DNA from: a virus
Lineage: Duplodnaviria; Heunggongvirae; Uroviricota; Caudoviricetes
IMG/VR virus record: IMGVR_UViG_3300042564_004737
Strand: one strand, 5' to 3'
Length of the DNA stretch: 64,000 bases
Shown here piece by piece: positions 1 through 64,000 of this stretch (positions are counted from its first letter, which is position 1; the number at the start of each line of letters is the position of its first letter). A program made the translations under genes and the position numbers. The notes beneath the pieces were generated by a model, which was not told where the DNA came from, did no database searches, and saw only the letters and a list, made by a program, of their open reading frames with translations.

Positions 1-1
1 C

Positions 2-397
2 ATGATTGCCTACAACCGGCAATTGGTGCTAGACAACCCTGGTGTTGGACTAGACTTCACATTGGATTCGCCACACGAAGTAGTGCCCATCTTGAGCGGA
101 ATAGCATACTACAATACTTCAGCCTGGTTGTGCTGGCGCACTGCATTCCGCGAAGTGCTAAAACTCAAAGCCAGTTTACCTGACGTGGAAAATGAATATC
201 GAATCAAACAGTGGATTAACATTGACAACATGACTCGAATACAGGTCAACGAAGAATGGAGTCGTTGGGGTGCAGAGGATGCTGTTGAATACTACAATGA
301 AGTTGACGGGGATTTTGCAGCTCTTCGAAAGAGCTATGAATGGGCGTGGCTGGCCAGCTATGCGTTCGTCAAACGCAGCTTAGTACCTGATCTATAA
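2..397 (+). CDS. hypothetical protein (only plus-strand ORF in this block; may extend upstream of window)
   Basis: 131-aa ORF from track; no recognisable motif; converges with minus-strand gene at 369. Confidence 0.3.
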   Translation: MIAYNRQLVLDNPGVGLDFTLDSPHEVVPILSGIAYYNTSAWLCWRTAFREVLKLKASLPDVENEYRIKQWINIDNMTRIQVNEEWSRWGAEDAVEYYNEVDGDFAALRKSYEWAWLASYAFVKRSLVPDL

Positions 398-1487
398 CAT
401 AGTCCACTTCACTATCCGTTAACTCAGGATAAATTGGTAAACTCAGCGCTCGTCTACTCAATGAACTTGCAGCACTGAGAAGACTGGGCCCAGCATACTG
501 TTGATATGCATCTAGTTCGTGTAGTGGATGTTTATAATGCACCCGAGTCTCTATGCCCGCAGACTGTAGATCAACTTGTAATTGATCTCGATTGCTGGTG
601 TCAATGACAAACTTGTGGAAACAGTGAGCGAACACATTTGAGTCGTCAATTAGACAACGGAACGGTGCATCTCGAAATGCCGCTATGTAACGCCGTGCAA
701 TGCTTTCTCTGCGAGCTTGCCATTGAGCCAGGTACACAGTCTTGACCATCATTTGCGCACAGTCTACTTCACTCATGCGTGAGTTAGTGCCTGTTTGTGT
801 ATGACCAGATCGTTTGCCGTTGTCACACCAGTTACGGGCATAGTCACATAGATTATGATCGTCTGTGACCACAGCACCACCGTTGCCGTAGTTGTTTAGA
901 TTTTTCATGGGATCAAAACTGATAGCACTAGCTTCGCCCACACGATGGCAATTGTTAGATAACCAGTGTTGTGCTGCATCTTCAATTATCAACGGCCTAA
1001 TACGGCGTAGACTGTCGTGCAATGCTGAACCATACAATCCAATGCCAAGTATAGCTTGGTAATCCAGATCCGGCGGAATGTTACTGAATTTCATGTTGCC
1101 ATATGCATCAGTGTCAATCAAGTGTATGTTCCACCCTGCTCGTACAAATGCATTTGCACTAGCAGGGAACGTCATGGCAGGAATCAATATTGTGGGCGGG
1201 GTTGTCTGGAGATACAGCTTATGCTCTGTGCGGCCTGGGCGGTAATAGCCAGCAAGTATTTCCAAGGCCTGCGTTCCTGAATGACACAGTACTGCATAAT
1301 TGGTATGATTCTTTTGAGCCAACCATTCCTCAAACTGTTGAGTGAACTGGCCGTTCATGAGATTGCCAGATGCTAGAACCTGGTCCGTTGCATCCAGTAT
1401 CTCCTCTCTGAGATTGTTATACTGTCTTTGTAGACCAGTAAACGCTATTTGAAAGCCACTCATAGTAATTTTGGAATCCTTGTTCAA
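369..1487 (-). CDS. DegT/DnrJ/EryC1/StrS-family PLP-dependent sugar aminotransferase
   Basis: 372 aa; 'AVLCHSGTQALE' N-terminal signature and overall layout typical of DegT family aminotransferases. Confidence 0.75.
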   Translation of the reverse strand: MNKDSKITMSGFQIAFTGLQRQYNNLREEILDATDQVLASGNLMNGQFTQQFEEWLAQKNHTNYAVLCHSGTQALEILAGYYRPGRTEHKLYLQTTPPTILIPAMTFPASANAFVRAGWNIHLIDTDAYGNMKFSNIPPDLDYQAILGIGLYGSALHDSLRRIRPLIIEDAAQHWLSNNCHRVGEASAISFDPMKNLNNYGNGGAVVTDDHNLCDYARNWCDNGKRSGHTQTGTNSRMSEVDCAQMMVKTVYLAQWQARRESIARRYIAAFRDAPFRCLIDDSNVFAHCFHKFVIDTSNRDQLQVDLQSAGIETRVHYKHPLHELDAYQQYAGPSLLSAASSLSRRALSLPIYPELTDSEVDYVIDQVLSCV

Positions 1488-2412
1488 CGTCTACTCGGGG
1501 ATCAAAGCCCAGGATGGCTCTTGCACGATCAATGTTCAGTGCTCCGCGGCTGGGAAAGTCTGCATCTTTATCGCGACATTCAATAGTGCCCTTGCCCACA
1601 ATCTTCACAATCATTTCGGCTGCTTGTAACAGGCTCACTGAATGTGATTTGGTAATGTTGTATGTTCGGTTAGCACTCATGATTCTAGTTGCAGCAGCAA
1701 CCACACCATCCGCAGCATCATCCACATAGGTAAAGTCCAGTGTTTCGCCTGCACCGTTGACTTTCAGCACACCGCCACGCATGGCTGTCAGCATGAACTT
1801 GGCCACCACACGATCCTCCACATCAAGAGGTCCGTACACAGCACTGGGCCGAAGTATCACATACTCCATGCCGGTTCTGCGAGCATAGTCCTTGACCAAC
1901 CATTCTCCTGCCAACTTCATGATGCCATATTGCCCTTGCGGTCTGCATTCGTCATCTTCCAGCACTTGATCTGTAAAATCACCGTAGACCATGCTGCTGG
2001 ACATGTACACAAATCTCTTGACCTTGTGCTTTTTGGCACTCTCAAGCAGATTGATCAAGCCACGCATCATGACATCAGCAGCGTATGCAGGGTTAGCATT
2101 GACTACTTTTTGTCTGGGAAAGCTGGCACAGTGTATGATCACTTCTGGAGTTTCAGCAGCAACAATGGCATCCATGCGATCTGCATTTTCAATGTAGTCA
2201 TGATAGTGACTACACGGTGCTAGTTTTTTAAGACGCTCACCGATCAAATAGTCAACTTCTTCACGCGGAATAATACCGTAGGTGGTTTGACTATCCACAA
2301 TGCTTACAGTGTCTTCACGCTGCTGCAAACGAGCTGCCACATTGTGTCCGATCAGTCCTAGTCCGCCAGTTATTAATACTTTCATCGGTTGCCCCATTTC
2401 ATTTGATACCAT
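1417..2412 (-). CDS. NAD-dependent epimerase/dehydratase (SDR, sugar nucleotide)
   Basis: 'KVLITGGLGLIGHNVA' Rossmann GxxGxxG; real start probably the internal M at 2385 (MKVLITGG). Confidence 0.75.
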   Translation of the reverse strand: MVSNEMGQPMKVLITGGLGLIGHNVAARLQQREDTVSIVDSQTTYGIIPREEVDYLIGERLKKLAPCSHYHDYIENADRMDAIVAAETPEVIIHCASFPRQKVVNANPAYAADVMMRGLINLLESAKKHKVKRFVYMSSSMVYGDFTDQVLEDDECRPQGQYGIMKLAGEWLVKDYARRTGMEYVILRPSAVYGPLDVEDRVVAKFMLTAMRGGVLKVNGAGETLDFTYVDDAADGVVAAATRIMSANRTYNITKSHSVSLLQAAEMIVKIVGKGTIECRDKDADFPSRGALNIDRARAILGFDPRVDVEQGFQNYYEWLSNSVYWSTKTV

Positions 2413-2690
2413 GTATATACTTTTTCATCCATCAACATAAAGTCCCCGGCGCTGCTGTAGTCCCAGTATGTTCCGTCTCGATGTATTCCTGCGTGACCAA
2501 AATTTTTCAGCAACCAGTTTTCTGCAGCCATGCCTGGATATCCTTTTATCCTGTACAATAGGATTGGCACAAACCGTTCACCATTCCATACCTGTTTCCG
2601 CACAGGTGACCTTGGCATGACTTCTGCAACGGCATACACTTCTGCATCAATATACTCTATCACTTGATTCCGTCCCATTTGAGTCTCCAA
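2382..2690 (-). CDS. hypothetical protein
   Basis: 102-aa ORF, ATGA-type overlap with neighbours. Confidence 0.4.
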   Translation of the reverse strand: METQMGRNQVIEYIDAEVYAVAEVMPRSPVRKQVWNGERFVPILLYRIKGYPGMAAENWLLKNFGHAGIHRDGTYWDYSSAGDFMLMDEKVYTWYQMKWGNR

Positions 2691-2992
2691 AATGTTTCAT
2701 TCTGTTCGCTGAGTCGTGCCATGATACGATACAACAGGTGGTAGCTTGCGTAATCCGGCTGCTGAATCCAGTAAGGTTTGCCCACAGCATGCTCCATCAC
2801 AAACTTACCTGCGTTTGTTTGTTGCCACTCCCAGATTGGTGCAGCAACATATATGTCCGGATCCTCTACATCGCCCATTTTAATTGTATGCACACATACA
2901 TCACGAAAACGCACTGGCCTGCCGTCTACGATTTTAGTCTCAGCAGCACGTCGGTGCTTGTATTCGTCTTGTTTGTTGTGTACAATTGCCAT
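2660..2992 (-). CDS. hypothetical protein
   Basis: 110-aa ORF; preceded (2996-3008) by TGCTATACT promoter-like motif on coding strand. Confidence 0.4.
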   Translation of the reverse strand: MAIVHNKQDEYKHRRAAETKIVDGRPVRFRDVCVHTIKMGDVEDPDIYVAAPIWEWQQTNAGKFVMEHAVGKPYWIQQPDYASYHLLYRIMARLSEQNETFWRLKWDGIK

Positions 2993-3012
2993 ACGCTAGT
3001 ATAGCACAATAG

Positions 3013-3705
3013 TCAGTTGCTAGCAACCAGAGCGGAAGTCATAGGGAAGATTGCTGCAATGGCCTGAGCACATGCACGAGCAATGTCCATGTGTTCTCGT
3101 TGTGTGCCATTTGCACTTCTTAATTCCATGTAGTGTATCCAGCTACGCAAGGTACCGTTCATGTACATGCGACTCACAGTGAGTCCTTCTGGCAGCACAG
3201 CCCGAGCTTGTTCTTTGGCAATGCCATTGGCAATGGCCCAGGAGTATTCTTGTTTGACGCTGAACAACACACGCTTCTGTGCTCGTTCCCATTCATATGC
3301 CAGCAGCTTTTGCTGTTCGTCGGCCATGTCCAGTTCTATGCTGTTTTGTCTGTTTTTGGTGTCTTGGAATCGTGCCTCACGTAGCACAAACGCTTCGTCG
3401 AGTTCAGCTGTAGGATCAGCATATCGTTGGGAGAACTCTTGGAAGCTGAAACTTCTGTGACGAAGAATCTGTCTGGCGATGTCGCGGGTGGTGACGATTT
3501 CACAACAGGCCGAGACCATTTCAAGTGGGCTCCAGTGTTGGTGTTTGACCAAATATCGAATGAGTCGCTCACTTGTTTCTGTGTTGACTTGACTGGCAGG
3601 ATTGCTGACACGGGCGCAATACGCAATGAGCTCTTGGGCATCGCCCACGCCCAGGTTGGCAAATTCTGCGGTTGGCTGACTGTAGGATACAAGTTTAACA
3701 TTCAT
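3013..3705 (-). CDS. thyX: FAD-dependent thymidylate synthase ThyX
   Basis: 230 aa; 'RHRSFSFQEFSQRY' = ThyX RHRxxxxxxS motif. Confidence 0.85.
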   Translation of the reverse strand: MNVKLVSYSQPTAEFANLGVGDAQELIAYCARVSNPASQVNTETSERLIRYLVKHQHWSPLEMVSACCEIVTTRDIARQILRHRSFSFQEFSQRYADPTAELDEAFVLREARFQDTKNRQNSIELDMADEQQKLLAYEWERAQKRVLFSVKQEYSWAIANGIAKEQARAVLPEGLTVSRMYMNGTLRSWIHYMELRSANGTQREHMDIARACAQAIAAIFPMTSALVASN

Positions 3706-4091
3706 TTGAGTTTGTTTAATATTTTATTGGTTTCTGGTTGAACAAGATTGGCAACAGCCACTACATCCACAACAAAATCTACATCTCTAATTTCTTTATC
3801 CAGTTCTAAAAAGGTACGAGTAAGCATGGTTTCAATTTCATCTATGCTCATACCTTGCTTCTGAAGTGAATTCAAGTTGAAAGTTTTTTGACGGCCACCA
3901 TGTAGTTTAAGTATTACCTTTTTGATACATTCTAGTGGAACGTCAGTTTTTGTTATGTCAGCAATTATGTGTTCCCACGCAGCAATGAAGTCGTCATTTG
4001 GCTCCATCAGCCACCGCAGTCTTGACTTTGTTAGGGCCACGAGTGCGACGAGCTGGCGCAGCTTGTTCGACCTTTGCTGGGGTTTCGCCAA
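3702..4091 (-). CDS. hypothetical protein
   Basis: 129-aa ORF, 4-nt overlap with thyX. Confidence 0.4.
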   Translation of the reverse strand: MAKPQQRSNKLRQLVALVALTKSRLRWLMEPNDDFIAAWEHIIADITKTDVPLECIKKVILKLHGGRQKTFNLNSLQKQGMSIDEIETMLTRTFLELDKEIRDVDFVVDVVAVANLVQPETNKILNKLK

Positions 4092-4761
4092 ACGCTAACT
4101 TGGCAGTGCTGGGGCGTTTGACTGTTGGGTCCATTTTTTCAGCATCTTTTTTCATTTTGGCTGCTTCAGCAATCATTGCTTTGGCATTGGCTTCCATGGA
4201 CTGTGCTTGTGCCAACATGTTGGAAGCAATATCGCGATCACTCAACACACCATTTTCACCGGCTCGCAACACAGGTGGAGCAGTGTAACCAGGTGCAGCC
4301 TTGGCTGCTTGACTTGCTTTGTATTCTGCTTCGGCCTTGCGTTTGACATCAGGAGCAACCATACCGCGACTGGCGTCATTCTCTGCCAGTCTTTTGATGG
4401 CTGCATCGCCTTGTTTCATTTCGTTCAGCATTTTGTTCAGTTCATCTAAACGAAGTTTTGCTGCACCAGTTGGTGTAACCAGCACATCGGCAGTGCGAAT
4501 TTTCTTTATCATTCGTTCCACATGCAATGTTTCGAGGATTGGGCGACCATCTGGAAGATAACTGCGATGCAATGCATCTGCAAATTCTTCAGCAGCTTGT
4601 CCAATGTCGCTTTCTAAAACTTTTTGCACAGCATCTTGCCAGTGTGCGTGTAGAGTTTCTGGATAAATCACTAGACACATGTGATCATCTCCGGGGACCT
4701 GACGGTATACGATGCAGACCTTGCGATCACCGTGTTTACCAACGTGTTTCATAAATGCCAT
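3994..4761 (-). CDS. hypothetical protein, Ala/Lys-rich C-terminal tail
   Basis: 255-aa ORF; basic low-complexity C-terminus. Confidence 0.4.
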   Translation of the reverse strand: MAFMKHVGKHGDRKVCIVYRQVPGDDHMCLVIYPETLHAHWQDAVQKVLESDIGQAAEEFADALHRSYLPDGRPILETLHVERMIKKIRTADVLVTPTGAAKLRLDELNKMLNEMKQGDAAIKRLAENDASRGMVAPDVKRKAEAEYKASQAAKAAPGYTAPPVLRAGENGVLSDRDIASNMLAQAQSMEANAKAMIAEAAKMKKDAEKMDPTVKRPSTAKLAFGETPAKVEQAAPARRTRGPNKVKTAVADGAK

Positions 4762-4763
4762 TG

Positions 4764-4967
4764 TTACTCTCCTTGTGTTTGACTGGCCTGGGATTCTTCC
4801 TGGGCCTTGGCTTGTGCTACTACAGCTTCTAAAAAGGCAGTGAGTTTGTTGTAAACTTCGCCTACTTCTTTCATTTCCGCTGCACGAAATGCGCCGCGGG
4901 TACTGGCAAGATCTATGATGTTTTTCAACAGATTCAAGTCAGCAATGGTAATTTCTTTATTTTCCAT
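4764..4967 (-). CDS. hypothetical small protein
   Basis: 67-aa ORF followed (downstream on minus strand) by hairpin terminator 4989-5019. Confidence 0.35.
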   Translation of the reverse strand: MENKEITIADLNLLKNIIDLASTRGAFRAAEMKEVGEVYNKLTAFLEAVVAQAKAQEESQASQTQGE

Positions 4968-4988
4968 ACAGATATTTAATAAAAAAAA

Positions 4989-5019
4989 CAGCAGTGAAAA
5001 TGTTTTTCACTGCTTATTT
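4989..5019. terminator. bidirectional rho-independent terminator
   Basis: cagcagtgaaaa-tgtt-tttcactgctg hairpin flanked by A-run and T-run. Confidence 0.6.
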
Positions 5020-5039
5020 GGCCAATTAGAGCAAATTGA

Positions 5040-5852
5040 TCATTCAGATAAAAAGCGCCGCCAGCTGTCATTGGCGTCAATCACAGGGTCTAATCCTTCC
5101 ACAGCGGCCCATCCAGGAGGAACAGCAACCACACTGAACAATGCACTGTTTCCAAAGATGTTGTCGGCGTTGGTTTTAAAATTGTCAGGATTGTAATTGC
5201 GAATACACCCCCAGTACAAGTGATAGCCAATGTCGGTCAGCATGCGGTAGATCTTGTCCAGGTGCGGAGACTCCTGTGCTTCGTAGTAGATCAATGGCAA
5301 GTTCTTTTTAATGCTTTCAAGACAGCCCTGTATAACACCCAGTTCAGAACCTTCGGCATCAATTTTAATCAGATTTGGCAGCGGTATATCCGTATCATCC
5401 AACCGTGCTGCCTGTGCGCTGACTCCGGTCTCGTTGTTGATCAGCATCTCGCCGTAGTTGCCCACAATTTCAGGATCAAATGTCTGAATCAAAATGTCAC
5501 CGGCCACATTGGTAGCTGCTAGGTTGTGCAAAGTGACATTGGCAAGTCCTTTGGTATTCTGTTTCAGCATGGCAAAGTTCAACGGATTGGGTTCAAAGCA
5601 ATGAACTTCAGCACCAGTGCTGGCAAATGCAGTGGCATGAACACCAATGTTGGCACCCACATCATACACTACCACAGGCTTGTTTTGTATATTGTTGATG
5701 ATGGAAAGTAAAAAATCAATTTCCGACTGACCATATTCGCCATACAATCTTAGACTACGACCAATTATGGAATCGTTGGTGTAGTAAGTGAATTTTTTGT
5801 GGTAGCGTGTTTTGGTTACTTCTTTCAAAGTGGGTTTGTTGGTTTTCTTCAT
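5040..5852 (-). CDS. FkbM-family SAM-dependent methyltransferase
   Basis: 'VVYDVGANIGVHATAFA' and 'IKIDAEGSELGV' typical FkbM motifs; ATG at 5852 with GGAGGA RBS (track ORF extends to 5900 using TTG). Confidence 0.7.
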   Translation of the reverse strand: MKKTNKPTLKEVTKTRYHKKFTYYTNDSIIGRSLRLYGEYGQSEIDFLLSIINNIQNKPVVVYDVGANIGVHATAFASTGAEVHCFEPNPLNFAMLKQNTKGLANVTLHNLAATNVAGDILIQTFDPEIVGNYGEMLINNETGVSAQAARLDDTDIPLPNLIKIDAEGSELGVIQGCLESIKKNLPLIYYEAQESPHLDKIYRMLTDIGYHLYWGCIRNYNPDNFKTNADNIFGNSALFSVVAVPPGWAAVEGLDPVIDANDSWRRFLSE

Positions 5853-6019
5853 TATACTAGTTCCTCCACAATGCCTAGCACTTCTGCCATTATAAAGCAA
5901 ACACCCGCCATTAGCAAATTACCTGTAATCAAACAGCCGCCTGCCACAATACGAATAGCACTCTTTGCAAGACTAACATAAAAATGGCCGCGGCTAGTAT
6001 CTTTGGGTTGGATTTCCAT
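5852..6019 (-). CDS. small hydrophobic protein (55 aa)
   Basis: MEIQPKDTSRGHFYVSLAKSAIRIVAGGCLITGNLLMAGVCFIMAEVLGIVEELV; stop overlaps MT start (TAATG). Confidence 0.4.
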   Translation of the reverse strand: MEIQPKDTSRGHFYVSLAKSAIRIVAGGCLITGNLLMAGVCFIMAEVLGIVEELV

Positions 6020-6080
6020 TGTGTTTCCTATTGTTGTATTAATTATCTGCTGAGGGGCATGGCCCGCAGATTTATTGCAG

Positions 6081-6323
6081 TTACGACCGTAGTCGTAACT
6101 CTTTATATTTGACTCTAAGATATTGATACACTACGCCGTCGACCCGTAGCGGAAGGTCCAAATGCACACTGACCATTGGACCTTCAATCTCGTTGCGCAT
6201 GACATCACTGCCCACAGTGCCCACCCAGGGAATTTTTTTGTTAAACAATCCTTCTACGCGATCGCCGATGTGATATTGTGCAGTAGGCCTGTGTTCGGCA
6301 AAGTATTCGGCCAGTGTCGCCAT
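6081..6323 (-). CDS. hypothetical small protein
   Basis: 80-aa ORF. Confidence 0.35.
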   Translation of the reverse strand: MATLAEYFAEHRPTAQYHIGDRVEGLFNKKIPWVGTVGSDVMRNEIEGPMVSVHLDLPLRVDGVVYQYLRVKYKELRLRS

Positions 6324-6550
6324 TACACAATTCGGCCGGTTACAGCATAGATCAAATCATCCAAGAGGGATTGATAGTCTTTTCCGTTTCGGCGAGCCAT
6401 CCAGATTTTTTGCACTAGCTCATTAGAATCATATGGTCCAGTGCTGGCGGGTAGTTCTCCGCGTTCTTCTAATTCATCAATCAGATCTTCAGTGTCGAAG
6501 TCGTGCAAGTCGACATCAACTTCAACTTCTTTGTAAACTGTTTTGTACAT
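6323..6550 (-). CDS. hypothetical small acidic protein
   Basis: 75-aa ORF, stop/start overlap. Confidence 0.35.
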   Translation of the reverse strand: MYKTVYKEVEVDVDLHDFDTEDLIDELEERGELPASTGPYDSNELVQKIWMARRNGKDYQSLLDDLIYAVTGRIV

Positions 6551-6567
6551 GGCCGATCCTTACTTGT

Positions 6568-6753
6568 TCATTTAGTAACTTCAACACAGGTAAATTTCAT
6601 TACCTTGGTTGTTCCAGCGGCCATCTTTTCAGCAGCTTTGCCGGCCGCCGCACATTCTTGTTGAGTTCGGAATCCAGGCACTGAAGTCAGCGCCATGGAA
6701 TCCTTGTCACTCATCATACCAACATATGCGAATAGTACTAGAGTCCAGAGCAT
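6568..6753 (-). CDS. hypothetical small protein
   Basis: 61-aa ORF. Confidence 0.3.
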   Translation of the reverse strand: MLWTLVLFAYVGMMSDKDSMALTSVPGFRTQQECAAAGKAAEKMAAGTTKVMKFTCVEVTK

Positions 6754-6754
6754 G

Positions 6755-7555
6755 TTACTTGTTCATCATGAGTGCGTTGAAGTTGCTGGGCACAACAATG
6801 GTCTGCACTCGACCTGCTTTGATACCTTCTGAAATATTCAACATGGCCTGTGCCTGCATGAACGCAATAGAACTGGCACTGTTGTTGGCCAGTGCTGCCA
6901 TACGTCGAGCTTCAGCTTCGGCAGTTTTGACTTCGACTTCTTTCTGTTTGAGTTCGTTTTTGGCCTTGACCAGTTCGTTGGCACTGGCCACAACTGAGTC
7001 TGCTGGCACAATATTACGAATCAGCACCTGACTGATAGTGATCGAACCGTCCAGTTTTTCTTCGGTGAGATTACGAACAATTTCTTCCTTGATGAAGTTT
7101 TCCATGTCGCTACGAGCATCGGCCATGTCCAAGGCTTCGTACTTGCGAGCGGCCTTGTAGATAGCATTACGAGCATTCTGCACAATGTAGTTATACATCA
7201 CAAGAGTGTCGCCACTTTTGCTTTCAGCATGAAAGCTCTTGTTCTTGGTGCTGTATAGTTCAGCCACTTGCTGTGGGTTGATGTTGTAGACCACAACAGC
7301 ATCAAAGTCTTTCATGGTCGAATTGTCTTTGGCCACAGGAGTCATGTTCTCCAAGCTCACATTAACATCCTTGATTGGAAATGTCAGCACATCACCGATC
7401 AAGGTTTGATTGAACGAGCCTGGCAACAGTTCGCCAGATTTTACCTGTTTGTCAAAGCCAACTCGAACACCAACCTCGCCGGTTTCAATGCGAGTGCAAG
7501 CACTGGTAAGAGCCACAGCCGCAGCCACGATAGAAAGTTTAATAACACGATTCAT
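6755..7555 (-). CDS. SPFH/band-7 (prohibitin/flotillin-like) domain lipoprotein
   Basis: start MNRVIKLSIVAAAVALTSAC = signal peptide + lipobox; SPFH-like core with coiled-coil Ala-rich C-terminus. Confidence 0.55.
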   Translation of the reverse strand: MNRVIKLSIVAAAVALTSACTRIETGEVGVRVGFDKQVKSGELLPGSFNQTLIGDVLTFPIKDVNVSLENMTPVAKDNSTMKDFDAVVVYNINPQQVAELYSTKNKSFHAESKSGDTLVMYNYIVQNARNAIYKAARKYEALDMADARSDMENFIKEEIVRNLTEEKLDGSITISQVLIRNIVPADSVVASANELVKAKNELKQKEVEVKTAEAEARRMAALANNSASSIAFMQAQAMLNISEGIKAGRVQTIVVPSNFNALMMNK

Positions 7556-7640
7556 TAGATAACTCCAGTAGAAAAAAGTAAAACACACACCCAAAAGCCC
7601 AAAGCAAAATACAAGGGCCTAATCCAAAAATCACTAATCA

Positions 7641-7827
7641 TTATGATTCCTTAAAATAAAATTACCAGCACTGTCATTACCATGACCACTGCCAGTGACA
7701 CAAGTATACTATAGCCTATGCTTTTTGTCAAGGCCAATTGTTCCTTGCCGTCCATCTTTCTAACAGCAGTGATGCCGAAGTGTATGAGAACAGCAATAAC
7801 GGCAAACGCCAACCAAAGTTTAATCAT
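7641..7827 (-). CDS. small membrane protein (58 aa)
   Basis: MIKLWLAFAVIAVLIHFGITAV...; RBS GGAGTTGAACT-ATG embedded in 3' end of upstream micro-gene. Confidence 0.45.
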
Positions 7828-7847
7828 AGTTCAACTCCAAAAAAATA

Positions 7848-7916
7848 TTATTTGCCCAAGTAGTAGACAACTACAGTGGGACCAATTACACACACAAGGG
7901 CCAATAGTTCAATCAT
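7848..7916 (-). CDS. micro-ORF, 22-aa hydrophobic peptide
   Basis: MIELLALVCVIGPTVVVYYLGK; start ATGA-overlaps upstream stop; GGAGTTGACCC-ATG. Confidence 0.3.
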   Translation of the reverse strand: MIELLALVCVIGPTVVVYYLGK

Positions 7917-8032
7917 GGGTCAACTCCGTGATATTTCAATTGTGGTCTACGCCACACTAACCATCCAATATACAGACCCTGTAGCCATCCAATCGCCAGG
8001 CACATTAGTAATAACCAATCATGGTGTGTCAT
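7913..8032 (-). CDS. micro-ORF, 39-aa hydrophobic peptide
   Basis: MTHHDWLLLMCLAIGWLQGLYIGWLVWRRPQLKYHGVDP; GGAGTTGAAGA-ATG; ends ...GGAGTTGACCCATGA. Confidence 0.35.
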   Translation of the reverse strand: MTHHDWLLLMCLAIGWLQGLYIGWLVWRRPQLKYHGVDP

Positions 8033-8035
8033 TCT

Positions 8036-8251
8036 TCAACTCCGAAATTTATCTGCCACTGTGTAGTAGACGTCCATTCCATCATCCATTGCCTGTAGCA
8101 CTTCATTTAACACATCCTGCACAATCAACTCGGCAAACTTTTTATAGGCTGCTTCAGATTCTTCGGCTGACATGGCTCGCGGCCACGGCGTACCGTCGAG
8201 ATCCACATACAGTCCGGCCTGTTCAGCAAGTTCTTGAATTCGTTCGTTCAT
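8036..8251 (-). CDS. MNER...FAELIV small protein, paralog 1
   Basis: 71 aa; MNERIQELAEQAGL...; start created by GGAGTTGAAGAATGA at end of paralog 2. Confidence 0.55.
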   Translation of the reverse strand: MNERIQELAEQAGLYVDLDGTPWPRAMSAEESEAAYKKFAELIVQDVLNEVLQAMDDGMDVYYTVADKFRS

Positions 8252-8424
8252 TCTTCAACTCCGAAATGTTGTAAGATATTTTTATGGTCATTTGCTTCTA
8301 GACAAATCTCAGCACATTCCCGTACAATCAACTGGGCGAACTTTTCTAGCTTAGTCGGAACGCCTGTTGGATTGTGGACCAGCAGTCCAGCTTCGCGGGC
8401 AAGTTCTAAAATTCGTTCGTTCAC
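8248..8424 (-). CDS. MNER...FGVEE small protein, paralog 2 (GTG start)
   Basis: 58 aa, MNERILELAREAGL...HFGVEE*; GTG start GTGA-overlapping stop of 8421..8849; not in ORF track (<60 aa). Confidence 0.45.
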   Translation of the reverse strand: MNERILELAREAGLLVHNPTGVPTKLEKFAQLIVRECAEICLEANDHKNILQHFGVEE

Positions 8425-8849
8425 TTTGCTATCTCCAGCCTAGTCAGTGCTGAATCAAACTTTTTGTCCGCTGTCCAGCCTGCAAGATAACCGTTGTCCT
8501 TGTCAAACTGTTGTAAAAATTCAGCTTCAGTAATCACTCTGTGTGACACAATCTGCTCGCCCAGGCACTCCTGGCTGAACTCTACAGCCTGTTCCATGGT
8601 CACAGTGTCTCTGGCCCATGATTCTGGCGAGTCTTCTGCCAGTTCCACAGCATACCTCATGCGGTATGATACCAAAGTATCCACCAGCACAATTTTGGTC
8701 TTGGGTTTTTTGCTCATGGTCCAGGAACCATCTTCGTTGTCCTTCCACACAACAGTGTCACCAATTCGCCAACCAACTGACTGCAACAGTTCGTCGCTGA
8801 GTGGCAGAACTAAATCGCCGTTTTCGTCCTGTTCTAGTCTAACAATCAT
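8421..8849 (-). CDS. hypothetical protein
   Basis: 142-aa ORF. Confidence 0.4.
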   Translation of the reverse strand: MIVRLEQDENGDLVLPLSDELLQSVGWRIGDTVVWKDNEDGSWTMSKKPKTKIVLVDTLVSYRMRYAVELAEDSPESWARDTVTMEQAVEFSQECLGEQIVSHRVITEAEFLQQFDKDNGYLAGWTADKKFDSALTRLEIAK

Positions 8850-10123
8850 TTCTTTTTCTCCTCATCATAGTAGGCATGCTGTCCCCAAGGTGGCACAATA
8901 GTTGTGGTACCATGCAAGATCCACACAGTGTCTGCATAGTTCTCATCACCCCAGCTACCGTAAGGGTAACCGTCTGTGAACACCACCAGTCGCTTGGGTT
9001 CAATGTCGTTCTCTTTCAGGTAGTCAAACACACAATCAAAGTCTGTGCCTCCACCGCCCTTGATCTGGTATTCAGTGATGTCTTCTAAATTTTCTGAATT
9101 GTATTGCTGTGGATTGTACACTTCGGTATCAAAACTTGCAACATGGATACGATATGCAGGGAACGATTCCATGATGCCGGCTGTTTCGCTCAGGATGTCT
9201 TTGAGCATGTCCTCACCCATGGAACCCGAAGCGTCAATAAACAGTGCAATATCAATCATGGGATCCAGTTTCATGCCCGGCATCACTGCATCCATGTGCC
9301 AGCCTTTACGGCTTGCTCGCATCCAGGTGTAGTCACTTTTGATAGTGCTCTCCAATTGCATACGCAACAGTTCGCGCCAGTTCATCTGCGGCTCAGTGAG
9401 ATCACGAATAATACGCTGTACACCTGCGGGCAAATTGCCAGCACCATCAGCATCTGCTGCCACAGCAGACAACATGGCTTCTTTGATTTCGTCTTTGATT
9501 TGCCGACGGTCTTCTTCGCTGAGCTTGGGACGACCATTGCCATCTTTGCCGTCGCCATCGCCATCGCCTTCACCATCCAAGTGCTGGTCGATCATTTTGT
9601 CCAGCAATGAACCAATGTCAATCTTGTCTGCGTTTTGGTACAGGATGTCGTACACTTCTTCGGCACTCATGCCTTCGTATTTTTTGTCGTACAGGCAAGG
9701 TACACTGGTAATGAACTCGCCAACATTGTGTTTTTTCAAGTCGCCGTTGACACAGTAGTCGTCAGCAATGTTCCATAACTGTGGATCTCTGTCGCCTCTA
9801 CGGCCGAAGTGATCATATACACAATGCAACACTTCGTGGCCAAACAAGAATTCAACTTCTTTGGGTCGAAGCATTTTGATAAAACGGCTGTTGTAATAGA
9901 AATTACGACCGTCTGTTGCGGCAGTAGGGCACCACTTGTCAGCGTTGACCAGTGTAAGGCGAGTTGCCATGTTGCCAAAGAAACTGGCCTTCAGCAACAG
10001 TCCGACCCGTGCAGTGATCAAAATCTCACGAACTTCACGATCAATTTTAGGGTCAGTTGGGCCAACAAGATCTTTGAACTTGTCGCTGTCTTTGCTGTCT
10101 GCTGTGGTACCTGCTTTGCTCAT
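8846..10123 (-). CDS. VWA-domain protein with N-terminal HExxH metallopeptidase-like region (MoxR-associated, DUF2201/CobT-like)
   Basis: 'HEVLHCVYDHF' zincin-like motif; 'DASGSM' MIDAS-like motif; real start MSKAGTT at 10123 (track start is read-through of promoter, 'CYNIHI'). Confidence 0.6.
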   Translation of the reverse strand: MSKAGTTADSKDSDKFKDLVGPTDPKIDREVREILITARVGLLLKASFFGNMATRLTLVNADKWCPTAATDGRNFYYNSRFIKMLRPKEVEFLFGHEVLHCVYDHFGRRGDRDPQLWNIADDYCVNGDLKKHNVGEFITSVPCLYDKKYEGMSAEEVYDILYQNADKIDIGSLLDKMIDQHLDGEGDGDGDGKDGNGRPKLSEEDRRQIKDEIKEAMLSAVAADADGAGNLPAGVQRIIRDLTEPQMNWRELLRMQLESTIKSDYTWMRASRKGWHMDAVMPGMKLDPMIDIALFIDASGSMGEDMLKDILSETAGIMESFPAYRIHVASFDTEVYNPQQYNSENLEDITEYQIKGGGGTDFDCVFDYLKENDIEPKRLVVFTDGYPYGSWGDENYADTVWILHGTTTIVPPWGQHAYYDEEKKK

Positions 10124-10140
10124 GGTGTTCCTTTGTTGCG

Positions 10141-10160
10141 TTATGTGTATATTATAGCAC
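10141..10160 (-). promoter_or_regulatory. extended -10 promoter (coding strand TGCTATAATATACACATAA)
   Basis: member of repeated motif family; 15-20 nt upstream of RBS/start at 10123. Confidence 0.55.
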
Positions 10161-10221
10161 AAATTGAATTAATGGTCAAACGCTTACAAGCTCAGTTCGG
10201 CTGCACGTTCGCAGGCAGCAT

Positions 10222-10365
10222 TCAGAGAGTTTTGTGCAAGGTACATTTCGTCACGGTACGACGGACTTGACGCTCCTTGTCCGACCAATCGCTTTTCTGT
10301 GCTTCGTGATAAGCAACCAGTTTTTCGGCGTATTGCAGGGCAAGTTCTTGAACGGTGTAAGTCAT
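10222..10365 (-). CDS. hypothetical small protein (47 aa)
   Basis: MTYTVQELALQYAEK...; AAGGAG RBS 6 nt upstream; promoter motif 10386-10404. Confidence 0.4.
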   Translation of the reverse strand: MTYTVQELALQYAEKLVAYHEAQKSDWSDKERQVRRTVTKCTLHKTL

Positions 10366-10385
10366 CTGGGGCTCCTTGTTGCTGT

Positions 10386-10404
10386 CTATGTGTATATTAT
10401 AGCA
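10386..10404 (-). promoter_or_regulatory. extended -10 promoter (TGCTATAATATACACATAG)
   Basis: identical core to 10141-10160. Confidence 0.55.
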
Positions 10405-10452
10405 AATCGGGCATTTTTGGTCAACCAAAAAGTGCAACTCAAAAAGTAATAC

Positions 10453-10743
10453 TCAAATACTACCTAAATTTAAGTACTTTAGTTGGAACCAACTCTGTGC
10501 AGCCTCACTATAAAAGTCCAAGTGAACCTGGTTCTCATAGTGCATTTTGGGTTCATAAGGACTGTCGACTTCGTGTGGTACTAGTCCTTGATGATGTCGA
10601 TATACAAACCCCAGCTCGCGCAGCAGTCGAGTCCTTACTGCCATGCCCATACCAAAGTCTTGTAAAATCTTACTGTAGATTTCTGACCAGTCACTGGGCG
10701 TGTGAAAGATGATTAGATTCTTTTTAACTGTTACTTTGCACAT
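10453..10743 (-). CDS. hypothetical protein
   Basis: 96-aa ORF. Confidence 0.35.
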   Translation of the reverse strand: MCKVTVKKNLIIFHTPSDWSEIYSKILQDFGMGMAVRTRLLRELGFVYRHHQGLVPHEVDSPYEPKMHYENQVHLDFYSEAAQSWFQLKYLNLGSI

Positions 10744-11056
10744 GAGCCAGCTGAAAAAACGCCAGTTCTTCGTTGCCTTTTAAGTAGATGCGATAGTCTT
10801 TGTACACGGTCGAATATGCCCAGTGCAGGTTTATATCTGCATCTTGTAGCACAGCATTACTACGCTTGATCGCAATGCGAGTGTCTACCTCTTGACTCCA
10901 TCCGTATGTGCGATTCATCCAGCGCCTGGCACGGTCAAAATCCAGCACGCCAGTGCAGTGCCAAACAGATTTGGAAAACTCCAACATGTAGTTAAAACTA
11001 GCATGGTGGCTGTGGCGTCGGTCCATATCAGTTACAATGTATTTCATCGTGACCAA
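10724..11056 (-). CDS. hypothetical protein
   Basis: 110-aa ORF. Confidence 0.35.
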   Translation of the reverse strand: MVTMKYIVTDMDRRHSHHASFNYMLEFSKSVWHCTGVLDFDRARRWMNRTYGWSQEVDTRIAIKRSNAVLQDADINLHWAYSTVYKDYRIYLKGNEELAFFQLAHVQSNS

Positions 11057-11370
11057 TTATTCAGCTTGTCATTATACTTTAGTAAAAACCAGTCTAGGTC
11101 TTTTCGCTCTTTTACAAAAAAGCGATGATTTCCGTATTTGGATTCAATTTGATAAATCCAGTTACATAACGGGCGAGGATTCAGGGTTTCAAGTGTTTGA
11201 ATATCAATGCCAGGTCCAAAAGACTGGGTAAAAAAGTCATGCAACTCGGTGAAGTTTTTTCTGCCTTCGTCGTATGAGTTTGGCGAAATAGTAATTCTTT
11301 TGCCCCACAGCCATCCTCCTAGCTTTGCTGGTTTTGAATTACCATGGATATCTTCTAACATTAATCTCAT
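11044..11370 (-). CDS. hypothetical protein
   Basis: 108-aa ORF. Confidence 0.35.
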   Translation of the reverse strand: MRLMLEDIHGNSKPAKLGGWLWGKRITISPNSYDEGRKNFTELHDFFTQSFGPGIDIQTLETLNPRPLCNWIYQIESKYGNHRFFVKERKDLDWFLLKYNDKLNNWSR

Positions 11371-11432
11371 TTGGAATCCTTGTATTGTATAAGCAAAAAG
11401 GGGGCAGTGTTGCCACTGCCCCCACTGCCAAA

Positions 11433-12518
11433 TTAGGCCGAAGCCTGCAGGATGTACTTGCCAAAACGCTGATGGAACTCGTCAAAGTTCTTCAGCTTGG
11501 TGGGCTGGAACGGCAGGTTGTATGTGGTCAGGGCAATACGAGCACCCATCACAGTCAACTCTGTTTCAAAGTTCTTCATCATGTAGCCCAGGAAGTTGTC
11601 GGACATGGCATGGAATTCTTTGTCCGGAATCTTACGAGCCACTGCATCCTTGAGTTCGTAGCACATGGAGATCACCAGGCTGTACATGGCACTGACTTCT
11701 TTGACATCCAGTGTGGTGACTTTGCCGCTCAAGATATCTTCTGGATTGGGCAGTCTAGCACTGATCTTGCGGTGTGCCATGAACTTCACAGCAAGACCTT
11801 CGCCCACAGTGCCTGCAATCAGGTTGGTCAATGTGTCGGCATCGCCGTCATCTTCGCTCAACAGCTCGCTTACAAAAGTCCAGGTACGCGGTGTAGCAAA
11901 AGCTCGTGAGCTGGACTTGGAGTCAAAGTCATACAGGTCCTGTTTGGCAAAGCTCAAATAACCCACCACATCCTTGTGGATGTTGTTTTGCACTGCCCAG
12001 GTCTGGTACGATGCAAAGTCCACTTTCATTTCCTGGTGAATGAAACGATTTGCCAACGGTGTGGGCATACGATAAGTGACACCTTTGTCGCTTTCCCTAT
12101 TGCCTGCGGCCACCAAGACCACATTTTTAGGCAGGCGATACTTGCCAATGCGTCGATTCAGAATAAGTTGATAGGCCGCGGCTTGAACACTGGGTGCGGC
12201 ACTGTTCAGTTCGTCCAAGAACAACACCACAATGGGGTAGTCCCGGGCCATTTCTTCATCGGGCAGTTCAATTGGTGGAGCCCAATCCATCTTGCCCAGT
12301 TCTTTGTTGTAGAACGGAATACCACGAATGTCAGTGGGCTCCATCTGGCCCAGGCGCAGATCGATCATGAGTCCGCCCAGTTCTTCAGTGATGCCTTCTA
12401 CCAATTCGCTTTTGCCAATGCCTGGAGGACCCCACAAGAACAAGGGACGTTTGGCTCGGAATGCTCGTAGCAAACTTTTACGAGCTTGGGTCGAAGTAAC
12501 AGTGCGTGAATCTGACAT
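11433..12518 (-). CDS. MoxR-family AAA+ ATPase (CobS/CbbQ/NorQ-like)
   Basis: Walker A 'LWGPPGIGKS', Walker B 'VVLFLDELN', 361 aa; VWA partner two genes downstream. Confidence 0.75.
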   Translation of the reverse strand: MSDSRTVTSTQARKSLLRAFRAKRPLFLWGPPGIGKSELVEGITEELGGLMIDLRLGQMEPTDIRGIPFYNKELGKMDWAPPIELPDEEMARDYPIVVLFLDELNSAAPSVQAAAYQLILNRRIGKYRLPKNVVLVAAGNRESDKGVTYRMPTPLANRFIHQEMKVDFASYQTWAVQNNIHKDVVGYLSFAKQDLYDFDSKSSSRAFATPRTWTFVSELLSEDDGDADTLTNLIAGTVGEGLAVKFMAHRKISARLPNPEDILSGKVTTLDVKEVSAMYSLVISMCYELKDAVARKIPDKEFHAMSDNFLGYMMKNFETELTVMGARIALTTYNLPFQPTKLKNFDEFHQRFGKYILQASA

Positions 12519-12572
12519 GAAAATCCTTTTAAGTGGTTAATGCGTTTATTATAACAAGAAATGTGTTTGCTG

Positions 12573-12887
12573 TCAATTGGTGTGAACTTTTCGCAACATT
12601 AAAAACAAGTGCTTTTTTTTGCGTGGCAACCATTTTGTTGCAGCCGCGCCACATGTTTTATTCCAAGGACTCCTCATTGTTATGGCACTTTGGAAGTATC
12701 CTTCTTTGGTCAACCCGATCACTGGATCGTAATCGGGTGGTATCCAACTTTCAGGCAGAGTGCAACTGAACTGTCTGGACGCTTTGATCAGACGTGCCAG
12801 CCAATCTACTCGTACATGCTTGCAGTCCTTGCACAGCAATTCCTTGTTGTATTGTTCTTGCCCGTTGCCGGGTAATGCTGATGACAT
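12573..12887 (-). CDS. hypothetical Cys-containing small protein
   Basis: start MSSALPG at 12887; track N-terminus is promoter read-through ('CYNIHI'). Confidence 0.4.
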   Translation of the reverse strand: MSSALPGNGQEQYNKELLCKDCKHVRVDWLARLIKASRQFSCTLPESWIPPDYDPVIGLTKEGYFQSAITMRSPWNKTCGAAATKWLPRKKKHLFLMLRKVHTN

Positions 12888-12908
12888 CAATGACTCCTTT
12901 TGTTGCGG

Positions 12909-12926
12909 TATGTGTATATTGTAGCA
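12909..12926 (-). promoter_or_regulatory. extended -10 promoter variant (TGCTACAATATACACATA)
   Basis: motif family member upstream of 12887 start. Confidence 0.5.
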
Positions 12927-12971
12927 AAAGAGCAAATATCAGTCAACCGCTCAAAAAGTAGTACTAGTGTA

Positions 12972-13583
12972 TTACATGGTAGTTGATATTGATTTGAACC
13001 GTTTGATTGATTCTGATTTGTCCCAAAATCCAATTTGCAATGATTTTCGTGGACCTGTTGTAAACCCTTCAACAGAGTGTAGAGCCTGGGCACATAGCAA
13101 GTGCCAACGGCCGCGTTTCAATCGTGCTCGGCCAACTTCTTTAAGATTGTCATATGAAGTAGGAGCGGCCCATTTCATATCATATGAATCAGGGCCCGAA
13201 GGGTGGGTGTTTCTGATCACCGGATGATTTCCTTCTTGCCAGTATACAGTGTCGACGGCCTGACCGCCCTCGTCTAGTAACCACATCAATGTCCAGTTGC
13301 GACTTTTATCAGTGTGTGGCAGTGCAACGCCGCCCGGTTTTCCATGAAAGCTAATACCAAGATCTGTATAATCCGAACCAATATTTTCTTTAACCCAGTC
13401 ACAGATTTTTTCACTAACAGGATGCCGCCAATAAGTTGTGTTTGGTATAGACACGCCATCTTTACTAGCAGAACGATCAAACGCTCTGCCCAGTAATTCG
13501 TCACGATTGTACGCATCTGCGGTGTCCAGCAATCCGTCGGGTATTGCAGGCAAGGCAGGATAATAAATTAATTGTTCAATCAT
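12972..13583 (-). CDS. possible 2OG-Fe(II) oxygenase-superfamily protein
   Basis: 203 aa; 'LPHTDKS' HxD and downstream His; weak. Confidence 0.3.
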   Translation of the reverse strand: MIEQLIYYPALPAIPDGLLDTADAYNRDELLGRAFDRSASKDGVSIPNTTYWRHPVSEKICDWVKENIGSDYTDLGISFHGKPGGVALPHTDKSRNWTLMWLLDEGGQAVDTVYWQEGNHPVIRNTHPSGPDSYDMKWAAPTSYDNLKEVGRARLKRGRWHLLCAQALHSVEGFTTGPRKSLQIGFWDKSESIKRFKSISTTM

Positions 13584-13599
13584 AGAAGTTTTCCTTATA

Positions 13600-13630
13600 A
13601 AAAATAGGCTGCAACGAGCCTATTTATTTT
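13600..13630. terminator. bidirectional rho-independent terminator
   Basis: aaaaat-aggctgcaacgagcct-atttatttt. Confidence 0.55.
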
Positions 13631-13641
13631 GTGATACAGAA

Positions 13642-14463
13642 TTATTGTCCCAGACCCAGATGCACTGTTGATGGTCTTTTGGCCAGGAATTCTTTGAAAG
13701 CAGTTGATTTTAAAATTTCAGTCAATGCGGACACTGTGTCCTTGGACACTGTGCTCATGCCCCACAGATCTATAGTCACATAGTGATTGGTGTACTTGCT
13801 CGGGGCAAACTGTCCCAGGAATGGCAAACCATAATGATTCTTTGCTGTGGATGCTGCAATACATTTACCGCCGGCACTGACCACAGCTTCAACACCATTG
13901 GCAATGAAGATCATATCAACATCAGTTCCTGCAATCACAGCAGCTCTTGCAGCAGCATTGGCTTCATATGGAATAGTACGAATATTCAGTTTTGGGGAAC
14001 TATTAGCCACAAGATTGGTCCACGGTGGCAGGGTAACAGGTCCAGACGTTATGGCCACTTTATAATTTTGTGTGCCAGTAAGATCTGTCAGGGCAATGTT
14101 TGTTTTTGCAGGCGAAGTACACAGATAGTGTGTTGTGCTGGCCAGATTAGTGACAAATTTAAATGCGGGATAATCTTTTTGTGCTGGGCAAAGACCTGCT
14201 GCATCCTGCATATCTCCGCCACTCATGACAACAAATGAATTTTCTTGAGTTTTTGCCCGGATCAATGCATCATGGCATGACTTGAAAAATTCTTGTTTGA
14301 CTGTGTGGCCCTTGTTCCGAAGACCTTCGATCACCGGCATTGACCATACTTCAGTGCCGCCACCGGGTGGATAATAGTAATTGAAATGATAGGTGTCGGC
14401 CACTGCGGCAGCAGATGCAACAGCAAATGCAATTGCTGTGAAAAACTTAGAAAATTTACTCAT
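13642..14463 (-). CDS. TctC/Bug-family periplasmic solute-binding protein
   Basis: signal peptide MSKFSKFFTAIAFAVASAAAVA; 'YYYPPGGGTEVW' resembles Bug/TctC 'p-GGGtD' motif. Confidence 0.5.
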   Translation of the reverse strand: MSKFSKFFTAIAFAVASAAAVADTYHFNYYYPPGGGTEVWSMPVIEGLRNKGHTVKQEFFKSCHDALIRAKTQENSFVVMSGGDMQDAAGLCPAQKDYPAFKFVTNLASTTHYLCTSPAKTNIALTDLTGTQNYKVAITSGPVTLPPWTNLVANSSPKLNIRTIPYEANAAARAAVIAGTDVDMIFIANGVEAVVSAGGKCIAASTAKNHYGLPFLGQFAPSKYTNHYVTIDLWGMSTVSKDTVSALTEILKSTAFKEFLAKRPSTVHLGLGQ

Positions 14464-14472
14464 AATTTCTCC

Positions 14473-15798
14473 TTAAAAGTTGAATAATACAAATCGGAAA
14501 ATTTCCGATGATACTGACGTTGACAAAAGCATGCCAAATATCAGTGCGACGCGAACAGAAAACTCTTTGACAAAAACCCCAACACATACCGACATGGCAG
14601 TCAACAACAGATACAGACCCAGTTGGTGGTTGGCCATTCCTTCTGAAACACACACTGCCACGCTTACTGCAATCAGGATGGGATAAATTATCTTGTTCAA
14701 CCGAATGTAGAGGGAAATCATACTTTGATAAAACATTCCGGCAACCAACCAATTGACCACATTGACCAGTAACAGTATCACAATCAATGGTCCAGCCAGT
14801 GATGCTATCAAATTGAAACTGTTGTTGATTCCAAATCCGCTGCGTTCGGCCAAGGCCATGATCACTGCTTCGGATGGAATAATAGGCAATGCTAGAAATA
14901 TCAATGGTATCAACACAGTGATGGCAGCTGAATTGTTGGCAGCCTCTGCAGAAACCACTATTCGTTGATTGTTGTTGTTGATCTTTTTTTCCACCACTGC
15001 TGCAACCATTGACGACACAGATGTTCCTATCATAGGCACCAGGCCCATCACAGCACCTATCACGGATCCACGCAGGGATGACAGCACCGGTGGAAATTTT
15101 AATAAATTTGCTAGCCGAGTACGAATACCAAACTCATTCGAATTGATGTCAACACCGGATAAGGTATGCCTTGCATGATGAAATAACTCTGGCAACATTA
15201 GAAATCCAATGAACACCGGTACAAACGGAATGCCACTGGGCAGAAAATCTGCTGCGGATAAAAAATGTTCGCGCCTCAAAACATCGTACCCAATGTGTCC
15301 AATCGTCAGTCCTATAATTGCAAATGTCAGTGCCAGGATCTTTTGTTTGCTGGCCACACTGATCAACACAACAAGCACAGTTAACAATATCAATCTTGGA
15401 GTGTTGTTGATAAAGTACTTCATAAAATCAATGTACTGTGTGGCTGCATAAAAAATCACAACACCCACAACCGATGCTATCAGACTGGATGTGGCCGTGG
15501 CGCTTAGTAGTTCTGCACCACGCCCTTGCCTGAATTCATCATGGCCATACTGCACCGCTGGCACACTGGTGATTTCTCCGGCTATGCCATACACAATAGA
15601 TGGTATGCTGCTGTAGTACTGCACTGAAGACATCATCACTGAATAAAATACAAACAAATCCACCACCGGCAACCCGAGCAAAACAGGATACAAGATCATT
15701 ATTCCTGATGCAGGTCCTACTCCGGGAAATACGCCGATCACAATGCCGCTGGCTATGCCAAGCAGTATGATTGGTAATAGATACAGTAACTCTATCAT
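14473..15798 (-). CDS. TctA-family (DUF112) integral membrane transporter subunit
   Basis: 441 aa polytopic; repeated 'GxxPGxGP' loops (GVFPGVGPASG, GLVPMIGTSVS) characteristic of TctA. Confidence 0.5.
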   Translation of the reverse strand: MIELLYLLPIILLGIASGIVIGVFPGVGPASGIMILYPVLLGLPVVDLFVFYSVMMSSVQYYSSIPSIVYGIAGEITSVPAVQYGHDEFRQGRGAELLSATATSSLIASVVGVVIFYAATQYIDFMKYFINNTPRLILLTVLVVLISVASKQKILALTFAIIGLTIGHIGYDVLRREHFLSAADFLPSGIPFVPVFIGFLMLPELFHHARHTLSGVDINSNEFGIRTRLANLLKFPPVLSSLRGSVIGAVMGLVPMIGTSVSSMVAAVVEKKINNNNQRIVVSAEAANNSAAITVLIPLIFLALPIIPSEAVIMALAERSGFGINNSFNLIASLAGPLIVILLLVNVVNWLVAGMFYQSMISLYIRLNKIIYPILIAVSVAVCVSEGMANHQLGLYLLLTAMSVCVGVFVKEFSVRVALIFGMLLSTSVSSEIFRFVLFNF

Positions 15799-16931
15799 CT
15801 AATTTTGTACTCCCGCGAACTGACTGCATGATATGACTGCACTGATTGTCGATCTGAAGACAACAGCCCCATCCGCACCATGTAAGATTTTAGAGTCTGG
15901 TCCGTTTGCAAAATATGCCAGCCATCGATGTATTTTTTCACAGCCGAAGATTGACGCTGTAGTCCCGACAGCAATGGCAGACTTGTGGAATTTTTTGATA
16001 ATTGGTGCAATACCAGATCAGAGATTTCTTTTGAAAAATCAATTGATTTTACTATACTGTCGTGCTCGGCATTGATCTGTTTTTCCATTTGACTGATCCC
16101 CGGTATCACATCTGGGTCTCGGCCTTGCACTGCACATTTTAAATAGTAATTTTCTGGTTTTTCTAATTCTGCCAAGGTGGTGTTGGTTCGTAAACAATAG
16201 TTCAACATCATGTGACACTGTTTGGCATGCAAGGCTGGCAGGTCAGGAGATATAAAAAAGAACTCTAGGTCGCTGCGGTTCAATGACCCAGAAAATACGC
16301 GGTCTAAAAATCCAAAGTAATAGCCGTCTTTGCGCTGAATCAAATGCGGTTTTTCAAACCCCACAATGGTGCAATAGTTATAACTGTGGTAGGATTGATC
16401 AAAATTGTATTGATGCAGCACAGGCCGGCAGTATTTGATCAACTGATGTCTGAGATTTTTTCCATCGTTTACCATGTAATCTTCCGACGACAGTTGTTGT
16501 TCATATCCAAGAATATCGTCGTGAGTATGAATTGATTTTATATTGATTTTTGTAGTCTTGTCTGGATGATTTTCCAACAGCCAGGTCACTGCTTTTTCTG
16601 GCATCAAATTGTCGACGCCGGATCGTGCGTAACAAATATAGATCTCGTCTATGTGTATGTTGTTGCGTAAAAAAGTGTTGTATATAGTGACCGAGTCAGT
16701 GCCGCCGCTGAACGCCAGTATGAGTTTGTCGTATCTGTTTCTCAGTTGATGTGCTCGTCGGTCACACAGTGTTTGAAAACTTTCTGCTGGTTCTATGGTC
16801 CAATCAATGGCAGAAAACTCATGGTCGTAAAAATCAAATTTTGGAAATGTATGTGGATCGTGTATGGACCCGTGCAGGAACGCCGTGAACGGATTGTCAA
16901 ATCTTATTCCATTGATGTTGTAATAAACCAT
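15795..16931 (-). CDS. PP-loop (adenine nucleotide alpha-hydrolase) ATPase, AsnB/QueC-like
   Basis: 'LILAFSGGTDSVTIYN' SGGxDS PP-loop; 378 aa; promoter motif TGTTATAATATAACAG at 16991-17009. Confidence 0.5.
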   Translation of the reverse strand: MVYYNINGIRFDNPFTAFLHGSIHDPHTFPKFDFYDHEFSAIDWTIEPAESFQTLCDRRAHQLRNRYDKLILAFSGGTDSVTIYNTFLRNNIHIDEIYICYARSGVDNLMPEKAVTWLLENHPDKTTKINIKSIHTHDDILGYEQQLSSEDYMVNDGKNLRHQLIKYCRPVLHQYNFDQSYHSYNYCTIVGFEKPHLIQRKDGYYFGFLDRVFSGSLNRSDLEFFFISPDLPALHAKQCHMMLNYCLRTNTTLAELEKPENYYLKCAVQGRDPDVIPGISQMEKQINAEHDSIVKSIDFSKEISDLVLHQLSKNSTSLPLLSGLQRQSSAVKKYIDGWHILQTDQTLKSYMVRMGLLSSDRQSVQSYHAVSSREYKIR

Positions 16932-17105
16932 TGGCAGTTTTACTGTATTCAGGGAGATTGCTTGTAGAAGAACTCTACTTACGGTAGGCGTTCTGTTATA
17001 TTATAACAGTAAAGACATTGCTATGTCAAGCGTCAATTGGTGATCCGACGTCAACAGATTGTTGGCGTTGCTGATGTTATTTATATCGACTGCACACAAA
17101 CGGCC

Positions 17106-17133
17106 AAAAAAAAAGGCTACCGAAGTAGCCTTT
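17106..17133 (-). terminator. rho-independent terminator (aggctaccgaagtagcct + U-run on minus strand)
   Basis: same hairpin recurs at 25711-25743. Confidence 0.6.
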
Positions 17134-17151
17134 GTGTCCAATCGTGTTGGA

Positions 17152-17991
17152 TTAGAACGAGTGTGATACACGAACACGATATGTGTCAGTGTTGTTGGCA
17201 GCAGTTGTATTGCTGTTAACTTGTGCCACTGCCAATTGAACCGAAGTTCTCTTGCTCAATGCATACTCAGCACCAACTTCTTTGGCAGTGCCATTGCCGT
17301 CGGAATATGCAGCACCCACAGTCACAGCACCCATGGTGTAGGAAGCACCTACCACATAGGAGTCGGCAACATTGAGTTCATTGCGGCTGACACCCGCACC
17401 AACTGTGATGCCTTTTACAGTGGCTTTGGCGCTGGCACGAACACGCTCGGTAGTTTGGTTGTAGTCAACAGCACTGCTGATTGGGCCAACTGTGTAAGTT
17501 GCACCAAATGAGTTTTTGTTTGTGCCGGTGTTGTTGATGGCTCGAGTGTTGCTGACTTTGAATGCAATTCCCGACACTGTGGGTGTTGTATAGCTGACGG
17601 ATTGCACATTGGATTTGGCGCCCAATACGACTCCGTCTTGGCCCATAACTGGTGCATCGCCTAGGCCTAGACCAATGATACCATTGGCGGATTCAACTTG
17701 ACCGACCTTGACTGAACCAACACGAGTTGCAACATCAATATACAGGTCGTTGCCTTCGGTGGCAGTGCCGTTTCCACCAGGTTGAATTTCTGCATAGGCC
17801 TTGACAGTGATGCCATTGCCGATGGATTCCGTAGCAGTGAAGTTGATGTTGCTGGTGTCCATTGGGGACATGGTGGTCGATGAGTTGTCGGCCCGCTTGA
17901 TGTCGTATGCAAGTTTTCCGCCAATTTTGAACTGGGCGTGAGCTGTACCTAATGCAGCCAAAATTGCCACTGCGACTAATGCTTTTTTCAT
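17152..17991 (-). CDS. Gram-negative outer-membrane porin (Neisseria/Burkholderia-type, OmpC-like beta-barrel)
   Basis: signal peptide MKKALVAVAILAALGTAHA; Gly/Thr/Asn/Ser-rich alternating strands; C-terminal '...RVRVSHSF' terminal Phe. Confidence 0.6.
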   Translation of the reverse strand: MKKALVAVAILAALGTAHAQFKIGGKLAYDIKRADNSSTTMSPMDTSNINFTATESIGNGITVKAYAEIQPGGNGTATEGNDLYIDVATRVGSVKVGQVESANGIIGLGLGDAPVMGQDGVVLGAKSNVQSVSYTTPTVSGIAFKVSNTRAINNTGTNKNSFGATYTVGPISSAVDYNQTTERVRASAKATVKGITVGAGVSRNELNVADSYVVGASYTMGAVTVGAAYSDGNGTAKEVGAEYALSKRTSVQLAVAQVNSNTTAANNTDTYRVRVSHSF

Positions 17992-18120
17992 TGTGTATTT
18001 CCTTTGTAAGTATGAACGGGCAGAATTGCCACTCAAGTATTTATTGGTGGTCACTGCAACAACTTAGAAAACAAGCAGTTTACACTGGTTTTCTGGCTAA
18101 ATTGACCGGCAGACACCCAA

Positions 18121-18146
18121 AAGAAAACCCGCCCGGGGCGGGTTTA
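18121..18146 (-). terminator. rho-independent terminator
   Basis: acccgccc-cggg-gcgggt then UUUUCUUUUGGG on minus strand. Confidence 0.6.
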
Positions 18147-18162
18147 GCGAACTGCAACAGTT

Positions 18163-18405
18163 TTACTTGGCAGCTGGTTTAGCTTCTTCTTTTTTAGCAG
18201 CTGGCTTGGCTTCTTCTTTCTTGGCAGCTGGTTTAGCAGCTGGCTTGGCTTCTTCTTTCTTGGCAGCTGGCGCAGCAGCAGCAGGTGCAGCCGCAGGTGC
18301 AGCAGCAGGTGTAATATTAGAAGGTGCAGCTGGTTTAGCAGCAGGAGCCTGGGCAAATGCAGTGGCAGCAGCCACGGCAGCGATAATAGCGATAAGTTGT
18401 TTCAT
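18163..18405 (-). CDS. secreted Ala/Pro/Lys-repeat protein
   Basis: signal peptide MKQLIAIIAAVAAATAFA; tandem AAKPAAKKEEAKP repeats (also visible as DNA direct repeats 18170-18260). Confidence 0.5.
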   Translation of the reverse strand: MKQLIAIIAAVAAATAFAQAPAAKPAAPSNITPAAAPAAAPAAAAPAAKKEEAKPAAKPAAKKEEAKPAAKKEEAKPAAK

Positions 18406-18494
18406 GAAATTGTCCTTTTGTTTAAAAAAATATATATATCTAACAGTACAACGGATTGTTGTACAACATTATATATGCCGCATTACAAATAAGT

Positions 18495-18530
18495 CAAAAA
18501 AATAGGACCCGAAGGTCCTATTTACTATTT
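18495..18530 (-). terminator. rho-independent terminator ending tRNA/tmRNA operon
   Basis: aggacc-uucg-ggucc followed by UUUUUUU on minus strand. Confidence 0.65.
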
Positions 18531-18865
18531 TCTGTTTCTAAGCATAGTTGCTCAAAGCAGTGTTTAGACTGCTAAGGAGTGGCGTTGTGCTGTACGAGCA
18601 GAGAACTTGACGTTCTTACCTGAAACAGTTACTTCACCTGTATTTGCGTTTGCATTTACGGTTTTTGTGTCTACGGCCGAAATACTCCGACCCTAACGGC
18701 TTCTACATTGCCGGACTGTCCATTTCTTTACTTGTGACCCAATCGATAGCCTGGTCATCCCCACCTAAATATACCTCATACACTTAGGTGGAGATGGTGG
18801 GAGTCGAACCCACGTCTTGAATCCTTTTCTGTCTACTTCATACAGTCTTAACTTTTATTTATTTT
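18500..18865 (-). ncRNA. ssrA: circularly permuted (two-piece) tmRNA, ssrA: acceptor piece ~18865-18787, processing hairpin 18763-18786, coding piece 18762-~18500
   Basis: T-arm GTGGG-TTCGACT-CCCAC + 3' acceptor CATCTCC-A-CC upstream of 5' acceptor GGGGATG (G3:U70); 5' piece GGGGATGACCAGGCTATCGATTGGG matches tmRNA 5' consensus; ORF GCAAACGCA...TTAGCAGTCTAA (…HSLAV*). Confidence 0.6.
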
Positions 18866-18870
18866 ATATT

Positions 18871-18945
18871 TGGTCTCAGTAGCAGGAATCGAACCTACGC
18901 TCCTTGGTCCCAAACCAAGAGTGATACCATTTCACCATACTGAGA
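18871..18945 (-). tRNA. tRNA-Pro(TGG)
   Basis: cloverleaf read by hand; anticodon loop TTTGGGA; CCA encoded. Confidence 0.8.
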
Positions 18946-19111
18946 ATTAACTGGGAATCATTTTTGGCAAGTAAGGCACTGCCCTGGGTCCATGCCGTTG
19001 TTGCAGTAACAAACGAGCTTCTTGTGCATCGTTGGCACCAACCCTGTCCAAGAACTCTCGACCGTTTACTCTTACTGTTGCTTCAAATAGTTTCATACAC
19101 ACCTTTAAAAT

Positions 19112-19187
19112 TGGTACATCCTCACGGTTTCGAACCGCGGACCCTCTCCTTGTAAGGGAGACGCTCTACCCCTGAGCTAAGGATGCA
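19112..19187 (-). tRNA. tRNA-Val(TAC)
   Basis: anticodon loop CTTACAA; T-loop TTCGAAA. Confidence 0.8.
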
Positions 19188-19192
19188 AAAAA

Positions 19193-19268
19193 TGGAGCGG
19201 CTAACCGGGTTCGAACCGGTGACGTCTTGCTTGGCAAGCAAGTACTCTACCAACTGAGCTACAGCCGC
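19193..19268 (-). tRNA. tRNA-Gly(GCC)
   Basis: anticodon loop TTGCCAA. Confidence 0.8.
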
Positions 19269-19278
19269 ATATGTTAAC

Positions 19279-19354
19279 TGGTACCAAGAGACGGGATCGA
19301 ACCGCCCACACACGAATTTTCAATCCGCTGCTCTACCAACTGAGCTATCTTGGT
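19279..19354 (-). tRNA. tRNA-Phe(GAA)
   Basis: anticodon loop TTGAAAA. Confidence 0.75.
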
Positions 19355-19355
19355 G

Positions 19356-19430
19356 TGGTGGAAGTAAGTAGATTCGAACTACTGACCCGCAGCGTATGAA
19401 GCTGCTGCACTACCGCTGTGCTATACTTCC
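19356..19430 (-). tRNA. tRNA-Met/Ile2(CAT) copy 1
   Basis: anticodon loop TTCATAC; perfect acceptor GGAAGTA/TACTTCC. Confidence 0.8.
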
Positions 19431-19440
19431 AGAACTGCTG

Positions 19441-19517
19441 TGGGGTATAGTATGGAATTCGAATCCATGCTGACGGAATCACAATCCGTAGTGCTGACCG
19501 CTGACACTAACTACACC
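19441..19517 (-). tRNA. tRNA-His(GTG) with G-1
   Basis: anticodon loop TTGTGAT; extra 5' G; discriminator C. Confidence 0.75.
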
Positions 19518-19641
19518 ATATAGAAACACACTACGGAGTCGAACCGCCTTGCTAGCTCCTCGCCCGAGGATGGCATTCGAGCAACCCATAACACCCGCCG
19601 CTAAACGGGCTCGTCACTCTATGCTAGTGTGTTTTTATATG
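19516..19641. repeat. palindromic element A (terminal IR CCATATAGAAACACACT / AGTGTGTTTTTATATG, ~90-nt structured core)
   Basis: inverted repeat arms 19516-19532 and 19626-19641; abuts tRNA-His 5' end. Confidence 0.6.
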
Positions 19642-19645
19642 ATCT

Positions 19646-19761
19646 GACCATATAAGAACACATTCGTTTCCTAGCTTTACGGCGGCATGCCTGCTCTTTG
19701 GGATAGCACCTGCGTCCAGTTGCTAGGTATCCACTAACCGTTGAATGTGTTCTTATATGGC
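19646..19761. repeat. palindromic element B (IR GACCATATAAGAACACATTC / GAATGTGTTCTTATATGGC)
   Basis: arms 19646-19665 and 19743-19761; nested inner IR cctagc...gctagg. Confidence 0.6.
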
Positions 19762-19867
19762 GTCGCTACCCTCTGGCGGTCAAGCCTGCTCTTGCGACTT
19801 CTTGGCGATTGCCCATCCCCTATGTGTTGTGACTAGCAACCTAGTTGGTCCGGGATCTACCAATACT

Positions 19868-19996
19868 GACCATAGTTGAATACACTCTCGGCGTAAAGGG
19901 CTTTTTCATCGTGCTAGTTAAGCTACTTCGTTGCGTCCGCCCTGCTAACCAAGCAGACTGTCGGGTCAACCAATGATGAATGTATTCAACTATGGC
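19868..19996. repeat. palindromic element C (IR GACCATAGTTGAATACAC / GAATGTATTCAACTATGGC)
   Basis: arms 19868-19886 and 19978-19996. Confidence 0.55.
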
Positions 19997-20044
19997 AACT
20001 TCTAATTCAAGCAAGGGCGTGTGACCATTGAACTCAAATAGTTT

Positions 20045-20149
20045 TACCATATAGAAACACACTATTGTTTTACAATAAACTACGCTCCTGAGTTTCTGCT
20101 CAGGACCCCATAGGTCTGCCTATGTTTTCTAATGTGTTTTTATATGGTA
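20045..20149. repeat. palindromic element D (IR TACCATATAGAAACACACT / AATGTGTTTTTATATGGTA)
   Basis: arms 20045-20063 and 20131-20149; right arm overlaps 3' CCA of tRNA-Lys. Confidence 0.6.
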
Positions 20150-20220
20150 GGACCACCCGGACTCGAACCGGGAATTGGCAGATTAAAAGTCTGCTGTGAT
20201 AACCATTTCACTATGATCCC
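20145..20220 (-). tRNA. tRNA-Lys(TTT)
   Basis: anticodon loop CTTTTAA. Confidence 0.75.
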
Positions 20221-20365
20221 ATACTCAGTCGTGAATTGTCTTTCGAGTGCCAATCCAGACCGACATGGGATCTGGGTTGACACTACATTTTAGCTGTTCG
20301 CTTCATATAGTCTTTCGTTTAAGTTTTGATTATACAACAATTGCAGAATGTTGTCAACTGTTTTT

Positions 20366-20442
20366 GGTGCGTCCTGAGAGACTCGAACTCCCGGCCCCCG
20401 GCTTCGTAAACCAGTGCTCTGATCCAGCTGAGCTAAAGACGC
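20366..20442 (-). tRNA. tRNA-Arg(ACG)
   Basis: anticodon loop TTACGAA; T-arm GGGAG-TTCGAGT-CTCTC. Confidence 0.7.
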
Positions 20443-20450
20443 ATTGAGTA

Positions 20451-20520
20451 GCCCCGGAGGAAGGAATCGAACCTTCATTGGTTGTATACGGACCTGTGTT
20501 ACCATTACACTACAACCGGG
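20451..20520 (-). tRNA. tRNA-like gene, anticodon unresolved
   Basis: good T-arm GAAGG-TTCGATT-CCTTC and 5-bp acceptor, but anticodon arm could not be folded canonically. Confidence 0.3.
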
Positions 20521-20529
20521 ATAAAAAGA

Positions 20530-20604
20530 TGGTGCCCCACGACAGAATCGAACTGCCATCACAGGATTACAAAACCAGTGTACTGCCATTGTACTAGTAG
20601 GGCT
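20530..20604 (-). tRNA. tRNA-Thr(TGT) (tentative)
   Basis: anticodon loop TTTGTAA with two mismatches in anticodon stem; acceptor GCCCTAC/GTGGGGC. Confidence 0.5.
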
Positions 20605-20610
20605 AAAAAT

Positions 20611-20686
20611 TGGCTCCTCAGGTACGGATCGAACGTACGACATCTTCATTAACAGTGAAGCGCAACTACCGCTGTGCTACTGAGGA
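20611..20686 (-). tRNA. tRNA-Asn(GTT)
   Basis: anticodon loop CTGTTAA; perfect acceptor TCCTCAG/CTGAGGA. Confidence 0.8.
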
Positions 20687-20695
20687 ATAAACCAT

Positions 20696-20787
20696 TGGTG
20701 GAGAATAAGAGATTCGAACTCTTGGAGCCAATTACTTGACCCGACAGGTTAGCAACCTGCTGCCTTCGACCACTCGGCCAACTCTCC
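20696..20787 (-). tRNA. tRNA-Ser(GCT), class II
   Basis: 92 nt, long variable arm; anticodon loop TTGCTAA. Confidence 0.75.
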
Positions 20788-20834
20788 GTTATCTCTATTA
20801 TATAGCAGTTGACCAACAGTGTCAACATATATTT

Positions 20835-20910
20835 GGTGCCGCCACGTGAACTCGAATCACGGACCTTTCGCTTATCAAGCGAATGCTCTAACCAACTGAG
20901 CTATGGAGGC
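20835..20910 (-). tRNA. tRNA-Ile(GAT)
   Basis: anticodon loop TTGATAA. Confidence 0.75.
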
Positions 20911-20917
20911 ATTATTT

Positions 20918-20991
20918 TGGCAGAGGGTACTGGGATCGAACCAGTGATGACAGAGTCAAAGTCTGTAGTGTTGCCGCTACACTAACCCCCA
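20918..20991 (-). tRNA. tRNA-Gln(TTG)
   Basis: anticodon loop CTTTGAC; 1-72 mismatch. Confidence 0.65.
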
Positions 20992-20998
20992 ATAAATT

Positions 20999-21074
20999 TG
21001 GTGGAGGATATCAGGATCGAACTGATTACCTACTGCTTGCAAAGCAGCCGCTCTCCCAAATGAGCTAATCCCCC
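20999..21074 (-). tRNA. tRNA-Ala(TGC)
   Basis: anticodon loop TTTGCAA; G3:U70 in acceptor GGGGGAT/ATCCTCC. Confidence 0.75.
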
Positions 21075-21080
21075 GTTTTT

Positions 21081-21157
21081 TGGCCGGCCCTGAGAGATTC
21101 AAACTCCCAACTTCCAGTTTCGAAGACTGGCACTCTATTCGATTGAGTTAAGGACCG
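21081..21157 (-). tRNA. tRNA-Arg(TCG)
   Basis: anticodon loop CTTCGAA. Confidence 0.75.
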
Positions 21158-21162
21158 ATGTT

Positions 21163-21238
21163 TGGCGTACCGCCAGGGATTCGAACCCCGAACCGCTGGT
21201 TTTGGAGACCAGAACTCTGCCAGTTGAGCTAGCGATAC
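21163..21238 (-). tRNA. tRNA-Trp(CCA)
   Basis: anticodon loop CTCCAAA. Confidence 0.8.
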
Positions 21239-21280
21239 ATTTTAAAAATTCAATACAAATTGCCAATAAGTACTGGTGAC

Positions 21281-21970
21281 ATGAAAAACTTTTTCTTACA
21301 CCAACTTGTTCATCAAAGACACCCGGAATATCAACCATTGACTTCAGTGTTGCCGATATGCAATGTCAAAAACTCAATGGCAAAAAGTCTAAAGGCACTG
21401 TCAAAAATTACATACAACAATGATGATGCCTTCCAGGCGTTTTCGGTCAACAGTAAATATTTTGAACTGATGGCCGAAAATCCAAAAACATTCAATGTAG
21501 ACAACATACCACCGGAGACACTGAGACAATGGGTGTACGATTCCGAGTTTGACGAATTACTAACAAAAAATTCTCACATGGAAGTAAAATTACAAGACCC
21601 AATTCTAAAATTTGTTGTCTCTGAATTTTTGAATGCCATTGGGCTAGATCCGGCTCACCTGGCCGTCAGTCGAGCAAAATTAAACATACAAAAACCTGGT
21701 CAAATATTTCCTTTGCATCTGGACCGAGTTCGGCACAATGACTATCATGCTGACGAAAAACAACTTGTGTCGGATCCATCACATGATAGATTTCTAATTT
21801 TTTTAGAAGATCAGCAACCGGGACAAATGTTTCAATTTGACATGTGTAACATAACATGGTCAGCCGGAGACGTGTTCACTTGGAATGCCCGAGACACCAT
21901 GCATGCATCAGCAAATACAGGATATTGGACCAGAAGACTTCTGTTGATTGATGTGGGCAAAAAGACCTGA
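21281..21970 (+). CDS. hypothetical protein (only sizeable plus-strand gene inside the tRNA region)
   Basis: ORF 21260..21970; probable start MKNFFLHQL at 21281. Confidence 0.45.
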   Translation: MKNFFLHQLVHQRHPEYQPLTSVLPICNVKNSMAKSLKALSKITYNNDDAFQAFSVNSKYFELMAENPKTFNVDNIPPETLRQWVYDSEFDELLTKNSHMEVKLQDPILKFVVSEFLNAIGLDPAHLAVSRAKLNIQKPGQIFPLHLDRVRHNDYHADEKQLVSDPSHDRFLIFLEDQQPGQMFQFDMCNITWSAGDVFTWNARDTMHASANTGYWTRRLLLIDVGKKT

Positions 21971-21999
21971 TCTGATTGCCCGTATTTTCTAACACACTG

Positions 22000-22090
22000 T
22001 TGCCAATGTGTGTATTAAAGCACACTCACCCGAATGGACCTTGTCACCTCCGCCTGCTGTCGGAAGTGTGCTTTAATACGCTGTGATTTT
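22000..22090. repeat. palindromic element E (IR TGTGTATTAAAGCACACT / AGTGTGCTTTAATACG)
   Basis: arms 22008-22025 and 22065-22080. Confidence 0.5.
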
Positions 22091-22184
22091 TCGCTCCACA
22101 AAAGGAGTTTCATCCCACAGGCCGCCCGTTTACAACTTGTTTTAAGTGCGTTGTCAGGACCTCGTTTCCTGGGCATTGCTGCTC

Positions 22185-22355
22185 TTATTCACACTTTGCG
22201 ATCTGCGACGGCCCTTGGGCAGTCTCTCGCTGTTTTGCTGCTCGGTGATGCTGTGCGGCACGTTCGACCTTTTTACGGATCAATTGCTTGAACTGTTCTT
22301 TAGTCAGTGTATGCGTTGCCGTCCACTCTGCTTGCTTAATCTTTTTATCTGTCAT
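22185..22355 (-). CDS. small basic Lys/Arg-rich protein (56 aa)
   Basis: MTDKKIKQAEWTATHTLTKEQFKQLIRKKVERAAQHHRAAKQRETAQGPSQIAKCE; AAGGAA RBS; not in track (<60 aa). Confidence 0.4.
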   Translation of the reverse strand: MTDKKIKQAEWTATHTLTKEQFKQLIRKKVERAAQHHRAAKQRETAQGPSQIAKCE

Positions 22356-22367
22356 TGTTCCTTGCTA

Positions 22368-22412
22368 AAATAAAAAAACCCTGGGTTTTTAATCCAGGGT
22401 CCTTGAAGTTTG
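22368..22412 (-). terminator. rho-independent terminator with conserved 5' flank CAAACTTCAAGGACCCTGG
   Basis: on minus strand ccctgg-auuaaaaa-cccagg then UUUUUUUAUUUU; same module at 29418-29460. Confidence 0.6.
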
Positions 22413-22611
22413 TCGGTTACTGCTGTTATGCGCAACTGCTTTCTTCTCGGACCCTGTGATTCGCTGTAATATTCTTGACACGGCCAAAACCGCGTGACCA
22501 CGGCTGAGCCTGGGTCGTTACGCGATGCATGGGGCTAAAAATATTAGTGTTCATCATAAATCCTATTGTATGTTATTTATCATTCTGTGTCAACCACCGA
22601 TGATTTGTTAT

Positions 22612-22687
22612 TGGTAGCGGGACTTGGATTTGAACCAAGGATTGCGAAGGCTTATGAGACCCTGCCGGTGACCGGACCCTTCCCGCG
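22612..22687 (-). tRNA. tRNA-Met(CAT) copy 2 (C1:U72 mismatch, possibly initiator-like)
   Basis: 76 nt; anticodon loop CTCATAA; T-arm CTTGG-TTCAAAT-CCAAG; CCA encoded. Confidence 0.65.
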
Positions 22688-22699
22688 GTAGTTTATTTA

Positions 22700-22763
22700 T
22701 CTATTCTGAAACACACTATCTGCGGCATTGCAGCCCGCATCAGCTTAATGTGTTTTAGAATAG
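22700..22763. repeat. palindromic element F (IR TCTATTCTGAAACACACT / TAATGTGTTTTAGAATAG)
   Basis: immediately 5' of tRNA-Met copy 2. Confidence 0.55.
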
Positions 22764-23100
22764 TGGAGCACTGAGAATACATGCTTACCCAACAACACCT
22801 CGGACATTATTACGATCCTTGCGAGACCGCTTTCTTCCGACTTCCACCAAGACCCTTGCAGGTTTCCTGGTCTGTTGCCAGCATCGCCGTTTTTAAAGAC
22901 AGGCAGTAGTCTTGTCGCCATATGCTATTCTACGCTTTCTATCCCGTTGACCTTTAGAGCCATTCACTGTCGCTAAACAGTTACGAAACTTCCTGCATAA
23001 ACAGATTTCACCTTGCGAGTTACGTCTGACTTGATTCTCTTGCGAGCCAAGTATTAGATGCTTTTCACATACGACCGAGTCAGTCTTTGCTTTTTAATAG

Positions 23101-23176
23101 TTAGATGGATTTGAACCGTCTGCCTACTCCTTAACAGGGAGTTGCTCTACCAATTGAGCTATAACGAACCTACTGC
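23101..23176 (-). pseudogene. tRNA-Asn(GTT)-like element with defective acceptor stem
   Basis: perfect anticodon arm ACTCC-CTGTTAA-GGAGT and D-arm, T-loop TTCAAAT, but only 5/7 acceptor pairs and C-A mismatch in T stem. Confidence 0.3.
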
Positions 23177-23714
23177 GATGTGCTGACTCAGTTGCTGCAT
23201 AAAGTTTTGCTCTACACAATACAACACACCACGTTCCTTTTGTCTTGCGAACTACTCAGACGTCTTTTGCGATCTGTGTTGACCCCGCCTTTCGACAGCC
23301 TCCACTGACCACTCAAACTGCATACAAGCCCTTGGGTGCAACCCCTCGGACCGATACACTACCCTTTCTCATGCCAATTAACTGGACTGGTTTTGTTGTG
23401 AAGTCAGCACCACCTGTTACTTTCCATCTGCTCCGGTTACCCTTGCGGGCCGGTAAGCCGACGTTCTTTCCACAACATCCAGCGTCATTGTTACCTCCAC
23501 CGGTCTTATCAGTGAAGGGACTCTCGCGAGTCTGAGCAGGCTTGTCTAAACGAACCGTTGCTGGCGGAGTTATGTAGGCATACCTCCTTTGGCTGTGTCA
23601 CCACAGTTATTCTTCACTAGACAGCAAGCTGCCTAGTAGGACATTAAACTGCCCCGGAATCTTATTGTAACATCAACTGTTGAACTTGTCAACACCTAAT
23701 TTTACCAAACTTTA

Positions 23715-23818
23715 TATTGTTGAACACACCACTGAAATTGAGTATGAAGGAATCGAACCTTCTTTCACGCCCCACGTACTCGATGCCCGTTTCAGTCAGG
23801 CTAATGTGCTCAACAATA
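23715..23818. repeat. palindromic element G (IR TATTGTTGAACACACC / AATGTGCTCAACAATA) enclosing a tRNA 3'-half-like T-arm
   Basis: inner GAAGG-TTCGATT-CCTTC T-arm without matching 5' half. Confidence 0.45.
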
Positions 23819-23903
23819 TCAAGTAAGTATCTATTGTATGACAAACATCTTTGCTTGTCAAATTGTTTTGGATAAACTGATAAAAAGTTTATCCAACACG
23901 ATC

Positions 23904-23993
23904 TGGTACCAGCGGAGAGAATCGAACTCTCTCAAAGCCGCTAATCTGGCGGAAAGGGCATATAAGACCCCTCGGACTCCAAGTCTCGCTGGC
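23904..23993 (-). tRNA. class-II-length tRNA-like gene (90 nt), anticodon loop CTTATAT (TAT?) uncertain
   Basis: acceptor GCCAGCG/CGCTGGT + A + CCA, T-arm GAGAG-TTCGATT-CTCTC, long variable hairpin; 3-bp D stem; anticodon stem has G:U pairs. Confidence 0.35.
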
Positions 23994-24369
23994 ATATTGA
24001 ATTTGTTAGAGTAGCAGCACCACGTTATTGCTGCCATTCACCCGAATTAACAAGCTCGAGCGGGAGTCGGTAAGTTACTTGGGATACCGGTCCAGTTGAT
24101 ACGCCGTCATGTATGCCGATCCCACTCAAGCGATCAGCCGGGCATCGAACCCGCAACCTTCTACTGTTTTGGTCCTTCGAAGAAACCTAGACAGCGTGAC
24201 TTTCTCTTGCTAACACTCTAACAAAACTTGGCGCCCCTAACAGGAATTAAACCTGTCTACGTTCAGCTTCAAATCTGACTCGCAACACAGTCCAGGGCAT
24301 AACTTGGCGCAGAACATTTCTGTTTTTATCCGTGTCCAGGAATATTACTCCAGACAAAAACTGCAAATT

Positions 24370-24461
24370 TGGGGCATCATGTGGGATTCGAACCCACGCA
24401 AGAAAACCTTGATGATCATTCAAGGTTGAGGCAAACCGCACCCCGTTACATCCTATGACAC
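24370..24461 (-). tRNA. class-II-length tRNA-like gene (92 nt), anticodon unresolved
   Basis: acceptor GTGTCAT/ATGATGC + C + CCA, T-arm GTGGG-TTCGAAT-CCCAC; internal hairpin CCTTGA-ATGATCA-TCAAGG. Confidence 0.3.
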
Positions 24462-24706
24462 CATAAACTAATTAAGAGCTTGTAGACCAAACTACAATTT
24501 ACCGGTTTCTAGACGAACTCTTAAACTTGGTGGTTAGTGCTGTTGCGACACAGCGACATCCCTTGAGCGAGAGCGTAGGAACTTAATCTACGGGTAAACA
24601 CCTCTTGGGTCGAACAGTCAGGACAATTACTTTTGTAAGGCGTACTAAGCAGCGCCTGTTCAGAGCGCTCCCTTTGGGTTACTTTCATTTCCAACTAACC
24701 AAAACT

Positions 24707-24783
24707 TGGTAGGCCCTCTGTGAGTCGAACACAGCACCAACAGATTATGAGTCTGCTGCTCTAACCAACATGAGCTAAGGGCC
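24707..24783 (-). tRNA. tRNA-Met(CAT) copy 3
   Basis: anticodon loop CTCATAA; T-loop TTCGACT. Confidence 0.75.
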
Positions 24784-24791
24784 TGTTAACT

Positions 24792-24866
24792 TGGCGATGC
24801 GTGGGAGAGTCGAACTCCCGTCTCTGGATAGACAATCCAGGATAATGACCGTTATATGAACGCACC
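24792..24866 (-). tRNA. tRNA-Asp(GTC)
   Basis: anticodon arm CTGGA-TTGTCTA-TCCAG. Confidence 0.8.
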
Positions 24867-25100
24867 TAAATTTGTGAAAATGTTATGAGGACTCTTACCC
24901 CACCGTTGTTTGTATAGGCTGCGCGACCCATACGTCCCGGACACATTTTCTGACCCGGCGGTGTTTACTTTGTGGCTCTTGCTTTCCACTTGATTTCGTT
25001 TCCCGGTCGGAACTTCACCGACAATATACTGCAAGCATCTATGCAGCCTTGTTAATTCATCGCCCACAGGATTTGCATTAGGGCTCTGACGAGAAATATT

Positions 25101-25187
25101 TGGTGGATGAGGTTGGACTTGAACCAACAATGCCATTACGACGGAAGATTTACAGTCTCCTGGGGTTACCAATTTTCCTACACATCC
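25101..25187 (-). tRNA. tRNA-Tyr(GTA), class II
   Basis: 87 nt; anticodon loop CTGTAAA; long variable arm. Confidence 0.7.
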
Positions 25188-25194
25188 AAAAACA

Positions 25195-25269
25195 TGGTAG
25201 AGCATAGCGGAGTCGAACCGCTCTTAGTGGACTGAAAACCCACTGTCCTAACCGATAGACGAATGCTCC
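25195..25269 (-). tRNA. tRNA-Glu(TTC)
   Basis: anticodon loop TTTTCAG. Confidence 0.75.
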
Positions 25270-25274
25270 AAATT

Positions 25275-25409
25275 TATTATATTGAAACGCACTCGGCTCC
25301 CCTTACAACCTTGTTCCTGTCAATTCAGGATGAACCTGGCTCAAGTCCAGCGGCTCCCCTTGGTTGTTTGTATCTGTCAATTCAGATTGAAAATGTGTTT
25401 CAATATAAT
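25275..25409. repeat. palindromic element H (IR TATTATATTGAAACGCACT / AATGTGTTTCAATATAAT) with internal ~45-nt direct repeat
   Basis: internal repeats cggctcccctt...tgtcaattcag x2. Confidence 0.55.
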
Positions 25410-25483
25410 TTCTTGCCGTAGCAAGAAAAAATATTAGTAAATTTTTAAAGAATTCTCTTCAGCTACTCGATCGTTTGCTGCTG

Positions 25484-25502
25484 TTATGTGTGTATTATAG
25501 CA
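25484..25502 (-). promoter_or_regulatory. extended -10 promoter (TGCTATAATACACACATAA) with conserved upstream box CTACTCGATCGTTTG
   Basis: same 45-bp promoter region as 29287-29321; drives tRNA block. Confidence 0.55.
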
Positions 25503-25530
25503 CTGATGCGATTTTGTGTCTACCAGCGCC

Positions 25531-25564
25531 ATAAAAAAACCCGCCTAGTTAGCGGGTCTTTGTG
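25531..25564 (-). terminator. rho-independent terminator
   Basis: acccgc-uaacuag-gcgggu then UUUUUUUU on minus strand. Confidence 0.6.
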
Positions 25565-25674
25565 AATGTAGTACTTTTGTTAACTACAATGGCAAAGACC
25601 CCTGGGACAATCACGCTCATAGGCTATCTCATAGATGGCCGGCGTGTTGTTAGCAGTGAATGTGATTTGCGTAA

Positions 25675-25695
25675 TCATAGTGTATTATATATGCC
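25675..25695 (-). promoter_or_regulatory. promoter motif variant (ATATATAATACACTATGA)
   Basis: gtgtattatatatg core. Confidence 0.4.
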
Positions 25696-25710
25696 TTTTG
25701 TTTAAAAGTC

Positions 25711-25743
25711 AAGAAAAAAGGCTATCAAAGTAGCCTTTTTAAC
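25711..25743. terminator. bidirectional terminator (aggctatcaaagtagcct)
   Basis: same hairpin as 17106-17133. Confidence 0.6.
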
Positions 25744-25745
25744 AT

Positions 25746-25833
25746 TGGCGGAAGTGGTAGGATTCGAACCCACGATACCTTGCGATATGACTGATTAGTA
25801 ATCAGCTGCCTTAGGCCACTCAGCCACACTTCC
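25746..25833 (-). tRNA. class II tRNA, Ser-type body, apparent anticodon ACT (unusual)
   Basis: 88 nt; perfect acceptor GGAAGTG/CACTTCC; anticodon arm GCTGA-TTACTAA-TCAGT; D-arm like tRNA-Ser(TGA) at 29145. Confidence 0.5.
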
Positions 25834-26333
25834 TAAACTCGTTCATTGACTCGAACACGATGTCGTGCAGTGGCCAATCCTTTGAAGCGATCCGCAGCAT
25901 AACTGGCAGCAAACGCTTCGGGTTTGACCAATGGTGTTATGTTGCAGGTTCCTTTTATATAGCCAATGGCCTGTGCAATCACACAGCTGGATCCGTGGCG
26001 TTCGTCTGGATTGATGTCCAAGTGTACTTCCACTTCTCGGCCGTTCAGCACTTCGCCCAGCCGATGATACATGTCAGAAACTTTGTACACTTCGTTCATC
26101 AGTCGCATGCTGGGCCGTGCAGTTTTTTGATCATAGTCACGCTCGCGGCACACTTCGCCAAATATCTTGCATCCGCTGTTGCCGTTGATATGCACCACAA
26201 TGGCCAGTGTGTAATCGGCCCACCATTCGTTGTTGATTCGGATTCGTTCGCTGTCGCAACCCAAATAGATGCGAGTCATTGGGCCTTGTGCTTCTATGAA
26301 TTGTTTTACTTTTACAAGATTAATGGTTTGCAT
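25833..26333 (-). CDS. hypothetical protein
   Basis: 166-aa ORF directly abutting tRNA. Confidence 0.45.
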   Translation of the reverse strand: MQTINLVKVKQFIEAQGPMTRIYLGCDSERIRINNEWWADYTLAIVVHINGNSGCKIFGEVCRERDYDQKTARPSMRLMNEVYKVSDMYHRLGEVLNGREVEVHLDINPDERHGSSCVIAQAIGYIKGTCNITPLVKPEAFAASYAADRFKGLATARHRVRVNERV

Positions 26334-26361
26334 AATTTTCTCAAATCGATCAACATAAAAA

Positions 26362-26435
26362 CTGGAGCGGGATGGGGGAATCGAACCCCCGACTTTAGAT
26401 TGGAAATCTAAGGTAATACCATTTTACGAATCCCG
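26362..26435 (-). tRNA. tRNA-Gly(TCC)
   Basis: anticodon loop TTTCCAA; T-arm GGGGG-TTCGATT-CCCCC. Confidence 0.8.
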
Positions 26436-26557
26436 CAATAGTGTACCGATGCTTATACAAGCAGGAGCATTGCTCGGTACCACACAAAGGCAGGATTTAA
26501 AAAGAGCCTGCACTCTGACTACTCTATTTACTCTTTAAAATTCAACTGTGAATTAAC

Positions 26558-26635
26558 TGGAGTAGCGGGTGAGATTCGAACTCACGGTTTTAGGGATTTG
26601 CAATCCCTTGCATTGGGCCTCTCTGCCACCGCTAC
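26558..26635 (-). tRNA. tRNA-Cys(GCA)
   Basis: anticodon arm AGGGA-TTGCAAA-TCCCT; perfect acceptor. Confidence 0.8.
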
Positions 26636-26650
26636 TTTAAAATTCCAGGC

Positions 26651-27253
26651 CTACATTGTAGGACCATTGCCGTTACGAAAACCCACTGACCCACCTTCTG
26701 CTTCGATGCGTTTGATCACATCTTCAAACAGTATCGGTGCAAAGTCAGTCTGTTCCACGCATACACAATGATAGCGTGGATCAATCTCGTCGCTGTACAA
26801 GATTTCACCAGTTCTAGCATCAACTCCACGGGCTTTGCGTACACGATTTGCGTGAGTATGTCCGTGTATGTTGACGCCAAAACGCCCCAAGCTGTCACTG
26901 TGTACAGGAATGTGGCTAAGGATCATGCCGTTCATCACATGGTACGCCCGTAATTCACGAAAGTATTCACGATACTCTTCATCACGGAAGATATCATGGT
27001 TGCCACGGATTAACACCTTGTCGCCGTTCAATCTGGCCAGAGTCTTTAATGCTTTGCGGTTTATAACCACATCACCCAAGTGATATACCTTGTCCGTGGG
27101 TTTAACTCGTTTGTTCCAGGCCGTGACCATGGCTTCGTCCATTTCCTCAGCACTATCCCACGGGCGTAATTTGGTGACACCATCGTTGCGGGTAAAGCGG
27201 CATACACCCATGTGTCCAAAGTGCGTGTCGCTGACTAAAAATACACTAGGCAT
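26651..27253 (-). CDS. calcineurin-like metallophosphoesterase
   Basis: 'VSDTHFGH', 'GDVV', 'GNHD' motifs; promoter motif 27279-27293. Confidence 0.75.
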   Translation of the reverse strand: MPSVFLVSDTHFGHMGVCRFTRNDGVTKLRPWDSAEEMDEAMVTAWNKRVKPTDKVYHLGDVVINRKALKTLARLNGDKVLIRGNHDIFRDEEYREYFRELRAYHVMNGMILSHIPVHSDSLGRFGVNIHGHTHANRVRKARGVDARTGEILYSDEIDPRYHCVCVEQTDFAPILFEDVIKRIEAEGGSVGFRNGNGPTM

Positions 27254-27359
27254 CTTGCCCTCCTTTTCTTGCGTTGTAACCTATATTATAGCAGATTGTG
27301 GCTTTGCAGTCAATCAAACGGCTGTTGTAATTATATCGTACTATAGTTAAATATAGTAA

Positions 27360-27554
27360 ATGAAATATTCTTTGTTGTTTGTGTTGTTGGCAGGCTCTAC
27401 AGCATTAAATGCTGTGGCACCACCAACGGAAAAATTAGACAAGAATGAACAATGGGTGTGTACACTGTGGAGTTGGTCGGGCCAAGCTCCCAATAGAGAA
27501 GTTTGGTGTCGACGCTGGGAAAAGCAATTTAAACCTTATATTCTACGATCATGA
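27360..27554 (+). CDS. small secreted protein
   Basis: signal peptide MKYSLLFVLLAGSTALNA; plus strand. Confidence 0.4.
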   Translation: MKYSLLFVLLAGSTALNAVAPPTEKLDKNEQWVCTLWSWSGQAPNREVWCRRWEKQFKPYILRS

Positions 27555-28036
27555 TTGACCCTGTGACAATTGGCCTGGCATTCACTGCGGCACAGCAAGC
27601 AATTGGCGGCATTAAAAAAGCCATTGCCATGGGCAAAGACATCAACAGCTTATACGGACAGTTTAGTTCATTTTTTCAAAATTGCGACAAAGTTTATGTG
27701 GCCAATGTCAAGCTGATGAATTCTACTTCTTTGCTGAGCAATGGAGAAATTGCTTCAAGATCTTTGCAAACTGCCATGCACAGCAAAGCACTGCGGGACG
27801 CTGAAAAAGAACTTAAAGAAATGCTGATCTGGTCCGGCAACAAAGATGTCTGGGATCAAATGCAGTCCGAGCGAGTGCGTATGTACAAAGAACGAGCAGA
27901 AGTTGAAAGAAAAATGGCAGCAGCCAATCGCAAAGCACAAGAAGACATATTACAAACATTTCTTGTGTTTTCTTGTTTTGTGGCCATTGCAATTCCGGCA
28001 TTTTTTCTCAGCCTGGTAATGCTATCCAGAGCCTAA
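27551..28036 (+). CDS. coiled-coil protein with C-terminal transmembrane anchor
   Basis: 161 aa; C-terminal hydrophobic FLVFSCFVAIAIPAFFLSLVML; plus strand. Confidence 0.4.
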   Translation: MIDPVTIGLAFTAAQQAIGGIKKAIAMGKDINSLYGQFSSFFQNCDKVYVANVKLMNSTSLLSNGEIASRSLQTAMHSKALRDAEKELKEMLIWSGNKDVWDQMQSERVRMYKERAEVERKMAAANRKAQEDILQTFLVFSCFVAIAIPAFFLSLVMLSRA

Positions 28037-28043
28037 CCCAGTA

Positions 28044-28517
28044 TTACACATGCCAGATTTCAACAAACCCTTCTTCTTCGGTAGGCATTTCAAATTTGAT
28101 GATCATATCTTGTACTATTTCATCAGGAATGTGCTTGCCCGGACGACTGTTTAATCTGCGAGCATGTTCCGGTGCATCGGGTGTCCGAAATACCACAGCA
28201 ATGTGCTCATAGTTGGGCAACTCAACAAACTTCTTTCGACGGCTTTTAACTGTGGTGCTGGTCTGATCCCAAACAATATCTAACTGATATGCCGCAGCCA
28301 TGTTAACATTTATCAGCATCTGTTTGACAGCAGTGGGCATGTATTCCTCAAACACTTCACTGTAGGTTTTGCCTTGATCATTGGCATATCCTTCCACATG
28401 CTGATCTGTGGACACATACTTGTGATCTTTTTTATCTTCACCCAACCACTCTTGGTTACGGTACCAAGTGGTTTTGCCCGATGCAGGCACTCCGATCAGT
28501 TGATAACATTTTGGCAT
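28044..28517 (-). CDS. P-loop NTPase, polynucleotide-kinase/AAA_33-like
   Basis: Walker A 'GVPASGKTT' near N-terminus, 157 aa. Confidence 0.55.
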   Translation of the reverse strand: MPKCYQLIGVPASGKTTWYRNQEWLGEDKKDHKYVSTDQHVEGYANDQGKTYSEVFEEYMPTAVKQMLINVNMAAAYQLDIVWDQTSTTVKSRRKKFVELPNYEHIAVVFRTPDAPEHARRLNSRPGKHIPDEIVQDMIIKFEMPTEEEGFVEIWHV

Positions 28518-28540
28518 AGTGTGATTGCTTTTATATACTT

Positions 28541-28617
28541 GGTGCCCTAGGAGAGACTCGAACTCTCAGCTTACGGCTTCTAAGACCGCTGTGTCTACCA
28601 ATTTCACCACCAGGGCA
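28541..28617 (-). tRNA. tRNA-Leu(TAG)
   Basis: anticodon loop CTTAGAA; D-arm shared with Leu(TAA); only 77 nt (short variable arm). Confidence 0.6.
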
Positions 28618-28624
28618 TATATCT

Positions 28625-28798
28625 TTACTTGCTATCTGTGCCACGATCCTTGCTGCTTTTGACAACAACACCGCTGCATAGCTGTGCATCAACCATCATG
28701 CGCTTGAACGCATTGCGTATGGTTTGATCTTTGAATGGCAGCAAGGTCATCAATGTTTTGTTGCGCTTGCTGAACTTAAAAGTTTTTGTTGGGGTCAT
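28625..28798 (-). CDS. small basic protein (57 aa)
   Basis: MTPTKTFKFSKRNK...; track ORF N-terminus overlaps tRNA so trimmed. Confidence 0.35.
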   Translation of the reverse strand: MTPTKTFKFSKRNKTLMTLLPFKDQTIRNAFKRMMVDAQLCSGVVVKSSKDRGTDSK

Positions 28799-28841
28799 GA
28801 TTGCTTTCTTTAATTTAACTTGATTAACTGACTTATTTAAA

Positions 28842-28928
28842 TGGTGCTCCGAGCCGGAATCGAACCGGCACACCCTTGCGAGCGAGAGATTTTAAGTCTC
28901 TTGTGTCTACCTATTTCACCATCAGAGC
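28842..28928 (-). tRNA. tRNA-Leu(TAA), class II
   Basis: 87 nt; anticodon arm AGAGA-CTTAAAA-TCTCT. Confidence 0.8.
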
Positions 28929-28969
28929 ATTGTTCTATTATAACTTGTTTGTTGATCTTTGTCAACCAT

Positions 28970-29055
28970 TGGTGCCCCCACTGAGATTCGAACTCAGATT
29001 TTTTTAAAATACTCCCTTTTGAGGAGAGTGACTTTACCAATTTGTCTATGGGGGC
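28970..29055 (-). tRNA. tRNA-Leu(CAA), class II
   Basis: 86 nt; anticodon loop CTCAAAA; perfect acceptor GCCCCCA/TGGGGGC. Confidence 0.7.
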
Positions 29056-29060
29056 ATGTT

Positions 29061-29135
29061 TGGCGCGGCCAGCAGGAATCGAACCCACATTCACGGTGTA
29101 GAAGACCGCTGTATTATCCGTTATACTATGGCCGC
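29061..29135 (-). tRNA. tRNA-Arg(TCT)
   Basis: anticodon loop CTTCTAC. Confidence 0.75.
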
Positions 29136-29144
29136 AAATTGCAT

Positions 29145-29234
29145 TGGTGGAAGCGGTGAGATTCGAACTCACGGACCCTTTCGAGCCGGCAGTTTTCAAG
29201 ACTGCTGCAATAAACCGGACTCTGCCACGCTTCC
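29145..29234 (-). tRNA. tRNA-Ser(TGA), class II
   Basis: 90 nt; anticodon loop CTTGAAA. Confidence 0.8.
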
Positions 29235-29286
29235 ATTGCTTGTATTAACTTATCTAAATTTTATATTAATGAACTGTACAGCAACT

Positions 29287-29321
29287 ACTCGATCGTTTGT
29301 TGCCAATTGTCTATTGTAGCA
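29287..29321 (-). promoter_or_regulatory. tRNA-operon promoter (CTACTCGATCGTTTG box + TGCTACAATAGACAA)
   Basis: near-identical to 25461-25502. Confidence 0.55.
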
Positions 29322-29344
29322 CAGTCAGCAATCTGTGTCAACTG

Positions 29345-29392
29345 CTTTATTGTACATTGTCATGTAACCATTTCCAATATTCTTCTGCGGTC
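29345..29392 (-). other. possible 15-aa leader ORF (MTAEEYWKWLHDNVQ) with AAGGAG RBS between terminator and promoter
   Basis: strong SD spacing; function unknown. Confidence 0.2.
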
Positions 29393-29417
29393 ATACAGTT
29401 CTCCTTGTAGTGCATAA

Positions 29418-29460
29418 TGAAAAACCCCGGAGTTTTTAGTTCCAGGGTCCTTGAAGTTTG
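29418..29460 (-). terminator. rho-independent terminator with conserved flank (copy 2 of 22368-22412 module)
   Basis: ccctgg-aacuaaaaacu-ccgggg then UUUUUCAUU on minus strand; CAAACTTCAAGGACCCTGG conserved. Confidence 0.55.
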
Positions 29461-29636
29461 GGTTGTTAAATTATTTTAACTGTGCCAACCATTCGGGATC
29501 CGGAACTGTTCTAGTCTCAAAGACGCAGATAGCCCTGTGTTCGAGATACACAAAGAGGACAAGAGTGAGTGAATGGTATTCATTATGATTTATTTATCTT
29601 TTATATCAAACAACAATTATAATCCATAAATATTTT

Positions 29637-30659
29637 ATGCTGAGACTTTCTGACATTCGTCAAGTACAAATTGAATTAACTACCCGTTGCAATGCTCGTT
29701 GTCCCATGTGTATGCGGAACTATCGTGGTCTGGAGTTTAATTCTGGATATCCAGTTACTGAATTAACCCTGGACAACATTAAACAAATACTTCCTGTGAG
29801 TTTCTTACAGCAACTAACATCTGGTGTAAGTTTCAATGGAAATCTCGGGGATTTTGGATTGGCTCGCGATGCTCAAGAAATTGTACACTACTTGGCAGAT
29901 CTAGCAGTACCAGTTTATATCAACACCAATGGCAGTATGCGTACACCTGACTGGTGGGCTGCGTTGGCACGACCCGGCGTTCGCATTGGATTTGCACTGG
30001 ATGGGTTAGCCGACACACACAGTCTATACCGCTTGGATACAGATTGGAATCGAGTCATTGAAAACGCCACGGCATTTATTCGTGCTGGCGGCCATGCCAT
30101 CTGGAGATTTGTTCCATTTGACCATAATCGTCATCAGCAAACAGACTGCAAAAAATTATCCAAAGAGTTGGGATTTGCCAGATTTGAAAACATTGACGAA
30201 GGACGCAACCGTGGCCCAGCATTTACTCGTACAGGTGAATTTACTCATCACATCGGCCAACCGTATGATTCAGGCACACCCGACATCAAACCTTTGTTGC
30301 AAAGTCATCTCACATGGTTTGATCCTGCCACTGTAAAAATTGATAAAGATTGTCAGCCCTTGAATATCACTTGTCAGCACAACCGACTAAAAGAAATTTA
30401 TATTGCTGCTGACGCAACAGTGTATCCCTGTTGCTTCCTGGGGTTCTATCCGACCACAATGAATCATCCCGGCAATCAACAGTTGTTGCCCTTGATCAAA
30501 GAAAACAATGCACTAGAGCACAGCCTTGAACACTGTATTGAGTGGTTCAATGCAGTGGAAGAAACCTGGAAAAAGGACAGCATTGCCGCCGGCAGACTGT
30601 ATGGATGTGTCAACAGTTGCGGTGGCCGAACCGTGGTTACACCAACTGCTGTTGCTTGA
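29637..30659 (+). CDS. radical SAM enzyme with Cys-rich C-terminal (SPASM/twitch-like) domain
   Basis: 'TTRCNARCPMCMRN' CxxxCxxC; C-terminal cysteine cluster; plus strand. Confidence 0.65.
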   Translation: MLRLSDIRQVQIELTTRCNARCPMCMRNYRGLEFNSGYPVTELTLDNIKQILPVSFLQQLTSGVSFNGNLGDFGLARDAQEIVHYLADLAVPVYINTNGSMRTPDWWAALARPGVRIGFALDGLADTHSLYRLDTDWNRVIENATAFIRAGGHAIWRFVPFDHNRHQQTDCKKLSKELGFARFENIDEGRNRGPAFTRTGEFTHHIGQPYDSGTPDIKPLLQSHLTWFDPATVKIDKDCQPLNITCQHNRLKEIYIAADATVYPCCFLGFYPTTMNHPGNQQLLPLIKENNALEHSLEHCIEWFNAVEETWKKDSIAAGRLYGCVNSCGGRTVVTPTAVA

Positions 30660-31356
30660 TATAATCAATTAAAAAGCTGTTCAACACCTGGTGGTGCCCG
30701 GACTCACGATGTCTCATTGTGTCGGGCACCAGGTGTATGGGGGTATTGCCGTAGTTCATAGCCGGAACACCTTGCATGTGTTGCCATTCAACGGCCAGCC
30801 AGGCATAGCCGCCCAAGATGTTAGTAGTTTTCCTGAACAGGTCAAGCCTAGGGTCATGAATGCAATGCTGATACACATCGTCGGCCTGTTGATACACCAG
30901 CACACGGTGTCCACGCTGCTTCAAGTCAGCAATCATGGAAACAATTTTATACATCAGATCCTCAGTGCGATCCAGTATGCTGTAGATTTCACTTTTTAAT
31001 TTGATGTCTACAAATTGATCTGTTTCTGCCGCACCCCAGCCGTACTGCCAGTGTTTGGCAAACTGTTGATTCTGCGGATTGGTCCAACGTCCTTCAAACT
31101 CAGACTGATTTTCCAGGATCGGTATTTCCAGTCGGCTTAAGAAAGTCATTCCCAGTACATAAAAGGTCGGCTGTGTTGTCTGGTAACTGTGTTTGAGTGT
31201 GGTGCGAATAATACGAGTGTTGGCGCTGCCGCCAATGGCCAAACTTTCCGAAGTGTTCATGCCTAGGCGCTCGGCCAAATCCACATGGCCATTGCCAGCA
31301 GCATATGCTTCCATATAACTGCAACCATTCACAACCAAGTGATCAACTGATGCCAT
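30637..31356 (-). CDS. SGNH-hydrolase-like paralog (Cys variant, NGCSY)
   Basis: 'VVNGCSYMEAYAAGNG...ANTRIIRTT' aligns with NGDSHTAGSN...ARILRTT of 36857..37483. Confidence 0.45.
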   Translation of the reverse strand: MASVDHLVVNGCSYMEAYAAGNGHVDLAERLGMNTSESLAIGGSANTRIIRTTLKHSYQTTQPTFYVLGMTFLSRLEIPILENQSEFEGRWTNPQNQQFAKHWQYGWGAAETDQFVDIKLKSEIYSILDRTEDLMYKIVSMIADLKQRGHRVLVYQQADDVYQHCIHDPRLDLFRKTTNILGGYAWLAVEWQHMQGVPAMNYGNTPIHLVPDTMRHRESGHHQVLNSFLIDYIKQQQLV

Positions 31357-32161
31357 GGTCTTGAGTAATACGTCGATACCAATTGTCTGCTATGGCTGCC
31401 TGTCCTGCAGGGCTGGTGTGATATCCAGGATCTTCGCCCACAAACGGGTAGCGGCTATAAGCAGCAAGTACACTTTCTGCTTGGTCTAGCATGATGTAAT
31501 GATCAGGGATCACTTTATTAAATGCATTGCGCCATTGGTGCTCATTGGCATGGTCAAATGGCCACAGCAACACAGGCTGTACTAGAAACTTTAATCCATC
31601 GTGATACATTTGTAAAATACCTTCGTGTATGATCCATTCGTCCTGTTGTTTTTTCCAAGCATTGTCGTAGATGCTGTCAATCCAGGCCTGTACGCCGCGT
31701 TGTGCATCTCGGCTGATGCGAGCCATTCTGTAAGGATGATCAAAATTTTCTGCCAGGGTAAAGATGGTTTCGCAAATCATATTGCTGGGTTCTTTGCCAT
31801 AGTTGACATTTTTCAGGCCGTCTTCTCGCCGGTAACCATTGCCGCGTGTACGATCTTGTAGATGCTTTTCCAGTGGTGGGCCTTCGCCACGGCTGGGCGG
31901 TTGCGTCCAGTCGTACGGTGCTGAGTTTGCTGGAATCTCCATGCGATCCCAGAATGTGGGAGTGACAATGGCAAAGTCCGGCTGTTGTTTGCGAATCTCT
32001 TCCATTTGGATTCTGATGCCGCCGTTGCTACAGCCCTGTCTGGCCAGATTGACCAAGTCCCAGCCCAGTCTAGCTGCCAGTACCTCACTCCAGCTGGTAC
32101 CGTCGTTGCTTTTTGTTGGCGCACTGAAACTGCAACCTGCTACCATTAATTTCTTTTTCAT
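31343..32161 (-). CDS. SGNH-hydrolase-like paralog (Cys variant, AGCSF)
   Basis: 'MVAGCSFSAPTKSNDG' N-terminal block similar to paralogs. Confidence 0.35.
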   Translation of the reverse strand: MKKKLMVAGCSFSAPTKSNDGTSWSEVLAARLGWDLVNLARQGCSNGGIRIQMEEIRKQQPDFAIVTPTFWDRMEIPANSAPYDWTQPPSRGEGPPLEKHLQDRTRGNGYRREDGLKNVNYGKEPSNMICETIFTLAENFDHPYRMARISRDAQRGVQAWIDSIYDNAWKKQQDEWIIHEGILQMYHDGLKFLVQPVLLWPFDHANEHQWRNAFNKVIPDHYIMLDQAESVLAAYSRYPFVGEDPGYHTSPAGQAAIADNWYRRITQDHGIS

Positions 32162-32730
32162 AAATTATACTCGTTTACATGTATGGTGGGGTGAAAATCA
32201 GCAACTATGTCTCGATGCAATGGAAACTCGTTTAGAGAATACACACCCGGTTCTATAGTATATTTAACTGTGCCTTGCCCAGGTCCTGCAAAAGTCACAA
32301 GGTTGGGATGAGGGCCAACAGCTTGATTTACAAACACATGGTGAATGTGTCCGTACTCGCCCTGGGCATTGTGAGTCAATACCAAATCATAATCTGCTAT
32401 AGTTGATTGTATATCAGCACGGGCCGAACCTTCATCAAAGCTGATGTGTTTATTTTCTATATCATGCCAATCGTCTACATATCCTAAAAATTTAGTTTCG
32501 CAATTGCGCCTGTTCCAAAAATTTACAAACTCTTGTCCTCGTGGGTCTGTAGCAGTATAGGTAACATAACATATAGTCCAATGATATTCTGGATGATTGT
32601 GTATAAAACTATAAGCAAAGATCACACAGTCGTCAGGATGCGCAACCACACATACTGCTTTCATAGAATGCCCCTGCTGGCTAAGAAATTGGTATATTGT
32701 GTTTGTTGCACGGGAGTCAATTCGGTCCAT
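32158..32730 (-). CDS. PIG-L/LmbE-family N-deacetylase
   Basis: 'VVAHPDDCVIFAYSF' = AHPDDE-type motif near N-terminus. Confidence 0.65.
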   Translation of the reverse strand: MDRIDSRATNTIYQFLSQQGHSMKAVCVVAHPDDCVIFAYSFIHNHPEYHWTICYVTYTATDPRGQEFVNFWNRRNCETKFLGYVDDWHDIENKHISFDEGSARADIQSTIADYDLVLTHNAQGEYGHIHHVFVNQAVGPHPNLVTFAGPGQGTVKYTIEPGVYSLNEFPLHRDIVADFHPTIHVNEYNL

Positions 32731-33461
32731 GCTCTGCGATGTACACTAACTGTGGTAGCACTGGCCATTGTTTTAAATATACGATCAAAACTGGCCACTT
32801 CGCTGTGACAAAGATTACACGGCTGCAGATTGGATTTTGAAACATTGTACAACGAATTAAAATCACCGTACTGATACTGTATCCATCCTGAATACAAAAT
32901 AAATTCTGTCAGCATGCCTTGACTTTGGAACCAGCTGGCAAATGTCTGTTGAGTGTGGGACTCTATCCACTTGATCATTTCCCGAGCTTGACCATTGTTG
33001 ATTACGAAAGGAACACCACCGGGCCCTAGTTGTTTTACAAGATCAATTCCAAACAACCGGTTGACTATCTCTTGACTGGGCACAAATACCGGATAAATCT
33101 CCAGCTGGCCTACAGCCGGCCTAGATTCCACCTCAGGCATAGGGTTAACAAAAAAAGTTTTAGCATCAAGTATTATGCTCCAATCATTGCTGCTAAAAGT
33201 GCTGGTCAACAATTTTAATGCCTGCTGACTTACCCAACCGTTTTGAACCCATGCATCTCCAAATGTATTTCTTGAAATTATTTGAACATGATCATGAAAA
33301 CGACCCCACCAGGATCGATCAATTTCGGGCACTAGATCTGTGTCTTGATTTATCACTACAAATATAGTACCCAAGTCTTTACCGTAAACTGCTAAACTCC
33401 GCGCTTGAGTTTTTAATGTTTCTAATTCGTCTTGAAATACAATTGTGATTGTATCAATCAT
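32661..33461 (-). CDS. hypothetical protein
   Basis: 266-aa ORF. Confidence 0.4.
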   Translation of the reverse strand: MIDTITIVFQDELETLKTQARSLAVYGKDLGTIFVVINQDTDLVPEIDRSWWGRFHDHVQIISRNTFGDAWVQNGWVSQQALKLLTSTFSSNDWSIILDAKTFFVNPMPEVESRPAVGQLEIYPVFVPSQEIVNRLFGIDLVKQLGPGGVPFVINNGQAREMIKWIESHTQQTFASWFQSQGMLTEFILYSGWIQYQYGDFNSLYNVSKSNLQPCNLCHSEVASFDRIFKTMASATTVSVHRRAWTELTPVQQTQYTNFLASRGIL

Positions 33462-33462
33462 G

Positions 33463-33822
33463 TTAATAATTCTTTAAGAACTTTTCCAAATCACCATACA
33501 ACTGTGCTGTCACTGCTTCGCGGCTGCCAAACATGTATACTCTCACAGGTATGCGTTTTTCAATTTCTATATAGTAAGGAGTTTGTAGTTTGCGATCTAA
33601 CGCCAACACAATGCGACTGGCTGTTGGCTTGATATCTATTCCGTAATGTGCCAGATCCAACACACGACTAAACACATAGTAACCGTGGTCAGTCAATCTC
33701 ATGCCGCCGGTCTTGCGAATGTTTGACCACCAGGATCTTGATGCAGATTCCACAGACTCGTTGAACTCTACTGGCAGCTCTGCTACCAATGCTTGAGTCA
33801 ATTTTAGTTTGTCACGCACCAC
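33463..33822 (-). CDS. hypothetical protein
   Basis: 119-aa ORF. Confidence 0.4.
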   Translation of the reverse strand: MVRDKLKLTQALVAELPVEFNESVESASRSWWSNIRKTGGMRLTDHGYYVFSRVLDLAHYGIDIKPTASRIVLALDRKLQTPYYIEIEKRIPVRVYMFGSREAVTAQLYGDLEKFLKNY

Positions 33823-34111
33823 TGGGCTGAACAGTATCGCCCTGCTTCAACAACACCACAGTGAACTTGTCAGTCTTGAATTGTGCGTTTAACTTCTTTG
33901 AAAGATTGTGAGCATGTCCGGGATTGGAGAAAGAAACTTTCTTGTATTTGGGTCCAGGAGTCTGCACCAGCATGTTGCTGGTCTTGAGATTGATCGGAGT
34001 GTCATCATAGAATACCGCCCACACGCCGGACGAAGACAACACCTGTTCTGTCTTGTAAGTGGCTTTGTTTGTGAGTTCTAAAAGAACTTTGGGTTTGGGT
34101 CTTGACATCAT
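33812..34111 (-). CDS. hypothetical protein
   Basis: 99-aa ORF. Confidence 0.4.
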   Translation of the reverse strand: MMSRPKPKVLLELTNKATYKTEQVLSSSGVWAVFYDDTPINLKTSNMLVQTPGPKYKKVSFSNPGHAHNLSKKLNAQFKTDKFTVVLLKQGDTVQPSGA

Positions 34112-34152
34112 TAAACTCCTACATTTTTATTTATGACAAATATAGGGAGTTA

Positions 34153-34362
34153 TTAGAATGAGCCGCCCCCAACTTCAATGGAAATTTTGTCGTTTTGTTG
34201 GGCAGCAACAGTCATTTCGCGCAGTTGATTCACAGTCAACAGTAGTCGTGTGATATCGGCGTGTAGATCTTTGGCATCTTTCATTGACATGGTAAAGTCT
34301 TTTGCGGCTCTGGCTTCAAAACCCTGTACACGCTCAATGAATTTTTGAATATGGATACTCAT
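34153..34362 (-). CDS. hypothetical small protein
   Basis: 69-aa ORF. Confidence 0.35.
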   Translation of the reverse strand: MSIHIQKFIERVQGFEARAAKDFTMSMKDAKDLHADITRLLLTVNQLREMTVAAQQNDKISIEVGGGSF

Positions 34363-34724
34363 TTTTTAAGATATGTTTTGAGATCTGGCGGAGTCCAACC
34401 GGTGGGCTTGAGTACCTTGCCATCTTCACGCTTGCGCACCTTGCCAGTTTCACGATCAATCTTAGCAAAGTTTGTACTCATGACTTCTTTCCAAGCACCT
34501 TCACCATCAAAGCCAGCACTGTGAATAGCACCAATTGTCACAACTAAAATATCAATCAAGGCATCCAACTGTTCGGTCATGTCGTCGTCGGCAACTGCTT
34601 GTTTGAGTTCAGCATGTTCTTCGTCTATCAGATTCAGATACATGTTGTACTGAGAAATTGCATACGCATCAGTTTTCTGATCGCATGCTCGCATGAACTT
34701 TTCTTGGTCTCTAAACGGATTCAT
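34359..34724 (-). CDS. mazG: MazG-family nucleoside triphosphate pyrophosphohydrolase
   Basis: 'IDEEHAELKQA...EQLDALIDILVVTIG' EExxE/D motif pattern; start MNPFRDQ at 34724. Confidence 0.65.
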   Translation of the reverse strand: MNPFRDQEKFMRACDQKTDAYAISQYNMYLNLIDEEHAELKQAVADDDMTEQLDALIDILVVTIGAIHSAGFDGEGAWKEVMSTNFAKIDRETGKVRKREDGKVLKPTGWTPPDLKTYLKK

Positions 34725-35155
34725 TTTACTTCTTCTTTGCTGTGGAATGGGCCTTGATACGGATAGCGTTGTAGTGCAATCAACTTGGGATCCTGTACCA
34801 ACTTCCATTTACGCCCACGCTTGATAGAATACCATCCGGCAGCAAACCAACTTTTGCTTTTGCGAGTCTTGGTATACAACGGCAAGCGATGTGCCACATC
34901 CCATACAGGATTATAACATCTGCCTGACACAGGAAAGCCATGTACCTGGCTGGTGTCTGGTTTGGTTGGCACCGCGCCTTTTTCAAACACAATGTTTGAT
35001 TCACGAGCCGCAAGTTTAATTGTTTTAAACTGTTTTACTTGATCATGTATGCGAACCTGATAGCCGCCGTTCCATGCTTCGATGTTGCCGACCTTTTGAT
35101 TGTCGTCTTGCAAAATCCAATATTGTTTATCTGCTATTACTTTAGCCACTAACAT
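34721..35155 (-). CDS. hypothetical protein
   Basis: 144-aa ORF. Confidence 0.4.
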   Translation of the reverse strand: MLVAKVIADKQYWILQDDNQKVGNIEAWNGGYQVRIHDQVKQFKTIKLAARESNIVFEKGAVPTKPDTSQVHGFPVSGRCYNPVWDVAHRLPLYTKTRKSKSWFAAGWYSIKRGRKWKLVQDPKLIALQRYPYQGPFHSKEEVK

Positions 35156-36149
35156 TTAGTACTCCTTTATATGTCTCGTTCAACCAACGACCAAAACTGT
35201 CGGCACCTTCGCTGCATCGGACCAAATCGTATTTGCCACAGAACTGCATGAATCTCACACCAACTTGACCAATATCTTTGTGCGACACCTGGTCAATGAT
35301 GGCAAGATCCACAGTGTCTTTGATGGCCTGCGGCTGATGTGTAAGATCGATTAACTGTCTATTGCGCTCGTAGTCGTCCAGCACACGATGTTCTTCGCCG
35401 TTGTGGTCAGTCCAACGCTGCAACATGAGATTGTTCCACGAATAGCCTTTGTTTGTACGATCAGCAAATGCTTCTTCTAGGCCCACCTTGTTCTTGGTAC
35501 CTTTGGTGCGCACTCCTGGATATGCCGAAAACACATTGTCGCTGGTGTCGCCACGCATGCACTTTTCAAACAACAACCACGCAGGGTCTGGAATCTTCTT
35601 GGGTTCTTTTGTTTTCTTGTCAACTACAGGTCGGCCTTTGGCATCAAAGATACCGTCAACTGTGATAAGTTCGTCTGTGATACCATTGTATTGTTTTACA
35701 TTTTGGGCCACCAACTGCACAAAATCTGTGTCGCTGCTGATCACAATGTGTTCGTCTTGGGGATGTAGATTGATCCAGCGAGCAATGATGTCATCGCCTT
35801 CGGCAGTGGGGCATCTAATCACACTACAGTTGGTTCGCTCTGACAAGTATTTAGTCAGGTTATCAAATGCTTCCCAGAACATGGCATCTTCTTCGGCTTC
35901 GGCCTCGGTCAGTGCTGCGCGAGCCACAGCACGATTGGCCTTGTAAGGTTTGTAGTGATCTTTGCGCCAGCTGCGACCTTCCAGTGCAAATACCACATGA
36001 TCTGCTTCAAAGCGTTTGACCACTTTGTTGGCACTCATCAAGGTGGTATGCAGTGCTACTCCGACTTTTTCCCAAGGATCACTGGCGCGAAAAGCTGTGT
36101 GCCTGGCACGAAAGAACATGTTGGCTGTATCAATTAACACATAACGCAT
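35142..36149 (-). CDS. rnh: T4 RNase H-like 5'-3' exonuclease / flap endonuclease
   Basis: 335 aa; 'MRYVLIDTANMFFRARH' N-terminus and acidic clusters (DTDF, DNVF) typical of FEN/53EXO fold. Confidence 0.7.
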   Translation of the reverse strand: MRYVLIDTANMFFRARHTAFRASDPWEKVGVALHTTLMSANKVVKRFEADHVVFALEGRSWRKDHYKPYKANRAVARAALTEAEAEEDAMFWEAFDNLTKYLSERTNCSVIRCPTAEGDDIIARWINLHPQDEHIVISSDTDFVQLVAQNVKQYNGITDELITVDGIFDAKGRPVVDKKTKEPKKIPDPAWLLFEKCMRGDTSDNVFSAYPGVRTKGTKNKVGLEEAFADRTNKGYSWNNLMLQRWTDHNGEEHRVLDDYERNRQLIDLTHQPQAIKDTVDLAIIDQVSHKDIGQVGVRFMQFCGKYDLVRCSEGADSFGRWLNETYKGVLNVSG

Positions 36150-36158
36150 GATAACTCT

Positions 36159-36860
36159 TTAAACTTTGTTGTTGGCATTGATATATTGTAACATAAAACG
36201 ATTCCAAAAGCTATGGCCATCGCTGCCAAAATGCCACGATTTGGGCGTAACTGTTTGGATACCTTGTGCTTGTATTCGAGCACTGTAAGTGCCTGCAGGA
36301 TCATATGGGTCAATATAACTGGTGCCCCAGTCTTTTCGGTCTGTAATTGCACTAAAATCGTTGTTGCCATTGAAGAAGATGTGATTTACACCCAGGCCCT
36401 CCAGATCGGTATGCAGTTGCCAAATTTCATTATGTGCTTGTTTGGTTTTTTCTTTCCAATCAACACCAACTACAAATTCCTTGTAGCGTTGTGTATGTTC
36501 TTCGGGCACATCGTCCTGTCCGCTGGCACCAATTTGATAGTACACACCGTCAATCAACCATTCTTCGCGTTCCCAGGTACTCCATTGAATCACCATCAAC
36601 ACTTCGTCAAAGTTTCGTATTTTGGTCAGCCAATCTCTGGTTGTTCTGAGTATTCTGGTGTTGCTGCTGGCACTCTCGGCACCGCAGTGGAAACTGGCTC
36701 TTAATGCTTTGCTCAAGCGTGTGCCCCAGCTCACTGCTAAATTTTCTGGATGTGGTGCCCGCCCCATGTAAAACAATGGTCCATCGTCCATGGCAAATGC
36801 ATGTGGATTGACTGCTTCTGCTGCTGCGGTATGGCTGTCGCCGTTTACATACAATATCAT
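36159..36860 (-). CDS. SGNH/GDSL-hydrolase-like paralog (Ser variant)
   Basis: 'MILYVNGDSHTAA', 'SNTRILRTT', 'WSTWEREEW' shared with neighbour. Confidence 0.55.
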   Translation of the reverse strand: MILYVNGDSHTAAAEAVNPHAFAMDDGPLFYMGRAPHPENLAVSWGTRLSKALRASFHCGAESASSNTRILRTTRDWLTKIRNFDEVLMVIQWSTWEREEWLIDGVYYQIGASGQDDVPEEHTQRYKEFVVGVDWKEKTKQAHNEIWQLHTDLEGLGVNHIFFNGNNDFSAITDRKDWGTSYIDPYDPAGTYSARIQAQGIQTVTPKSWHFGSDGHSFWNRFMLQYINANNKV

Positions 36861-37483
36861 AGTAATTTGTATTCTTTAATATAATTAACTAACAACCTTG
36901 CCCATTGGGCATGACCGTCGGCGCAATAATGATACCATTGGTCGGCGTTGATACCTTGATTTTTTAAATACCAGTAATAGCTGCTGTCATTGTCATATGG
37001 CCCTATATATTGATTGTTCCAGTTGTAAACATTCAATGGACGAAAAAAATCATACATGCAATTAAAAAACAAATGCTTTATATTTTTTTGTTCTAATTCC
37101 AAATGAAATTTGTAAATATCTTCGTGCCACTTTTGCGATTTAGCAATTAAACTGTCTGGTGTTTGATCTATTACCCATGTTTTGTACCGGTCTAACAGTG
37201 CTGGTGGCAATGCGTCATGCCCGGACGAGTTAACACTGTAATAACTATCTTGATATTTCCATTCTTCGCGTTCCCAGGTAGACCATCCAACCACGATTAA
37301 ATCCACTGTGTTATTGGCAATGTATTCCTGTGTGGTTCTTAAAATTCGAGCGTTGCTGGCTCCGATTTTTGCTAGATTAACAGTATCAGCATCAAATGCA
37401 GCAGATACCAAATTACTAAATCTATCTGCAACAGTTGTATTAGATCCAGCTGTATGGCTGTCACCGTTGAACAAGATCATCAA
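36857..37483 (-). CDS. SGNH/GDSL-hydrolase-like paralog (Ser variant)
   Basis: 'MMILFNGDSHTAGSN', 'SNARILRTT', 'VGWSTWEREEW'. Confidence 0.55.
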   Translation of the reverse strand: MMILFNGDSHTAGSNTTVADRFSNLVSAAFDADTVNLAKIGASNARILRTTQEYIANNTVDLIVVGWSTWEREEWKYQDSYYSVNSSGHDALPPALLDRYKTWVIDQTPDSLIAKSQKWHEDIYKFHLELEQKNIKHLFFNCMYDFFRPLNVYNWNNQYIGPYDNDSSYYWYLKNQGINADQWYHYCADGHAQWARLLVNYIKEYKLL

Positions 37484-37944
37484 GACACTTCTGTTCTGCC
37501 GTCGCCGATGTCTCGTTGTTTAACCACACGACTAGGATTGTTGGCCATTTCCTGTTCCCAGGTTTCCATGACCACATGCCTGCAAACATTTTGAAACCAG
37601 CGATCCACTATGTCGGAATCTTTGTCATCGGGCCGACCTTGATAGCCTGCTCGCACCAGATTGGCCACAAACTTGTCATTCCAGTCCAGTTCAAATGCAC
37701 CCTGATGCAAGTTGTCAGGATCAATGTCCATGCTCAAGATAGCAACCCAAGGTTGTCCTTTTTCTGTAGCAATTTCTTTTTCAGTTTTGACTGGTGCTTT
37801 AGGTTTCTCCGTCCGGGGTTTCGGAGTTTCTGGCGCTGGCTTCTTTTTAAATCTATCAAAAAATCCCATTGTGTTTTCCTTTGTTATGCCAAACTTGTGT
37901 ATAGATGCTGCTGCAAGTTCAACTTGAACCCATTCTCTATACAA
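37480..37944 (-). CDS. hypothetical protein
   Basis: 154-aa ORF. Confidence 0.4.
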   Translation of the reverse strand: MYREWVQVELAAASIHKFGITKENTMGFFDRFKKKPAPETPKPRTEKPKAPVKTEKEIATEKGQPWVAILSMDIDPDNLHQGAFELDWNDKFVANLVRAGYQGRPDDKDSDIVDRWFQNVCRHVVMETWEQEMANNPSRVVKQRDIGDGRTEVS

Positions 37945-38759
37945 AACTGCCCCACATATTCATGATTGCGTTGGTTGTCAGCCAAGTTCAACAGCCCTGG
38001 TTCCCAAAAACTAATCACTTCATCCACAGTGCTGCGTTCAGCCATGGTTATTTGGCCTTTCTCTGCTCGCAACAATTTGATCTTCTGTGGAAAACTGTTG
38101 TAGACGTTCATTGGGCTACAGTAAACTTCCTTGTTGGGGTTGCGCTGTTTCCATTCAAATGCCCAGTCTGGAACTGTGTTGTAAGGTGATTCCGCATCGG
38201 CAGTTACAACAAACTTCAAACAGTCTGCACGGTCTAAAATAGTTTTACTGGGTGCAAGATACTTGACAGCCTTGCCATTCTTCTCAATGCATTTGGGCGA
38301 ACACACCAGTGTGACACCAGTAGGCACATCTGTGTCAGGTATGCCGTTGCTTTCAACCTGCACTGCTTTGTAGTGCAACAACTGTCGTTTCATCCATCCC
38401 GAGATGTTGTCTTGCAGCAAGGGTTCGCCGCCAGTCATTACCAGAACAACTCCGGGATAGTCGTTGCGATCCCGCACTGCCCACTCAGGCACTGGTTTGC
38501 CTTTGCTGACCCAAAAGTCGCGAATAGTTTCATGTGCCTTTTGTTCCAGTTCTGCATAGGTGAACACATCACCGTCATCAAAGAATGTGTCACAGAAACT
38601 GCAATCCAAGTTGCATTTGGCCAGTCGAATAAACAGTGCTGGCAAGCCAGCATAGGGTCCTTCACCTTGTAAGGTAAAGAACATACTGGTCACCATCAAG
38701 GTGTTTTCTTGTGCGTCTTTAAAGTACTTCTTGCCAATGATTTCGTTTGTTCCGAACAT
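37884..38759 (-). CDS. queE: radical SAM enzyme, QueE-like (7-carboxy-7-deazaguanine synthase)
   Basis: 'RLAKCNLDCSFCDTFF' matches QueE CNLRCxxCDT cluster motif; context with FolE/QueD/DpdA. Confidence 0.55.
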   Translation of the reverse strand: MFGTNEIIGKKYFKDAQENTLMVTSMFFTLQGEGPYAGLPALFIRLAKCNLDCSFCDTFFDDGDVFTYAELEQKAHETIRDFWVSKGKPVPEWAVRDRNDYPGVVLVMTGGEPLLQDNISGWMKRQLLHYKAVQVESNGIPDTDVPTGVTLVCSPKCIEKNGKAVKYLAPSKTILDRADCLKFVVTADAESPYNTVPDWAFEWKQRNPNKEVYCSPMNVYNSFPQKIKLLRAEKGQITMAERSTVDEVISFWEPGLLNLADNQRNHEYVGQFCIENGFKLNLQQHLYTSLA

Positions 38760-38767
38760 ATTATCCT

Positions 38768-39388
38768 TTACTTAAATCTTCCAAAAATTGCGCCGCTGTT
38801 TTGCCTGTATCCATCATTGTGCAAATGTCTATATCCTTGCAGCATTAGAAAAGGAATAGCAGCAGAGCACTTGCCAATGAAAACACCTTCTTGCGGATGA
38901 TACCAAGTGTCATCACATATGATAATGCTGTTGTCAGTCATCCTGTTCATCAACAAGATTGCCTGCAACAGGTGTGTTTGCTGACTATTTAGGTTGGTCA
39001 TCTCAATGTTCATTAAATCTCTATACTTCTGTTTGACACCGGCTACAAACCCTTCTTCTGCGCCACCCAACCAGTAATCCCAATCAAAGTTGTCCAGGTA
39101 TGCCAATGATATTTTAACTGCTGGGTCCAACTGTTGTAAAAATTCTTCGCCCTTGGCCTGTGCTAATTTTACATGATCTGGCAGTGTTCCGTCAACCATT
39201 AAATTGCTGGTTGCCCGTTTAATTTGTTCAGCATCCATATCTACACCGTAAAAATCCACCCCACGAGCTTGGCACAGATCCGCAAAGAATCGGGTACTGC
39301 CTTCGCCACGGTCCACTCCAATTTCGATCCAATGGCCGTTGTCAATTGTGTCAATGAATTTTGTTATGTTACGGTAATATGTTCCCAT
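38768..39388 (-). CDS. class I SAM-dependent methyltransferase-like protein
   Basis: 'WIEIGVDRGEGSTRFFA' motif-I-like. Confidence 0.4.
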   Translation of the reverse strand: MGTYYRNITKFIDTIDNGHWIEIGVDRGEGSTRFFADLCQARGVDFYGVDMDAEQIKRATSNLMVDGTLPDHVKLAQAKGEEFLQQLDPAVKISLAYLDNFDWDYWLGGAEEGFVAGVKQKYRDLMNIEMTNLNSQQTHLLQAILLMNRMTDNSIIICDDTWYHPQEGVFIGKCSAAIPFLMLQGYRHLHNDGYRQNSGAIFGRFK

Positions 39389-39872
39389 TGCCTGTTCCTT
39401 CAGTTATTTCCATCCATGTATGGTCACCCATGTATTTTACCTGTGACTGATACACATAATTATCGGGCGGCCCACTACTCCAGTCATTGGGTCCATGATG
39501 AACCAGCAGCATTTTTTCTTTGCGGCGGTCCCAGGCTAGCCAGTAACAGTTGCCTATCACCACTTGAAATTGATACTCTGCTGCATGCACTGCATCTGTT
39601 ACATCCAATCGGCGTTTGATATCCTGCGCTTGCTTTTCCAACACAGCAACCAACTGCATAATTCTATCATGTTCTTGCTGGGCATACATCCTAGCATGAT
39701 TGATCATTATGTCTTTTTGTTTGGTAACAGGAACCAGTTCAAATTTAGCACCACCTGCTTCAGTGCCATACGGCGTGACATTTCGATTGAAGAACGGAAC
39801 AATGGCACCATCTATATCTGCATCAAAGCTATTTCTACCTTTGGCAATATTAGATTTTTTTTCTTCGGTCAT
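39369..39872 (-). CDS. hypothetical protein
   Basis: 167-aa ORF. Confidence 0.4.
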   Translation of the reverse strand: MTEEKKSNIAKGRNSFDADIDGAIVPFFNRNVTPYGTEAGGAKFELVPVTKQKDIMINHARMYAQQEHDRIMQLVAVLEKQAQDIKRRLDVTDAVHAAEYQFQVVIGNCYWLAWDRRKEKMLLVHHGPNDWSSGPPDNYVYQSQVKYMGDHTWMEITEGTGNGNILP

Positions 39873-39885
39873 TGGTGTGTTACAT

Positions 39886-40296
39886 CTATCGCTTGCTTGG
39901 TGCTTTGAGTATACCCCAGACTCGGGCTTTTTCCAGCAGGTCTTGCTCCATTTCGCGGTAGCGTTCGCCCAGCTCTTTCAATTCTTTCCACTCTGATTCT
40001 AGTTGGGTGTTTGGTTGTAAAATGGCCAATCGTTCGTTTATGGCAGCCAGTGTTTTTGTCAAACTCTGGCCGCCAATCACAATATCAGCACCGGGTTGCA
40101 TTTCAATACCATTTTCGCTGATGCTCACTGTACCGGTACTGCTTGTACCAGAAACATTTTTCCATGGAGAAGTATTGATTGTAGAAGTATTGATTGTGTA
40201 GGGCGTTGTCATGTTACTGTCTAATGTGTACTCTGCCGACGACAGATCGATTGTTGACCAGTCTGAATCTACGGATAAGTTTTTTGGCAATTTCAT
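39886..40296 (-). CDS. hypothetical Ser/Thr-rich protein
   Basis: 136-aa ORF. Confidence 0.35.
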   Translation of the reverse strand: MKLPKNLSVDSDWSTIDLSSAEYTLDSNMTTPYTINTSTINTSPWKNVSGTSSTGTVSISENGIEMQPGADIVIGGQSLTKTLAAINERLAILQPNTQLESEWKELKELGERYREMEQDLLEKARVWGILKAPSKR

Positions 40297-40299
40297 TTA

Positions 40300-41106
40300 T
40301 TAAATCTTTCGTGCTTTGACCAACAGGTGCCAGCCTAGATACTCTCTGACAGCTTCTCTCATTGCAGCAGGCATGGCTTCAAACCACGGCTCCAGTTCAT
40401 ATCGGCCTTGCTTGTATGCTTGTACATTATACATGAAACAATGATCCTGCCGCAACCGCTCAATGTGAAATTGCGATCCCAACAGCACTGCAATATCATC
40501 TTTGGTATAGCTTTTGGCATAGGGACACCCGGCCTGTGCTTCGTATTGATCTAGACCTTTATTGATCATGGCCTGTTTCCAACTGTCACGGGCATACACC
40601 ATAAAACGGAATTCGCCACCGGGCTTGAGAGCTTGATGCACATTGTTGATAATTTTATCAATGGCAGGAAAATGATGTATAACACCGTAACTGTAGATCA
40701 AATCAAACTGCGGCAAGCCAATGTACATGTCTCGGTCGCTGGCGTCACCACAGTGGAAATTGCCGTCGAGTTCTTCAACTTCGAATCGTTTACGAGCAAG
40801 TTTGACACTTTCTTCACTGTAGTCTATGCCGTAATAGTCAGCACCGTGACGAGCAAACTCCGCAGCATCAGATCCAATACCTGGGCCAATTTCCAAAACC
40901 TGTTTGCCCTGCCAGAGATGAAAGCCGGCAAACTCCGGAATATGTGGCTCCACTTGGAATCTACGAGCCGATACTTCTTTAAAGAAATCTAAACTGCCAA
41001 TTTCATTTCCGCTGTGTCGAATGTTGCAAGGCTGATTGTTCCAGTATTGTTTGATGCGTTGTTCCAGTGTTGATGTCATGACTATTTCGCCCATACAGGT
41101 TTCCAT
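40300..41106 (-). CDS. class I SAM-dependent methyltransferase
   Basis: 'VLEIGPGIGSDAAEFARHGADYYGIDYSEESV' motif I/II. Confidence 0.7.
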   Translation of the reverse strand: METCMGEIVMTSTLEQRIKQYWNNQPCNIRHSGNEIGSLDFFKEVSARRFQVEPHIPEFAGFHLWQGKQVLEIGPGIGSDAAEFARHGADYYGIDYSEESVKLARKRFEVEELDGNFHCGDASDRDMYIGLPQFDLIYSYGVIHHFPAIDKIINNVHQALKPGGEFRFMVYARDSWKQAMINKGLDQYEAQAGCPYAKSYTKDDIAVLLGSQFHIERLRQDHCFMYNVQAYKQGRYELEPWFEAMPAAMREAVREYLGWHLLVKARKI

Positions 41107-41903
41107 TGAGCCATTTGGTTGTTCGTATCATTGGCTTTTAATTTTTCCCACGGATTTTGTTTGCCGGCAAACACTGCTTCGGCAAACGTGCAGTCTAGAC
41201 CTTGTGATTTCATGTATCCAACCATTTTGATCAAATCTGCCACTCGTCTATCATGCCAGAACTTGTGATGAAAGTCTCTAGGGTCAGTTGGATTACCTTC
41301 CAACATGGGCCGCTTTTCAAAAATTTCGTCGTTGTTGTTGCCGGTCAAATCAAATCTGTCGTGCGTTACATTTACTTCAATACGCTTCCATATATCAAGT
41401 ACATAGGCCTGTTGGCTGATCCATGCGTCACTGATTTGATGTGGACTTAGATATCCAAACATGTCAACCCACTTCCGTGGAACAATGGGAAAAATACTGT
41501 AGGGATGATCATTGTGTGTGTGAAATGCCAGCACTTTGAACTCACCGGTATGCGCAGCTATCACAGTGTCCCAGCCCTGGGTTTCCATAACAGCATCATC
41601 ATTCCAGAAAACCAACCAATCGGCATCGGCATGTCGTGCCAGCCCATTTACATATTCGTTTAGACGAATATATCCCATTGGGGCAAACACATGCGCTTGG
41701 TAGTTTACACCAAGTTGTTCCAATTCTGGTTGCAGTTCCGTTGTAAAATAGTCAACTGTTGCTGTGTCGTCATCATCAAATCCTATCAACACTTGAAACG
41801 AATCAACGTCATCTGCTGTATCAACTGCGCTGAGAATACTGCGCCTTAGTGCTTCTTTGCGGCCTCTAGTGGGCAACAGCAGTGATATACGGTATTCGCT
41901 CAT
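41082..41903 (-). CDS. GT-A fold glycosyltransferase (GT2-like)
   Basis: 'ISLLLPTRGR' N-terminal and 'GFDDDD' DxD-type acidic motif. Confidence 0.45.
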   Translation of the reverse strand: MSEYRISLLLPTRGRKEALRRSILSAVDTADDVDSFQVLIGFDDDDTATVDYFTTELQPELEQLGVNYQAHVFAPMGYIRLNEYVNGLARHADADWLVFWNDDAVMETQGWDTVIAAHTGEFKVLAFHTHNDHPYSIFPIVPRKWVDMFGYLSPHQISDAWISQQAYVLDIWKRIEVNVTHDRFDLTGNNNDEIFEKRPMLEGNPTDPRDFHHKFWHDRRVADLIKMVGYMKSQGLDCTFAEAVFAGKQNPWEKLKANDTNNQMAQWKPVWAK

Positions 41904-41911
41904 GTTGTTTC

Positions 41912-42463
41912 TTATTCAAATAAATCTTCATTCCACTCACGATGTCCTTCACGGAACGCCATGTTGGCTTGTGTTTCACGCACTTCCACACGATAGCACC
42001 ACAAGCGTTTGGATTCTGCCTGACCCCACATGTCTGGAATGTAAACACCATTGACATATTTGTACAGCTGGTCAGCCAGACCTTCGCAGCCTAGTTTGGG
42101 CAGAATAGTCAGTTTGGCCAACTTGCGGCGTTCCATTTCTTTGTAAAACGCCAGTTCAGGATCGTCCTCGGCCACCAATAAAGTGTGATCAAATTGACTT
42201 TCCAATATACCTTTGAGTTCTTTGAGACCTCCATAATCAGCAGCCCAGTTGCGAGCATCCAGATCATTGGTACCAAAGTAAAACTTCATGTTGAAGCTGT
42301 AGCCGTGTATTAGATTACAGTGACTGTCAGCACGCCATTGTCGATAGGCGCAGGGAAAAGAGTCGTGATACTCTTTGGTGCTGGTGTACCTATAGTTCAC
42401 TGGTCTAGTGTTTTGTAAGTTTTCTTCTAAATGACGGATTAAGTCCACTGATGAGTTTGCCAT
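41912..42463 (-). CDS. queD: QueD/6-pyruvoyl-tetrahydropterin-synthase-family protein
   Basis: 'SHCNLIHGYSF' resembles QueD 'CGRLHGHSF'; promoter TGCTATAATCACATAG at 42474-42490. Confidence 0.5.
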   Translation of the reverse strand: MANSSVDLIRHLEENLQNTRPVNYRYTSTKEYHDSFPCAYRQWRADSHCNLIHGYSFNMKFYFGTNDLDARNWAADYGGLKELKGILESQFDHTLLVAEDDPELAFYKEMERRKLAKLTILPKLGCEGLADQLYKYVNGVYIPDMWGQAESKRLWCYRVEVRETQANMAFREGHREWNEDLFE

Positions 42464-42538
42464 TATTTTTCTCCTATGTGATTATAGCATAGGTGGCAGA
42501 GTTTGTAAAGCGGGAGTGACACCAAGACCGCTATGTTT

Positions 42539-42931
42539 TTATTTATGGTAGTTGCCCTTGCCAGGAATGGTATTGCGTACACCTCCCACTGGGTCCTCAA
42601 CATCTCCGTGCCGTCTGGGAATCAAATGAACATGTGGCCACTCGACTGTCTGTCCTGCGGCACTGCCGTAATTCATACCAATATTGAATCCGTCACATTG
42701 ACCATTCTCAATCATGGTCTGTCCATGTATAATTGCATCGTTGAATGCATCCAGTACCACTGACATAGTATTGTGCTTGGGCACAAACAACAGGTGGCCT
42801 GGCGTACACGGATAACGGTCCTCGTACACTGCCACATGGAAGTCTTCTCTTACCAAACTTGTCCATGGAGCAGAACTATCCTCAATTGAACTTGGAATAT
42901 TTTCCGAAAATATGTGAGTTCTATGTTTCAT
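42539..42931 (-). CDS. HIT-family (histidine triad) hydrolase
   Basis: 'EWPHVHLIPRR' HxHxHxx triad. Confidence 0.65.
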   Translation of the reverse strand: MKHRTHIFSENIPSSIEDSSAPWTSLVREDFHVAVYEDRYPCTPGHLLFVPKHNTMSVVLDAFNDAIIHGQTMIENGQCDGFNIGMNYGSAAGQTVEWPHVHLIPRRHGDVEDPVGGVRNTIPGKGNYHK

Positions 42932-45144
42932 TATAAAGCAATCTTGTATTTCAAACCAATTTGGCCTGTGCCATCTTGGCCATATGTTGTTGATAAATTT
43001 AGGCTGTGATTGCGCACAGGTGCATAGTCAACACTGGCGCCAACAAAACCAGTGCGTTGGTTACGGATCTGATTGGTTGCGTTGCTGTAGTGCATGACTC
43101 CATCAGCATCAACACTGGTGGGAACTGTCAAGTTGACTGAGCCACTGGTCACAGTAGGCTTGAAGCCAGCATACAAGTTCACACTGTTGTTCCTCCACCC
43201 TGCTACAGCATAGGCACTGCGAATGTCAGACACGCGATTGACCATGGCGTACTGGTATTGGCCCGCAGTGTTCATAACACCTGCCTGTGCCCATGCACCC
43301 GAAGCGTCTGGGCTGTACAACATGCTGAATTCAGCAGTGGTGGAGCCTGCACTTTGTCCCCACATGCCAGAGAAGTTGACCCAAGGATTGTGTGCCACTT
43401 GTGTGACTGTGGCTTGATACTGCAAGGCTTGCCGATGAAGATCAAATGCTTGGCTGCTGACTCCCACACTGATGTTGGCACCCGTGCCACTGATGGTCAC
43501 ACCTCGGGCTGTGACTGAAGGACCTGCAAATTTACTGCTCCAACTTTGTCCCGCAGTCTGCTGCATGTGTTCCACAGGCTGCACAGTGCTGCCAGCAGCA
43601 GATGACAGGTTCACTGTGAAGTCTCGTTCAAAGCTGTCAACAGCCGACACAGCCGACAGCATGCTGGACACTGATGCATCCATCACACCAGCAATGGCCA
43701 AACCGCCGCTGAGTGGCCGCGCTGTGCCTGTTCGACCTGTGACTGAAACGCCCAGCGACCCCACTGGCTGTGTGGCCCTGTTGAGATCCAACAGCCCATG
43801 GCCCATTTGATCTGCGTTGTAGTTTTTTATGTTTTTATTGGCAGTTTTAAACAGCAGCTGAGCCAGCTGATCACCCTTCATGTAGGGCCACAACTGATGA
43901 ACCACAGCCACTGCACCAGATATGGCAGGTGCAGCAAAACTGGTGCCGCTGCTGGTTCGATATGCACCGTCTGCACCCACAGTTTCAATGGCCACACTGG
44001 GCGCCATCAAGAAGAAGTCTTTGGTGCGATAACTGTCTTGACACACCTGATTCACTGACACTTTGCAAATGTGTCCTGCACCGTTGCCCTCCACTGAGTT
44101 GGTGGTGGTGTTCCAGCCACCTGCAATAATCATCTGCCCATTCATCACTAGTCGGCCGTCTCGGCCCACAGCAGACGCAAACACCGCAGGCGACTGCACA
44201 TAGCCTAGGCCTTGATTGCCTGCGGCCACAACCAGCACCATTTGCTTGCCCAACACCGCAGACCAATCAGTTGGTCGTTCCAAGTTGTAGTAGTTGGTGC
44301 CACCGTAGTTGACATGGTTGCTGTAAAAAGTACCGTCAGCCAACCTGTAAACAGATCTGGTGTAGTCAGCGGCATAGTTCACATTGGAACTCAAGTTAGC
44401 CACCACAATGTCTGTGTACTGCTGTGCCCACACCAGTGCTTGACGAGCTGATGCCATGCTGACGCTATTACCCGTGCCAATCTTGGCAATGGCCAGATTG
44501 GCATCGTAGGCCACACCATGCATGCCTTTGCCGTCACGAGCAGCGGCCGCAATGGCTGCCACCTGGCTGCCGTGACCCACTGTGTCCAATATGCTGGTCT
44601 GTGTGTAGTCCACGCTGTATTTGATTTTTCCAGCAAACTCACTGCCAGCCACAGCAATGCCAGTGTCCATCACCATAATGGTCGAGCCCTTGCCAGTCCA
44701 GCCACGAGCATAGGCATAGTTGGCACCCGTGGCTGAGATTGTTTTGCCAGCCTCACTGGTCAAATACCAGCTGGGGTCAAAACTGGGCACTGCTGTAGGC
44801 GTGCCCATGTTGGGGTTGTTGTAGTAGGTGGCCGCGTTGAAATTGGCATCAAACACTAGCCTGGGCACAGTTGGGATCACCGCTGGAGTCACCGCTGGAG
44901 TCACAGTTGGGGTTACAGGCCGCGCAACAGATGCCACGGCGCCAACTGTTGTGGCACTGATTAGGTCCTTGGCTCGAAGCTTGTTGTTGATGTAGGTGTA
45001 TTTCCATTGTTGGTTAATCACCGTGCCATTGGGTTGTTTTACCATGGCAGTGATATACGCATAGCGAACTACATCAGCTGCTACTGCCAGCCCCATGGTC
45101 ATTGCCATCACGGCAATTGCAAAAAATTTCAATACTTTGGTCAT
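42931..45144 (-). CDS. secreted subtilisin-like serine protease (S8) with large C-terminal beta-rich domain
   Basis: signal peptide; catalytic triad blocks 'VMDTGIA', 'HGSQVAAIAA', 'GTSFAAPAISGA'. Confidence 0.7.
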   Translation of the reverse strand: MTKVLKFFAIAVMAMTMGLAVAADVVRYAYITAMVKQPNGTVINQQWKYTYINNKLRAKDLISATTVGAVASVARPVTPTVTPAVTPAVIPTVPRLVFDANFNAATYYNNPNMGTPTAVPSFDPSWYLTSEAGKTISATGANYAYARGWTGKGSTIMVMDTGIAVAGSEFAGKIKYSVDYTQTSILDTVGHGSQVAAIAAAARDGKGMHGVAYDANLAIAKIGTGNSVSMASARQALVWAQQYTDIVVANLSSNVNYAADYTRSVYRLADGTFYSNHVNYGGTNYYNLERPTDWSAVLGKQMVLVVAAGNQGLGYVQSPAVFASAVGRDGRLVMNGQMIIAGGWNTTTNSVEGNGAGHICKVSVNQVCQDSYRTKDFFLMAPSVAIETVGADGAYRTSSGTSFAAPAISGAVAVVHQLWPYMKGDQLAQLLFKTANKNIKNYNADQMGHGLLDLNRATQPVGSLGVSVTGRTGTARPLSGGLAIAGVMDASVSSMLSAVSAVDSFERDFTVNLSSAAGSTVQPVEHMQQTAGQSWSSKFAGPSVTARGVTISGTGANISVGVSSQAFDLHRQALQYQATVTQVAHNPWVNFSGMWGQSAGSTTAEFSMLYSPDASGAWAQAGVMNTAGQYQYAMVNRVSDIRSAYAVAGWRNNSVNLYAGFKPTVTSGSVNLTVPTSVDADGVMHYSNATNQIRNQRTGFVGASVDYAPVRNHSLNLSTTYGQDGTGQIGLKYKIAL

Positions 45145-45201
45145 TGCGGACCTCCTATATGGTTGGTTAAGTATTCATTATAACAAAAGAATATTTTATA
45201 G

Positions 45202-45528
45202 TCAACTGCGATCCAAATGTTCTAATTTATTGGGAACATTTGTCCATTTTTCATGGTCTGGCAGTGGATCTTTTCGTTTGGTTATAGGCGACCATTTTTT
45301 TGCCAATTCTGCATTGATATCCACAAATGCTTGTAAGTGTGCCGGAACATCATCCTCGGCATAGATAGCATTGACTGGACACTCGGGCACACACACTGCA
45401 CAGTCGATACATCCATCCGGGTCGATTGCTAGAAAGTTTGGACCTTCCACAAAACAATCTACCGGACACACCGCAACACAGTCAGTGTGTTTGCAAAGAA
45501 TACATTCTTCGGTTACAACATAGGTCAT
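45202..45528 (-). CDS. 2x[4Fe-4S] ferredoxin
   Basis: two CxxCxxCxxxCP clusters ([26 protein letters not shown]). Confidence 0.75.
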
Positions 45529-46052
45529 TGGTCGATGTACTTCATCACACTCTCGGGGCTAGAAACACCGTAAGGATCTGGATCTGCGGCACTGGAGTCG
45601 GGTTCCACAAACATTTTTTCTACTTTGCAGTTGTTGATCACTGCCGCATAACGACGACTGCGCAGGCCAAATCCAATCTCACTCATGTCAACTGTCATGC
45701 CCATTCCGTCGGTAAAAGTACCGGCGCCGTCTGGGACGACTTTGATATTTTTAATACCCAGCGATCGAGCCCATTCGTTCATTACAAAGGCATCGTTGAC
45801 ACTGATGCAATAAATCTCATCAATGCCTTTGGCTCGAAATTCTTCAAACTTTTGTTCAAAGCCCGGCAGTTGGTATGTGCTGCAAGTGGGAGTAAATGCT
45901 CCGGGCAGACTAAAGACAATCACTTGTTTGTTGGCAAACAAATCCGTGCTTGTTTTAAAAACAAATTCTCCGCCGATCGGGCAACCGCCATCTTCGGGAG
46001 CTTCGTCGCCTTCGCGAAATGCAAATTTTACATTGGGTACAGTTTGTGTCAT
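45525..46052 (-). CDS. peroxiredoxin (Prx5/AhpC-TSA family)
   Basis: '[12 protein letters not shown]' peroxidatic Cys motif; start MTQTVPNV with AAGGAA RBS. Confidence 0.7.
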
Positions 46053-46068
46053 ATTATTTTCCTTTAAT

Positions 46069-46767
46069 TTAATTACCGTTTCTTGACTGAAGCAAGATAT
46101 TGTCAAAGAATTCCTTCTTTGTTCCTTTGTCGTCCTTGAATGCACCTTTGAGCACTGTGGTCTGTGTCAGACTACTGTGCGCCATTATTCCTCTATTGGT
46201 GCAGCAGCCATGTTCCGCTTCAAGATACACTGCTACATTGTCGCTTTCAGTTGCTTTGGAGATTTCTCGTGCAATGTCATTGCAGAGTTCTTCCTGTAAT
46301 GTACCGCGACGGGCACACCACTGAGCAATGCGAGTGTACTTGCTAAGACCAATAAGTTTTTGAGCAGCAATGATTCCGATATAAGCCACACCGGACACAG
46401 GCTGATGATGATGACTACACATACTACGAAGCTCACTTCTAACCACCAACATACCTTCGTAACGGTCTGCCGAATCATTTGGGAAAGCGGTTGCATCTGG
46501 TGCTGGTTCATATCTACCTGCCATAATTTCATTGAAGTACATTTTAGCAAGGCGGCGTGCTGTACCTTTGCTATTAGGATCATTCTCACGATCAATTAAC
46601 AGTGCATCGAGTACACCCTCAAACGCTACAGTTGCCTCTTCAATAAGATAGTTCTTGTCAAACTCATCTTTAACATACTCGCTGATGTTATCACCAGCCC
46701 AGAAACGCTTGTTGTCGGCTTGCATTCGTTCGCGAAGCACCTGTGCTAAATTTTTACTTGTGTCCAT
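46069..46767 (-). CDS. folE: GTP cyclohydrolase I (FolE)
   Basis: 'RSMCSHHHQPVSGVAYIGI' = FolE CEHH active-site block; start MDTSKNL with GGAG RBS. Confidence 0.65.
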   Translation of the reverse strand: MDTSKNLAQVLRERMQADNKRFWAGDNISEYVKDEFDKNYLIEEATVAFEGVLDALLIDRENDPNSKGTARRLAKMYFNEIMAGRYEPAPDATAFPNDSADRYEGMLVVRSELRSMCSHHHQPVSGVAYIGIIAAQKLIGLSKYTRIAQWCARRGTLQEELCNDIAREISKATESDNVAVYLEAEHGCCTNRGIMAHSSLTQTTVLKGAFKDDKGTKKEFFDNILLQSRNGN

Positions 46768-46832
46768 ACTTTTTCTCCGATGTTGACGCAGTGGATTGCT
46801 TTTGTTGATTGTATAGTATTTAGACTGCAAAG

Positions 46833-47447
46833 TCAATCTACTATGGTAATAGTTCTTAGGTCTGGGTAAGCGACATGCACAGGCACACAGCCTTGGTCCT
46901 TGATTCCTTCCAACATGGCCAGACCTTGAACAGCTTCTTCGGGCGTGGGCTTGTAGTGATATCCAACTTGAAATGTGTGTTGTGCTTGCCAGGGTGATGT
47001 ATTTAGGTCGCGTCCATCATAGCGTTGACGAATCATGATCTCGTATGCTGCTGGATCATCCAACAAGATGGCACCACCACGACCAATATGCAGGGGTTTA
47101 CCGTGTCCAAAACTCAAGCACTGCATGGCACCAGGTCGATACATGTTCTTTTCCAGTCGTCTAGCACTGTCCCAGATTCGAGTGTCATGAATGTGATACT
47201 CACCGGTCCAGACTTCGTTTTCCAGGCCGTACTTGATGCCCAGTTTGTGCATGGTCATGGCCACACTCAGATAGGTAAATGCTGTAAAACTACAGCTTCG
47301 TATCCGGTCATAGCGTAGACAAAGTTCGATGGCATGTGTGCAGCAATCGGTCATGATCACATAAGGTGCGCCGGTGAACTCTGCCAGCGCATGTTCAAAT
47401 TTTAGAATCTTATCAAACATGGGATCGATTGTACCAGGTCCATGCAT
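46833..47447 (-). CDS. hypothetical protein
   Basis: 204-aa ORF. Confidence 0.4.
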   Translation of the reverse strand: MHGPGTIDPMFDKILKFEHALAEFTGAPYVIMTDCCTHAIELCLRYDRIRSCSFTAFTYLSVAMTMHKLGIKYGLENEVWTGEYHIHDTRIWDSARRLEKNMYRPGAMQCLSFGHGKPLHIGRGGAILLDDPAAYEIMIRQRYDGRDLNTSPWQAQHTFQVGYHYKPTPEEAVQGLAMLEGIKDQGCVPVHVAYPDLRTITIVD

Positions 47448-48372
47448 GCGAAATCATGTCATGCAAAGTATGTTTTTGCCATGCGCCGTCCACAGCCATT
47501 CCAAACTTGGCAGCACTGGCAGTAAGTACGGGTGGATCGCCTGGTCGTGCCTGACTAAGTTGAACGACCGCAGCACTGCCAGTGACCTGTTGTGCTGTAT
47601 CAATGATTTCTCTGTTGCTGGTTCCGTTGTTGGATCCAAGATTGTATACGCCTGCTGTGACTTTTGAATCCAGCGCCATGACGTGTGCTCGGGCAATATC
47701 TTCCACATGCACATAGTCTCGTACACAGGTTCCGTCGGGAGTGGGGTAATCAATGCCGTTGAGCACAAATTCTGTACGGTCCCGAATGCTTTCCAGCACT
47801 CGAGCAATGATGTGTGTTGCCCCGGGCTCTTGACCGTGCCGGCCTTGGCTGTCTGCGCCACACGCATTGAAATAGCGAAATGCCACATAGTCTAGACCAT
47901 ATGCACGGTGATAACTTTCCAGGATCTGTTCCACCATCAGTTTGCTTTGACCATAGGGACTTATGGGTTCCTTTGGATCAACTTCATCACACGGAGTCAT
48001 AACAGGGTCACCGTACACTGCTGCACTGCTGCTAAAGATAAATCTGGTTTGCGGCATTGCAGCCATAACAATGTTCAGCAGGTTGAGAGTCTTGACCACA
48101 TTGTTGTTGTAGTAATCACTGGGACGCAGAATGCTAGGGCCAACCAAGCTGGTGCCTGCACAGTGTACAATGGCTGCGGGCCGTACAGAAATCAACTTGC
48201 GATAAGAGTCGTCGCTGTCAAAGTCTGCTTGTACAAAGTCCATAACGTCTTTGAGATGACTTGACAAGGGTCTGCGATCAATACCAACCACAGTGTGCCC
48301 TGCATCTTTCAACAACAGGGCAATTTCGCCACCAATGTAACCAGCAGCACCTGTTACTACAACAGTGCTCAT
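47413..48372 (-). CDS. NAD-dependent sugar epimerase (GalE/UDP-glucose 4-epimerase-like)
   Basis: 'VVVTGAAGYIGGEIALLL' and YxxxK-type SDR pattern, 319 aa. Confidence 0.7.
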   Translation of the reverse strand: MSTVVVTGAAGYIGGEIALLLKDAGHTVVGIDRRPLSSHLKDVMDFVQADFDSDDSYRKLISVRPAAIVHCAGTSLVGPSILRPSDYYNNNVVKTLNLLNIVMAAMPQTRFIFSSSAAVYGDPVMTPCDEVDPKEPISPYGQSKLMVEQILESYHRAYGLDYVAFRYFNACGADSQGRHGQEPGATHIIARVLESIRDRTEFVLNGIDYPTPDGTCVRDYVHVEDIARAHVMALDSKVTAGVYNLGSNNGTSNREIIDTAQQVTGSAAVVQLSQARPGDPPVLTASAAKFGMAVDGAWQKHTLHDMISHAWTWYNRSHV

Positions 48373-49571
48373 GATTCGATCTTTCTCACATGATATTTGT
48401 CTTGTGCCACATGATCACGATATCGATTGCCTGCACGATTCCATTGTTCGCCGCGGCCTTCAATGATATCAACCACACGATCAACTGTGCCGTTGTTCCA
48501 GTCGCTGATCAAGCCCATGTTGTGATGTGGTTCACGCAGCAAGTTTTGCATCTTGTGATAAGCATCATCTATGCTCCAGGGAACATAAAGTCGATTAGGA
48601 TCGTTTGCAAAAGTTTCAGGAAAGCTACGATAAGCAGGATAGAGCACATTAGCTCCAAGAGTGTCAGCTTCCGAGACGGTGTTGCTAACCCAGTCCTGTA
48701 AAGCACAATTGAACAATACACGAGTGTCATTGAGATGATCATAATATTCATTCTTGCTTATGTTGTCATAGATTTTTAACTTGCCGGCTGCTTCCATGGC
48801 TCTAGCACGGGTCACAAATTCAGGATTGTTGCTGCGCAATGCACCGCCGGAGTAGATGGCAAACTCACAAGGCTCCGTGGTGAGTTCACCGTACATCTCA
48901 ATCAGATCCATGAAGAAGCCCGGTTGTTTTTCTTGATCAAACCTAGCTGCAAAACCCACTCGACGAGGGCGTTCTTCAAATGGTCGGACTTTTTCCGCAC
49001 CGCCGATGCGTTCCAGTACTTCTGCCTTGCCGAACGCCAAGCCTGAGATGTTGTAGATAGGAGCAGTCCAGCCTGCAATACGCATGTGAGCAACCATTTC
49101 TTCGTTGGTAGCAAGCACACCTGTCACAAACTCATTGACCATTTTTTCATACAGGCCCATCCACTTTTCCATGCCCCATACATGAACAAAATCATCAGGA
49201 TCAATGGCCTGAGCAAGACAGCGAACATAGATCCTAGGACGCTGATCCGCATCCACTTGATCAAGAATATAAGGCAAGCTCTCGATACCGGGCTGAAACA
49301 TGTCTTCAAAGTAGATCACATCTTCACTTGTGACTTCTCCTCGGCGCATCATTTGCACAAGATTCATCATTTGGCTCATGCCAAAGTAACTGCGGCCGTG
49401 TGCATCCAACACCTGTCCCACGCTGATACTTTGTGTGTTGTCAATGGTGCTGCCTGGAACATAAACTACATCCAACCCTCTACGATCGAACACACGACGG
49501 TTCCATTCAGTCAGTTGTAGAGTGTACCTTGCTTCATACGACTCCAAACCACAATAAAATAGTTTTCTCAT
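48369..49571 (-). CDS. hypothetical protein (possible glycosyltransferase)
   Basis: 400-aa ORF, start created by GGAGTTGAAGAATGA overlap. Confidence 0.35.
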   Translation of the reverse strand: MRKLFYCGLESYEARYTLQLTEWNRRVFDRRGLDVVYVPGSTIDNTQSISVGQVLDAHGRSYFGMSQMMNLVQMMRRGEVTSEDVIYFEDMFQPGIESLPYILDQVDADQRPRIYVRCLAQAIDPDDFVHVWGMEKWMGLYEKMVNEFVTGVLATNEEMVAHMRIAGWTAPIYNISGLAFGKAEVLERIGGAEKVRPFEERPRRVGFAARFDQEKQPGFFMDLIEMYGELTTEPCEFAIYSGGALRSNNPEFVTRARAMEAAGKLKIYDNISKNEYYDHLNDTRVLFNCALQDWVSNTVSEADTLGANVLYPAYRSFPETFANDPNRLYVPWSIDDAYHKMQNLLREPHHNMGLISDWNNGTVDRVVDIIEGRGEQWNRAGNRYRDHVAQDKYHVRKIES

Positions 49572-49855
49572 TCTTCAACTCCAAAAAAATGTTCTCTAAT
49601 GGCCACATAACTATCAACACCGCATTGGACATATCCACCCCAATGCGTGTCCTTCATCATGACTTCATCTTCCAACACAGGTTTGTATTGTTCTTCAACC
49701 TGCCGCAAGCATTCCGTCACAATCAACTCGGCGAACTTTGTATCATAAGATTCCGAATACACTTTCAATGCTTGTTCTCGGTCTGTGATTTTAATCATAG
49801 CATCAAGAGCATATTTTTTAGCCTGTTCGGCAAATTGTTTAATCTTCTCGTTCAT
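49568..49855 (-). CDS. MNEK...FAELIV...FFGVEE small protein, paralog 3
   Basis: shares MNExI..(F/L)AEQA, FAELIV(T/Q)(E/D)C and terminal GVEE* with 8036..8251 and 8248..8424. Confidence 0.55.
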   Translation of the reverse strand: MNEKIKQFAEQAKKYALDAMIKITDREQALKVYSESYDTKFAELIVTECLRQVEEQYKPVLEDEVMMKDTHWGGYVQCGVDSYVAIREHFFGVEE

Positions 49856-50240
49856 TTAGTCCTTGTACTCGGTTCAATACATCTCGATCAATTTGCGCGG
49901 CCATTGCCTGTGTAGCAGTCATGGCATACTTTTTGTCAGGATAATGGGTGTATGCATATTTTTCAGCCGAATCACTAGATCGACCCATGTTATTGACTTT
50001 GTCTTCCATGTCATGCATACGTCTATTTAGATGATTCATGTCTTCGAACAATCTTCTCAGAGGTCCATGGTTGCGACTGTGTTCTGTTTTGATTTCAGGA
50101 CGAGTCAGTAGCACTATCATCATGAGACCGCGCAGCGCATCCATCACACGCGGATCTTGACTGGTCATAGCTTCGTCGAACATGTCAACAAAACGCTCAA
50201 GGTCAAAGTCTGCCAAATCTTTTTCTCTGCTTGCACCCAT
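49839..50240 (-). CDS. hypothetical protein
   Basis: 133-aa ORF. Confidence 0.4.
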   Translation of the reverse strand: MGASREKDLADFDLERFVDMFDEAMTSQDPRVMDALRGLMMIVLLTRPEIKTEHSRNHGPLRRLFEDMNHLNRRMHDMEDKVNNMGRSSDSAEKYAYTHYPDKKYAMTATQAMAAQIDRDVLNRVQGLNERED

Positions 50241-50241
50241 G

Positions 50242-51108
50242 TTAGCATTTCTCCAATAAGTTGTAAAGTGTTCTGGAATCTGTTGGAAACGTATCTAGTC
50301 CATCACACCGTATTTCGTAACCAACTGCTCGTAGTCTCTGTTGCACAATAGCTTCTGCTATGAGGTTAATGGGTTGCCACTCCAGTGGTTGATTATTAAT
50401 AGAGCAATCAACTATACGATCTAACAAGTCAAACTCGTCTACAATGTATTGCTGTTTTTTTGTCCAATCAGCAATAAACAAATCAAGATCGCCGGTCGGT
50501 GTTAAATTAAGAAATTTAAAAATGCGTTTGAAAGTATTCTTAGTATCATACAGTATATCAGTATTGCACACTTTTAAATATGTATCGGGCGCTTGATGTT
50601 GTGACTCAATCCATTCCTGCACCCATGGAACATAAAACAAACTAAACCATTCTCGCAACTCCCATGACTGCATTTGGTCCCAGTGAGTATAATTTTGATT
50701 CCAGTTTACAATGTCATGAGTATTATTGTAACAAAAAATATCAAGGCCGAGGTTTAGTTTTTCACCAAACGCTATTTTGTGATATTGAAATAAAATATTA
50801 AGTTCGGCTGCTCGTAAGGAATCAGCATGTAGTATTATTGTGTTGTGTATGAGCTTATTGTTCAAAAACGCTTGTAGTATTTCAGGAAAATGTTGTTTTT
50901 TAAATGGATATATTGGGGTGGATATATCTACCACAGATTTTGGAGTTATTGATTCCATATCAGTTGGGTGAAACGCTTTTTCAAATGAATGCATAGATCC
51001 ATCCGACAACACTTCTCCATTGACCTTGTTGAATTTGTCTGTATACGACCTTAGCACAAATTCAACAGTTGATCCAAACATTCCTGGAACAAAAAATATT
51101 GTAACCAA
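50242..51108 (-). CDS. hypothetical protein
   Basis: 288-aa ORF. Confidence 0.4.
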   Translation of the reverse strand: MVTIFFVPGMFGSTVEFVLRSYTDKFNKVNGEVLSDGSMHSFEKAFHPTDMESITPKSVVDISTPIYPFKKQHFPEILQAFLNNKLIHNTIILHADSLRAAELNILFQYHKIAFGEKLNLGLDIFCYNNTHDIVNWNQNYTHWDQMQSWELREWFSLFYVPWVQEWIESQHQAPDTYLKVCNTDILYDTKNTFKRIFKFLNLTPTGDLDLFIADWTKKQQYIVDEFDLLDRIVDCSINNQPLEWQPINLIAEAIVQQRLRAVGYEIRCDGLDTFPTDSRTLYNLLEKC

Positions 51109-51111
51109 GAT

Positions 51112-51333
51112 TTAAATATTTCTGTTTAACCTACGAGCATCTTCGGCCCACATGTCACGAGCGTTTTTACCCTGCGTGAACTTGTTGTATTGCTGCCAGG
51201 CATAACTTTTGAAGTTATACAGGTCTGCTTCATTGTAACGATATCCAAAATCGCAACAAAATTCCAGAAAGGTTCCTAGTTCTTCCAGTGCTGCTGTAGA
51301 CTTGGGGTTGGCTTGTACGAGTTGTTTGGCCAT
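51112..51333 (-). CDS. hypothetical small protein
   Basis: 73-aa ORF. Confidence 0.35.
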   Translation of the reverse strand: MAKQLVQANPKSTAALEELGTFLEFCCDFGYRYNEADLYNFKSYAWQQYNKFTQGKNARDMWAEDARRLNRNI

Positions 51334-51372
51334 GATGTTTCTTTTTTAAAGGTTGATGAGATTTAAAAATTT

Positions 51373-51846
51373 TTAAATTTTTAAAGAGAGGTTAGGACGA
51401 GAAAGTTCATACTTGATCAAGCAGCCGTTTTCATTGTCTTCGGATACTTCAATCCACACAGCTCTGTCCGGATATCGCTGTGCAATCTGTATATATATGT
51501 CATCTGCGATCATCTCGCAACTTTTGTAGTCAAGGCTTAGAACGGAATCCGTATTATTGTTATTGTCGGTATGTTTAGGCCGGAACAGGTTTTCGAGCCA
51601 GCGTTTGAATTGGATGAACTCGATGTCCCGGTCATTATGGAACACATCGATCCACACCCTGAAATGAAAGATGTGGCGATGAGGATGGCCCAAAAACGAT
51701 ACATCATATTCATCTCCTGTGGCCAACGCTGGATCTGTCAGCGCCGCAGGGTATTTATGTATGCCTTCTTTTTGGAATGTGACCCAGACTTTGCGTTCGG
51801 CCTTTTCCACGATGCGATCTATTGCTTCTCGTTGTGCTTGTATCAT
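51373..51846 (-). CDS. hypothetical protein
   Basis: 157-aa ORF. Confidence 0.4.
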   Translation of the reverse strand: MIQAQREAIDRIVEKAERKVWVTFQKEGIHKYPAALTDPALATGDEYDVSFLGHPHRHIFHFRVWIDVFHNDRDIEFIQFKRWLENLFRPKHTDNNNNTDSVLSLDYKSCEMIADDIYIQIAQRYPDRAVWIEVSEDNENGCLIKYELSRPNLSLKI

Positions 51847-52133
51847 TTTTGTAGTAGTTCCATGGTTACAATTTTACCCACACTTTCAGACAAGTTTTCT
51901 TCTGGTGTGACAATATATAATTTAGAGCGACGATCCTCTGATTTCCTATGATAATAACTGGTTTCTATCAAGGTGCCGCCCAACACTGTTTGTATTCTAA
52001 AGGTTAATGGGTCTGACAATTCAATACTATCATCATCTCTGCTTCCTAGGGCATAGACTACATCGTTTTCTTGTAGATTGTGGTTGAAATCCCAACCCCA
52101 TTTCATCATTCTTGACCATAACCATCTAATCAT
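51843..52133 (-). CDS. hypothetical protein
   Basis: 96-aa ORF. Confidence 0.35.
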   Translation of the reverse strand: MIRWLWSRMMKWGWDFNHNLQENDVVYALGSRDDDSIELSDPLTFRIQTVLGGTLIETSYYHRKSEDRRSKLYIVTPEENLSESVGKIVTMELLQK

Positions 52134-52639
52134 TTTACTACCTCGTCTTTGTTGTACTGATCCCAGTCAGTGAATGCTGTGCGACTTTGTAATTTGTGTA
52201 CACTGTGACACCACACTCCAGGATTGGTAGCAGCAAAGTCTTTGTCGTCCAGTTTGAGTGTGGCGTTGTAGCCCAGCTGGCGTATGTAAGGCAGCTTGAC
52301 CGATATCATGGGAATGAAGTTGTGATGTTCGGTGAATCCGCTTTCTAACAAGCCTTCCACGGATTTGACATCTATGTCTAGGGTGCATAGATAACCTCGG
52401 TCTAGGAATGGTCCAATCATGTTCTCCCAGTCTAGCCAACCACGAGCATTGATGTCATAGTTGGGAAAACTCTGGTTGGCGCCAAAGTAGATGTGTTCGC
52501 AGCCTGTTAGGTGTGCAGCAATGTCATCCACTGACTGCACACCCACCACAAACAGAGTTTTCTTTCCCAATGCAGGAGTGTGTTCTACTTCTGTTCCAGT
52601 AAAGAACTTTACCGAATCGTCGTGATCTTTTCTAATCAT
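52130..52639 (-). CDS. hypothetical protein
   Basis: 169-aa ORF. Confidence 0.4.
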   Translation of the reverse strand: MIRKDHDDSVKFFTGTEVEHTPALGKKTLFVVGVQSVDDIAAHLTGCEHIYFGANQSFPNYDINARGWLDWENMIGPFLDRGYLCTLDIDVKSVEGLLESGFTEHHNFIPMISVKLPYIRQLGYNATLKLDDKDFAATNPGVWCHSVHKLQSRTAFTDWDQYNKDEVVK

Positions 52640-54198
52640 AAACCTAAATCTTCTTGAATTGCAATTCGATCGTCTATTGCTTGTTGTGATTGTACATTAT
52701 CATCGACCTCGTCGTCAACTGTTTCGAACAATGCGTTGAATTGTGAACGAGCGTTTTTGGCCTTCTTGCCTTTGAATCCGCGAGTGCCGACTATGTCCAT
52801 CCAATAACGATCGTACTGTTCAATGATGGCTTCTGCTTCTGCTCGATCTGGTGTAGCAAAGATTGCTTCCACAATGTCTTCAAACTTGGTGTAATCGCCA
52901 TTGGTGTCCCACATCATTTTGGGTCTTGATCCAGCATCAAATTCTCTGTTGGCCCGTTGCACTGATTCCAAATGTAACCACACATTATGACCCATCAACA
53001 AAGCATAGCTGAAACTGTCCCAACTTGTTTTGCCTTCTTTGCCAATCTTATTTAGGTCACCGGGTTTGTAATAACAAATATCTTTCATCTGCAGATGTTG
53101 GCTGATGGGACTTTCGTCGAATTTATCAACCAGGCCATCTGCCACCACTGCTTGTCCATACGGGCGTGTGTCTGTGCTGTACTTTTTGTCATCCGCAATG
53201 GGATTCATTCTGTAACTCCACTTGCCATTGTGTGGCAGCACAATCTCGTGATACACTTGACCATTGGCAGTGGCCAGGAATGGACTGGCACAATCAAAAG
53301 AAATGGTAAATTCTGGATTCACATACTTTCTAACTGCTCGCTGAATCACAGTCAGCAGCACGGCCCATTCCAACTTGCTGGTACCCAAAAAGTGCATCCA
53401 ATCGTGAATACCTGGTTGCAACAAATTGTCATGTCGCAATGCTACCAAACGCTTGAGCACCAAATGCACATCACACATGTTCTGTCCGCCCATGCTCCAG
53501 CCGTTGAAGTGAGTGTCTGGATACTTGACAGGATCGCAGTAGTCTTTCATTAGGTCGTACCAGCGATCAGCGTCGGCATGACTGGCACCCTGCAGAACAT
53601 TCAACACTTTCATGCCACCATTTTTAACACCTTTACGATGTTTCATAAAGTATTCGTTGTTGTATTTGGTAGCGTCAACTGCTTCTTGCAGTGTTTTGAT
53701 ACCGCACTTGTCGCTGGCATTCTTGTCATGAATAACCCAGGTAGGGATATCCAGAGTCATGCCGTATGTGGCAACACCGTCTAGCCATTTGAGAATAGAT
53801 TCGCGCTTCTTTTGTGCTTTGGCACAGCCCGAGTTGGCTTTCCAATCGCCTTCCCACAGACCTTTGGCAATCTGGAATCCACCCGAGTCGCCTAACACGA
53901 GTGTGCCAGGCTCACGATTACGAACCATATCCTCTGACCAGTCTGGTTTGGTAAGATCTAAGTTGGCGTGTCCACCTGAATACAGACTCCACCGATATGG
54001 AAACAATGCTTGCTGGCTGTTGAGCCAGTTCAGTTGTTCCATATCAGGAATACCTGCGGGCATACGACCTGGCTCCACATAGGGACCATTTACTGGATCA
54101 CGCTGCTTGCCTACAAAGGTGGCGTAGAATCCACTAATAGCCGGCAAAAATATGGCGTAATCTTTTTGCTTGGCTGTTAGATTGTCTTGTTCCATCAC
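52636..54198 (-). CDS. dpdA: tRNA-guanine-transglycosylase-family protein, DpdA-like 7-deazaguanine DNA transglycosylase
   Basis: 'TLVLGDSGGFQIAKG' = TGT catalytic DSGGFQ motif; 520 aa; co-occurs with FolE/QueD/QueE. Confidence 0.6.
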   Translation of the reverse strand: MMEQDNLTAKQKDYAIFLPAISGFYATFVGKQRDPVNGPYVEPGRMPAGIPDMEQLNWLNSQQALFPYRWSLYSGGHANLDLTKPDWSEDMVRNREPGTLVLGDSGGFQIAKGLWEGDWKANSGCAKAQKKRESILKWLDGVATYGMTLDIPTWVIHDKNASDKCGIKTLQEAVDATKYNNEYFMKHRKGVKNGGMKVLNVLQGASHADADRWYDLMKDYCDPVKYPDTHFNGWSMGGQNMCDVHLVLKRLVALRHDNLLQPGIHDWMHFLGTSKLEWAVLLTVIQRAVRKYVNPEFTISFDCASPFLATANGQVYHEIVLPHNGKWSYRMNPIADDKKYSTDTRPYGQAVVADGLVDKFDESPISQHLQMKDICYYKPGDLNKIGKEGKTSWDSFSYALLMGHNVWLHLESVQRANREFDAGSRPKMMWDTNGDYTKFEDIVEAIFATPDRAEAEAIIEQYDRYWMDIVGTRGFKGKKAKNARSQFNALFETVDDEVDDNVQSQQAIDDRIAIQEDLGL

Positions 54199-54917
54199 TT
54201 GCTCTGTGCTGGAAGAATGTAGTTATAAACAGCAAGTCCTGAATCCACAGTGATCATTGCTGCACCGTCATCACTGATCCGGACAATCTTGTCGCCAGCA
54301 AGATTCATAATGCTGATGAATGTCACAATAGGCCACGACCATGCTCGTTTGAGCTGTCCTGTGATGTTTGGTTGAAACACAAAGTTTCCAGCGTGAGTGC
54401 TGTGATCGCCAAAGAAGAACATCAAGTCGGTACCATCGGTTTTTGCTTGAAAGTTGGTTTCTTCGGCGTTGGCCTGTGCTTGCATTTTCAAACGCAGGAT
54501 ACTGGCCACAGTTGGTTCAAACTCAATGTGCCAAGTTGGTGTTTTAAATTTATAGTTCTTGAGCTGGTCGTTCACCATGCCACTGGCCATAAAGCGATAG
54601 CTGTTTTTAAAGTCGCCAGCAGCGTTTTCAAATGCAATACCATCTGGTTCGCCTGTGGTCTTGCGTGTGATACTGAGTTTGGCGTTCTCGCGGTATTCCT
54701 GAAGATTCAACAAGATTTTTAACTTGTTTAAATTTGGCATGCCAAAGGTACCAACAAAATCTGCCACTGGTCCAGCAAACTTGCCTTCCACTACTACCGA
54801 ACGGTCTTCTGCCACCGCAGCAATAACTGTTTCTTTGTCGTCGCCTGTGATTTTAACCAAGTCAATTACACCCAAATCGAGTGTGTGTTGAACCAGGTCT
54901 AGTAAATGATCTTTCAT
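54195..54917 (-). CDS. hypothetical protein
   Basis: 240-aa ORF overlapping dpdA start. Confidence 0.4.
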   Translation of the reverse strand: MKDHLLDLVQHTLDLGVIDLVKITGDDKETVIAAVAEDRSVVVEGKFAGPVADFVGTFGMPNLNKLKILLNLQEYRENAKLSITRKTTGEPDGIAFENAAGDFKNSYRFMASGMVNDQLKNYKFKTPTWHIEFEPTVASILRLKMQAQANAEETNFQAKTDGTDLMFFFGDHSTHAGNFVFQPNITGQLKRAWSWPIVTFISIMNLAGDKIVRISDDGAAMITVDSGLAVYNYILPAQSK

Positions 54918-54950
54918 GTTTTATTTCTCCTATAGTGTATTGTATATGGT

Positions 54951-55985
54951 TTATTTAGATTTTGCAAGTGGTTTGGGTAATATTTTTGCCAATGTTTGTC
55001 CGCCTTTTAGACTAGTGAGTGTTCCAGGTTTACGCAATTCCAGCCAGGTGAGATTCAGCTTGTCGGTCCACATAAACTGCTGTTGATATTTGAGTCGCTT
55101 GGCTGCGGCTTTGACACGCCTTCCTGGTGTATAAAAACAGAAGTTTTTTTCAACCAATGCCACACAATGAGCACGATCGCAATCATTGAATGTCATGGCC
55201 AGTGTGCCGCCAGGTCTTAGTTTTTTAAATATAATTTCCAAATAGTTTTCTACCACTTCAATCGGTGTGAATTCAAAGAAATTAAATGCCAGACACAGTC
55301 CCAGTTGATTGTCTGGTATTGCAGCCAGCACATCAGTTGTGACCGGAGATTCTTCGTATGTTCTTAATCTATTTTGATACTCAGCATTGAATTTACTCCG
55401 AGCTGGTGCCAACAATGCATGACTGTAGTCAACAAGATACAATGGATCCAGTGCTACCAAATCATCAATGAAAGTTTCTTTTCCCGGTCTAATGATCAAT
55501 CCAGCATACTTCCAGTCTACAAAAGATTTTATTCTGTCCAACAGCATCTGTTGAGTTTCTGGACTTATTGCTAGACTACGGTCAATGATTTGTTGGTTGA
55601 CTTGGGCGTTGGTGCTGTCGGACAAATGACCGTATCTAGTAGACTCTTCGTTGTACTGTGCTGTGCTATCTTTATAGTAGGTCTTTTCAACAGTTTCAAT
55701 TAAGGAATCCAGTTCTTTTACCAACTCGTCCAGTGTCAATCCAAATTGATTAAAGATGTCAACTAGATTATTTAAATCTTCTTCTATCGACTGCGTGAAA
55801 GATCGCGGCTGTATCACACTGTTTTTCACAGTATGCACAACATCGGCCAATTTATGTCGAGCATGATACTGTATATCTGCCACATCATATTCCAGCAGTT
55901 GATTGCGGTAGGCAATGAGTTCGCTTAGTTTCATATCTTTACCATTCAAATAAATTTTGGAATGTGTTTTCTGTGTTGGTTGCAC
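54951..55985 (-). CDS. hypothetical protein, possible SAM-dependent methyltransferase
   Basis: 'FKKLRPGGTLAMTF' post-motif-II-like block. Confidence 0.3.
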   Translation of the reverse strand: MQPTQKTHSKIYLNGKDMKLSELIAYRNQLLEYDVADIQYHARHKLADVVHTVKNSVIQPRSFTQSIEEDLNNLVDIFNQFGLTLDELVKELDSLIETVEKTYYKDSTAQYNEESTRYGHLSDSTNAQVNQQIIDRSLAISPETQQMLLDRIKSFVDWKYAGLIIRPGKETFIDDLVALDPLYLVDYSHALLAPARSKFNAEYQNRLRTYEESPVTTDVLAAIPDNQLGLCLAFNFFEFTPIEVVENYLEIIFKKLRPGGTLAMTFNDCDRAHCVALVEKNFCFYTPGRRVKAAAKRLKYQQQFMWTDKLNLTWLELRKPGTLTSLKGGQTLAKILPKPLAKSK

Positions 55986-58596
55986 TGGGCAAGTCCCACT
56001 CCATTACACCCAACAGGTTGTCAATCTTCTGATCCACCACAGTGGCCTCCATCAATCCGTCATCAAACGGCAGTTCCTTGAACCACTCCGGCAAGCGTTG
56101 TTCGTCTGTGGGATAGCCAATGCTGGTCCAACCCAGTGCATTGCTCTTGAGTTTGCACACAATTGTTTTCATACCATCCACAATCTGCATTGAATAGTTG
56201 TCACTGTTCATGCGTCTCAGATTGTTCCAGTTCATTGCAGCTCTGACATGGCCAGGCATGTTGGCTTTGCCTTGGCGTGTTTCTTCTGCTGCATATTTGG
56301 TCAAGTTGTTGACACGCTTGGGCGATCCTTTTTCCCAGCCGGGTCGATCCATGAACTCGTATTTGAATTCACGGATGCGTTCAATGATGCTTTCTTTTTG
56401 TGCTCCACTCAACGCAAGATTCAAAATCTCCAACAAGAAGTCTTGAATCACTTTGGGTGTATCACTGCGCTTGAGGTCAAGCCCCATGACTTTTGTCTTG
56501 CCCAGCGCACCATTGACGTCCAATCGCTTGCCTTCAAGGTCAATGATGTTTACAGCATAGCGTTTCTTTGTGATGAACAGGCCACGATCTGCCACCAGCT
56601 CGCGGCCGGCTTTGATCAACCCGCCCATGTCTCGCGGACAATGGAATGCCTGCTCCATAAAACCCGGGAATGAATCGTTTACTTGATCTGCAATTGAGTC
56701 ATACAAAGCAATACAAGTTTCCTTGCTCCACTCCATGCGACCTTGCTCTACTTCGGTCTTGATTGCCGGCCAAGCACTGAAGTAACATGAATCAGTGTCG
56801 CCGTATATCACAGCATCGCCGGTATGATCATACTTGCCAGTGATACATTCATTGATGTAAGCATCCATGTGTCGGGCAATGGCACGGCCTGTCAGTGTGG
56901 TACTCTGACCAATGCGATGGTCAAAGAATCTGCAACCGGGATTCAGCAGGGCTCCGTACAAGCTGTTCAAGTTGATCTTCTTGACCAGTTGCCGCTTGTC
57001 CCAGAATGCTTCTTCTTTTTTGTCTTTGGCATCTTTTTTCTTGGCCTGCATTTCTTTGCGTTCACTATACCATCGTTCCAGCAGACCGGGAATGATACCT
57101 TTCTTTTCGTAAGTGATAATGGTTCCGTTGGCAGTCAAGATCCATGGACGATTTGAATCAAACACAATGGACCACATCTCAGCCGCTGAATACACATTGG
57201 TCTCGCCATCTTGCCAATCCACTGTGAGTTCAGTGCCGCGTTGTTGTTCCATCACCGCAGTGTATTCCAAACTGCCGAACAGGCCCTCCCACGCTGCTGC
57301 AAAACTTGCGCCACCGTTCATTTTGTCTTTGATGTAACGATCAGTCATGATGGGTCGCAGTTGACCTATCACAGTTTCTGGACCCATGTTCATGGCACGA
57401 ATTGCCGATGGATACAGGCTGTTGATGTCAACCGAACCAATCCATTCACTCATGCCCTTCTTGGGATATGCCACATAGGCACCTGCGGCCTGAGTGTTGT
57501 CGTCAGTGAGCTGTTGCTTGCGATTGGGCACAACCATGCCACGCTCGTGTGCTTCGTTGATAATGGCCTGGTCAGTCACAGCAACTGCACCCATTGTGGT
57601 CTGTAGCAACACAGTGTTGGCATGTGCCAGTGTGTTGGCCAGATCCAAAAACTGTAGTTTCTTGTCCAGCTTGTCCAACAGTGCAGTATCTTGTCTGTTG
57701 TAGGCAATGAATGTTCGGAAGTGTTGATTGTACAGTTGATCCAGTGTGCCTTCAAACTGTGTCTTGCGCTCGCCTAACTCGTGTTCGGCAATGGCATCCA
57801 GGCTGTAGCTGTGTCGTTCTTCATATGTGTATTTGCGATACAACTGCATATAGTCCATATGCACACGACCGATCAGATCGTATGTTTGTTGTTCAGCACC
57901 AAAGCGTTCAAATTGCCTTGGTTTGGGAAACTGCCCCCACAGACAGAACTTGCGTGTGTCGTCTTTGCTGAGTATGCGAGTGATACGATTCACTGTGTAG
58001 GGAATGTCGTAGCCCTCTGAATTCCAACCGCTGAGTACATCGGCATCGTCAATCAGGTCCAGAAACATTTTCAGCATGTCTGCTTCGTTGTCAAACAAGA
58101 ATGTGTTGTCAAATTCAGCAACCAGTTCTTGTGCAGTAGCCATGCTGATACTTTTGGGCGGCACAGCCAATGTGACCAACTGATCCAGCCAGTTCAAATA
58201 AACAGAAATGGCAGTGATGGCATTGAACGGATCGTGAGTGGGAGAAAACCCGCGCTCTTTGTCAAAGTCTACTTCAATGTCAAAAAAGGCCGTTTGCAGT
58301 TCTGGGGCAACAGCATCTTTGTAGTTTTCTTCAAAGCATCTAAAGATGGGATTGATATCGCTTTCATACAACTGCTTGCCGCCGTGCATGCGAACTTCTT
58401 TGCGAAATTCTTTGTTGTTGCGTGTGCTGAATCTTGACACAGGTGTGTCGTAGATGCTGCGGAACTTGCCACGGGCATCATCATAGTAGAAGATGTAGTT
58501 GGCTGGATATTCTTTGTAGACTCTCTTGCCGCCTTGGCGTTCTACAACATGGATGCGATCGTGCTCACGATCAAACAGTGCGTCTACATAACTCAA
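55939..58596 (-). CDS. family B DNA polymerase (T4 gp43-like) with 3'-5' exonuclease domain
   Basis: 885 aa; exo I 'FDIEVD', polymerase motif C 'YGDTDS', motif A 'DINSLYPSA'. Confidence 0.85.
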   Translation of the reverse strand: MSYVDALFDREHDRIHVVERQGGKRVYKEYPANYIFYYDDARGKFRSIYDTPVSRFSTRNNKEFRKEVRMHGGKQLYESDINPIFRCFEENYKDAVAPELQTAFFDIEVDFDKERGFSPTHDPFNAITAISVYLNWLDQLVTLAVPPKSISMATAQELVAEFDNTFLFDNEADMLKMFLDLIDDADVLSGWNSEGYDIPYTVNRITRILSKDDTRKFCLWGQFPKPRQFERFGAEQQTYDLIGRVHMDYMQLYRKYTYEERHSYSLDAIAEHELGERKTQFEGTLDQLYNQHFRTFIAYNRQDTALLDKLDKKLQFLDLANTLAHANTVLLQTTMGAVAVTDQAIINEAHERGMVVPNRKQQLTDDNTQAAGAYVAYPKKGMSEWIGSVDINSLYPSAIRAMNMGPETVIGQLRPIMTDRYIKDKMNGGASFAAAWEGLFGSLEYTAVMEQQRGTELTVDWQDGETNVYSAAEMWSIVFDSNRPWILTANGTIITYEKKGIIPGLLERWYSERKEMQAKKKDAKDKKEEAFWDKRQLVKKINLNSLYGALLNPGCRFFDHRIGQSTTLTGRAIARHMDAYINECITGKYDHTGDAVIYGDTDSCYFSAWPAIKTEVEQGRMEWSKETCIALYDSIADQVNDSFPGFMEQAFHCPRDMGGLIKAGRELVADRGLFITKKRYAVNIIDLEGKRLDVNGALGKTKVMGLDLKRSDTPKVIQDFLLEILNLALSGAQKESIIERIREFKYEFMDRPGWEKGSPKRVNNLTKYAAEETRQGKANMPGHVRAAMNWNNLRRMNSDNYSMQIVDGMKTIVCKLKSNALGWTSIGYPTDEQRLPEWFKELPFDDGLMEATVVDQKIDNLLGVMEWDLPSATNTENTFQNLFEW

Positions 58597-58671
58597 TCAT
58601 TTTCTCCGTTTATGGCCGGTGGGCCGTGATTCATGCTCGTATCGTGAGCGACTCGCTGTTTAAAACAGTAC

Positions 58672-58935
58672 TTATAATGTCTTGCCCACAGTCTCAAGAA
58701 TTGTTTCCAGCAATTCGTGATCCTGTTTGGCCTTGCCAAATTCAGCTTTGTGTGCCAATTTGATGGCCTTTTTCAACACACCGGGTTTGATCTCAAGTTC
58801 TTCTGCAATGGCCTTGATGGTGTCGTTGAGACCGCCGGTGAGTGTTTCAATCTCCTGAGTCACTTGCATGCCCTCATTGATGATTGCTGTCAGTTTGATC
58901 TTTTGGTCGCCGTTGAATGTCTTTTGTTGTGTCAT
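58672..58935 (-). CDS. hypothetical small protein
   Basis: 87-aa ORF. Confidence 0.35.
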   Translation of the reverse strand: MTQQKTFNGDQKIKLTAIINEGMQVTQEIETLTGGLNDTIKAIAEELEIKPGVLKKAIKLAHKAEFGKAKQDHELLETILETVGKTL

Positions 58936-59097
58936 AGAATACTCCGATTAAAAAGTTATTATAACATGGATTTTGTTGATGTCAACTCATTTTGGTAATA
59001 AGCTCACTTCCAGTAAGCCGAGTAGCGAATTCGGTTCACTGCGCCAGCAGCCGGCGCACACTTATATAACGCAAAGGTCCTAAGGTAGTGTGTTCTG

Positions 59098-59499
59098 TTA
59101 TTTTCCTGCCACTGCTAGTGCAGCGCCTTTGTTGAAACTGGGACTCCATGGACTATTGCCCAGCTTTAGTCCTTTGCGTTTGCTCCAGTCATATCCGGCT
59201 CTGTGTCCCGAACAGTCTCGGGTGCATTCTGATCCAAGAAAAGTCAATTCGCGCAGTTGATCTCGTGTCCACCGGTCAGGTATCACGCCATGCTTGGCCA
59301 CAAACGCATCGTGCAATTGTTTGCCGGTGATGCCGTGGTCTCTGGCAATGGTCTGCATCATGTGGTCAATTGCGCTGTAACCCTTAGGATCGTCGAGATC
59401 TTTTTCAAGATCCTCCACTGCACCTTCTTTCACAATTGCAAATTCACTAGCTCTCATGGAATCAGTTAACAAGTTTGTTGTATGGGCTAACAGACGCAA
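59098..59499 (-). CDS. hypothetical protein
   Basis: 133-aa ORF. Confidence 0.4.
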   Translation of the reverse strand: MRLLAHTTNLLTDSMRASEFAIVKEGAVEDLEKDLDDPKGYSAIDHMMQTIARDHGITGKQLHDAFVAKHGVIPDRWTRDQLRELTFLGSECTRDCSGHRAGYDWSKRKGLKLGNSPWSPSFNKGAALAVAGK

Positions 59500-62400
59500 T
59501 GCCCGCTAATCTTTTCATGCCAGCAAGAGAATCTTCCGCCACAGGTGCTGCTGCAATATCATTACCTTGATCATCTAATCCTGCCTGTGCCATCATTGCA
59601 GCTAATTTAGGATTTTTAGCCTTCATTGCAGCTATTGCTGCGGCTTCTGGATTTCCACCTGCGGCCATGGCAGTGTTTGCTGCTTGCACAATATCTACTT
59701 TCTTACCTGCTGGATTAGTTGCTGGTGAAGTTGTTCGCGGCTGAAACATGCCAGTCGTTGTTGGTGCTGCTGGCGCAGCTACAGGTGCAGCTGGTGCTGC
59801 TTTAGCTTTATTTGCTGCTGCTGCTGCTTGGGCAGCTTGTATATCAGCTTTTTCTTTCGCTGCTAATTCTGCGCCGTAAGCAGTTAACTCACCAGTCTTG
59901 CCGCTATATCTAGCAGTTGGTGAATCAGGTGTTGGTTCTTTTGCAGCCACAGATGCTGCTGGCGCAGCTACAGGTGCAGCTACAGGTACTGCTGCTGCTG
60001 GCGCAGGTGCTGCTGCTTTAGCTTTATTTGCTGCTGCGTAAGCAGCTTCTTTAGATTTATTTGGTGTTAGCAATCCAGGTTTTTTGGGAGCTGCCGCCGC
60101 TGCTGTTGTTGTTGGCAATGTAGCTGCTGGCTTATTTCCTGTCCAGATCTGGTTGGAGCGAGGAGCAGCCTCATGTATGGCCCTGATCGGGAGTCCAGCA
60201 GACTTCAACATGGATTCTAACTCGTCGCCTGCTGACTCTGACACACCTTCTTTTATCTCAGCGCCTCGTTGTCGTTGAAGCTGCGCCGCAGCCCGATTGA
60301 TTGAAGCCCACCGACCACCCATATGATGGGTCTGCCCGTGATTTGGTCCAGGAACTCCTAATTTTTTAGCAACTTGTTCAGGAGTCATACCTTTGGCCAG
60401 TAATGCCAAGGCCTCAGCATCTTCTTTTCGTGACGCATCGGTTGATCGTGCTTGAGCAGAACCAGCAGCGCCAACGCCAACAGCACCAGCGGCTGCTGCA
60501 CCTAAGCCTTGTAAGAATCCTCTGCGGCTTAGATCTTCCTCTATGCCATGTTTTTTCATCAATCGACCAATTTGACTGTCTGGATTTGGTCGATTGCCAG
60601 ATTTTAAAAACGCACGGATCATGCCTAACTCTTGTTGCTTGCGTTCATCAGACCGATCAACTGCAGGTCCAGTACCGGTGTTGTCACTGCTGTCTGACTG
60701 GGGTTCATAGTACCAGCCCCGACCCGGGTCGTCGCCGCCAGTTTGAGTTGGCTTATTAAATTTGAAATAGGCGATCTGTTTATCACCCCAGTAGCCTTTG
60801 AACACGCCAGTGGCATCATCAAAGTCTTCACGATCAAAATGATCTGCTTCAAATTGACCAAAGTAATCCGCACTGCGACGATATGACTCTGGCGTGGGAT
60901 ACTTGTAAGGATCATCGCCGATGTCGTCGTCGCCACCACCTGAACCGGGAGCAAATTCATTCAGGCCTTGTGCAGCATACTTGGCGTACACATTGCTATT
61001 TTCGCCGTAGCCATGTCGTCGAGCCAGTTGTTGCAATTGCTCTCGTGTCTTGCCTTGGAAGTATTCTTTCTTTTCGGCGTCGGACATTTGACGAATTTTT
61101 TCTTTGATTCGAATCACTGCCGCTGGCATGGCACCTTCCGCCACAGCTGGTTGTTTTGCTGGTTGTTTGACTGTGGTATTCACACTGGAATATCCAGTAG
61201 GGCCACTGAAATTAGGAGTCTTGGCAGGTGCAGGTTTAGCAGCACCTGCAGCTCGCGCAGCTTGACGACGAGCAACTTCTCTACGACCAACATAGCCAGC
61301 ACCTTGTGGATCCTCACCTGGAAATTTGCCAGCTGCTGCTGCGGGTGCTGTTGGCTTGGTTGTAGTGGCGGTAGCTGTTGTTGGTGTAGCAGTTGTCGGT
61401 GCTGTTGGTGTAGCAGTTGTCGGTGCTGTTGGCGTAGCTACTGTTGGTGCTGTTGGTGTAGCTGTTACTGTAGCAGCAGCAACTGGTAGACCCATTTTAC
61501 TGTAAACTGAAGTTACCACTTCTTGTGGCACGCCTTGTGTGACCAACCAAGCAGCCAATTGATCTGAATCACTGGGTTTTCCCTTTTGATGCCAGTTCAT
61601 CTTGAGTTTTTCTTTGGTCACGTTGGTAGTAAATTGACGACCAAATGTGCTCAGTGCACCACCTACTTTGCTGAGCCCACGGCTCAGCAGGCCGGGTTTT
61701 TTGGCTGCAGGTGCAACTGGAGCACCCGCCATGTCGGGACGATACAATGCCGGGCGTGTGCTTCCAGGCACACCCTTGAGTTCCATGATGGCTTTACGGT
61801 ATCGGTCAACGTTTTCAAACACTGTGTAGGCGCCAGCAGTGGTTAAGTTCACAGTTTTGCTCTTGCGTCCTATGCTTTCGTTCAATTTCCAATTCAAGAT
61901 GGTTGTTTTTTTGTCAATCAACTGACTGACCGGCAATCTTATTAACTTGACAGATTCTGTGAATCCTTTTGGTCTTATTGAACCGCTGCCGCCGCTGCCG
62001 GGTGTGTAGTTTGATGGATACATGGGCGCTAGGCCTGGTTTGGTAGCTTTCATAGATCCGTCTGGCTGTAGTTCAGCACTTGGAAAACGTTTGGTAAAGT
62101 CTGCCTTCCAGGCATCATATGCGGCTGTTTGTCTGGCCAGTTCGTCAGCGGGCAAACCAGCGTTTGGTGGAATAAAACTACCCTTGTCGTTGACAGGAAT
62201 GCCGTATTCTAATTTTTGTCCCAGTGAGTCAGTGCTGGTTGGTCCTGATTGACTGTAATCAATAGGAGCAGAATATTTTCCTGGATCAGCAGCAGCTTGA
62301 CTCACATCAGCAGCGTCAACCCCTCCTAGGCGTTCCAGGCTTCCAGTTTGTGTGATAGAACTGTCAGGCACATTGCCTTTGGCAATGTCGGCCATGGTGT

Positions 62401-63862
62401 TGGCATTGGTACCCACGCCGCCGGCATAAACGTCGGCTCCTGATGCAGGCGGCAAGGTGATTTCTTGTCCAGGAAATATCACATCAGGATTGAGATTCTG
62501 GCCACCTACTGCGCCAGCGTCTGCTGCCAATTGTGGATTTAGCCCAACTAGTTCTTGTACCGATACACCGTTTGCTTGAGCAATCTGACTCAGTGTGTCG
62601 CCGGCTTGCACAGTGTATGTAGGCAAGTCAGGACCAGGTACAAATGTAGACGCCGCGGCAGCTGGATCGGTACCAGCGGCCGCCGCACCAGCTGCTGGGT
62701 CTGCCCCAAACATACCAGCAATAGATTGACCTGCCCAGGCCAATGCTGCTGCACCTGCACCTTTGCCAAACACACTGCTTAGTTTTTCGCCTTTGATTGC
62801 TGCGTCCAGGGCATAGGTTAGGCCAGCAATGACTGGAAGACTTGCACCACCTGTGGCCAGGCCTGTAATGGCCACCAATGCTGCTTTGGCAAATCCAGCA
62901 GACTTGGGATATTTCTTTACCAGCATGCGATACTTTTTGATCGCCTGCATTACTGCACCTTTTTGTCCGCCGGCCAGGCCAGCCAGGGCATCAGTGGCCT
63001 GATCATAAGCAGTGTCAACTGCTGACACAGGCACAGAATTCTGTACACCGCTCAACACCGTGTTGACCGAATCTCTGATACTGGCTGCAAGATCTGTGGC
63101 CTTGTCTTTGCCGCGTCCCAGCATGGTACGATTAGTGCCAGTTGCTGTGTTGGTCATTCCTGCTTCTGCGTCGGCAAACACCTGTAGAATTTCTTTTTCG
63201 CTCATGCGGCGTTCGGCAAGATAGCGTCCCACTTGCTTGAAACTGCGATAAACAGGATCTTGCAACAGCAAGGATTCGTCAATTCGTATGCGTTTGTTTG
63301 GCTCAGTAATTATTGTTTTAGAATTATTATGACCTCCCGCCATGCCCGACTCGTCCAGGCCACGGTCCTGGCGCCATTTGCGAACACTCTTGCCACGATC
63401 GCGACCGCTGCCTAGTTTGGGTCTATTATCGCCTAACTTTTCCGCCACACCTTGCTCTCTTAGCGGAGGAAATCTAGCCAGACTACGAATGAGTTGACTG
63501 GTCCAGCCCGAAACATCGCTTGACCCAATTTCGTCAACATCGCCTACGAAGTCTGCAATTTCGTCAATGGCCATTCCAACCACATCGGGGCCGTATTTGG
63601 CCAACACTTCGGGATGTTGTGTTATGATTCTGCGAGTGATAGCATTGGTCACTGAACTGTACTCACGGTTTTCTGTCACACCTTTGGTATCGTTGGCAAA
63701 CTGTTTCTTGGTTGCTTTGACAATGCCCTTGAATCTCTTGTTGCCACGAGCATAATCACCGGCCGCATCAGCAGCAGTGGCATCGGCACCAGCAGCTTTT
63801 TTGTAACTGGCCAAGGTGTCTGGACTCAACTCGTTTAATTTATACAGCTCATTTAAAATCAT
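59462..63862 (-). CDS. giant virion-associated protein with LysM domain (tape-measure / internal lysin-like)
   Basis: 1466 aa; LysM 'YTVQAGDTLSQIAQANGVSVQELVGLNPQL'; TATPTAPT linker repeats and Ala-rich low-complexity stretches. Confidence 0.5.
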   Translation of the reverse strand: MILNELYKLNELSPDTLASYKKAAGADATAADAAGDYARGNKRFKGIVKATKKQFANDTKGVTENREYSSVTNAITRRIITQHPEVLAKYGPDVVGMAIDEIADFVGDVDEIGSSDVSGWTSQLIRSLARFPPLREQGVAEKLGDNRPKLGSGRDRGKSVRKWRQDRGLDESGMAGGHNNSKTIITEPNKRIRIDESLLLQDPVYRSFKQVGRYLAERRMSEKEILQVFADAEAGMTNTATGTNRTMLGRGKDKATDLAASIRDSVNTVLSGVQNSVPVSAVDTAYDQATDALAGLAGGQKGAVMQAIKKYRMLVKKYPKSAGFAKAALVAITGLATGGASLPVIAGLTYALDAAIKGEKLSSVFGKGAGAAALAWAGQSIAGMFGADPAAGAAAAGTDPAAAASTFVPGPDLPTYTVQAGDTLSQIAQANGVSVQELVGLNPQLAADAGAVGGQNLNPDVIFPGQEITLPPASGADVYAGGVGTNANTMADIAKGNVPDSSITQTGSLERLGGVDAADVSQAAADPGKYSAPIDYSQSGPTSTDSLGQKLEYGIPVNDKGSFIPPNAGLPADELARQTAAYDAWKADFTKRFPSAELQPDGSMKATKPGLAPMYPSNYTPGSGGSGSIRPKGFTESVKLIRLPVSQLIDKKTTILNWKLNESIGRKSKTVNLTTAGAYTVFENVDRYRKAIMELKGVPGSTRPALYRPDMAGAPVAPAAKKPGLLSRGLSKVGGALSTFGRQFTTNVTKEKLKMNWHQKGKPSDSDQLAAWLVTQGVPQEVVTSVYSKMGLPVAAATVTATPTAPTVATPTAPTTATPTAPTTATPTTATATTTKPTAPAAAAGKFPGEDPQGAGYVGRREVARRQAARAAGAAKPAPAKTPNFSGPTGYSSVNTTVKQPAKQPAVAEGAMPAAVIRIKEKIRQMSDAEKKEYFQGKTREQLQQLARRHGYGENSNVYAKYAAQGLNEFAPGSGGGDDDIGDDPYKYPTPESYRRSADYFGQFEADHFDREDFDDATGVFKGYWGDKQIAYFKFNKPTQTGGDDPGRGWYYEPQSDSSDNTGTGPAVDRSDERKQQELGMIRAFLKSGNRPNPDSQIGRLMKKHGIEEDLSRRGFLQGLGAAAAGAVGVGAAGSAQARSTDASRKEDAEALALLAKGMTPEQVAKKLGVPGPNHGQTHHMGGRWASINRAAAQLQRQRGAEIKEGVSESAGDELESMLKSAGLPIRAIHEAAPRSNQIWTGNKPAATLPTTTAAAAAPKKPGLLTPNKSKEAAYAAANKAKAAAPAPAAAVPVAAPVAAPAASVAAKEPTPDSPTARYSGKTGELTAYGAELAAKEKADIQAAQAAAAANKAKAAPAAPVAAPAAPTTTGMFQPRTTSPATNPAGKKVDIVQAANTAMAAGGNPEAAAIAAMKAKNPKLAAMMAQAGLDDQGNDIAAAPVAEDSLAGMKRLAGIASVSPYNKLVN

Positions 63863-64000
63863 TATGCTTCCTCTATATAATCTGCTGACTCGTCTGTTGC
63901 TTTGTCACGCCCCAGATACATTTCCAATGCCATGTGTGCTTGGTCTAAATTTTTAAAACGGCTCTTCATTGAACGGCCGTTGTGTCGTATTTCAAATCCA

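Follow-up and report, generated by a model that had tools for sequence, protein, structure and literature searches.

A predicted 15-nt translation-initiation junction that may double as a homology joint in mosaic small genes of uncultured phages

In bacteria, ATGA overlaps with a Shine-Dalgarno (SD) sequence inside the upstream gene support termination-reinitiation, and in E. coli intragenic SDs raised re-initiation in four of five tested pairs (Huber et al., 2019, PMC6728339). In T4-type phages, PeSLs are intergenic elements of about 100 bp that combine a sigma70-like early promoter with a terminator stem-loop (Arbiol et al., 2010, PMC2839356; PMC4122927). The gp38 adhesins of T-even phages carry hypervariable segments between conserved glycine-rich motifs; crosses gave domain swaps, and the exchange positions were mapped relative to motifs and segments (PMC3157838).

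The locus that we compare with these systems lies in a window of 64,000 nucleotides (IMG/VR record IMGVR_UViG_3300042564_004737), which is part of an uncultured jumbo phage of about 340 kb. It is a chain of genes that runs from a 142-aa gene through paralogs A and B and ORFs of 39, 22, 58 and 28 aa to an SPFH lipoprotein gene, and is a hyperplastic stretch inside a single minus-strand operon (Table 1). The five minus-strand ORFs of 58, 71, 39, 22 and 58 aa listed in a preliminary description of the locus are present where it had placed them. The 28-aa ORF (GGAGTTATCTAATGA) is the sixth small ORF of the chain and precedes the SPFH lipoprotein gene, for which GGAGTTATCTAATG at the end of this ORF is the predicted SD and start.

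The ORFs had been described as chained by ATGA or GTGA start-stop overlaps, which holds in part. Four 4-nt overlaps are real (142-aa gene to A, GTGA; A to B, 39-aa to 22-aa ORF and C to 400-aa gene, all ATGA), but two of the five junctions have a gap instead, of 3 nt between B and the 39-aa ORF and of 20 nt between the 22-aa ORF and the 58-aa gene. At the first overlap, the stop of the 142-aa gene runs into the GTG start of paralog A, with GGAG 8 nt 5' of the GTG. The tail G-V-(E/D)-(E/P), which had been ascribed to each upstream ORF, is found in A, in C and in the 39-aa ORF, but not in B or in the 22-aa ORF. The GGAGTTGAACTATGA site sits in the 20-nt non-coding spacer and, behind the TAA, reads YFFGVEL-stop, a tail remnant. 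An Rfam scan of positions 7300-8900 returned no RNA family, and a megablast search of the locus against 50,697 phage records gave no match.

Table 1. Features of the small-gene chain and of the distant paralog locus, with positions in the window.
Feature	Position	Strand	Description
142-aa gene	8421..8849	-	First of chain; phrog_661 E=1.7e-12; called as gene in related contigs
Paralog A	8248..8424	-	58 aa, GTG start, VNERILELAREAG...KFAQLIVREC...HFGVEE-stop; mosaic MNERI/KFAELIV/HFGVEE family
Junction 15-mer GGAGTTGAAGAATGA	8248..8262	-	Last four codons and stop of A; predicted SD, spacer and ATG of B
Paralog B	8036..8251	-	71 aa, ends ...DKFRS-stop
Junction 15-mer GGAGTTGAAGAATGA	8029..8043	-	Intact, though not read as GVEE by paralog B
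39-aa single-pass membrane micro-gene	7913..8032	-	MTHHDWLLLMCLAIGW...HGVDP-stop
Junction GGAGTTGACCCATGA	7913..7927	-	39 aa to 22 aa, ATGA overlap
22-aa hydrophobic micro-gene	7848..7916	-	MIELLALVCVIGPTVVVYYLGK-stop; ends LGK-TAA
GGAGTTGAACTATGA spacer site	7824..7838	-	Non-coding, after 22-aa ORF; predicted SD and start of 58-aa gene
58-aa two-pass membrane protein	7651..7827	-	Conserved partner gene of SPFH lipoprotein
28-aa hydrophobic ORF	7555..7641	-	...STGVI-stop; coding status least certain in chain
SPFH/Band_7 lipoprotein gene	6755..7555	-	266 aa from ATG at 7555; last of chain; PF01145 E=9e-19, phrog_200 E=2e-33
Paralog C	49568..49855	-	95 aa, ...HFFGVEE-stop
Junction 15-mer GGAGTTGAAGAATGA	49568..49582	-	C to 400-aa gene, ATGA overlap, as first described; arrangement repeated in IMG/VR locus L017
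400-aa gene	48369..49571	-	Downstream of paralog C's tail; weak glycosyltransferase-like Pfam hits only

The kinship of the three paralogs (8248-8424, 8036-8251 and 49568-49855) noticed at first reading was borne out by BLASTP (A versus B, E=4e-9; A versus C, E=3e-4), and all three are detected by one family HMM. They had been taken for a small family of three members; in fact, homologs fill more than 7,500 metagenomic protein clusters, and the 15-mer is the conserved 3' block of the family. Its proteins have about 60-110 aa, and the genes often stand in tandem, with up to 8 copies in 5 kb. For the three paralogs and 50 diverse homologs, no Pfam hit reached the curated cut-off and PHROGs v4 gave no significant match (best E=6e-4, in 7 of the 50 homologs). 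A tblastn search of paralog C and a consensus-like family member against the 50,697 cultured-phage records returned nothing even at E<=1, and no paper was found in a full-text literature search for the peptide motifs. AlphaFold models paralog C as a three-helix bundle; the confidence is low in its tail (pLDDT 56 at the last residues versus 91 overall). No match at E<=0.001 was obtained with Foldseek for the confident model against PDB and BFVD, which returned only unspecific helical proteins and uncharacterized ones from uncultured phages. A scan of bacterial genomes for a clue to the host gave just three short contigs in lake MAG bins (Bacteroidetes and an actinobacterium), which are probably mis-binned phage fragments.

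The junction string is far more frequent than expected. A search for further copies, as the preliminary description had advised, found five sites of the form GGAGTTGA-NNN-ATGA (GGAGTTGAMSMATGA, at most one mismatch) in the window, all on the minus strand (7824, 7913, 8029, 8248 and 49568), against 0.05 expected from shuffles; the 8-mer GGAGTTGA is present in 6 copies, where 1.9 would be expected. Related loci, 461 kb in total, contain 166 distinct GGAGTTGANNNATG sites, for which we estimate a chance expectation of about 0.2 (11 fixed bases, both strands). The 21-mer CATTTYGGAGTTGAAGAATGA is present in at least 120 IMG/VR stretches.

The geometry of the junction (GGAG, 7 nt, ATG) is that of a predicted ribosome site, in which GGAGTTGA would pair with the 3' end of 16S rRNA and be followed by three spacer bases and the ATG of the next gene, the last two bases of this ATG plus A making up the TGA with which the preceding gene stops. 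The predicted duplex of GGAGTTGA with the anti-SD (4 bp, a mismatch and 3 bp) has -8.5 to -8.7 kcal/mol, and that of AAGGA -5.4 kcal/mol, with GAUCACCUCCUUA used as anti-SD, which may not be the exact 16S 3' end of the host. GGAGTTGA is not the usual ribosome site of the phage, as AAGGA(G) precedes most genes in the window. No RNA structure masking SD or start was predicted at the junctions that was better than in shuffles (z = -0.4 to +1.8). With nothing to mask the site, strict dependence on upstream translation is not indicated, and initiation may just as plausibly be independent; we infer that ribosomes use the site, either by loading directly, or by re-initiating once they have terminated on the upstream gene, or in both ways. 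The coupling mechanism itself is already textbook. As in known termination-reinitiation pairs, the genes are co-directional with a 4-nt overlap, and a strong SD precedes the start at the usual spacing, within the final codons of the upstream gene. Unlike in such pairs, one fixed junction of 15-21 nt recurs hundreds of times in diverged phages, would dictate the C-terminal peptide of a family and persists where it is frameshifted or non-coding; no masking structure is predicted.

A gene of the family is built from a 5' block (ATG AAC GAA CGA ATT...), a variable N-module, a middle block, a variable C-module and a 3' block (CAT TTY GGA GTT GAA GAA TGA). The HFGVEE tail is written almost invariably GGA GTT GAA GAA TGA across the family. 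Among 110 distinct genes ending in GVEE, glycine is encoded by GGA in 108 (27% in the interior) and valine by GTT in 105 (interior 39%), and the two glutamates by GAA in 107 and 110 (interior 77%); the stop is TGA in 109, and 109 have an ATGA overlap with an ORF behind. Some wobble sites within the blocks are completely free, namely that of the phenylalanine codon directly before GGAG (F72, 51/49) and that of V43 (43%), and conservation is lowest at the two spacer bases directly before the ATG. Synonymous sites between the blocks are close to saturated (pS ~0.55). Those in two other stretches, codons 2-8 and KFAELIV, are no less fixed than those of the 3' block: CGA in the 5' block reaches 91-95% versus a baseline of about 22-36%, and in the middle block, AAG TTC GCC GAG TTG ATT, GAG reaches 88-93% versus 21-28% and TTG 85-93% versus 34-39%.

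Two candidate roles for strings within the blocks were set aside. GAGTTGA, which the middle block has in common with the 3' block, shows no excess in the window such as a Chi-like hotspot would have (12 copies versus 8.9 expected), and pairing of GAACTT in the 5' block with AAGTTC in the middle block, seen by eye, amounts to just 6 bp across about 100 nt and was dismissed.

The blocks could in principle have separate causes, the 15-mer being kept solely as ribosome site and start, and the mosaic and the other blocks arising independently. The geometry and the predicted pairing fit an SD, and it is the spacer positions that are least conserved while the adjacent phenylalanine wobble is free. 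Moreover, unrelated small genes of cultured phages have analogous tails, evidence of convergent use: Rheinheimera phage Barba gp028 (...EHLGGEE-stop) and Edwardsiella phage PEi20 ORF-238 (...LLGIEE-stop, before pseT) carry GGAGGTGAAGAATGA or GGAATTGAAGAATGA as last codons overlapping the next start, but they match the family HMM only at E>1 and are single cases rather than a mosaic multi-copy family. The 5' block might then come from start-region constraints and the middle block from a protein or RNA need. However, the middle block is fixed at synonymous sites about 110 nt inside the gene, with no useful start codon behind it. Since it has no obvious role in initiation, selection on ribosome sites alone is insufficient for the nucleotide conservation. 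Modules also reassort with a crossover at this block, and a gene indel is bounded by the 15-mer (see below). We consider it unlikely that translation is the only cause.

The same nucleotides are also found where no family protein is encoded. Of the 166 GGAGTTGANNNATG sites, 32 lie after non-family ORFs or between genes, and, over all sites, about two thirds of the downstream genes are non-family. Among 180 upstream ORFs picked by the 21-mer, 18 are unrelated proteins or short remnants ending in KHFGVEE. In paralog B, the string is present but not read as GVEE. This gene ends in AAA TTT CGG AGT TGA (KFRS-stop), with the TGA inside GGAGTTGA as stop, owing to a 1-nt insertion before GGAG; its unshifted relatives (P0013, P0103 and P0112) end in KFGVEE. 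The stop of B thus falls 3 nt before the next ATG (8032), which is why B does not overlap the 39-aa ORF. The frameshifted B with an intact 15-mer is also present in L003 and L008, and the DKFRS tail was found in 24 of the 120 best database matches (clusters), on several N-module variants. By eye, the frame that programmed frameshifting would require has no slippery site, and the frameshifted allele is simply common. That the string is kept in frameshifted, non-coding and unrelated-gene contexts argues for action at the nucleotide level, as SD, spacer and start.

These observations bear on whether HFGVEE is a functional C-terminal peptide, for example for docking, degradation or export, with a codon bias that is merely a local preference. 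The residues H, F, G, V and E are indeed 82-100% conserved as amino acids, and the F, at 99%, has a free wobble base, so that protein-level selection acts on some of the tail. The commonness of the frameshifted allele and the occurrence of the same nucleotides in spacers and unrelated ORFs speak against a peptide as the main cause, as do the low confidence with which the tail is modelled and a codon fixation (95-100% versus baselines of 27-77%) far beyond a preference. We therefore regard this explanation as very unlikely. If the 3' block is the initiation joint, the GVEE ending would for the most part record where the ribosome site of the next gene lies, and the protein itself would not need this peptide. 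The preliminary proposal, that the last codons would form the SD and start of the next gene in a module travelling with gene duplication, fits all the sequence evidence but is incomplete, as the other two blocks are equally fixed and both modules and whole genes are exchanged at the blocks.

The variable modules, which form 124 and 184 clusters at a 60% identity cut-off, are combined freely. Of 35 multi-member C-module clusters, 21 are joined to at least two unrelated N-modules, and 22 of 23 N-module clusters to at least two C-modules; six quartets with all four combinations were found. The crossover lies exactly at the middle block, and the C-module of paralog A recurs on a different N-module in P0038. 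N-module spacing is 26-47 residues. As module lengths differ, this is not the fixed-length, substitution-only variable region of a diversity-generating retroelement. Whole genes vary as well. The number and order of paralogs differ among close relatives between the same flanking genes, and, compared with the window and L003, L008 contains an additional paralog gene of 206 bp, at whose exact borders GGAGTTGAAGAATGA stands as a direct repeat.

Judged by these mosaic patterns in metagenome assemblies, recombination would take place at the blocks, and the 15-mer appears to be a point of gain, loss and exchange of gene cassettes. We lean towards a standard translation-initiation joint that doubles as a homology joint for cassette shuffling. 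As the three blocks are near-identical in DNA across many copies within and between phage genomes, they would act as short homology joints. Recombination there would swap N- and C-modules, insert or delete whole genes and graft the tail with its ribosome site onto unrelated small genes. It is this, we infer, and not another nucleotide-level function, that keeps the 5' and middle blocks fixed.

Recombination might even suffice, if gene conversion homogenized the blocks and the likeness to SD and start were a by-product that the downstream gene does not need. All three blocks are equally fixed at synonymous sites and reassortment is extensive. Most of the uncoupled terminal copies have also retained GGA (18/22). 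Yet where a properly spaced start is missing, the use of GTT drops from 151/173 to 11/22 (p=1e-4) and that of GGA from 168/173 to 18/22 (p=0.011), as fits a ribosome site. Conversion tracts would not leave the wobble sites F72 and V43 free, and in 109 of 110 genes the last bases of the block are exactly ATGA and an ORF follows. About two thirds of the downstream genes do not belong to the family, so the start comes from the block, and the motif also precedes genes without a family gene in front. A role in recombination alone is thus quite unlikely. We also give a low probability to a dedicated integron-like system, in which the blocks would be cis-acting joints for the continual assembly of new two-module variants of a small helical protein against a fast-evolving host factor, and whole mini-genes would move together with a ribosome site for the gene next downstream. 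If this were true, the middle block would be conserved as a recombination site and not for coding or translation.

Shuffling at an initiation joint resembles PeSL-mediated exchange in that the small non-essential genes of hyperplastic regions lie between short, conserved signals for expression, with repeat-bounded insertion, deletion and replacement between close relatives, and in that the signal moves with the gene; the L008 indel between GGAGTTGAAGAATGA repeats is such a repeat-bounded gain or loss. Unlike a PeSL, the signal is translational, lies within coding sequence and has 15-21 nt (about 45 nt where two family genes abut). Nor is it a composite element, as no terminator-like site was found on the coding strand at any junction; promoter-like matches are a weak one (9/12, at 7939-7912) over the junction between the 39- and 22-aa ORFs and, as the best, one of 11/12 inside the 58-aa ORF. 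With gp38 the family shares an architecture in which hypervariable segments can be interchanged between short motifs that are strictly conserved, but the two have no relation in sequence or fold: here the protein is a small helical bundle, the genes often stand in tandem arrays and one motif doubles as a predicted ribosome site.

The ORFs of 22, 28 and 39 aa are left out by gene callers in all related contigs, and it might be argued that they are chance ORFs in spacer DNA, only the paralogs and the 58-aa gene being real. The 28-aa ORF in particular differs from its counterparts in L003 and L008 by 10 non-synonymous and one synonymous changes and has a second open frame. Each of the three nevertheless has an ATG with a predicted SD at the right distance, and each has homologs elsewhere. 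The 39-aa ORF has an intact homolog (50% identity) in the unrelated contig L188, and the 22-aa ORF has intact homologs (64-65%) in L145 and L111, the L111 copy starting directly on a family ATGA junction; compared with the L005 copy, the 22-aa ORF shows four synonymous and two non-synonymous differences. A 71% homolog of the 28-aa ORF occurs in L125 in the same order of 58-aa gene, 28-aa ORF and lipoprotein gene. It is highly improbable that all three are chance ORFs. The 58-aa gene has 40-53% homologs in L154, L121, L102 and L125, with a lipoprotein-type gene next in each.

Together, the 15-mer joint would be a variant of termination-reinitiation coupling and of PeSL-like shuffling, both of which are known. 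The conserved GVEE tail, spread over more than 7,500 protein clusters, would then mostly reflect a signal in the nucleic acid that serves the gene next to it, and this large-scale example advises caution before conserved protein termini are read as protein motifs. Operon design might also draw on the junction as a portable part for translation initiation. For the phages themselves, the analysis defines a very abundant small-protein family of uncultured phages, with three joints fixed at the DNA level and two reassorting variable modules, which may serve as a tractable system for the shuffling and expression of accessory mini-genes without promoters of their own.

The small genes on the minus strand at 7555-8849 form an unbroken chain (see table), and the feature is real, mostly as the preliminary description had it. 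The junction 15-mer GGAGTTGAMSMATGA, which joins the end of one small gene to the Shine-Dalgarno (SD) sequence, spacer and start of the next, occurs at five sites in the window when one mismatch is allowed, all on the minus strand, against 0.05 expected. Four sites lie in the chain and the fifth at the end of paralog C, where the 400-aa gene takes over. The picture of micro-ORFs with GVEE-type ends and start-stop overlaps held for chain and motif, but not for the ends of paralog B and the 22-aa ORF. Paralog B ends in ...AAA TTT CGG AGT TGA (KFRS*), with its TGA inside GGAGTTGA; the next ATG comes 3 nt beyond this stop, and the two genes do not overlap. TAA is the stop codon of the 22-aa ORF, and the GGAGTTGAACTATGA credited to its end sits in a 20-nt spacer. 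Before this spacer junction, a T-run at 7839-7847 (minus strand) has 7 T in the window, 9 in its relatives L003 and L008 and 4 in the relative L005; its length alters which frame enters the GVEL* remnant. Between the 28-aa ORF and the SPFH gene there is an additional junction of this kind, GGAGTTATCTAATG.

Four-base overlaps are frequent in themselves: of the window's 76 pairs of neighbouring minus-strand genes, 10 have one. The default ribosome site, from a crude gene call over the whole window, is AAGGA(G), so GGAGTTGA represents a special class. On the coding strand, none of the chain junctions showed a terminator-like element; the sole promoter-like match overlapping a junction (7939-7912) is weak (9/12). 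We infer that the chain is a single operon, consistent with a sigma70-like promoter at 10179-10151 (TTGACC, 17 nt, TATAAT) ahead of the VWA gene.

Features of the gene chain and its surroundings, with homologs in comparison phage loci (L-numbers)
Feature	Position	Strand	Remark
SPFH/Band_7 lipoprotein gene	6755-7555	-	PF01145, E=9e-19
Small-membrane-partner/SPFH module	6755-7827	-	also L125:8561-8900; L154:672-900; L102:8209-8430
28-aa ORF	7555-7641	-	chain member; homolog in L125 (71% identity)
58-aa ORF	7651-7827	-	chain member; homologs in L154, L121, L102, L125 (40-53%)
22-aa ORF	7848-7916	-	chain member; homologs in L145, L111 (64-65%); L111 copy starts on family ATGA junction
39-aa ORF	7913-8032	-	chain member; homolog in L188 (50%)
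Paralog B, 71 aa	8036-8251	-	chain member
Paralog A, 58 aa	8248-8424	-	chain member; GTG start
142-aa gene	8421-8849	-	chain member
Middle block AAG TTC GCC GAG TTG ATT (KFAELI)	8116-8133 and 49714-49731	-	window copies
VWA/DUF2201 metallopeptidase-like protein, 425 aa	8846-10162	-	just upstream of chain
AAA (MoxR-like) ATPase	11433-12518	-	just upstream of chain; weak Pfam
Permuted (two-piece type) tmRNA	18564-18847	-	Rfam RF04321, 89 bits
tmRNA	18473-18878		ARAGORN call
Block of 30 tRNA genes	18871-29234	-	gene calls; adjoins tmRNA
Junction paralog C (95 aa) to 400-aa gene	49568-49582	-	fifth GGAGTTGAMSMATGA site

Paralogs A, B and C show significant mutual similarity, as claimed, and are conserved far beyond the window: of 8,000 candidates scored with a profile of the three, 7,592 protein clusters matched at E<=0.01, and all of these lack both Pfam domains and informative names. 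Listed members share the layout MNERIxELAEQA... / variable / ...KFAELIVREC / variable / ...I(K/R)(E/Q)HFGVEE*, so -GVEE is the C-terminus across the family. The -DKFRS ending of paralog B, present in 24 of the best 120 clusters, is a common derived allele; unshifted relatives (family proteins P0013, P0103 and P0112) end in -KFGVEE, and the alleles differ by a single additional C before GGAG. Neither the window's paralogs nor 50 diverse family members matched Pfam or PHROGs, and tblastn of family proteins against 50,697 phage records gave no match. AlphaFold predicts paralog C with confidence (pLDDT 91) as a three-helix bundle in which only the final FGVEE is modelled at low confidence; structure searches with this model matched only uncharacterized proteins of uncultured phages. 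An HMM search of 80 IMG/VR loci retrieved via the family's peptide motifs, ten related metagenome loci and the window identified 266 family genes (234 distinct), up to 8 within 5 kb. The family's variability and tandem copies suggest that its proteins may act on a fast-evolving partner from the host or the phage.

Tail codons were counted in 110 distinct genes ending in GVEE*, with interior usage in the same genes as baseline. Glycine was encoded by GGA in 108 (interior usage 27%), valine by GTT in 105 (39%), and the two glutamates by GAA in 107 and 110, respectively (77%); TGA stops and ATGA overlaps were each found in 109. This fixation is not due to shared recent ancestry, since synonymous divergence between the blocks is near saturation (median pS ~0.55, genes on different contigs). 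The Phe codon immediately 5' of GGAG is free at the wobble position (TTC 51%) and conservation within the 15-mer is lowest at the two spacer bases directly preceding ATG, which is how an SD with its spacer and start is expected to vary. Pairing with the 16S 3' end is predicted at -8.7 kcal/mol for the junction (GGAG, mismatch, UGA) and at -5.4 kcal/mol for the window's usual AAGGA.

The 15-mer is also kept where it is not read as GVEE, namely in the paralog B genes of this phage and of L003 and L008, and in the spacer at 7824-7838. Among 166 GGAGTTGANNNATG sites, 32 lie behind non-family ORFs or between genes, and with the 21-mer CATTTYGGAGTTGAAGAATGA as sole selection, 18 of 180 upstream ORFs proved to be unrelated proteins or short remnants with KHFGVEE as their end. 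The junction starts non-family genes in about two thirds of cases, many of them small membrane proteins. Codon fixation, SD fit and retention outside the GVEE frame support the proposal that the tail is the ribosome site of the next gene, but the other two blocks are equally fixed.

In the 5' block (codons 2-8, consensus AAC GAA CGA ATT AAA GAA CTT), CGA reaches 91-95% versus a 22-36% baseline; in the middle block (codons 37-42), GAG reaches 88-93% versus 21-28% and TTG 85-93% versus 34-39% (ranges over several gene-set counts). The Val codon that follows is free. The fixation was reproduced in an independent gene set picked by the 3' 21-mer. Start-region constraints can account for the 5' block, but not for the middle one. 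In family genes without a coupled start behind them, GGA is kept in 18 of 22, while GTT falls to 11 of 22. With the middle block fixed and GGA kept in uncoupled genes, ribosome-site selection is not the whole explanation. No start codon lies in the middle block, nor does it match a known RNA family or have a convincing pairing partner. Module reassortment crosses over at this block, whose conservation is the most promising loose end.

For 280 family proteins split at the KFAELIV block, the two variable parts were clustered separately. At least two unrelated N-modules were attached in 21 of 35 multi-member C-module clusters, and at least two C-modules in 22 of 23 multi-member N-module clusters; six quartets had all four combinations. 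All three window paralogs are mosaic: the C-module of A has another N-module in family protein P0038, that of C is paired with a paralog B-type N-module in P0031, and that of B has three other N-modules elsewhere. In close relatives, paralog number and order vary between the same 142-aa and SPFH genes, and L008 has one extra 206-bp paralog gene compared with the window and L003, with direct repeats of GGAGTTGAAGAATGA exactly at its ends. Mosaics and cassette boundaries look like the signature of recombination between short repeats, which may also have fixed the 5' and middle blocks. This logic is shared with the PeSL cassettes of T4-type phages (PMC2839356, PMC4122927) and with gp38, whose hypervariable segments alternate with conserved motifs (PMC3157838); unlike in those systems, the repeat here is a translational signal within coding sequence. 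The idea that the joint travels with genes fits the sequence evidence, though its three-member local view was too narrow for a family of more than 7,500 clusters. Over the 120 nt of the 39-aa ORF region, the window, L003 and L008 show a single difference, whereas neighbouring paralog B carries numerous substitutions and an indel; such near-identity would reflect either a constraint of unusual strength or recent segment transfer.

Ribosomes finishing a family gene would terminate at the TGA of ATGA (in paralog B, 3 nt before ATG), where the SD 7 nt upstream could hold the 30S subunit, and the next gene would be translated by re-initiation. Free ribosomes probably load there as well, since junction RNA is not structured above shuffles (z = -0.4 to +1.8). 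The joint would be portable, as a gene placed behind it gains an SD and start and a family gene carries it along, which would explain why it bounds cassettes.

By eye, the micro-ORFs of the chain are hydrophobic, and unrelated contigs contain diverged homologs of them whose frames are intact. L125 preserves the order 58 aa, 28 aa, lipoprotein, and lipoprotein-type genes follow the 58-aa homologs in L154 and L102, so both the 58-aa and the 28-aa gene go together with the SPFH gene. The 39- and 22-aa genes, along with the paralogs, are the shufflable part of the chain. Support is weakest for the 28-aa ORF: of its 11 differences from L003/L008, 10 alter the amino acid, and a second frame is also open. 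Several unrelated phage contigs have, ahead of an SPFH/Band_7 lipoprotein gene, a 58-aa protein with two membrane passes, accompanied or not by the 28-aa ORF, and this arrangement resembles a conserved phage module of SPFH protein and small membrane partner.

A DNA-level search of 50,697 phage records with the locus (megablast) gave no cultured-phage match. The VWA/DUF2201 neighbour is ~47% identical to its counterpart in Pseudomonas jumbo phage PA5oct, the window has 30 tRNA genes and a permuted tmRNA, and the exact paralog B protein recurs on a 339,811-bp metagenome contig and many others; these features indicate that the window is part of an uncultured jumbo phage. VWA/DUF2201 homologs occur in many jumbo phages, including PA5oct, Atu_ph07 and Serratia phage BF; the records often mislabel them as HNH or homing endonucleases. 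Permuted tmRNAs are known from a small number of bacterial lineages, so this one may hint at the host. Short contigs with tandem family genes (genome_contigs L091-L093) in lake MAG bins labelled Bacteroidetes or actinobacterium (Erken, LaPlata, Ja2) are probably mis-binned phage fragments, not prophages.

In cultured phages, unrelated small genes have similar tails on near-consensus strings: gp028 of Rheinheimera phage Barba ends ...LGGEE* on GGAGGTGAAGAATGA, and ORF-238 of Edwardsiella phage PEi20, preceding pseT, ends ...LGIEE*. In both (Barba1A gp028/gp027, L094; PEi20, L095) a GGAGGTGAAGAATGA-like string overlaps or abuts the next start; a Manatee Spring myovirus (L096) likewise has ...FGVE* on such a string, with TAATG at the next start. 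RBS-encoded acidic tails may thus be widespread in densely packed phage genomes.

An SD within a gene combined with an ATGA overlap is a textbook mechanism (PMC6728339). What is new is the scale, with a single fixed joint reused throughout a family that has thousands of members; the conserved tail of its proteins, which would be largely the imprint of a ribosome-binding site; and three joints, fixed at the DNA level, that frame two reassorting modules.

Follow-up and report, generated by a model that had tools for sequence, protein, structure and literature searches.

A phage tRNA array that ends in a permuted tmRNA gene

What message does a tmRNA gene carry when it lies at the end of a phage tRNA array, and whom does that message serve? 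The question is raised by the minus strand of the window, the whole stretch of 64,000 nucleotides of viral DNA analyzed here (Caudoviricetes; IMG/VR record IMGVR_UViG_3300042564_004737), in which an initial annotation made from the letters alone had placed a circularly permuted, two-piece tmRNA (ssrA). Sequence comparison indicates that the phage very probably encodes a functional tmRNA of circularly permuted form, whose long tag is translated.

ARAGORN, run on this region, calls a permuted tmRNA (tmRNA*) at 18473-18878 on the minus strand, with the tag ANANTGEVTVSGKNVKFSARTAQRHSLAV*. The Rfam model tmRNA_permuted (RF04321) aligns to 18564-18847 over model positions 1-213 of 213, with 89.4 bits (E = 7e-16); this exceeds the curated gathering score of 47 and places the element in the permuted tmRNA family. 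Among the lineage-specific (tRNA-clan) Rfam models, beta_tmRNA (RF01850) is the top scorer here and aligns over its full length, yet its 67.4 bits lie below its gathering score of 84. Recognition by the Rfam tmRNA models, to which the initial annotation had looked for confirmation, was obtained with RF04321 and was missed at threshold with RF01850. A scan of 18300-19000 against Rfam with E values up to 10 retrieved tmRNA models and noise only and no riboswitch, glutamine or other.

The gene starts 19 nt past the last tRNA, a tRNA-Pro in the ARAGORN calls, and so lies at the 3' end of the array as the initial annotation had described. In all, 30 tRNA genes are found on the strand of the tmRNA at 18871-29234, and 31 tRNAs are counted for the carrier. 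The order of the parts is permuted, with the 3' acceptor strand (18796-18790) followed by a 24-nt segment (18786-18763) and then by the 5' strand (18762-18756). The 356-nt precursor folds with a z score of −5.5 relative to shuffled sequences, and its MFE fold presents the T arm, the acceptor stem and intervening hairpin as a single long helix, two pre-tag hairpins, and the terminator. The parts of the tRNA-like domain and the segment ahead of it are as follows, all on the minus strand.

18852..18870, minus: A/T-rich spacer AAUAUAAAAUAAAUAAAAG, 19 nt, between the tRNA-Pro (end at 18871) and the tmRNA gene
18787..18851, minus: acceptor piece (tRNA-like 3' half), from the RF04321 alignment, ARAGORN, and covariation
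18847-18842 (GACUGU) and 18823-18821 / 18819-18817 (GAU/CAA), minus: P2 strands in the acceptor piece
18813-18797, minus: T arm GUGGG-UUCGACU-CCCAC, from the sequence
18796-18790, minus: 3' acceptor strand CAUCUCC, followed by A73 (18789) and CC (18788-18787)
18763..18786, minus: intervening segment, 24 nt, from the sequence and from the MFE helix continuous with the acceptor stem
18714..18762, minus: 5' end of the coding piece, from the RF04321 alignment and covariation
18762-18756, minus: 5' acceptor strand GGGGAUG, which holds the G3 of G3·U70
within 18714..18762, minus: D-loop-like GGCUAUCGA
18742-18740 / 18738-18736 (UUG/GUC) and 18719-18714 (ACAGUC), minus: P2 partner strands

The acceptor stem is made of the pairs G1-C72, G2-C71, G3·U70, G4-C69, A5-U68, U6-A67, and G7-C66. 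The initial annotation had placed the T arm, this 7-bp stem with its G3·U70, the 24-nt hairpin, the GCA resume codon with its ...SLAV* frame, and the terminator where they are found, and its acceptor-piece-first reading of a permuted ssrA is borne out by ARAGORN, by the RF04321 score above threshold, and by the covarying helices in relatives (see the next section). Smaller points required correction. The 24-nt segment proposed as an excisable hairpin is present, but the arm quoted for it, UUAGGUGG, runs into GGGGAUG and takes in its first two G; the 5' consensus motif matches, but with one extra base ahead of UCGA in the RF04321 alignment; and the resume codon, which had been put about 130 nt downstream, is found 109 nt after G1.

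The terminal A of CCA is not encoded in the window, where ACC is followed by U. The 3' ends of relatives read ACCA, ACCG, or ACCU, with AAAA in two loci (L121 and L127). The 24-nt segment would be removed on maturation, and in the precursor it would lengthen the acceptor stem into a long hairpin; in relatives it spans 24 to 99 nt and is variable in sequence, whereas the flanking stems are kept. The middle of P2 expected by the Rfam models shows no pairing in the window sequence, where an internal loop is present instead. A sigma-70 scan of the 19-nt spacer (18852..18870) revealed no promoter. In relatives, ATAAATA or TATAAATA sits 5 to 8 nt ahead of a conserved GTTA start, and the spacer may be a phage promoter-like element or a plain processing spacer.

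Covariation in the tRNA-like domain

The covariation found in relatives supports a tRNA-like fold that is under selection. For 33 distinct relatives, aligned with MAFFT blind to structure after removal of the intervening segment, the acceptor stem is 100% paired with compensatory changes at 4 of its 7 pairs, and the T stem is 100% paired with compensatory changes at 4 of 5. Taken together, 8 of the 12 pairs of these two stems have changed on both sides. The pairs G1-C72, G2-C71, and G3·U70 are invariant (33/33), whereas pairs 4 to 7 covary. The two short P2 (inner) helices are 89.9% paired, and 5 of their 6 pairs are compensatory. Overall, 96.6% of cells are paired, compared with 70% in shuffles and 38 to 51% in slid controls, and the covariation score is 0.652 versus 0.169 in shuffles, none of which scored as high (0/500). 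At least seven acceptor-stem sequences occur in the phage lineage, along with several variants of the T loop and of PK1.

Pseudoknots, helix 5, and terminator

Reviews of two-piece tmRNA anatomy describe a tag flanked by PK1 and PK2 (PMC3985003). The corresponding parts of the window, identified by comparison of relatives, are listed here with their pairing.

18666..18713, minus: PK1 region, from a comparison of 17 sequences
18713-18710 / 18700-18697, minus: PK1 hairpin 1, CGGC/GCCG, 100% paired and nearly invariant
18692-18686 / 18681-18675, minus: PK1 hairpin 2, GGUCGGA/UUCGGCC, 98.3% paired, 3 compensatory pairs
18707-18705 / 18668-18666, minus: candidate PK1 tertiary pairing of 3 bp, UGU/ACA
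18573-18568 / 18561-18556 (18556..18573), minus: helix 5, AGCAGU/ACUGCU, with the UAA stop in its 6-nt loop
18524..18554, minus: PK2, an H-type pseudoknot
18554-18550 / 18543-18539, minus: PK2 stem 1, UGAGC/GCUUA, 97.6% paired, 2 compensatory pairs
18548-18544 / 18528-18524, minus: PK2 stem 2, ACUAU/AUAGU, 71.7% paired overall, 4 of 5 pairs compensatory
18494..18523, minus: intrinsic terminator, AAAUAGGACC-UUCG-GGUCCUAUUU and a U run, with a 10-bp stem containing 4 G-C pairs

In the candidate tertiary contact of PK1, a loop U/C covaries with a tail A/G; the 17 sequences present UA in 7 cases, CG in 5, and UG in 5, and none is unpaired. With two hairpins and this 3-bp candidate contact, the PK1 pseudoknot is tentatively assigned and only partly established. 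Helix 5 is paired in 88.9% of cells, and a synonymous change of Leu from UUA to UUG within it is compensated on the opposite strand (A-U to G-C). Stem 2 of PK2 alternates among ACUAU/AUAGU, AUUAU/AUAAU, and GUUAU/AUAAC in the class of relatives to which the window belongs and reaches 9 bp in two loci (L081 and L099). These exchanges support a PK2 in the class of the window; no pairing of stem 2 was found in the "GGACAU" subclass of relatives. The terminal hairpin of the beta_tmRNA model aligns on the terminator.

The gene has both likenesses to and differences from the betaproteobacterial two-piece tmRNA (RF01850), a form that Sharkady and Williams reportedly described in 2004. The permuted order, the intervening hairpin CCACCuAAG...uUUAGgUGGGG, and the terminal hairpin/terminator are shared, and short-tag relatives from the same phage lineage carry tags of the ANDxxFALAA type, as the betaproteobacterial form does. 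In contrast, the window scores 67.4 bits with that model, below its gathering score of 84, leaves the middle of P2 unpaired, has 29 rather than about 10 tag codons, ends its tag in LAV, and is encoded by a phage.

A long tag conserved as protein

The tag frame, with its resume and stop codons, occupies the following positions.

18564..18653, minus: tag frame of 29 codons, ANANTGEVTVSGKNVKFSARTAQRHSLAV, from ARAGORN and the RF04321 alignment (UAAAUGCAAACG ... UAGCAGUCUAA)
18653-18651, minus: resume codon GCA, from ARAGORN and RF04321
18566-18564, minus: stop codon UAA, from ARAGORN and RF04321

The frame reads GCA AAC GCA ... UUA GCA GUC UAA from 18653 to 18564 and begins, without a start codon, at an Ala resume codon that is directly preceded by UAAAU. 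With 29 codons versus about 10, the tag is about three times as long as usual. It does not match the canonical ssrA degron, which has about 10 residues and an L-A-A end, and of which only the AN start is retained; the DExF/Y segment of host-type tags, where adaptors bind, is absent. The initial annotation had overlooked this long, conserved, phage-specific tag, which is the distinctive feature of the gene.

A degenerate pattern covering nine codons of the long tag (codons 12 to 20) was searched in viral contigs and matched 54 viral stretches, all of which (54/54) are in-frame tmRNA tags with a stop codon. These 54 copies amount to 35 distinct nucleotide sequences and 30 distinct protein sequences. 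In the 28 distinct tags of 90 nt, the variable sites at codon positions 1, 2, and 3 number 8, 7, and 17, respectively. The conservation of codons 12 to 20 is partly forced because the search pattern constrained them. Codons 6 to 11 (GEVTVS) and 28 and 29 (AV) lie outside the pattern, and there the amino acids are invariant and the changes synonymous, with the exception of a single Ser-to-Thr replacement at codon 11, whose Ser is otherwise written TCA, TCT, TCG, or AGT. Tags of 27 and 28 codons also occur, and these differ by whole codons, in frame. The whole-tag pN/pS is only 0.58. The same picture of conservation is given by six long-tag genes that were found through the tRNA-like domain alone; one of these six (L086) has a diverged tag, ANANTKGEVAINARGVKIARRAAVLA. 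The C terminus is LAV or FAV in every copy except one, which has LAA (1/55). The pattern of change indicates that the tag is translated and that selection acts on its amino-acid sequence. Its core GEVTVSGKNVKFSAR and its (L/F)AV C terminus are specific to a phage lineage and distinct from the host-type ANDxxFALAA degron.

Such a pattern would not be expected of a decoy, an RNA whose reading frame stays unused and which would occupy SmpB, AlaRS, or ribosomes so that host trans-translation is blocked or titrated. A precedent exists in the tag-less tmRNA-like RNA of mycobacteriophage DS6A, which inhibits the tmRNA of Escherichia coli (PMC11915505), and the tRNA-like domain of the phage gene is indeed far better conserved than the remaining gene. 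A decoy needs no frame, however, yet the frame is intact in 54/54 copies and changes concentrate at third codon positions. Moreover, Ser survives changes from TCN to AGT, and indels come in multiples of three; the resume-codon context UAAAUGCAAAC is preserved, as is the position of the stop within the helix 5 loop. A decoy is consequently very unlikely.

Distribution and probable history of the tag

Among viral contigs, a structure-aware DNA pattern retrieved 40 stretches with the signatures of a permuted tmRNA, most of which are also called by ARAGORN. They split into those with short ordinary tags (ANDSQFALAA, ANDEKFLMAA) and those with the long tag seen in the window. Of 55 long-tag loci, 50 share proteins with the window at 60 to 90% identity.

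Outside these contigs the tag was not encountered. The tag pattern, searched in one genome each for 185,579 bacterial and archaeal species, gave 4 chance hits in ordinary ORFs and none near a tmRNA. A tblastn search of the tag against 50,697 GenBank phage records gave no match even at an E value of 10, and a nucleotide search of the tmRNA against the same number of records retrieved only a 65-nt match to the T arm, in an Acinetobacter phage. No paper in the searchable literature contains the tag; the 2025 tmRNA database, which holds 79 bacteriophage tmRNAs (PMC11915505), comes with a supplement without tag sequences. A search of the window and of 1.8 Mb of related loci for a tag-like protein segment, as expected if the tag mimicked a natural C terminus, gave noise only. 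Across the genomes and records searched, the tag is restricted to phages, and a conserved, phage-only long tag seems undescribed so far.

Its absence from the 185,579 species genomes shows that the tag is not a recent copy of a host gene. This bears on the explanation that the element serves no purpose in the phage and is a remnant of, or an attachment site from, a host ssrA. In its favor, ssrA is a common integration site of temperate phages, and fragments of it are found in prophages (PMC9004378; PMC11915505). The gene of the window, however, is complete, with both tRNA-like halves, PK1, tag frame, helix 5, PK2, and terminator. Across dozens of relatives, its helices show covariation and its tag is selected as protein. 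The window ORFs that were scanned yielded no integrase, and this explanation is effectively refuted.

The origin of the long tag can be traced by comparison with relatives of about 65% identity, which carry short, host-like ANDxxFALAA tags on a near-identical tRNA-like domain. The end of the frame in the window, ...UUA GCA GUC UAA, is homologous to ...UUA GCA GCC UAA in these short-tag relatives, and this codon homology indicates that LAV arose from LAA by one base change (GCC to GUC). Compared with the same relatives, an extra 57 to 60 nt is inserted after GCAAACG. In the simplest history, a betaproteobacterial-type two-piece ssrA would have been captured by an ancestor of the phage group, and its tag would later have been lengthened and fixed in one sublineage. 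After fixation of the tag, the tRNA-like half would have diverged through compensatory changes.

The carrier phage and its possible host

Among the proteins of the window are ThyX, a T4-type family B DNA polymerase, and numerous enzymes of large-phage type, and a GOLLD RNA is also recognized there by Rfam. The polymerase shares 46 to 49% identity with its counterparts in the jumbo phages Atu_ph07 and Phosso, and polymerases 82 to 100% identical to it occur on many IMG/VR contigs, including one of 347 kb and one of 364 kb. A megablast search with 25 kb of the window against GenBank phages found no similar phage. The tRNAs, the GOLLD RNA, the kinship of the polymerase, the relatives of about 350 kb, and the lack of a GenBank nucleotide match together identify the carrier as an uncultured jumbo phage. 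A scan of approximately 50 window ORFs detected neither SmpB nor a CCA-adding enzyme nor a Clp/Lon protease, and a rough and weak SmpB probe gave no match in 1.8 Mb of related loci. One further element adjoins the gene.

18497-18468, directly after the tmRNA terminator: strong sigma-70-like promoter, TTGACT-18-TATAAT

Genes for a small secreted protein, a porin of Gram-negative type, and a TctA transporter follow this promoter. The closest hits of the porin are other metagenomic, probably phage, copies, and the nearest named cellular one comes from a Comamonadaceae bacterium (34% identity); compared by sequence with solved structures, the porin gave no match. The tags of the short-tag relatives end in FALAA, an ending typical of Betaproteobacteria. 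The beta_tmRNA score, these FALAA tags, and the relative of the porin hint, weakly, at a host in the Burkholderiales. The initial annotation had taken the permuted form itself as a possible clue to the host lineage. That clue is weak; the beta model is the best of the lineage models but stays below its threshold, and the lineage of a phage tmRNA need not match that of the host, as documented for a mismatching phage (Buchholz et al. 2022, PMC9004378).

Comparison with known phage and bacterial tmRNAs

The initial annotation had regarded a phage-borne permuted tmRNA as unusual, which is overstated. Buchholz et al. (2022, PMC9004378) had already reported 53 two-piece tmRNAs from phage genomes in public collections, and marine or aquatic samples account for 50 of these; since such genes are already published, the headline claim of that annotation is not new. 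Like the Methylophilales phage Melnitz, the pelagimyophages, and the cyanophages of that report, the window combines a complete permuted ssrA with a large, lytic-type, myovirus-like phage and tRNAs. The ssrA of Melnitz is of alphaproteobacterial type and is reported to carry a glutamine riboswitch, whereas no riboswitch family was detected in the window, and a long conserved tag is not described for those phages (PMC9004378). The tmRNAs of huge phages (Al-Shayeb et al. 2020, PMC7162821) are likewise found with jumbo genomes, large tRNA sets, translation genes, and sometimes SmpB; the portion of that source available here gives the presence of tmRNAs only, as called by ARAGORN, with no discussion of permutation or tag content.

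A precedent for the long tag itself is found in bacteria. The ssrA of Mycoplasma and Mesoplasma (PMC10695633, PMC8403727) demonstrates that a lineage can lengthen and rewrite its tag and switch protease, in that case to Lon. Unlike the gene of the window, these are one-piece bacterial tmRNAs, and their tags are unrelated in sequence. The present comparison contributes a widespread tmRNA family that is restricted to phages and is represented by dozens of distinct copies.

Proposed mechanism and reading of the tag

From the known biology of tmRNA processing, charging, and delivery by SmpB (PMC3985003, PMC11915505), we infer the following course for the phage RNA, its partner, its benefit, and the fate of tagged proteins. 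A single precursor would be transcribed with or just after the tRNA array and would end at the intrinsic terminator. The 24-nt intervening hairpin would be cut out by tRNA-processing enzymes, with RNase P cleaving 5' of G1, and after 3' trimming the terminal A of CCA would be supplied by a CCA-adding enzyme. Two RNAs would result, with the acceptor piece measuring about 65 nt and the coding piece about 265 nt, and would be joined by the acceptor stem and P2. Alanyl-tRNA synthetase would charge this RNA through the acceptor stem with its G3·U70, and SmpB, which presumably comes from the host or from another part of the genome of about 350 kb, would bring it to ribosomes stalled on broken messages. 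Translation would resume at GCA, Ala and 29 residues would be added, and synthesis would stop at the UAA in the loop of helix 5, so that the rescued polypeptide would end in the tag AANANTGEVTVSGKNVKFSARTAQRHSLAV. The likely benefit to the phage would be extra ribosome-rescue capacity while host mRNA is destroyed or RNA-targeting defenses are active. Upkeep of the hijacked translation apparatus and the tagging and recycling of host protein have been proposed as benefits (PMC9004378; PMC7162821), and the same roles may apply here as in the phages of PMC9004378.

The fate of the tagged proteins depends on what reads the tag. The invariance of the inserted core GEVTVSGKNVKFSAR implies that a sequence-specific partner recognizes it and that it is more than a passive spacer; together with the loss of the DExF/Y segment, it suggests that the reader of the tag has changed. 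A specific reader is also implied by the contrast within the gene, since the tRNA-like half varies by compensatory change while the 15-residue inserted core of the tag stays fixed. It is possible, and proposed here tentatively, that the fate of tagged proteins was re-specified by the phage lineage with the hydrophobic, degron-like end kept, most likely as a different preference for adaptor or protease. With the same reserve, the jumbo-phage lineage may have rewritten its tmRNA message into a 30-residue sequence, A-ANxxxGEVTVSGKNVKFSARxxxxx(L/F)AV, that is read by a different partner.

Another account takes the gene for a plain helper tmRNA that the phage acquired from the host not long ago, the tag being merely a longer degron for the same host proteases. 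Tail-specific and AAA+ proteases tolerate various nonpolar C termini, and the tag may be nothing more than a longer degron for ClpXP, Lon, or Tsp. The AN start is kept, the hydrophobic X-A-V end is one base change away from LAA, and natural long tags can still be degrons, as in the ssrA of Mesoplasma and Mycoplasma read by Lon (PMC10695633, PMC8403727). Recent borrowing, however, is contradicted by a tag that the sampled bacterial genomes lack and that is fixed in phages diverse enough to have at least seven acceptor-stem sequences, and an unchanged set of readers sits poorly with the invariant core GEVTVSGKNVKFSAR and the missing DExF/Y adaptor segment. Even so, a longer degron for the same proteases is almost as probable as a re-specified fate, each at less than even odds.

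If the message was indeed rewritten for a different partner, candidates for that partner would be a phage or host adaptor or a protease outside SspB/ClpXP, or the fate of tagged proteins could be nondegradative, such as sequestration. The tag sequence provides a simple metagenome marker for this jumbo-phage lineage and would be a candidate orthogonal degron if a protease or adaptor of its own exists. It also gives a testable handle on what the tmRNAs of large phages provide, be it extra rescue capacity, recycling of amino acids, or a redirected fate of proteins. Were the rewritten message to be confirmed, trans-translation during infection would serve the phage rather than the quality control of the host.

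Variation of the permuted tmRNA among relatives

The long-tag tmRNAs, which encode the long phage-lineage rescue tag (29 codons in the window), have noncanonical T loops in many of the relatives, with UUCGAnU replaced and the T stems still perfectly paired. Among the loci on related viral contigs, the loop reads GGCAGUG or GGCGGAG at L132, L135, L136, L138, L145, and L162, UGCAACU at L123, L124, L137, and L144, and UGCGAAU at L130 and L140. The length of the intervening segment, which lies between the CCA end and the first base of the 5' acceptor strand (G1), ranges from 24 nt in the window to approximately 99 nt in relatives, those noted for it being L130, L161, L124, and L156, among others.

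GOLLD RNA, tRNAs, and protein genes of the tRNA array

The tRNA array contains a GOLLD RNA (Rfam RF02032, 197 bits against a cutoff of 150), with a tRNA-Asn(GUU) embedded in its linker region.

22768-23232, minus: GOLLD RNA
23095-23169, minus: tRNA-Asn(GUU)

Covalent linkage of tRNAs to GOLLD RNAs has been described in a 2025 cryo-EM paper (PMC12286853), and the window case is therefore a further example of this arrangement, from a jumbo phage.

ARAGORN and Rfam disagree at two sites in the window: the 90-nt tRNA-Ile(UAU) is called by ARAGORN without a Rfam match at the site, and a weak tRNA match at the other is found by Rfam only (32 bits against a cutoff of 29). The tRNA-Ser(ACU), with the anticodon loop UUACUAA, is out of the ordinary in that A34 appears to be unmodified; it is also present beside the tmRNA in the related phage contigs L081, L084, L099, and L107.

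20452-20519, minus: weak tRNA match
23904-23993, minus: tRNA-Ile(UAU) call
25746-25833, minus: tRNA-Ser(ACU)

Between 25833 and 28517 (minus), the tRNAs are interspersed with three protein genes.

25833-26333, minus: RNaseH-like protein
26651-27253, minus: calcineurin-like phosphoesterase
28044-28517, minus: AAA_33-type kinase

The kinase and phosphoesterase pair recalls the T4 polynucleotide kinase/phosphatase, and by this likeness the two proteins may have a role in RNA or tRNA repair.

Genes elsewhere in the window

Immediately past the tmRNA terminator, a strong sigma-70-like promoter (TTGACT-18-TATAAT) is followed, within 14473-18497 (minus), by host-like envelope and transport genes.

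18497-18468, minus: promoter
18405-18163, minus: small signal-peptide ORF
17152-18054, minus: Gram-negative porin (Porin_4)
between porin and TctA genes, minus: 378-amino-acid ORF with no assigned function
14473-15798, minus: TctA transporter subunit

The porin belongs to a metagenomic clade of its own; its closest named bacterial counterpart, a porin from Comamonadaceae, shares just 34% identity with it.

LysM is the sole recognizable domain of a 1,466-amino-acid protein. The subtilase (Peptidase_S8; 737 amino acids) is the single protease seen within the window, where no evidence connects it to the long tag.

59462-63862, minus: LysM protein
42931-45144, minus: subtilase

ThyX and putative nucleotide-modification genes are also encoded.

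3013-3705, minus: ThyX
29637-30659, plus: radical SAM protein
37884-38759, minus: radical SAM protein
41912-42463, minus: 6-pyruvoyl-tetrahydropterin synthase/QueD-like protein
46069-46836, minus: GTP cyclohydrolase I

Together with several methyltransferases, the GTP cyclohydrolase I, QueD-like, and radical SAM proteins suggest a pathway for nucleotide or DNA modification of the 7-deazaguanine type.

What the first reader, a model, noticed from the sequence alone, without database searches (positions are those of the whole stretch)
19516..25409. Family of at least eight palindromic elements with terminal inverted repeats (...GAAACACACT / AGTGTGTTTC...) scattered through the tRNA array
Elements A-D form a tandem run between tRNA-His and tRNA-Lys (19516-20149), each 90-130 nt and bounded by 16-20-bp inverted repeats of one consensus (CCATATAGAAACACACT...AATGTGTTTTTATATGG). 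Related copies lie at 22000-22090, 22700-22763 (just 5' of tRNA-Met), 23715-23818 and 25275-25409; the last contains an internal 45-nt direct repeat. Several arms overlap tRNA ends (CCA of tRNA-Lys, 5' end of tRNA-His). The cores are ORF-free and some carry tRNA-like T-arms without a 5' half. They could be processing/landing sites, small stable RNAs as in the T4 tRNA region, MITE-like selfish elements, or remnants of split tRNAs.
Basis: seen in the sequence. Interest (0 to 1): 0.6.

Follow-up and report, generated by a model that had tools for sequence, protein, structure and literature searches.

The report
Swappable hairpin RNA cassettes among phage tRNAs
Between the tRNA genes of this ~340-kb uncultured phage sit nine long-stemmed hairpin modules. 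The same 17-base-pair stem recurs in at least 120 other viral contigs around more than 150 unrelated inner sequences that are exchanged like cassettes, which points to an undescribed class of phage small RNAs that ride on tRNA transcription and processing.

Summary
The eight elements are the only inverted repeats of their quality in the 64-kb window (dinucleotide shuffles give 0-2), and all lie on the tRNA-coding (minus) strand. Their arms share 5'-CCAUAUAAAAACACAUU...AGUGUGUUUCUAUAUGG-3' and co-vary between copies.

They belong to a large family: at least 120 IMG/VR loci, no cultured phage and no Rfam family. In that family:
- The 5' arm starts with the CCA end of the upstream tRNA in 102 of 136 cases.
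- The 3' arm often ends at position +1 of the next tRNA.
- Arm identity is about 96% where the neighbouring tRNA-Lys genes are 72% identical.
- The interiors ("cargo") fall into about 158 unrelated families.

Identical cargos sit next to different tRNAs. Identical flanks hold different cargos, or no hairpin at all. A close relative (L087) differs from the window exactly between the two arms of element D.

Best reading: these are exchangeable small-RNA cassettes clamped by a terminal helix, co-transcribed with tRNAs and released by tRNA-end processing. Cargo function and any stem-binding factor are unknown. They are not classical MITEs, split tRNAs, Y RNAs or ribozymes.

The parts
20045..20149 (-). 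Element D: canonical stem (UACCAUAUAAAAACACAUUA / UAGUGUGUUUCUAUAUGGUA) whose first bases are the ACCA end of tRNA-Lys. The cargo has three small hairpins.
   Evidence: I5; -41.3 kcal/mol, z -7.7. Cargo homologues were retrieved without using the arms; they have canonical arms and covariation in hairpin 2. Cargo is replaced between identical arms in L087.
19867..19998 (-). Element C: stem diverged by compensatory changes (GCCAUAGUUGAAUACAUUC / GAGUGUAUUCAACUAUGGU). Cargo is about 90 nt.
   Evidence: I9; z -4.5.
19647..19761 (-). Element B: perfect 18-19 bp stem (GCCAUAUAAGAACACAUUC / GAAUGUGUUCUUAUAUGGU).
   Evidence: I4, 100% complementary; z -5.6.
19515..19643 (-). Element A: canonical stem. 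The cargo ends in a T-arm-like hairpin, and the 3' arm abuts position 1 of tRNA-His.
   Evidence: I14; z -4.0.
22010..22081 (-). Element E: 15-17 bp stem (GUAUUAAAGCACACU / AGUGUGCUUUAAUAC). It lies downstream of a 56-aa ORF, not next to a tRNA. The cargo is shared with L053, L060, L076, L087 and L120.
   Evidence: I21; z -4.4; cluster 5.
22701..22763 (-). Element F: canonical upper stem, short cargo. It lies 5 nt downstream of GOLLD RNA and 14 nt upstream of an uncalled tRNA(CAU)-like.
   Evidence: (z -3.3). The same GOLLD-then-hairpin order occurs in L066.
23709..23824 (-). Element G: 20-23 bp stem with a diverged lower half. It starts at the predicted start site of the promoter at 23861-23833. 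The cargo has a T-arm-like hairpin. The same cargo has canonical arms in L020 (between tRNA-Lys and tRNA-His) and in L066 (inside a permuted tmRNA).
   Evidence: I8; z -5.2; cluster 8.
25276..25409 (-). Element H: 16-19 bp stem. The cargo holds two 41-nt direct repeats. It ends 6 nt before tRNA-Glu. The cargo is shared with L028.
   Evidence: I25; z -5.0.
24002..24225 (-). Ninth stalked element: unrelated 18-bp stem (UUUGUUAGAGUGUUAGCA / UGCUGCUACUCUAACAAA) around a cargo of about 190 nt that holds a T-arm-like hairpin.
   Evidence: I23; z -2.8.
20145..20220 (-). tRNA-Lys(UUU), whose 3' CCA is the base of D's stem.
19441..19516 (-). tRNA-His(GUG), starting directly after A's 3' arm.
20329..20357 (-). 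Consensus sigma-70-type promoter (12 of 12) upstream of the unit tRNA-Lys, D, C, B, A, tRNA-His. No terminator-like site on this strand lies between them.
23833..23861 (-). Sigma-70-type promoter (11 of 12) whose predicted start site coincides with the first base of G.

Best explanation
The elements are small-RNA cassettes embedded in the phage's tRNA operons. Each is transcribed on the tRNA strand from host-type promoters as part of a polycistronic precursor. Its two ends pair into a 15-20 bp, AU-rich terminal helix (the stalk). In the typical case the stalk starts with the CCA of the upstream tRNA and ends at the base before position +1 of the next tRNA.

The module therefore fills the whole inter-tRNA spacer. 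The enzymes that mature tRNA ends would release it: RNase P on its 3' side, and 3'-end trimming or an endonucleolytic cut, possibly RNase III in the stalk, on its 5' side. The product would be a stem-clamped RNA of 60-130 nt. These release steps are inferred.

The interior (cargo) is the variable, orientation-dependent payload. The stalk isolates it from neighbouring tRNAs and protects its ends. One stalk sequence, CCAUAUAAAAACACAUU/AGUGUGUUUCUAUAUGG with a fixed A.C mismatch and a U.G wobble, is shared by hundreds of cassettes. It also acts as the junction at which cargos are exchanged between slots and between phages.

Shown: hairpin anatomy, covariation, strand, tRNA-end junctions, family size, cassette exchange and presence/absence of the hairpin at a given tRNA pair.

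Inferred: transcription, the nucleases involved, stability of the released RNA, and whether the conserved stalk is read by a specific protein. Cargo function is unknown.
For: 1. Hairpin reality and covariation:
- for the window.
- for D's homologues.
- for a sister cargo family, where a 23-bp stalk of unrelated sequence is kept in 26 members, with 20 of the 33 predicted pairs (nearly all of them in the stalk) showing compensatory double changes.

2. RNA sense:
- The orientation defined by the arm asymmetry agrees with the nearest tRNA strand 143 to 9.
- Cargo matches between elements are 192 in the same orientation and 0 inverted.
- Outside the two fixed positions, arm variation is mostly G.U on the sense strand: about 50 G.U against 12 A.C, and 80 against 48 in the noisier set.

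3. tRNA-end junctions:
- In 102 of 136 elements the CCA of the arm is the CCA of the tRNA.
- In 46 the next tRNA starts at the last one or two G of the 3' arm.
- In L066 and L296 the hairpin is the intervening segment of a permuted tmRNA, between ACCA and the 5' GGG.

4. Expression context: 11-12 of 12 sigma-70 promoters lie on this strand. One drives tRNA-Lys, D, C, B, A, tRNA-His, and one starts at G.

5. Cargo under selection: families recur across phages at 85-100% identity while the adjacent tRNA-Lys genes are 62-66% identical. Covariation is seen in D's hairpin 2.

6. Cassette behaviour:
- Window and L087 are identical through tRNA-Lys and the 5' arm, unrelated in cargo, and identical again in the 3' arm.
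- 9 pairs of loci have both flanks >=93% identical but unrelated cargo. 109 pairs have >=90% identical cargo in unrelated flanks.
- Three tRNA pairs exist both empty and occupied; Lys->His holds three different cargos.

7. Conservation of the stalk: 96% against 72% for tRNA-Lys and 48% (random level) for cargo. D homologues retrieved by cargo alone still carry canonical arms.
Against: - There are no expression data. Transcription and processing are inferred from promoters, strand and junctions only.
- Cargo alone is only weakly more structured than shuffles: mean z -0.59, antisense -0.36.
- Each strand of the canonical stem has one wobble and one mismatch, so thermodynamics does not pick the strand.
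- Empty sites show the hairpin is dispensable for tRNA maturation. This leaves the benefit to the phage undefined.
- The near-invariance of 17 bp is not explained by a purely structural role, since other stalks are free in sequence. It could equally reflect a DNA-level recognition site.
- No candidate stem-binding protein or RNase III was found in the 64-kb window.
- The arm-conservation figure is inflated because most loci were retrieved by an exact arm pattern.
Confidence: 0.6

Rival explanations
1. The elements are DNA-level mobile or site-specific recombination elements. The conserved, imperfect inverted arms would be the recognition site of an unidentified recombinase, transposase or endonuclease. 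Possible models are folded single-strand recognition as for integron attC sites, or TA-targeting insertion as for Correia-type MITEs. RNA folding would be secondary. This can coexist with an RNA function of the cargo.
For: - Arms are 96% conserved where the flanking tRNA-Lys genes are 72% identical and cargo is at random level.
- Gain, loss and replacement are precise at the arm boundaries.
- The same cargo appears at 96-100% identity next to different tRNAs.
- The arm asymmetry has a fixed polarity, as attC sites have.
- Empty sites are short AU-rich spacers containing TA, and the arms begin and end with TATA.
Against: - Empty and occupied sites do not differ by a simple insertion with a target duplication: CCA GTTTATG G against CCA TATAAAAAC...CTATATG G.
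- No integrase, transposase or homing-endonuclease domain was found in the window or among the ORFs that recur near the elements.
- Arms change by compensatory pairs, which independent binding of a protein to each arm would not require.
- Stalks of entirely different sequence hold the same architecture.
- Cargo is never inverted.
- No GTTRRRY/RYYYAAC core is present in the arms (read directly from the sequence).
Confidence: 0.2
2. The elements are purely structural spacers. The stalk would be a processing or insulating helix, for example an RNase III site like the stalks flanking rRNAs, that helps separate neighbouring tRNAs. The interior would be filler without function.
For: - The stalk spans exactly from CCA to tRNA +1.
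- Stems are 15-26 bp, AU-rich and double-stranded.
- Some elements are almost only stem, for example L009 with a 9-nt loop and L012 and L016 with loops of only 3-4 nt.
- Cargo-only folding is weak on average.
Against: - The same tRNA pairs work with 4-7 nt spacers.
- 1172 of 2080 adjacent tRNA pairs have spacers <=20 nt, and only 77 carry a canonical hairpin.
- Cargo families are conserved across phages more strongly than the adjacent tRNAs, with compensatory changes.
- Cargo orientation is always kept.
- Elements E and G are not flanked by tRNAs, yet keep the stem.
Confidence: 0.12
3. The elements are degenerate tRNAs, split-tRNA halves or tRNA-like RNAs of the Y RNA (YrlA) type, with an extended acceptor-like stem.
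For: - A, G and the ninth element contain T-arm-like hairpins.
- In some relatives the T-arm directly precedes the 3' arm, as in a tRNA.
- Y RNAs also have a long terminal stem and occur in phages (PMC4201824).
Against: - Only 15 of 144 elements have a T-arm-like hairpin, against 7 in the antisense control.
- Median cargo length is 52 nt, too short for a tRNA.
- There is no Rfam tRNA or YrlA hit on any element at E<=1.
- The Ro-binding motif GNCGAAN0-1G (PMC4201824) is absent from the arms.
- No TROVE/Ro gene was seen in the window.
Confidence: 0.03

Closest known systems
Phage T4 small stable RNAs (species 1 = rnaC, species 2 = rnaD) in the T4 tRNA cluster
   Same: They are non-tRNA RNAs encoded inside a phage tRNA cluster, directly next to tRNAs on the same strand. 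rnaC has a T-arm-like hairpin, as do A and G. Function is unknown in both cases.
   Different: T4 rnaC and rnaD have no 15-20 bp terminal helix and no shared stem sequence. There are only two of them. There is no evidence of cassette exchange.
Processing stalks of bacterial rRNA operons (RNase III substrates); own knowledge
   Same: Sequences flanking a functional RNA pair into a long helix that delimits it within a polycistronic precursor that also carries tRNAs. Stalk length here is 15-26 bp.
   Different: Cleavage by RNase III is untested here. One stalk sequence is conserved across hundreds of different cargos. The canonical stem is only 17 bp and carries an A.C mismatch.
Theta (minimal HDV-like) ribozymes next to phage tRNAs (PMC10879173)
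   Same: They are structured elements associated with phage tRNA genes, with a proposed role in tRNA 3'-trailer processing.
   Different: Only 4.5% of theta-associated tRNAs encode CCA, against 97% here. The elements here have no conserved unpaired core, no HDV-like fold and no Rfam ribozyme hit.
Bacterial and phage Y RNAs (YrlA) (PMC4201824)
   Same: A long stem is formed by the 5' and 3' ends around a variable or tRNA-like module. They are found in phages and can be cut by RNase P.
   Different: The Ro-binding motif is absent, there is no Rfam YrlA match, no Ro gene was seen, and most cargos are not tRNA-like.
Correia / ERIC-type MITEs; own knowledge
   Same: They have terminal inverted repeats beginning with TATA, fold into hairpins when co-transcribed, and vary in presence or absence between genomes.
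   Different: MITE copies share their interior, whereas here there are 158 unrelated interiors. No target-site duplication was seen. The arms co-vary. Orientation is strictly that of transcription.
Integron attC sites and gene cassettes; own knowledge
   Same: They are imperfect inverted repeats with a variable centre of 30-140 nt and fixed polarity, and they mediate exchange of unrelated payloads at conserved junctions.
   Different: Here the payload lies inside the hairpin, not between hairpins. There are no R/L core boxes and no integrase. The payload is a non-coding RNA.
Intervening segment of permuted (two-piece) tmRNA genes (Rfam RF04321)
   Same: In L066 and L296 the canonical hairpin is that segment. 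It joins the ACCA end of the acceptor piece to the 5' end of the coding piece and must be excised.
   Different: The consensus tmRNA segment is a short AU-rich loop. The window's own tmRNA (18473-18878) has such a short loop and no hairpin.

Membership tests
MITE (miniature inverted-repeat transposable element) | Copies within and between genomes share the internal sequence as well as the terminal repeats. | tested here: not met
   227 elements fall into 158 interior clusters. Interior identity among tRNA-Lys-linked copies is 48%, equal to shuffled sequence.
MITE (miniature inverted-repeat transposable element) | A target-site duplication flanks the element, and empty sites differ by a simple insertion. 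| tested here: not met
   Three tRNA pairs with empty and occupied states: the whole 4-7 nt spacer is replaced and there is no direct repeat. The sample is small.
MITE (miniature inverted-repeat transposable element) | Presence or absence of the element varies independently of the flanks. | tested here: met
Integron attC / cassette | Conserved R''/R' core sites (RYYYAAC / GTTRRRY) and an associated tyrosine integrase. | tested here: not met
   The arms contain no such core (read from the sequence). No integrase domain was found in the window ORFs scanned. The rest of the ~340-kb genome was not seen.
Y RNA / YrlA | Ro-binding motif GNCGAAN0-1G in the stem, and a match to the Rfam YrlA model. 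| tested here: not met
   The motif is taken from PMC4201824 and is absent from the arms. No YrlA hit falls on any element at E<=1.
tRNA / pseudo-tRNA / split tRNA | A cloverleaf, or at least a T-arm with acceptor-like pairing, in most members. | tested here: not met
   No ARAGORN or Rfam tRNA call falls inside any element. T-arm-like hairpins occur in 15 of 144, against 7 in the antisense control.
Self-cleaving ribozyme 3' of tRNA (theta / HDV-like) | A conserved catalytic core and nested pseudoknot fold, with a match to ribozyme models. | tested here: not met
   Conservation is confined to a continuous helix and the interior is not conserved. There are no Rfam ribozyme hits.
Intrinsic terminator | A GC-rich short hairpin followed by a U tract. 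| tested here: not met
   Arms have 23% GC, loops are 29-199 nt, and there is no U tract in the 3' flank consensus. No minus-strand terminator call is made from the long arms of any element; one call (25428-25409) only touches the first base of H.
RNase III processing stalk | Double-stranded helix of about two turns formed by the flanks of the released RNA. | tested here: met
   Helices are 15-20 bp in the window and 20-26 bp in sister cargo family X.
RNase III processing stalk | Staggered cleavage of both strands by RNase III in vivo or in vitro. | not testable with these tools
   Needs end-mapping or an enzyme assay.
Small stable RNA of a phage tRNA cluster (T4 rnaC/rnaD type) | A non-tRNA gene inside a tRNA cluster, on the same strand and contiguous with tRNAs. 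| tested here: met
Small stable RNA of a phage tRNA cluster (T4 rnaC/rnaD type) | Accumulates as a discrete stable RNA after processing by tRNA-maturing enzymes. | not testable with these tools
   No transcript data are available.

The most novel reading that the evidence does not exclude
This is a dedicated cassette system for non-coding RNAs. The conserved 17-bp stem, with its fixed A.C mismatch and U.G wobble, would be read by a specific phage or host factor. That factor would be either a recombinase acting on the folded arms, or an RNA-binding or processing protein that loads the cassettes. This would let jumbo phages shuffle a library of more than 150 small structured RNAs, for example decoys or inhibitors of host defence or tRNA-targeting nucleases, into tRNA operons where tRNA-processing enzymes release them. 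It would be an integron-like principle applied to RNA genes.
Probability: 0.25. Interest if true: 0.9.

Novelty: new variant of a known kind. Interest (0 to 1): 0.72.

Why it matters
Phage tRNA arrays are usually read as codon-usage or anti-defence tRNA supplies, and the DNA between the tRNAs is ignored. In one large group of uncultured jumbo phages these spacers hold a diverse and actively exchanged repertoire of small RNAs, all presented on one conserved double-stranded stem.

If the RNAs are functional, this is a new and large reservoir of phage non-coding RNAs, with a built-in expression and release mechanism through tRNA processing. That is the same trick engineers use in tRNA-guide-RNA arrays.

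If the stem is a recognition site, there is an unknown protein partner to find.

The extreme conservation of the stem against a diverged background, and the clean cassette replacements, make both questions directly testable.

Tried and rejected
- Rfam 15 at E<=1 on the tRNA region, and at E<=0.01 on four related loci: no family covers any element. The hits were only tRNAs, tmRNA and GOLLD.
- BLAST of the region and of a synthetic arm pair against 50,697 cultured-phage records: only a tRNA hit and chance hits.
- Arm pattern against 185,579 prokaryotic genomes: hits were essentially single chance matches. Of the 80 loci listed, 2 had an inverted pair, both on short MAG contigs (L122, L162). So this is not a host sequence.
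- Y RNA: rejected on the motif and the model.
- T4 rnaC and rnaD folded for comparison: no terminal stalk.
- The DUF458 RNase H-like gene as the partner of the hairpins: it recurs near them (31 loci). But it also sits in the tRNA array of Stenotrophomonas phage DLP6, which has no such hairpins, so it is linked to tRNA arrays and not to the hairpins.
- The only plus-strand ORF inside the array (21260-21970), tested as a possible endonuclease or transposase: an ORFan with 7 homologues and no domain.
- Pfam scans of 50 window ORFs and PHROG scans of 10 (partly the same ORFs) for RNase III, Ro, RNA ligase, integrase or transposase: none found.
- Strand choice from thermodynamics: each strand has one wobble and one mismatch in the canonical stem, so this is uninformative.
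- A wobble-tolerant stem scan had too high a background to find further members.
- Literature searches with five sets of terms found no description of this architecture. A catalogue of 10,006 candidate viral RNAs (PMC10690425) may contain some cargos anonymously.

Full report
CONTEXT. The window carries 30 tRNA genes and a permuted tmRNA, all on the minus strand between 18473 and 29234. It also carries a GOLLD RNA at 22768-23232. The protein content is that of a jumbo phage. The family-B DNA polymerase is 49% identical to that of Sinorhizobium phage Phosso and 42-46% identical to those of Atu_ph07, CBB and PBECO4. An ORF of the array is found, 100% identical, on a 339,811-bp metagenomic contig, GCA_043534535.1. 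The tRNA region is studded with near-consensus sigma-70-type promoters on the minus strand.

Inverted-repeat searches recover all eight elements. A strict scan of the whole window looked for >=14 Watson-Crick pairs, <=1 mismatch and a loop of 25-150 nt. It returns these eight and nothing else, while six dinucleotide shuffles give 2,1,0,0,0,0. Folded as minus-strand RNA, each forms a 15-20 bp terminal helix around a 38-102 nt interior, with z-scores from -3.3 to -7.7. In RNA sense the arms read 5'-(C)CAUAUAAAAACACAUU...AGUGUGUUUCUAUAUG(G)-3'. The upper part (RYACAYU/ARUGURY) is common to all eight, and the lower part differs in C, E, F, G and H through paired changes. Aligned in register, 94.7% of cells pair and 11 of 19 pairs have changes on both sides. 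No shuffle out of 500 reaches this, and sliding the partner by 1-3 columns drops pairing to 29-53%. There are two additions. A ninth stalked element with an unrelated 18-bp stem lies at 24002-24225. F lies between the 3' end of GOLLD and an uncalled tRNA(CAU)-like.

A LARGE FAMILY, SPECIFIC TO UNCULTURED PHAGES. 86 of the hits were exact inverted pairs, mostly 66-112 nt apart. The same pattern in 185,579 prokaryotic genomes gave essentially single chance hits. Of the 80 loci listed, two had an inverted pair, both on short MAG contigs. No cultured phage carries the pair, and no Rfam family covers it. The loci are dense tRNA arrays, with 1846 tRNAs in 1.1 Mb.

ANATOMY ACROSS THE FAMILY.
- The canonical stem is asymmetric. 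Position 8 is A.C in 99 of 144 elements, and position 16 is U.G in 103 of 144.
- The orientation defined by this asymmetry agrees with the strand of the nearest tRNA 143 to 9.
- In 102 of 136 elements that have an upstream tRNA, the first three bases of the arm are that tRNA's CCA (Lys 53, Gln 19, Glu 11).
- In 46 elements the next tRNA starts at the last one or two G of the 3' arm, so its position -1 is a U paired with A76 of the upstream tRNA.
- 97% of the tRNAs in these arrays encode CCA.
- Arms have 23% GC and interiors 48%. Interior length is 29-199 nt, median 52.
- In L066 and L296 the hairpin is the intervening segment of a permuted tmRNA, joining ACCA to the 5' GGG.

So the element occupies exactly the stretch that tRNA-end maturation removes.

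THE HELIX IS SELECTED AS A STRUCTURE, ON THE SENSE STRAND.
- Of 545 inter-tRNA spacers of 30-260 nt in these loci, 73 fold with a terminal helix of >=12 bp starting at CCA.
- 46 of these are canonical. 27 have stems of quite different sequence, 14-24 bp long.
- One such cargo family (X) was retrieved by a cargo motif. It has 26 members with a 23-bp stalk whose sequence is free, while the core is nearly invariant. 20 of the 33 predicted pairs show compensatory double changes, nearly all of them in the stalk.
- Among canonical arms, variation outside the two fixed positions is mainly G.U in the sense orientation: about 50 against 12 A.C, and 80 against 48 in a noisier set.
- Cargo matches between elements are 192 in the same orientation and none inverted.

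THE INTERIOR IS A PAYLOAD, NOT A tRNA REMNANT.
- 227 elements fall into 158 interior clusters.
- Only 15 of 144 have a T-arm-like hairpin, against 7 in the antisense control.
- Cargo families recur across phages. D's cargo was retrieved without reference to the arms. It has about ten homologues with three hairpins, covariation in the second hairpin, and canonical arms in nearly all of them.
- On average, cargo alone is only weakly more stable than shuffled sequence (mean z -0.59). Structure is therefore shown for some families, not for all.

CASSETTE BEHAVIOUR.
- Among 50 distinct tRNA-Lys-linked elements, the tRNA-Lys genes are 72% identical on average, the arms 96% and the cargos 48%, which equals shuffled sequence. 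The arm figure is biased upward by the way the loci were retrieved, but the cargo-based retrieval of D homologues gives the same picture.
- The same cargo is found next to different tRNAs: 100% identical after tRNA-Thr and tRNA-Tyr; 100% after tRNA-Glu and tRNA-Lys; 100% after tRNA-Lys genes that are 62-64% identical.
- The same slot holds different cargos. There are 12 cargo clusters between Lys and Met. The tmRNA slot holds G-like cargo in L066 and D-like cargo in L296.
- Over all pairs of 233 elements, 9 pairs have both flanks >=93% identical with unrelated cargo. 112 pairs keep one flank only. 109 pairs share >=90% identical cargo in unrelated flanks.
- The clearest case involves the window itself. 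L087 is identical to the window through the leader, tRNA-Lys and D's 5' arm, unrelated across the cargo, identical again across the 3' arm, and then diverges.
- Finally, three tRNA pairs occur both with and without a hairpin, with nearly or fully identical tRNA ends. Lys->His reads CCA-GTTTATG-G in L026, against a hairpin with three different cargos in L077, L113 and L117. Gln->Arg reads CCA-ATAA-C in L060, against a hairpin in L051. Leu->Val reads CCA-TAGTTTA-G in L017, against a hairpin in L078.
- In each case the whole spacer is replaced and there is no target-site duplication.

WHAT IT MOST LIKELY IS. These are exchangeable small-RNA cassettes clamped by a terminal helix. They are transcribed with the tRNAs. 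A 12-of-12 promoter at 20357-20329 precedes tRNA-Lys, D, C, B, A, tRNA-His without an intervening terminator, and G starts at the predicted start site of the promoter at 23861-23833. They would be released by tRNA-end processing: RNase P on the 3' side, and 3' trimming or a cut in the stalk on the 5' side. These processing steps follow from established knowledge of tRNA maturation and of RNase III action on helices of about two turns. They are inferred, not shown. The stalk is required structurally, as the covariation shows, even where no tRNA flanks it (E, G). The empty sites show it is not required for the tRNAs. The benefit must therefore lie in the cargo or in the stalk itself.

THE CONSERVED STEM. 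The near-invariance of one stalk sequence, against free-sequence stalks in the same arrays, is not explained by structure. Two explanations fit: a sequence-specific reader (protein), or concerted evolution through the recombination that swaps cargos. I cannot separate these. No candidate protein was found in the window. The DUF458 RNase H-like and phosphoesterase genes that recur near the hairpins are linked to tRNA arrays in general. DUF458 also sits in the array of phage DLP6, which has no such hairpins.

COMPARISON WITH KNOWN THINGS.
- The closest functional analogue is the pair of small stable RNAs of the T4 tRNA cluster, which lack the stalk and the shared stem.
- The geometry resembles rRNA processing stalks.
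- The evolutionary behaviour resembles cassettes (integron attC) or MITEs, but the defining features of both were tested and not met (see the membership table).
- Theta ribozymes also sit next to phage tRNAs. They belong to CCA-less tRNAs and have a catalytic fold.
- Y RNAs are excluded by motif and model.
- I found no description of this architecture in the searchable literature.

VERDICT. The feature is real, highly non-random and widespread. It is best filed as a new variant of small RNAs embedded in phage tRNA clusters, with two unexpected properties: a conserved double-stranded stem, and cassette-like exchange of cargos. Function is unknown.

Noticed in passing
window 22768-23232 (-), probably extending to about 23680: GOLLD RNA (Rfam RF02032, 197 bits, E 8e-55) with tRNA-Asn (23095-23169) embedded in it. 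A sigma-70-type promoter lies at 23692-23664 upstream, and hairpin F lies 5 nt downstream. The same GOLLD-then-hairpin order occurs in L066 (2633-3098, then 3103-3190).
   Followed up: partly
window 18473-18878 (-); L066 812-1112; L296 1944-2072: A phage-encoded permuted (two-piece) tmRNA. In two related phages its intervening segment is a canonical hairpin cassette, with G-like cargo in L066 and D-like cargo in L296. In the window it is a short loop.
   Followed up: partly
window 24002-24225 (-): A ninth stalked RNA with an unrelated 18-bp stem around a strongly structured interior of about 190 nt with a T-arm-like hairpin (z -2.8). Further T-arm-bearing, unannotated stretches lie at about 24240-24440.
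   Followed up: partly
window 20452-20519 (-) and 22611-22690 (-): Two tRNA-like genes missed by ARAGORN. The first scores 32 bits with the Rfam tRNA model. The second has an acceptor stem, a T-arm and a CUCAUAA loop (CAU anticodon) but an aberrant D-arm.
   Followed up: partly
window 25833-26333 (-), 26651-27253 (-), 28044-28517 (-): Three genes are embedded in the tRNA array: a DUF458 RNase H-like protein, a calcineurin-like phosphoesterase and an AAA_33 / polynucleotide-kinase-like protein. The first two recur in about 30 related loci at 63-75% identity. DUF458 also sits in the tRNA arrays of cultured phages such as Stenotrophomonas phage DLP6. Together they look like a tRNA repair or processing module.
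   Followed up: partly
L028, L032, L062, L075, L243-L294 (related phages; not in the window): Cargo family X has a conserved core (GUAAGC...GYGUUAUGUAAC...AAUAAAC.GUAA...GUAAAGC..GUUGAG...AUAGUGCA) of roughly 85-100 nt inside a 20-26 bp fully co-varying stalk, often between tRNAs. It has no Rfam match and is a candidate new RNA family.
   Followed up: partly
window 18400-29600 (-): Eleven sigma-70-type promoters match 11-12 of 12 consensus positions within the tRNA region. This implies many short, strongly expressed transcription units read by the host polymerase.
   Followed up: no
window 25746-25833 (-) and 23904-23993 (-): Two unusual tRNA calls: tRNA-Ser with anticodon ACU, and a 90-nt tRNA-Ile(UAU) with the anticodon at position 30.
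   Followed up: no
window 46069-46836, 41912-42463, 37884-38759, 29637-30659: GTP cyclohydrolase I, a 6-pyruvoyl-tetrahydropterin synthase (QueD-like) and two radical-SAM proteins. This looks like a 7-deazaguanine (preQ0/queuosine-type) pathway, for DNA or tRNA modification.
   Followed up: no
window 14473-15798 (-), 17152-18054 (-), 18167-18368: Host-like genes lie just upstream of the array: a TctA transporter subunit and a Gram-negative porin. There is also an ORF region made of 12/15/27-nt Ala/Pro-rich repeats.
   Followed up: no
window 21260-21970 (+): The only plus-strand ORF inside the minus-strand array. It has 236 aa (229 aa from the downstream start used by its database homologues), no Pfam or PHROG hit, and 7 homologues in 5.8 billion proteins. 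Its function is unknown.
   Followed up: yes
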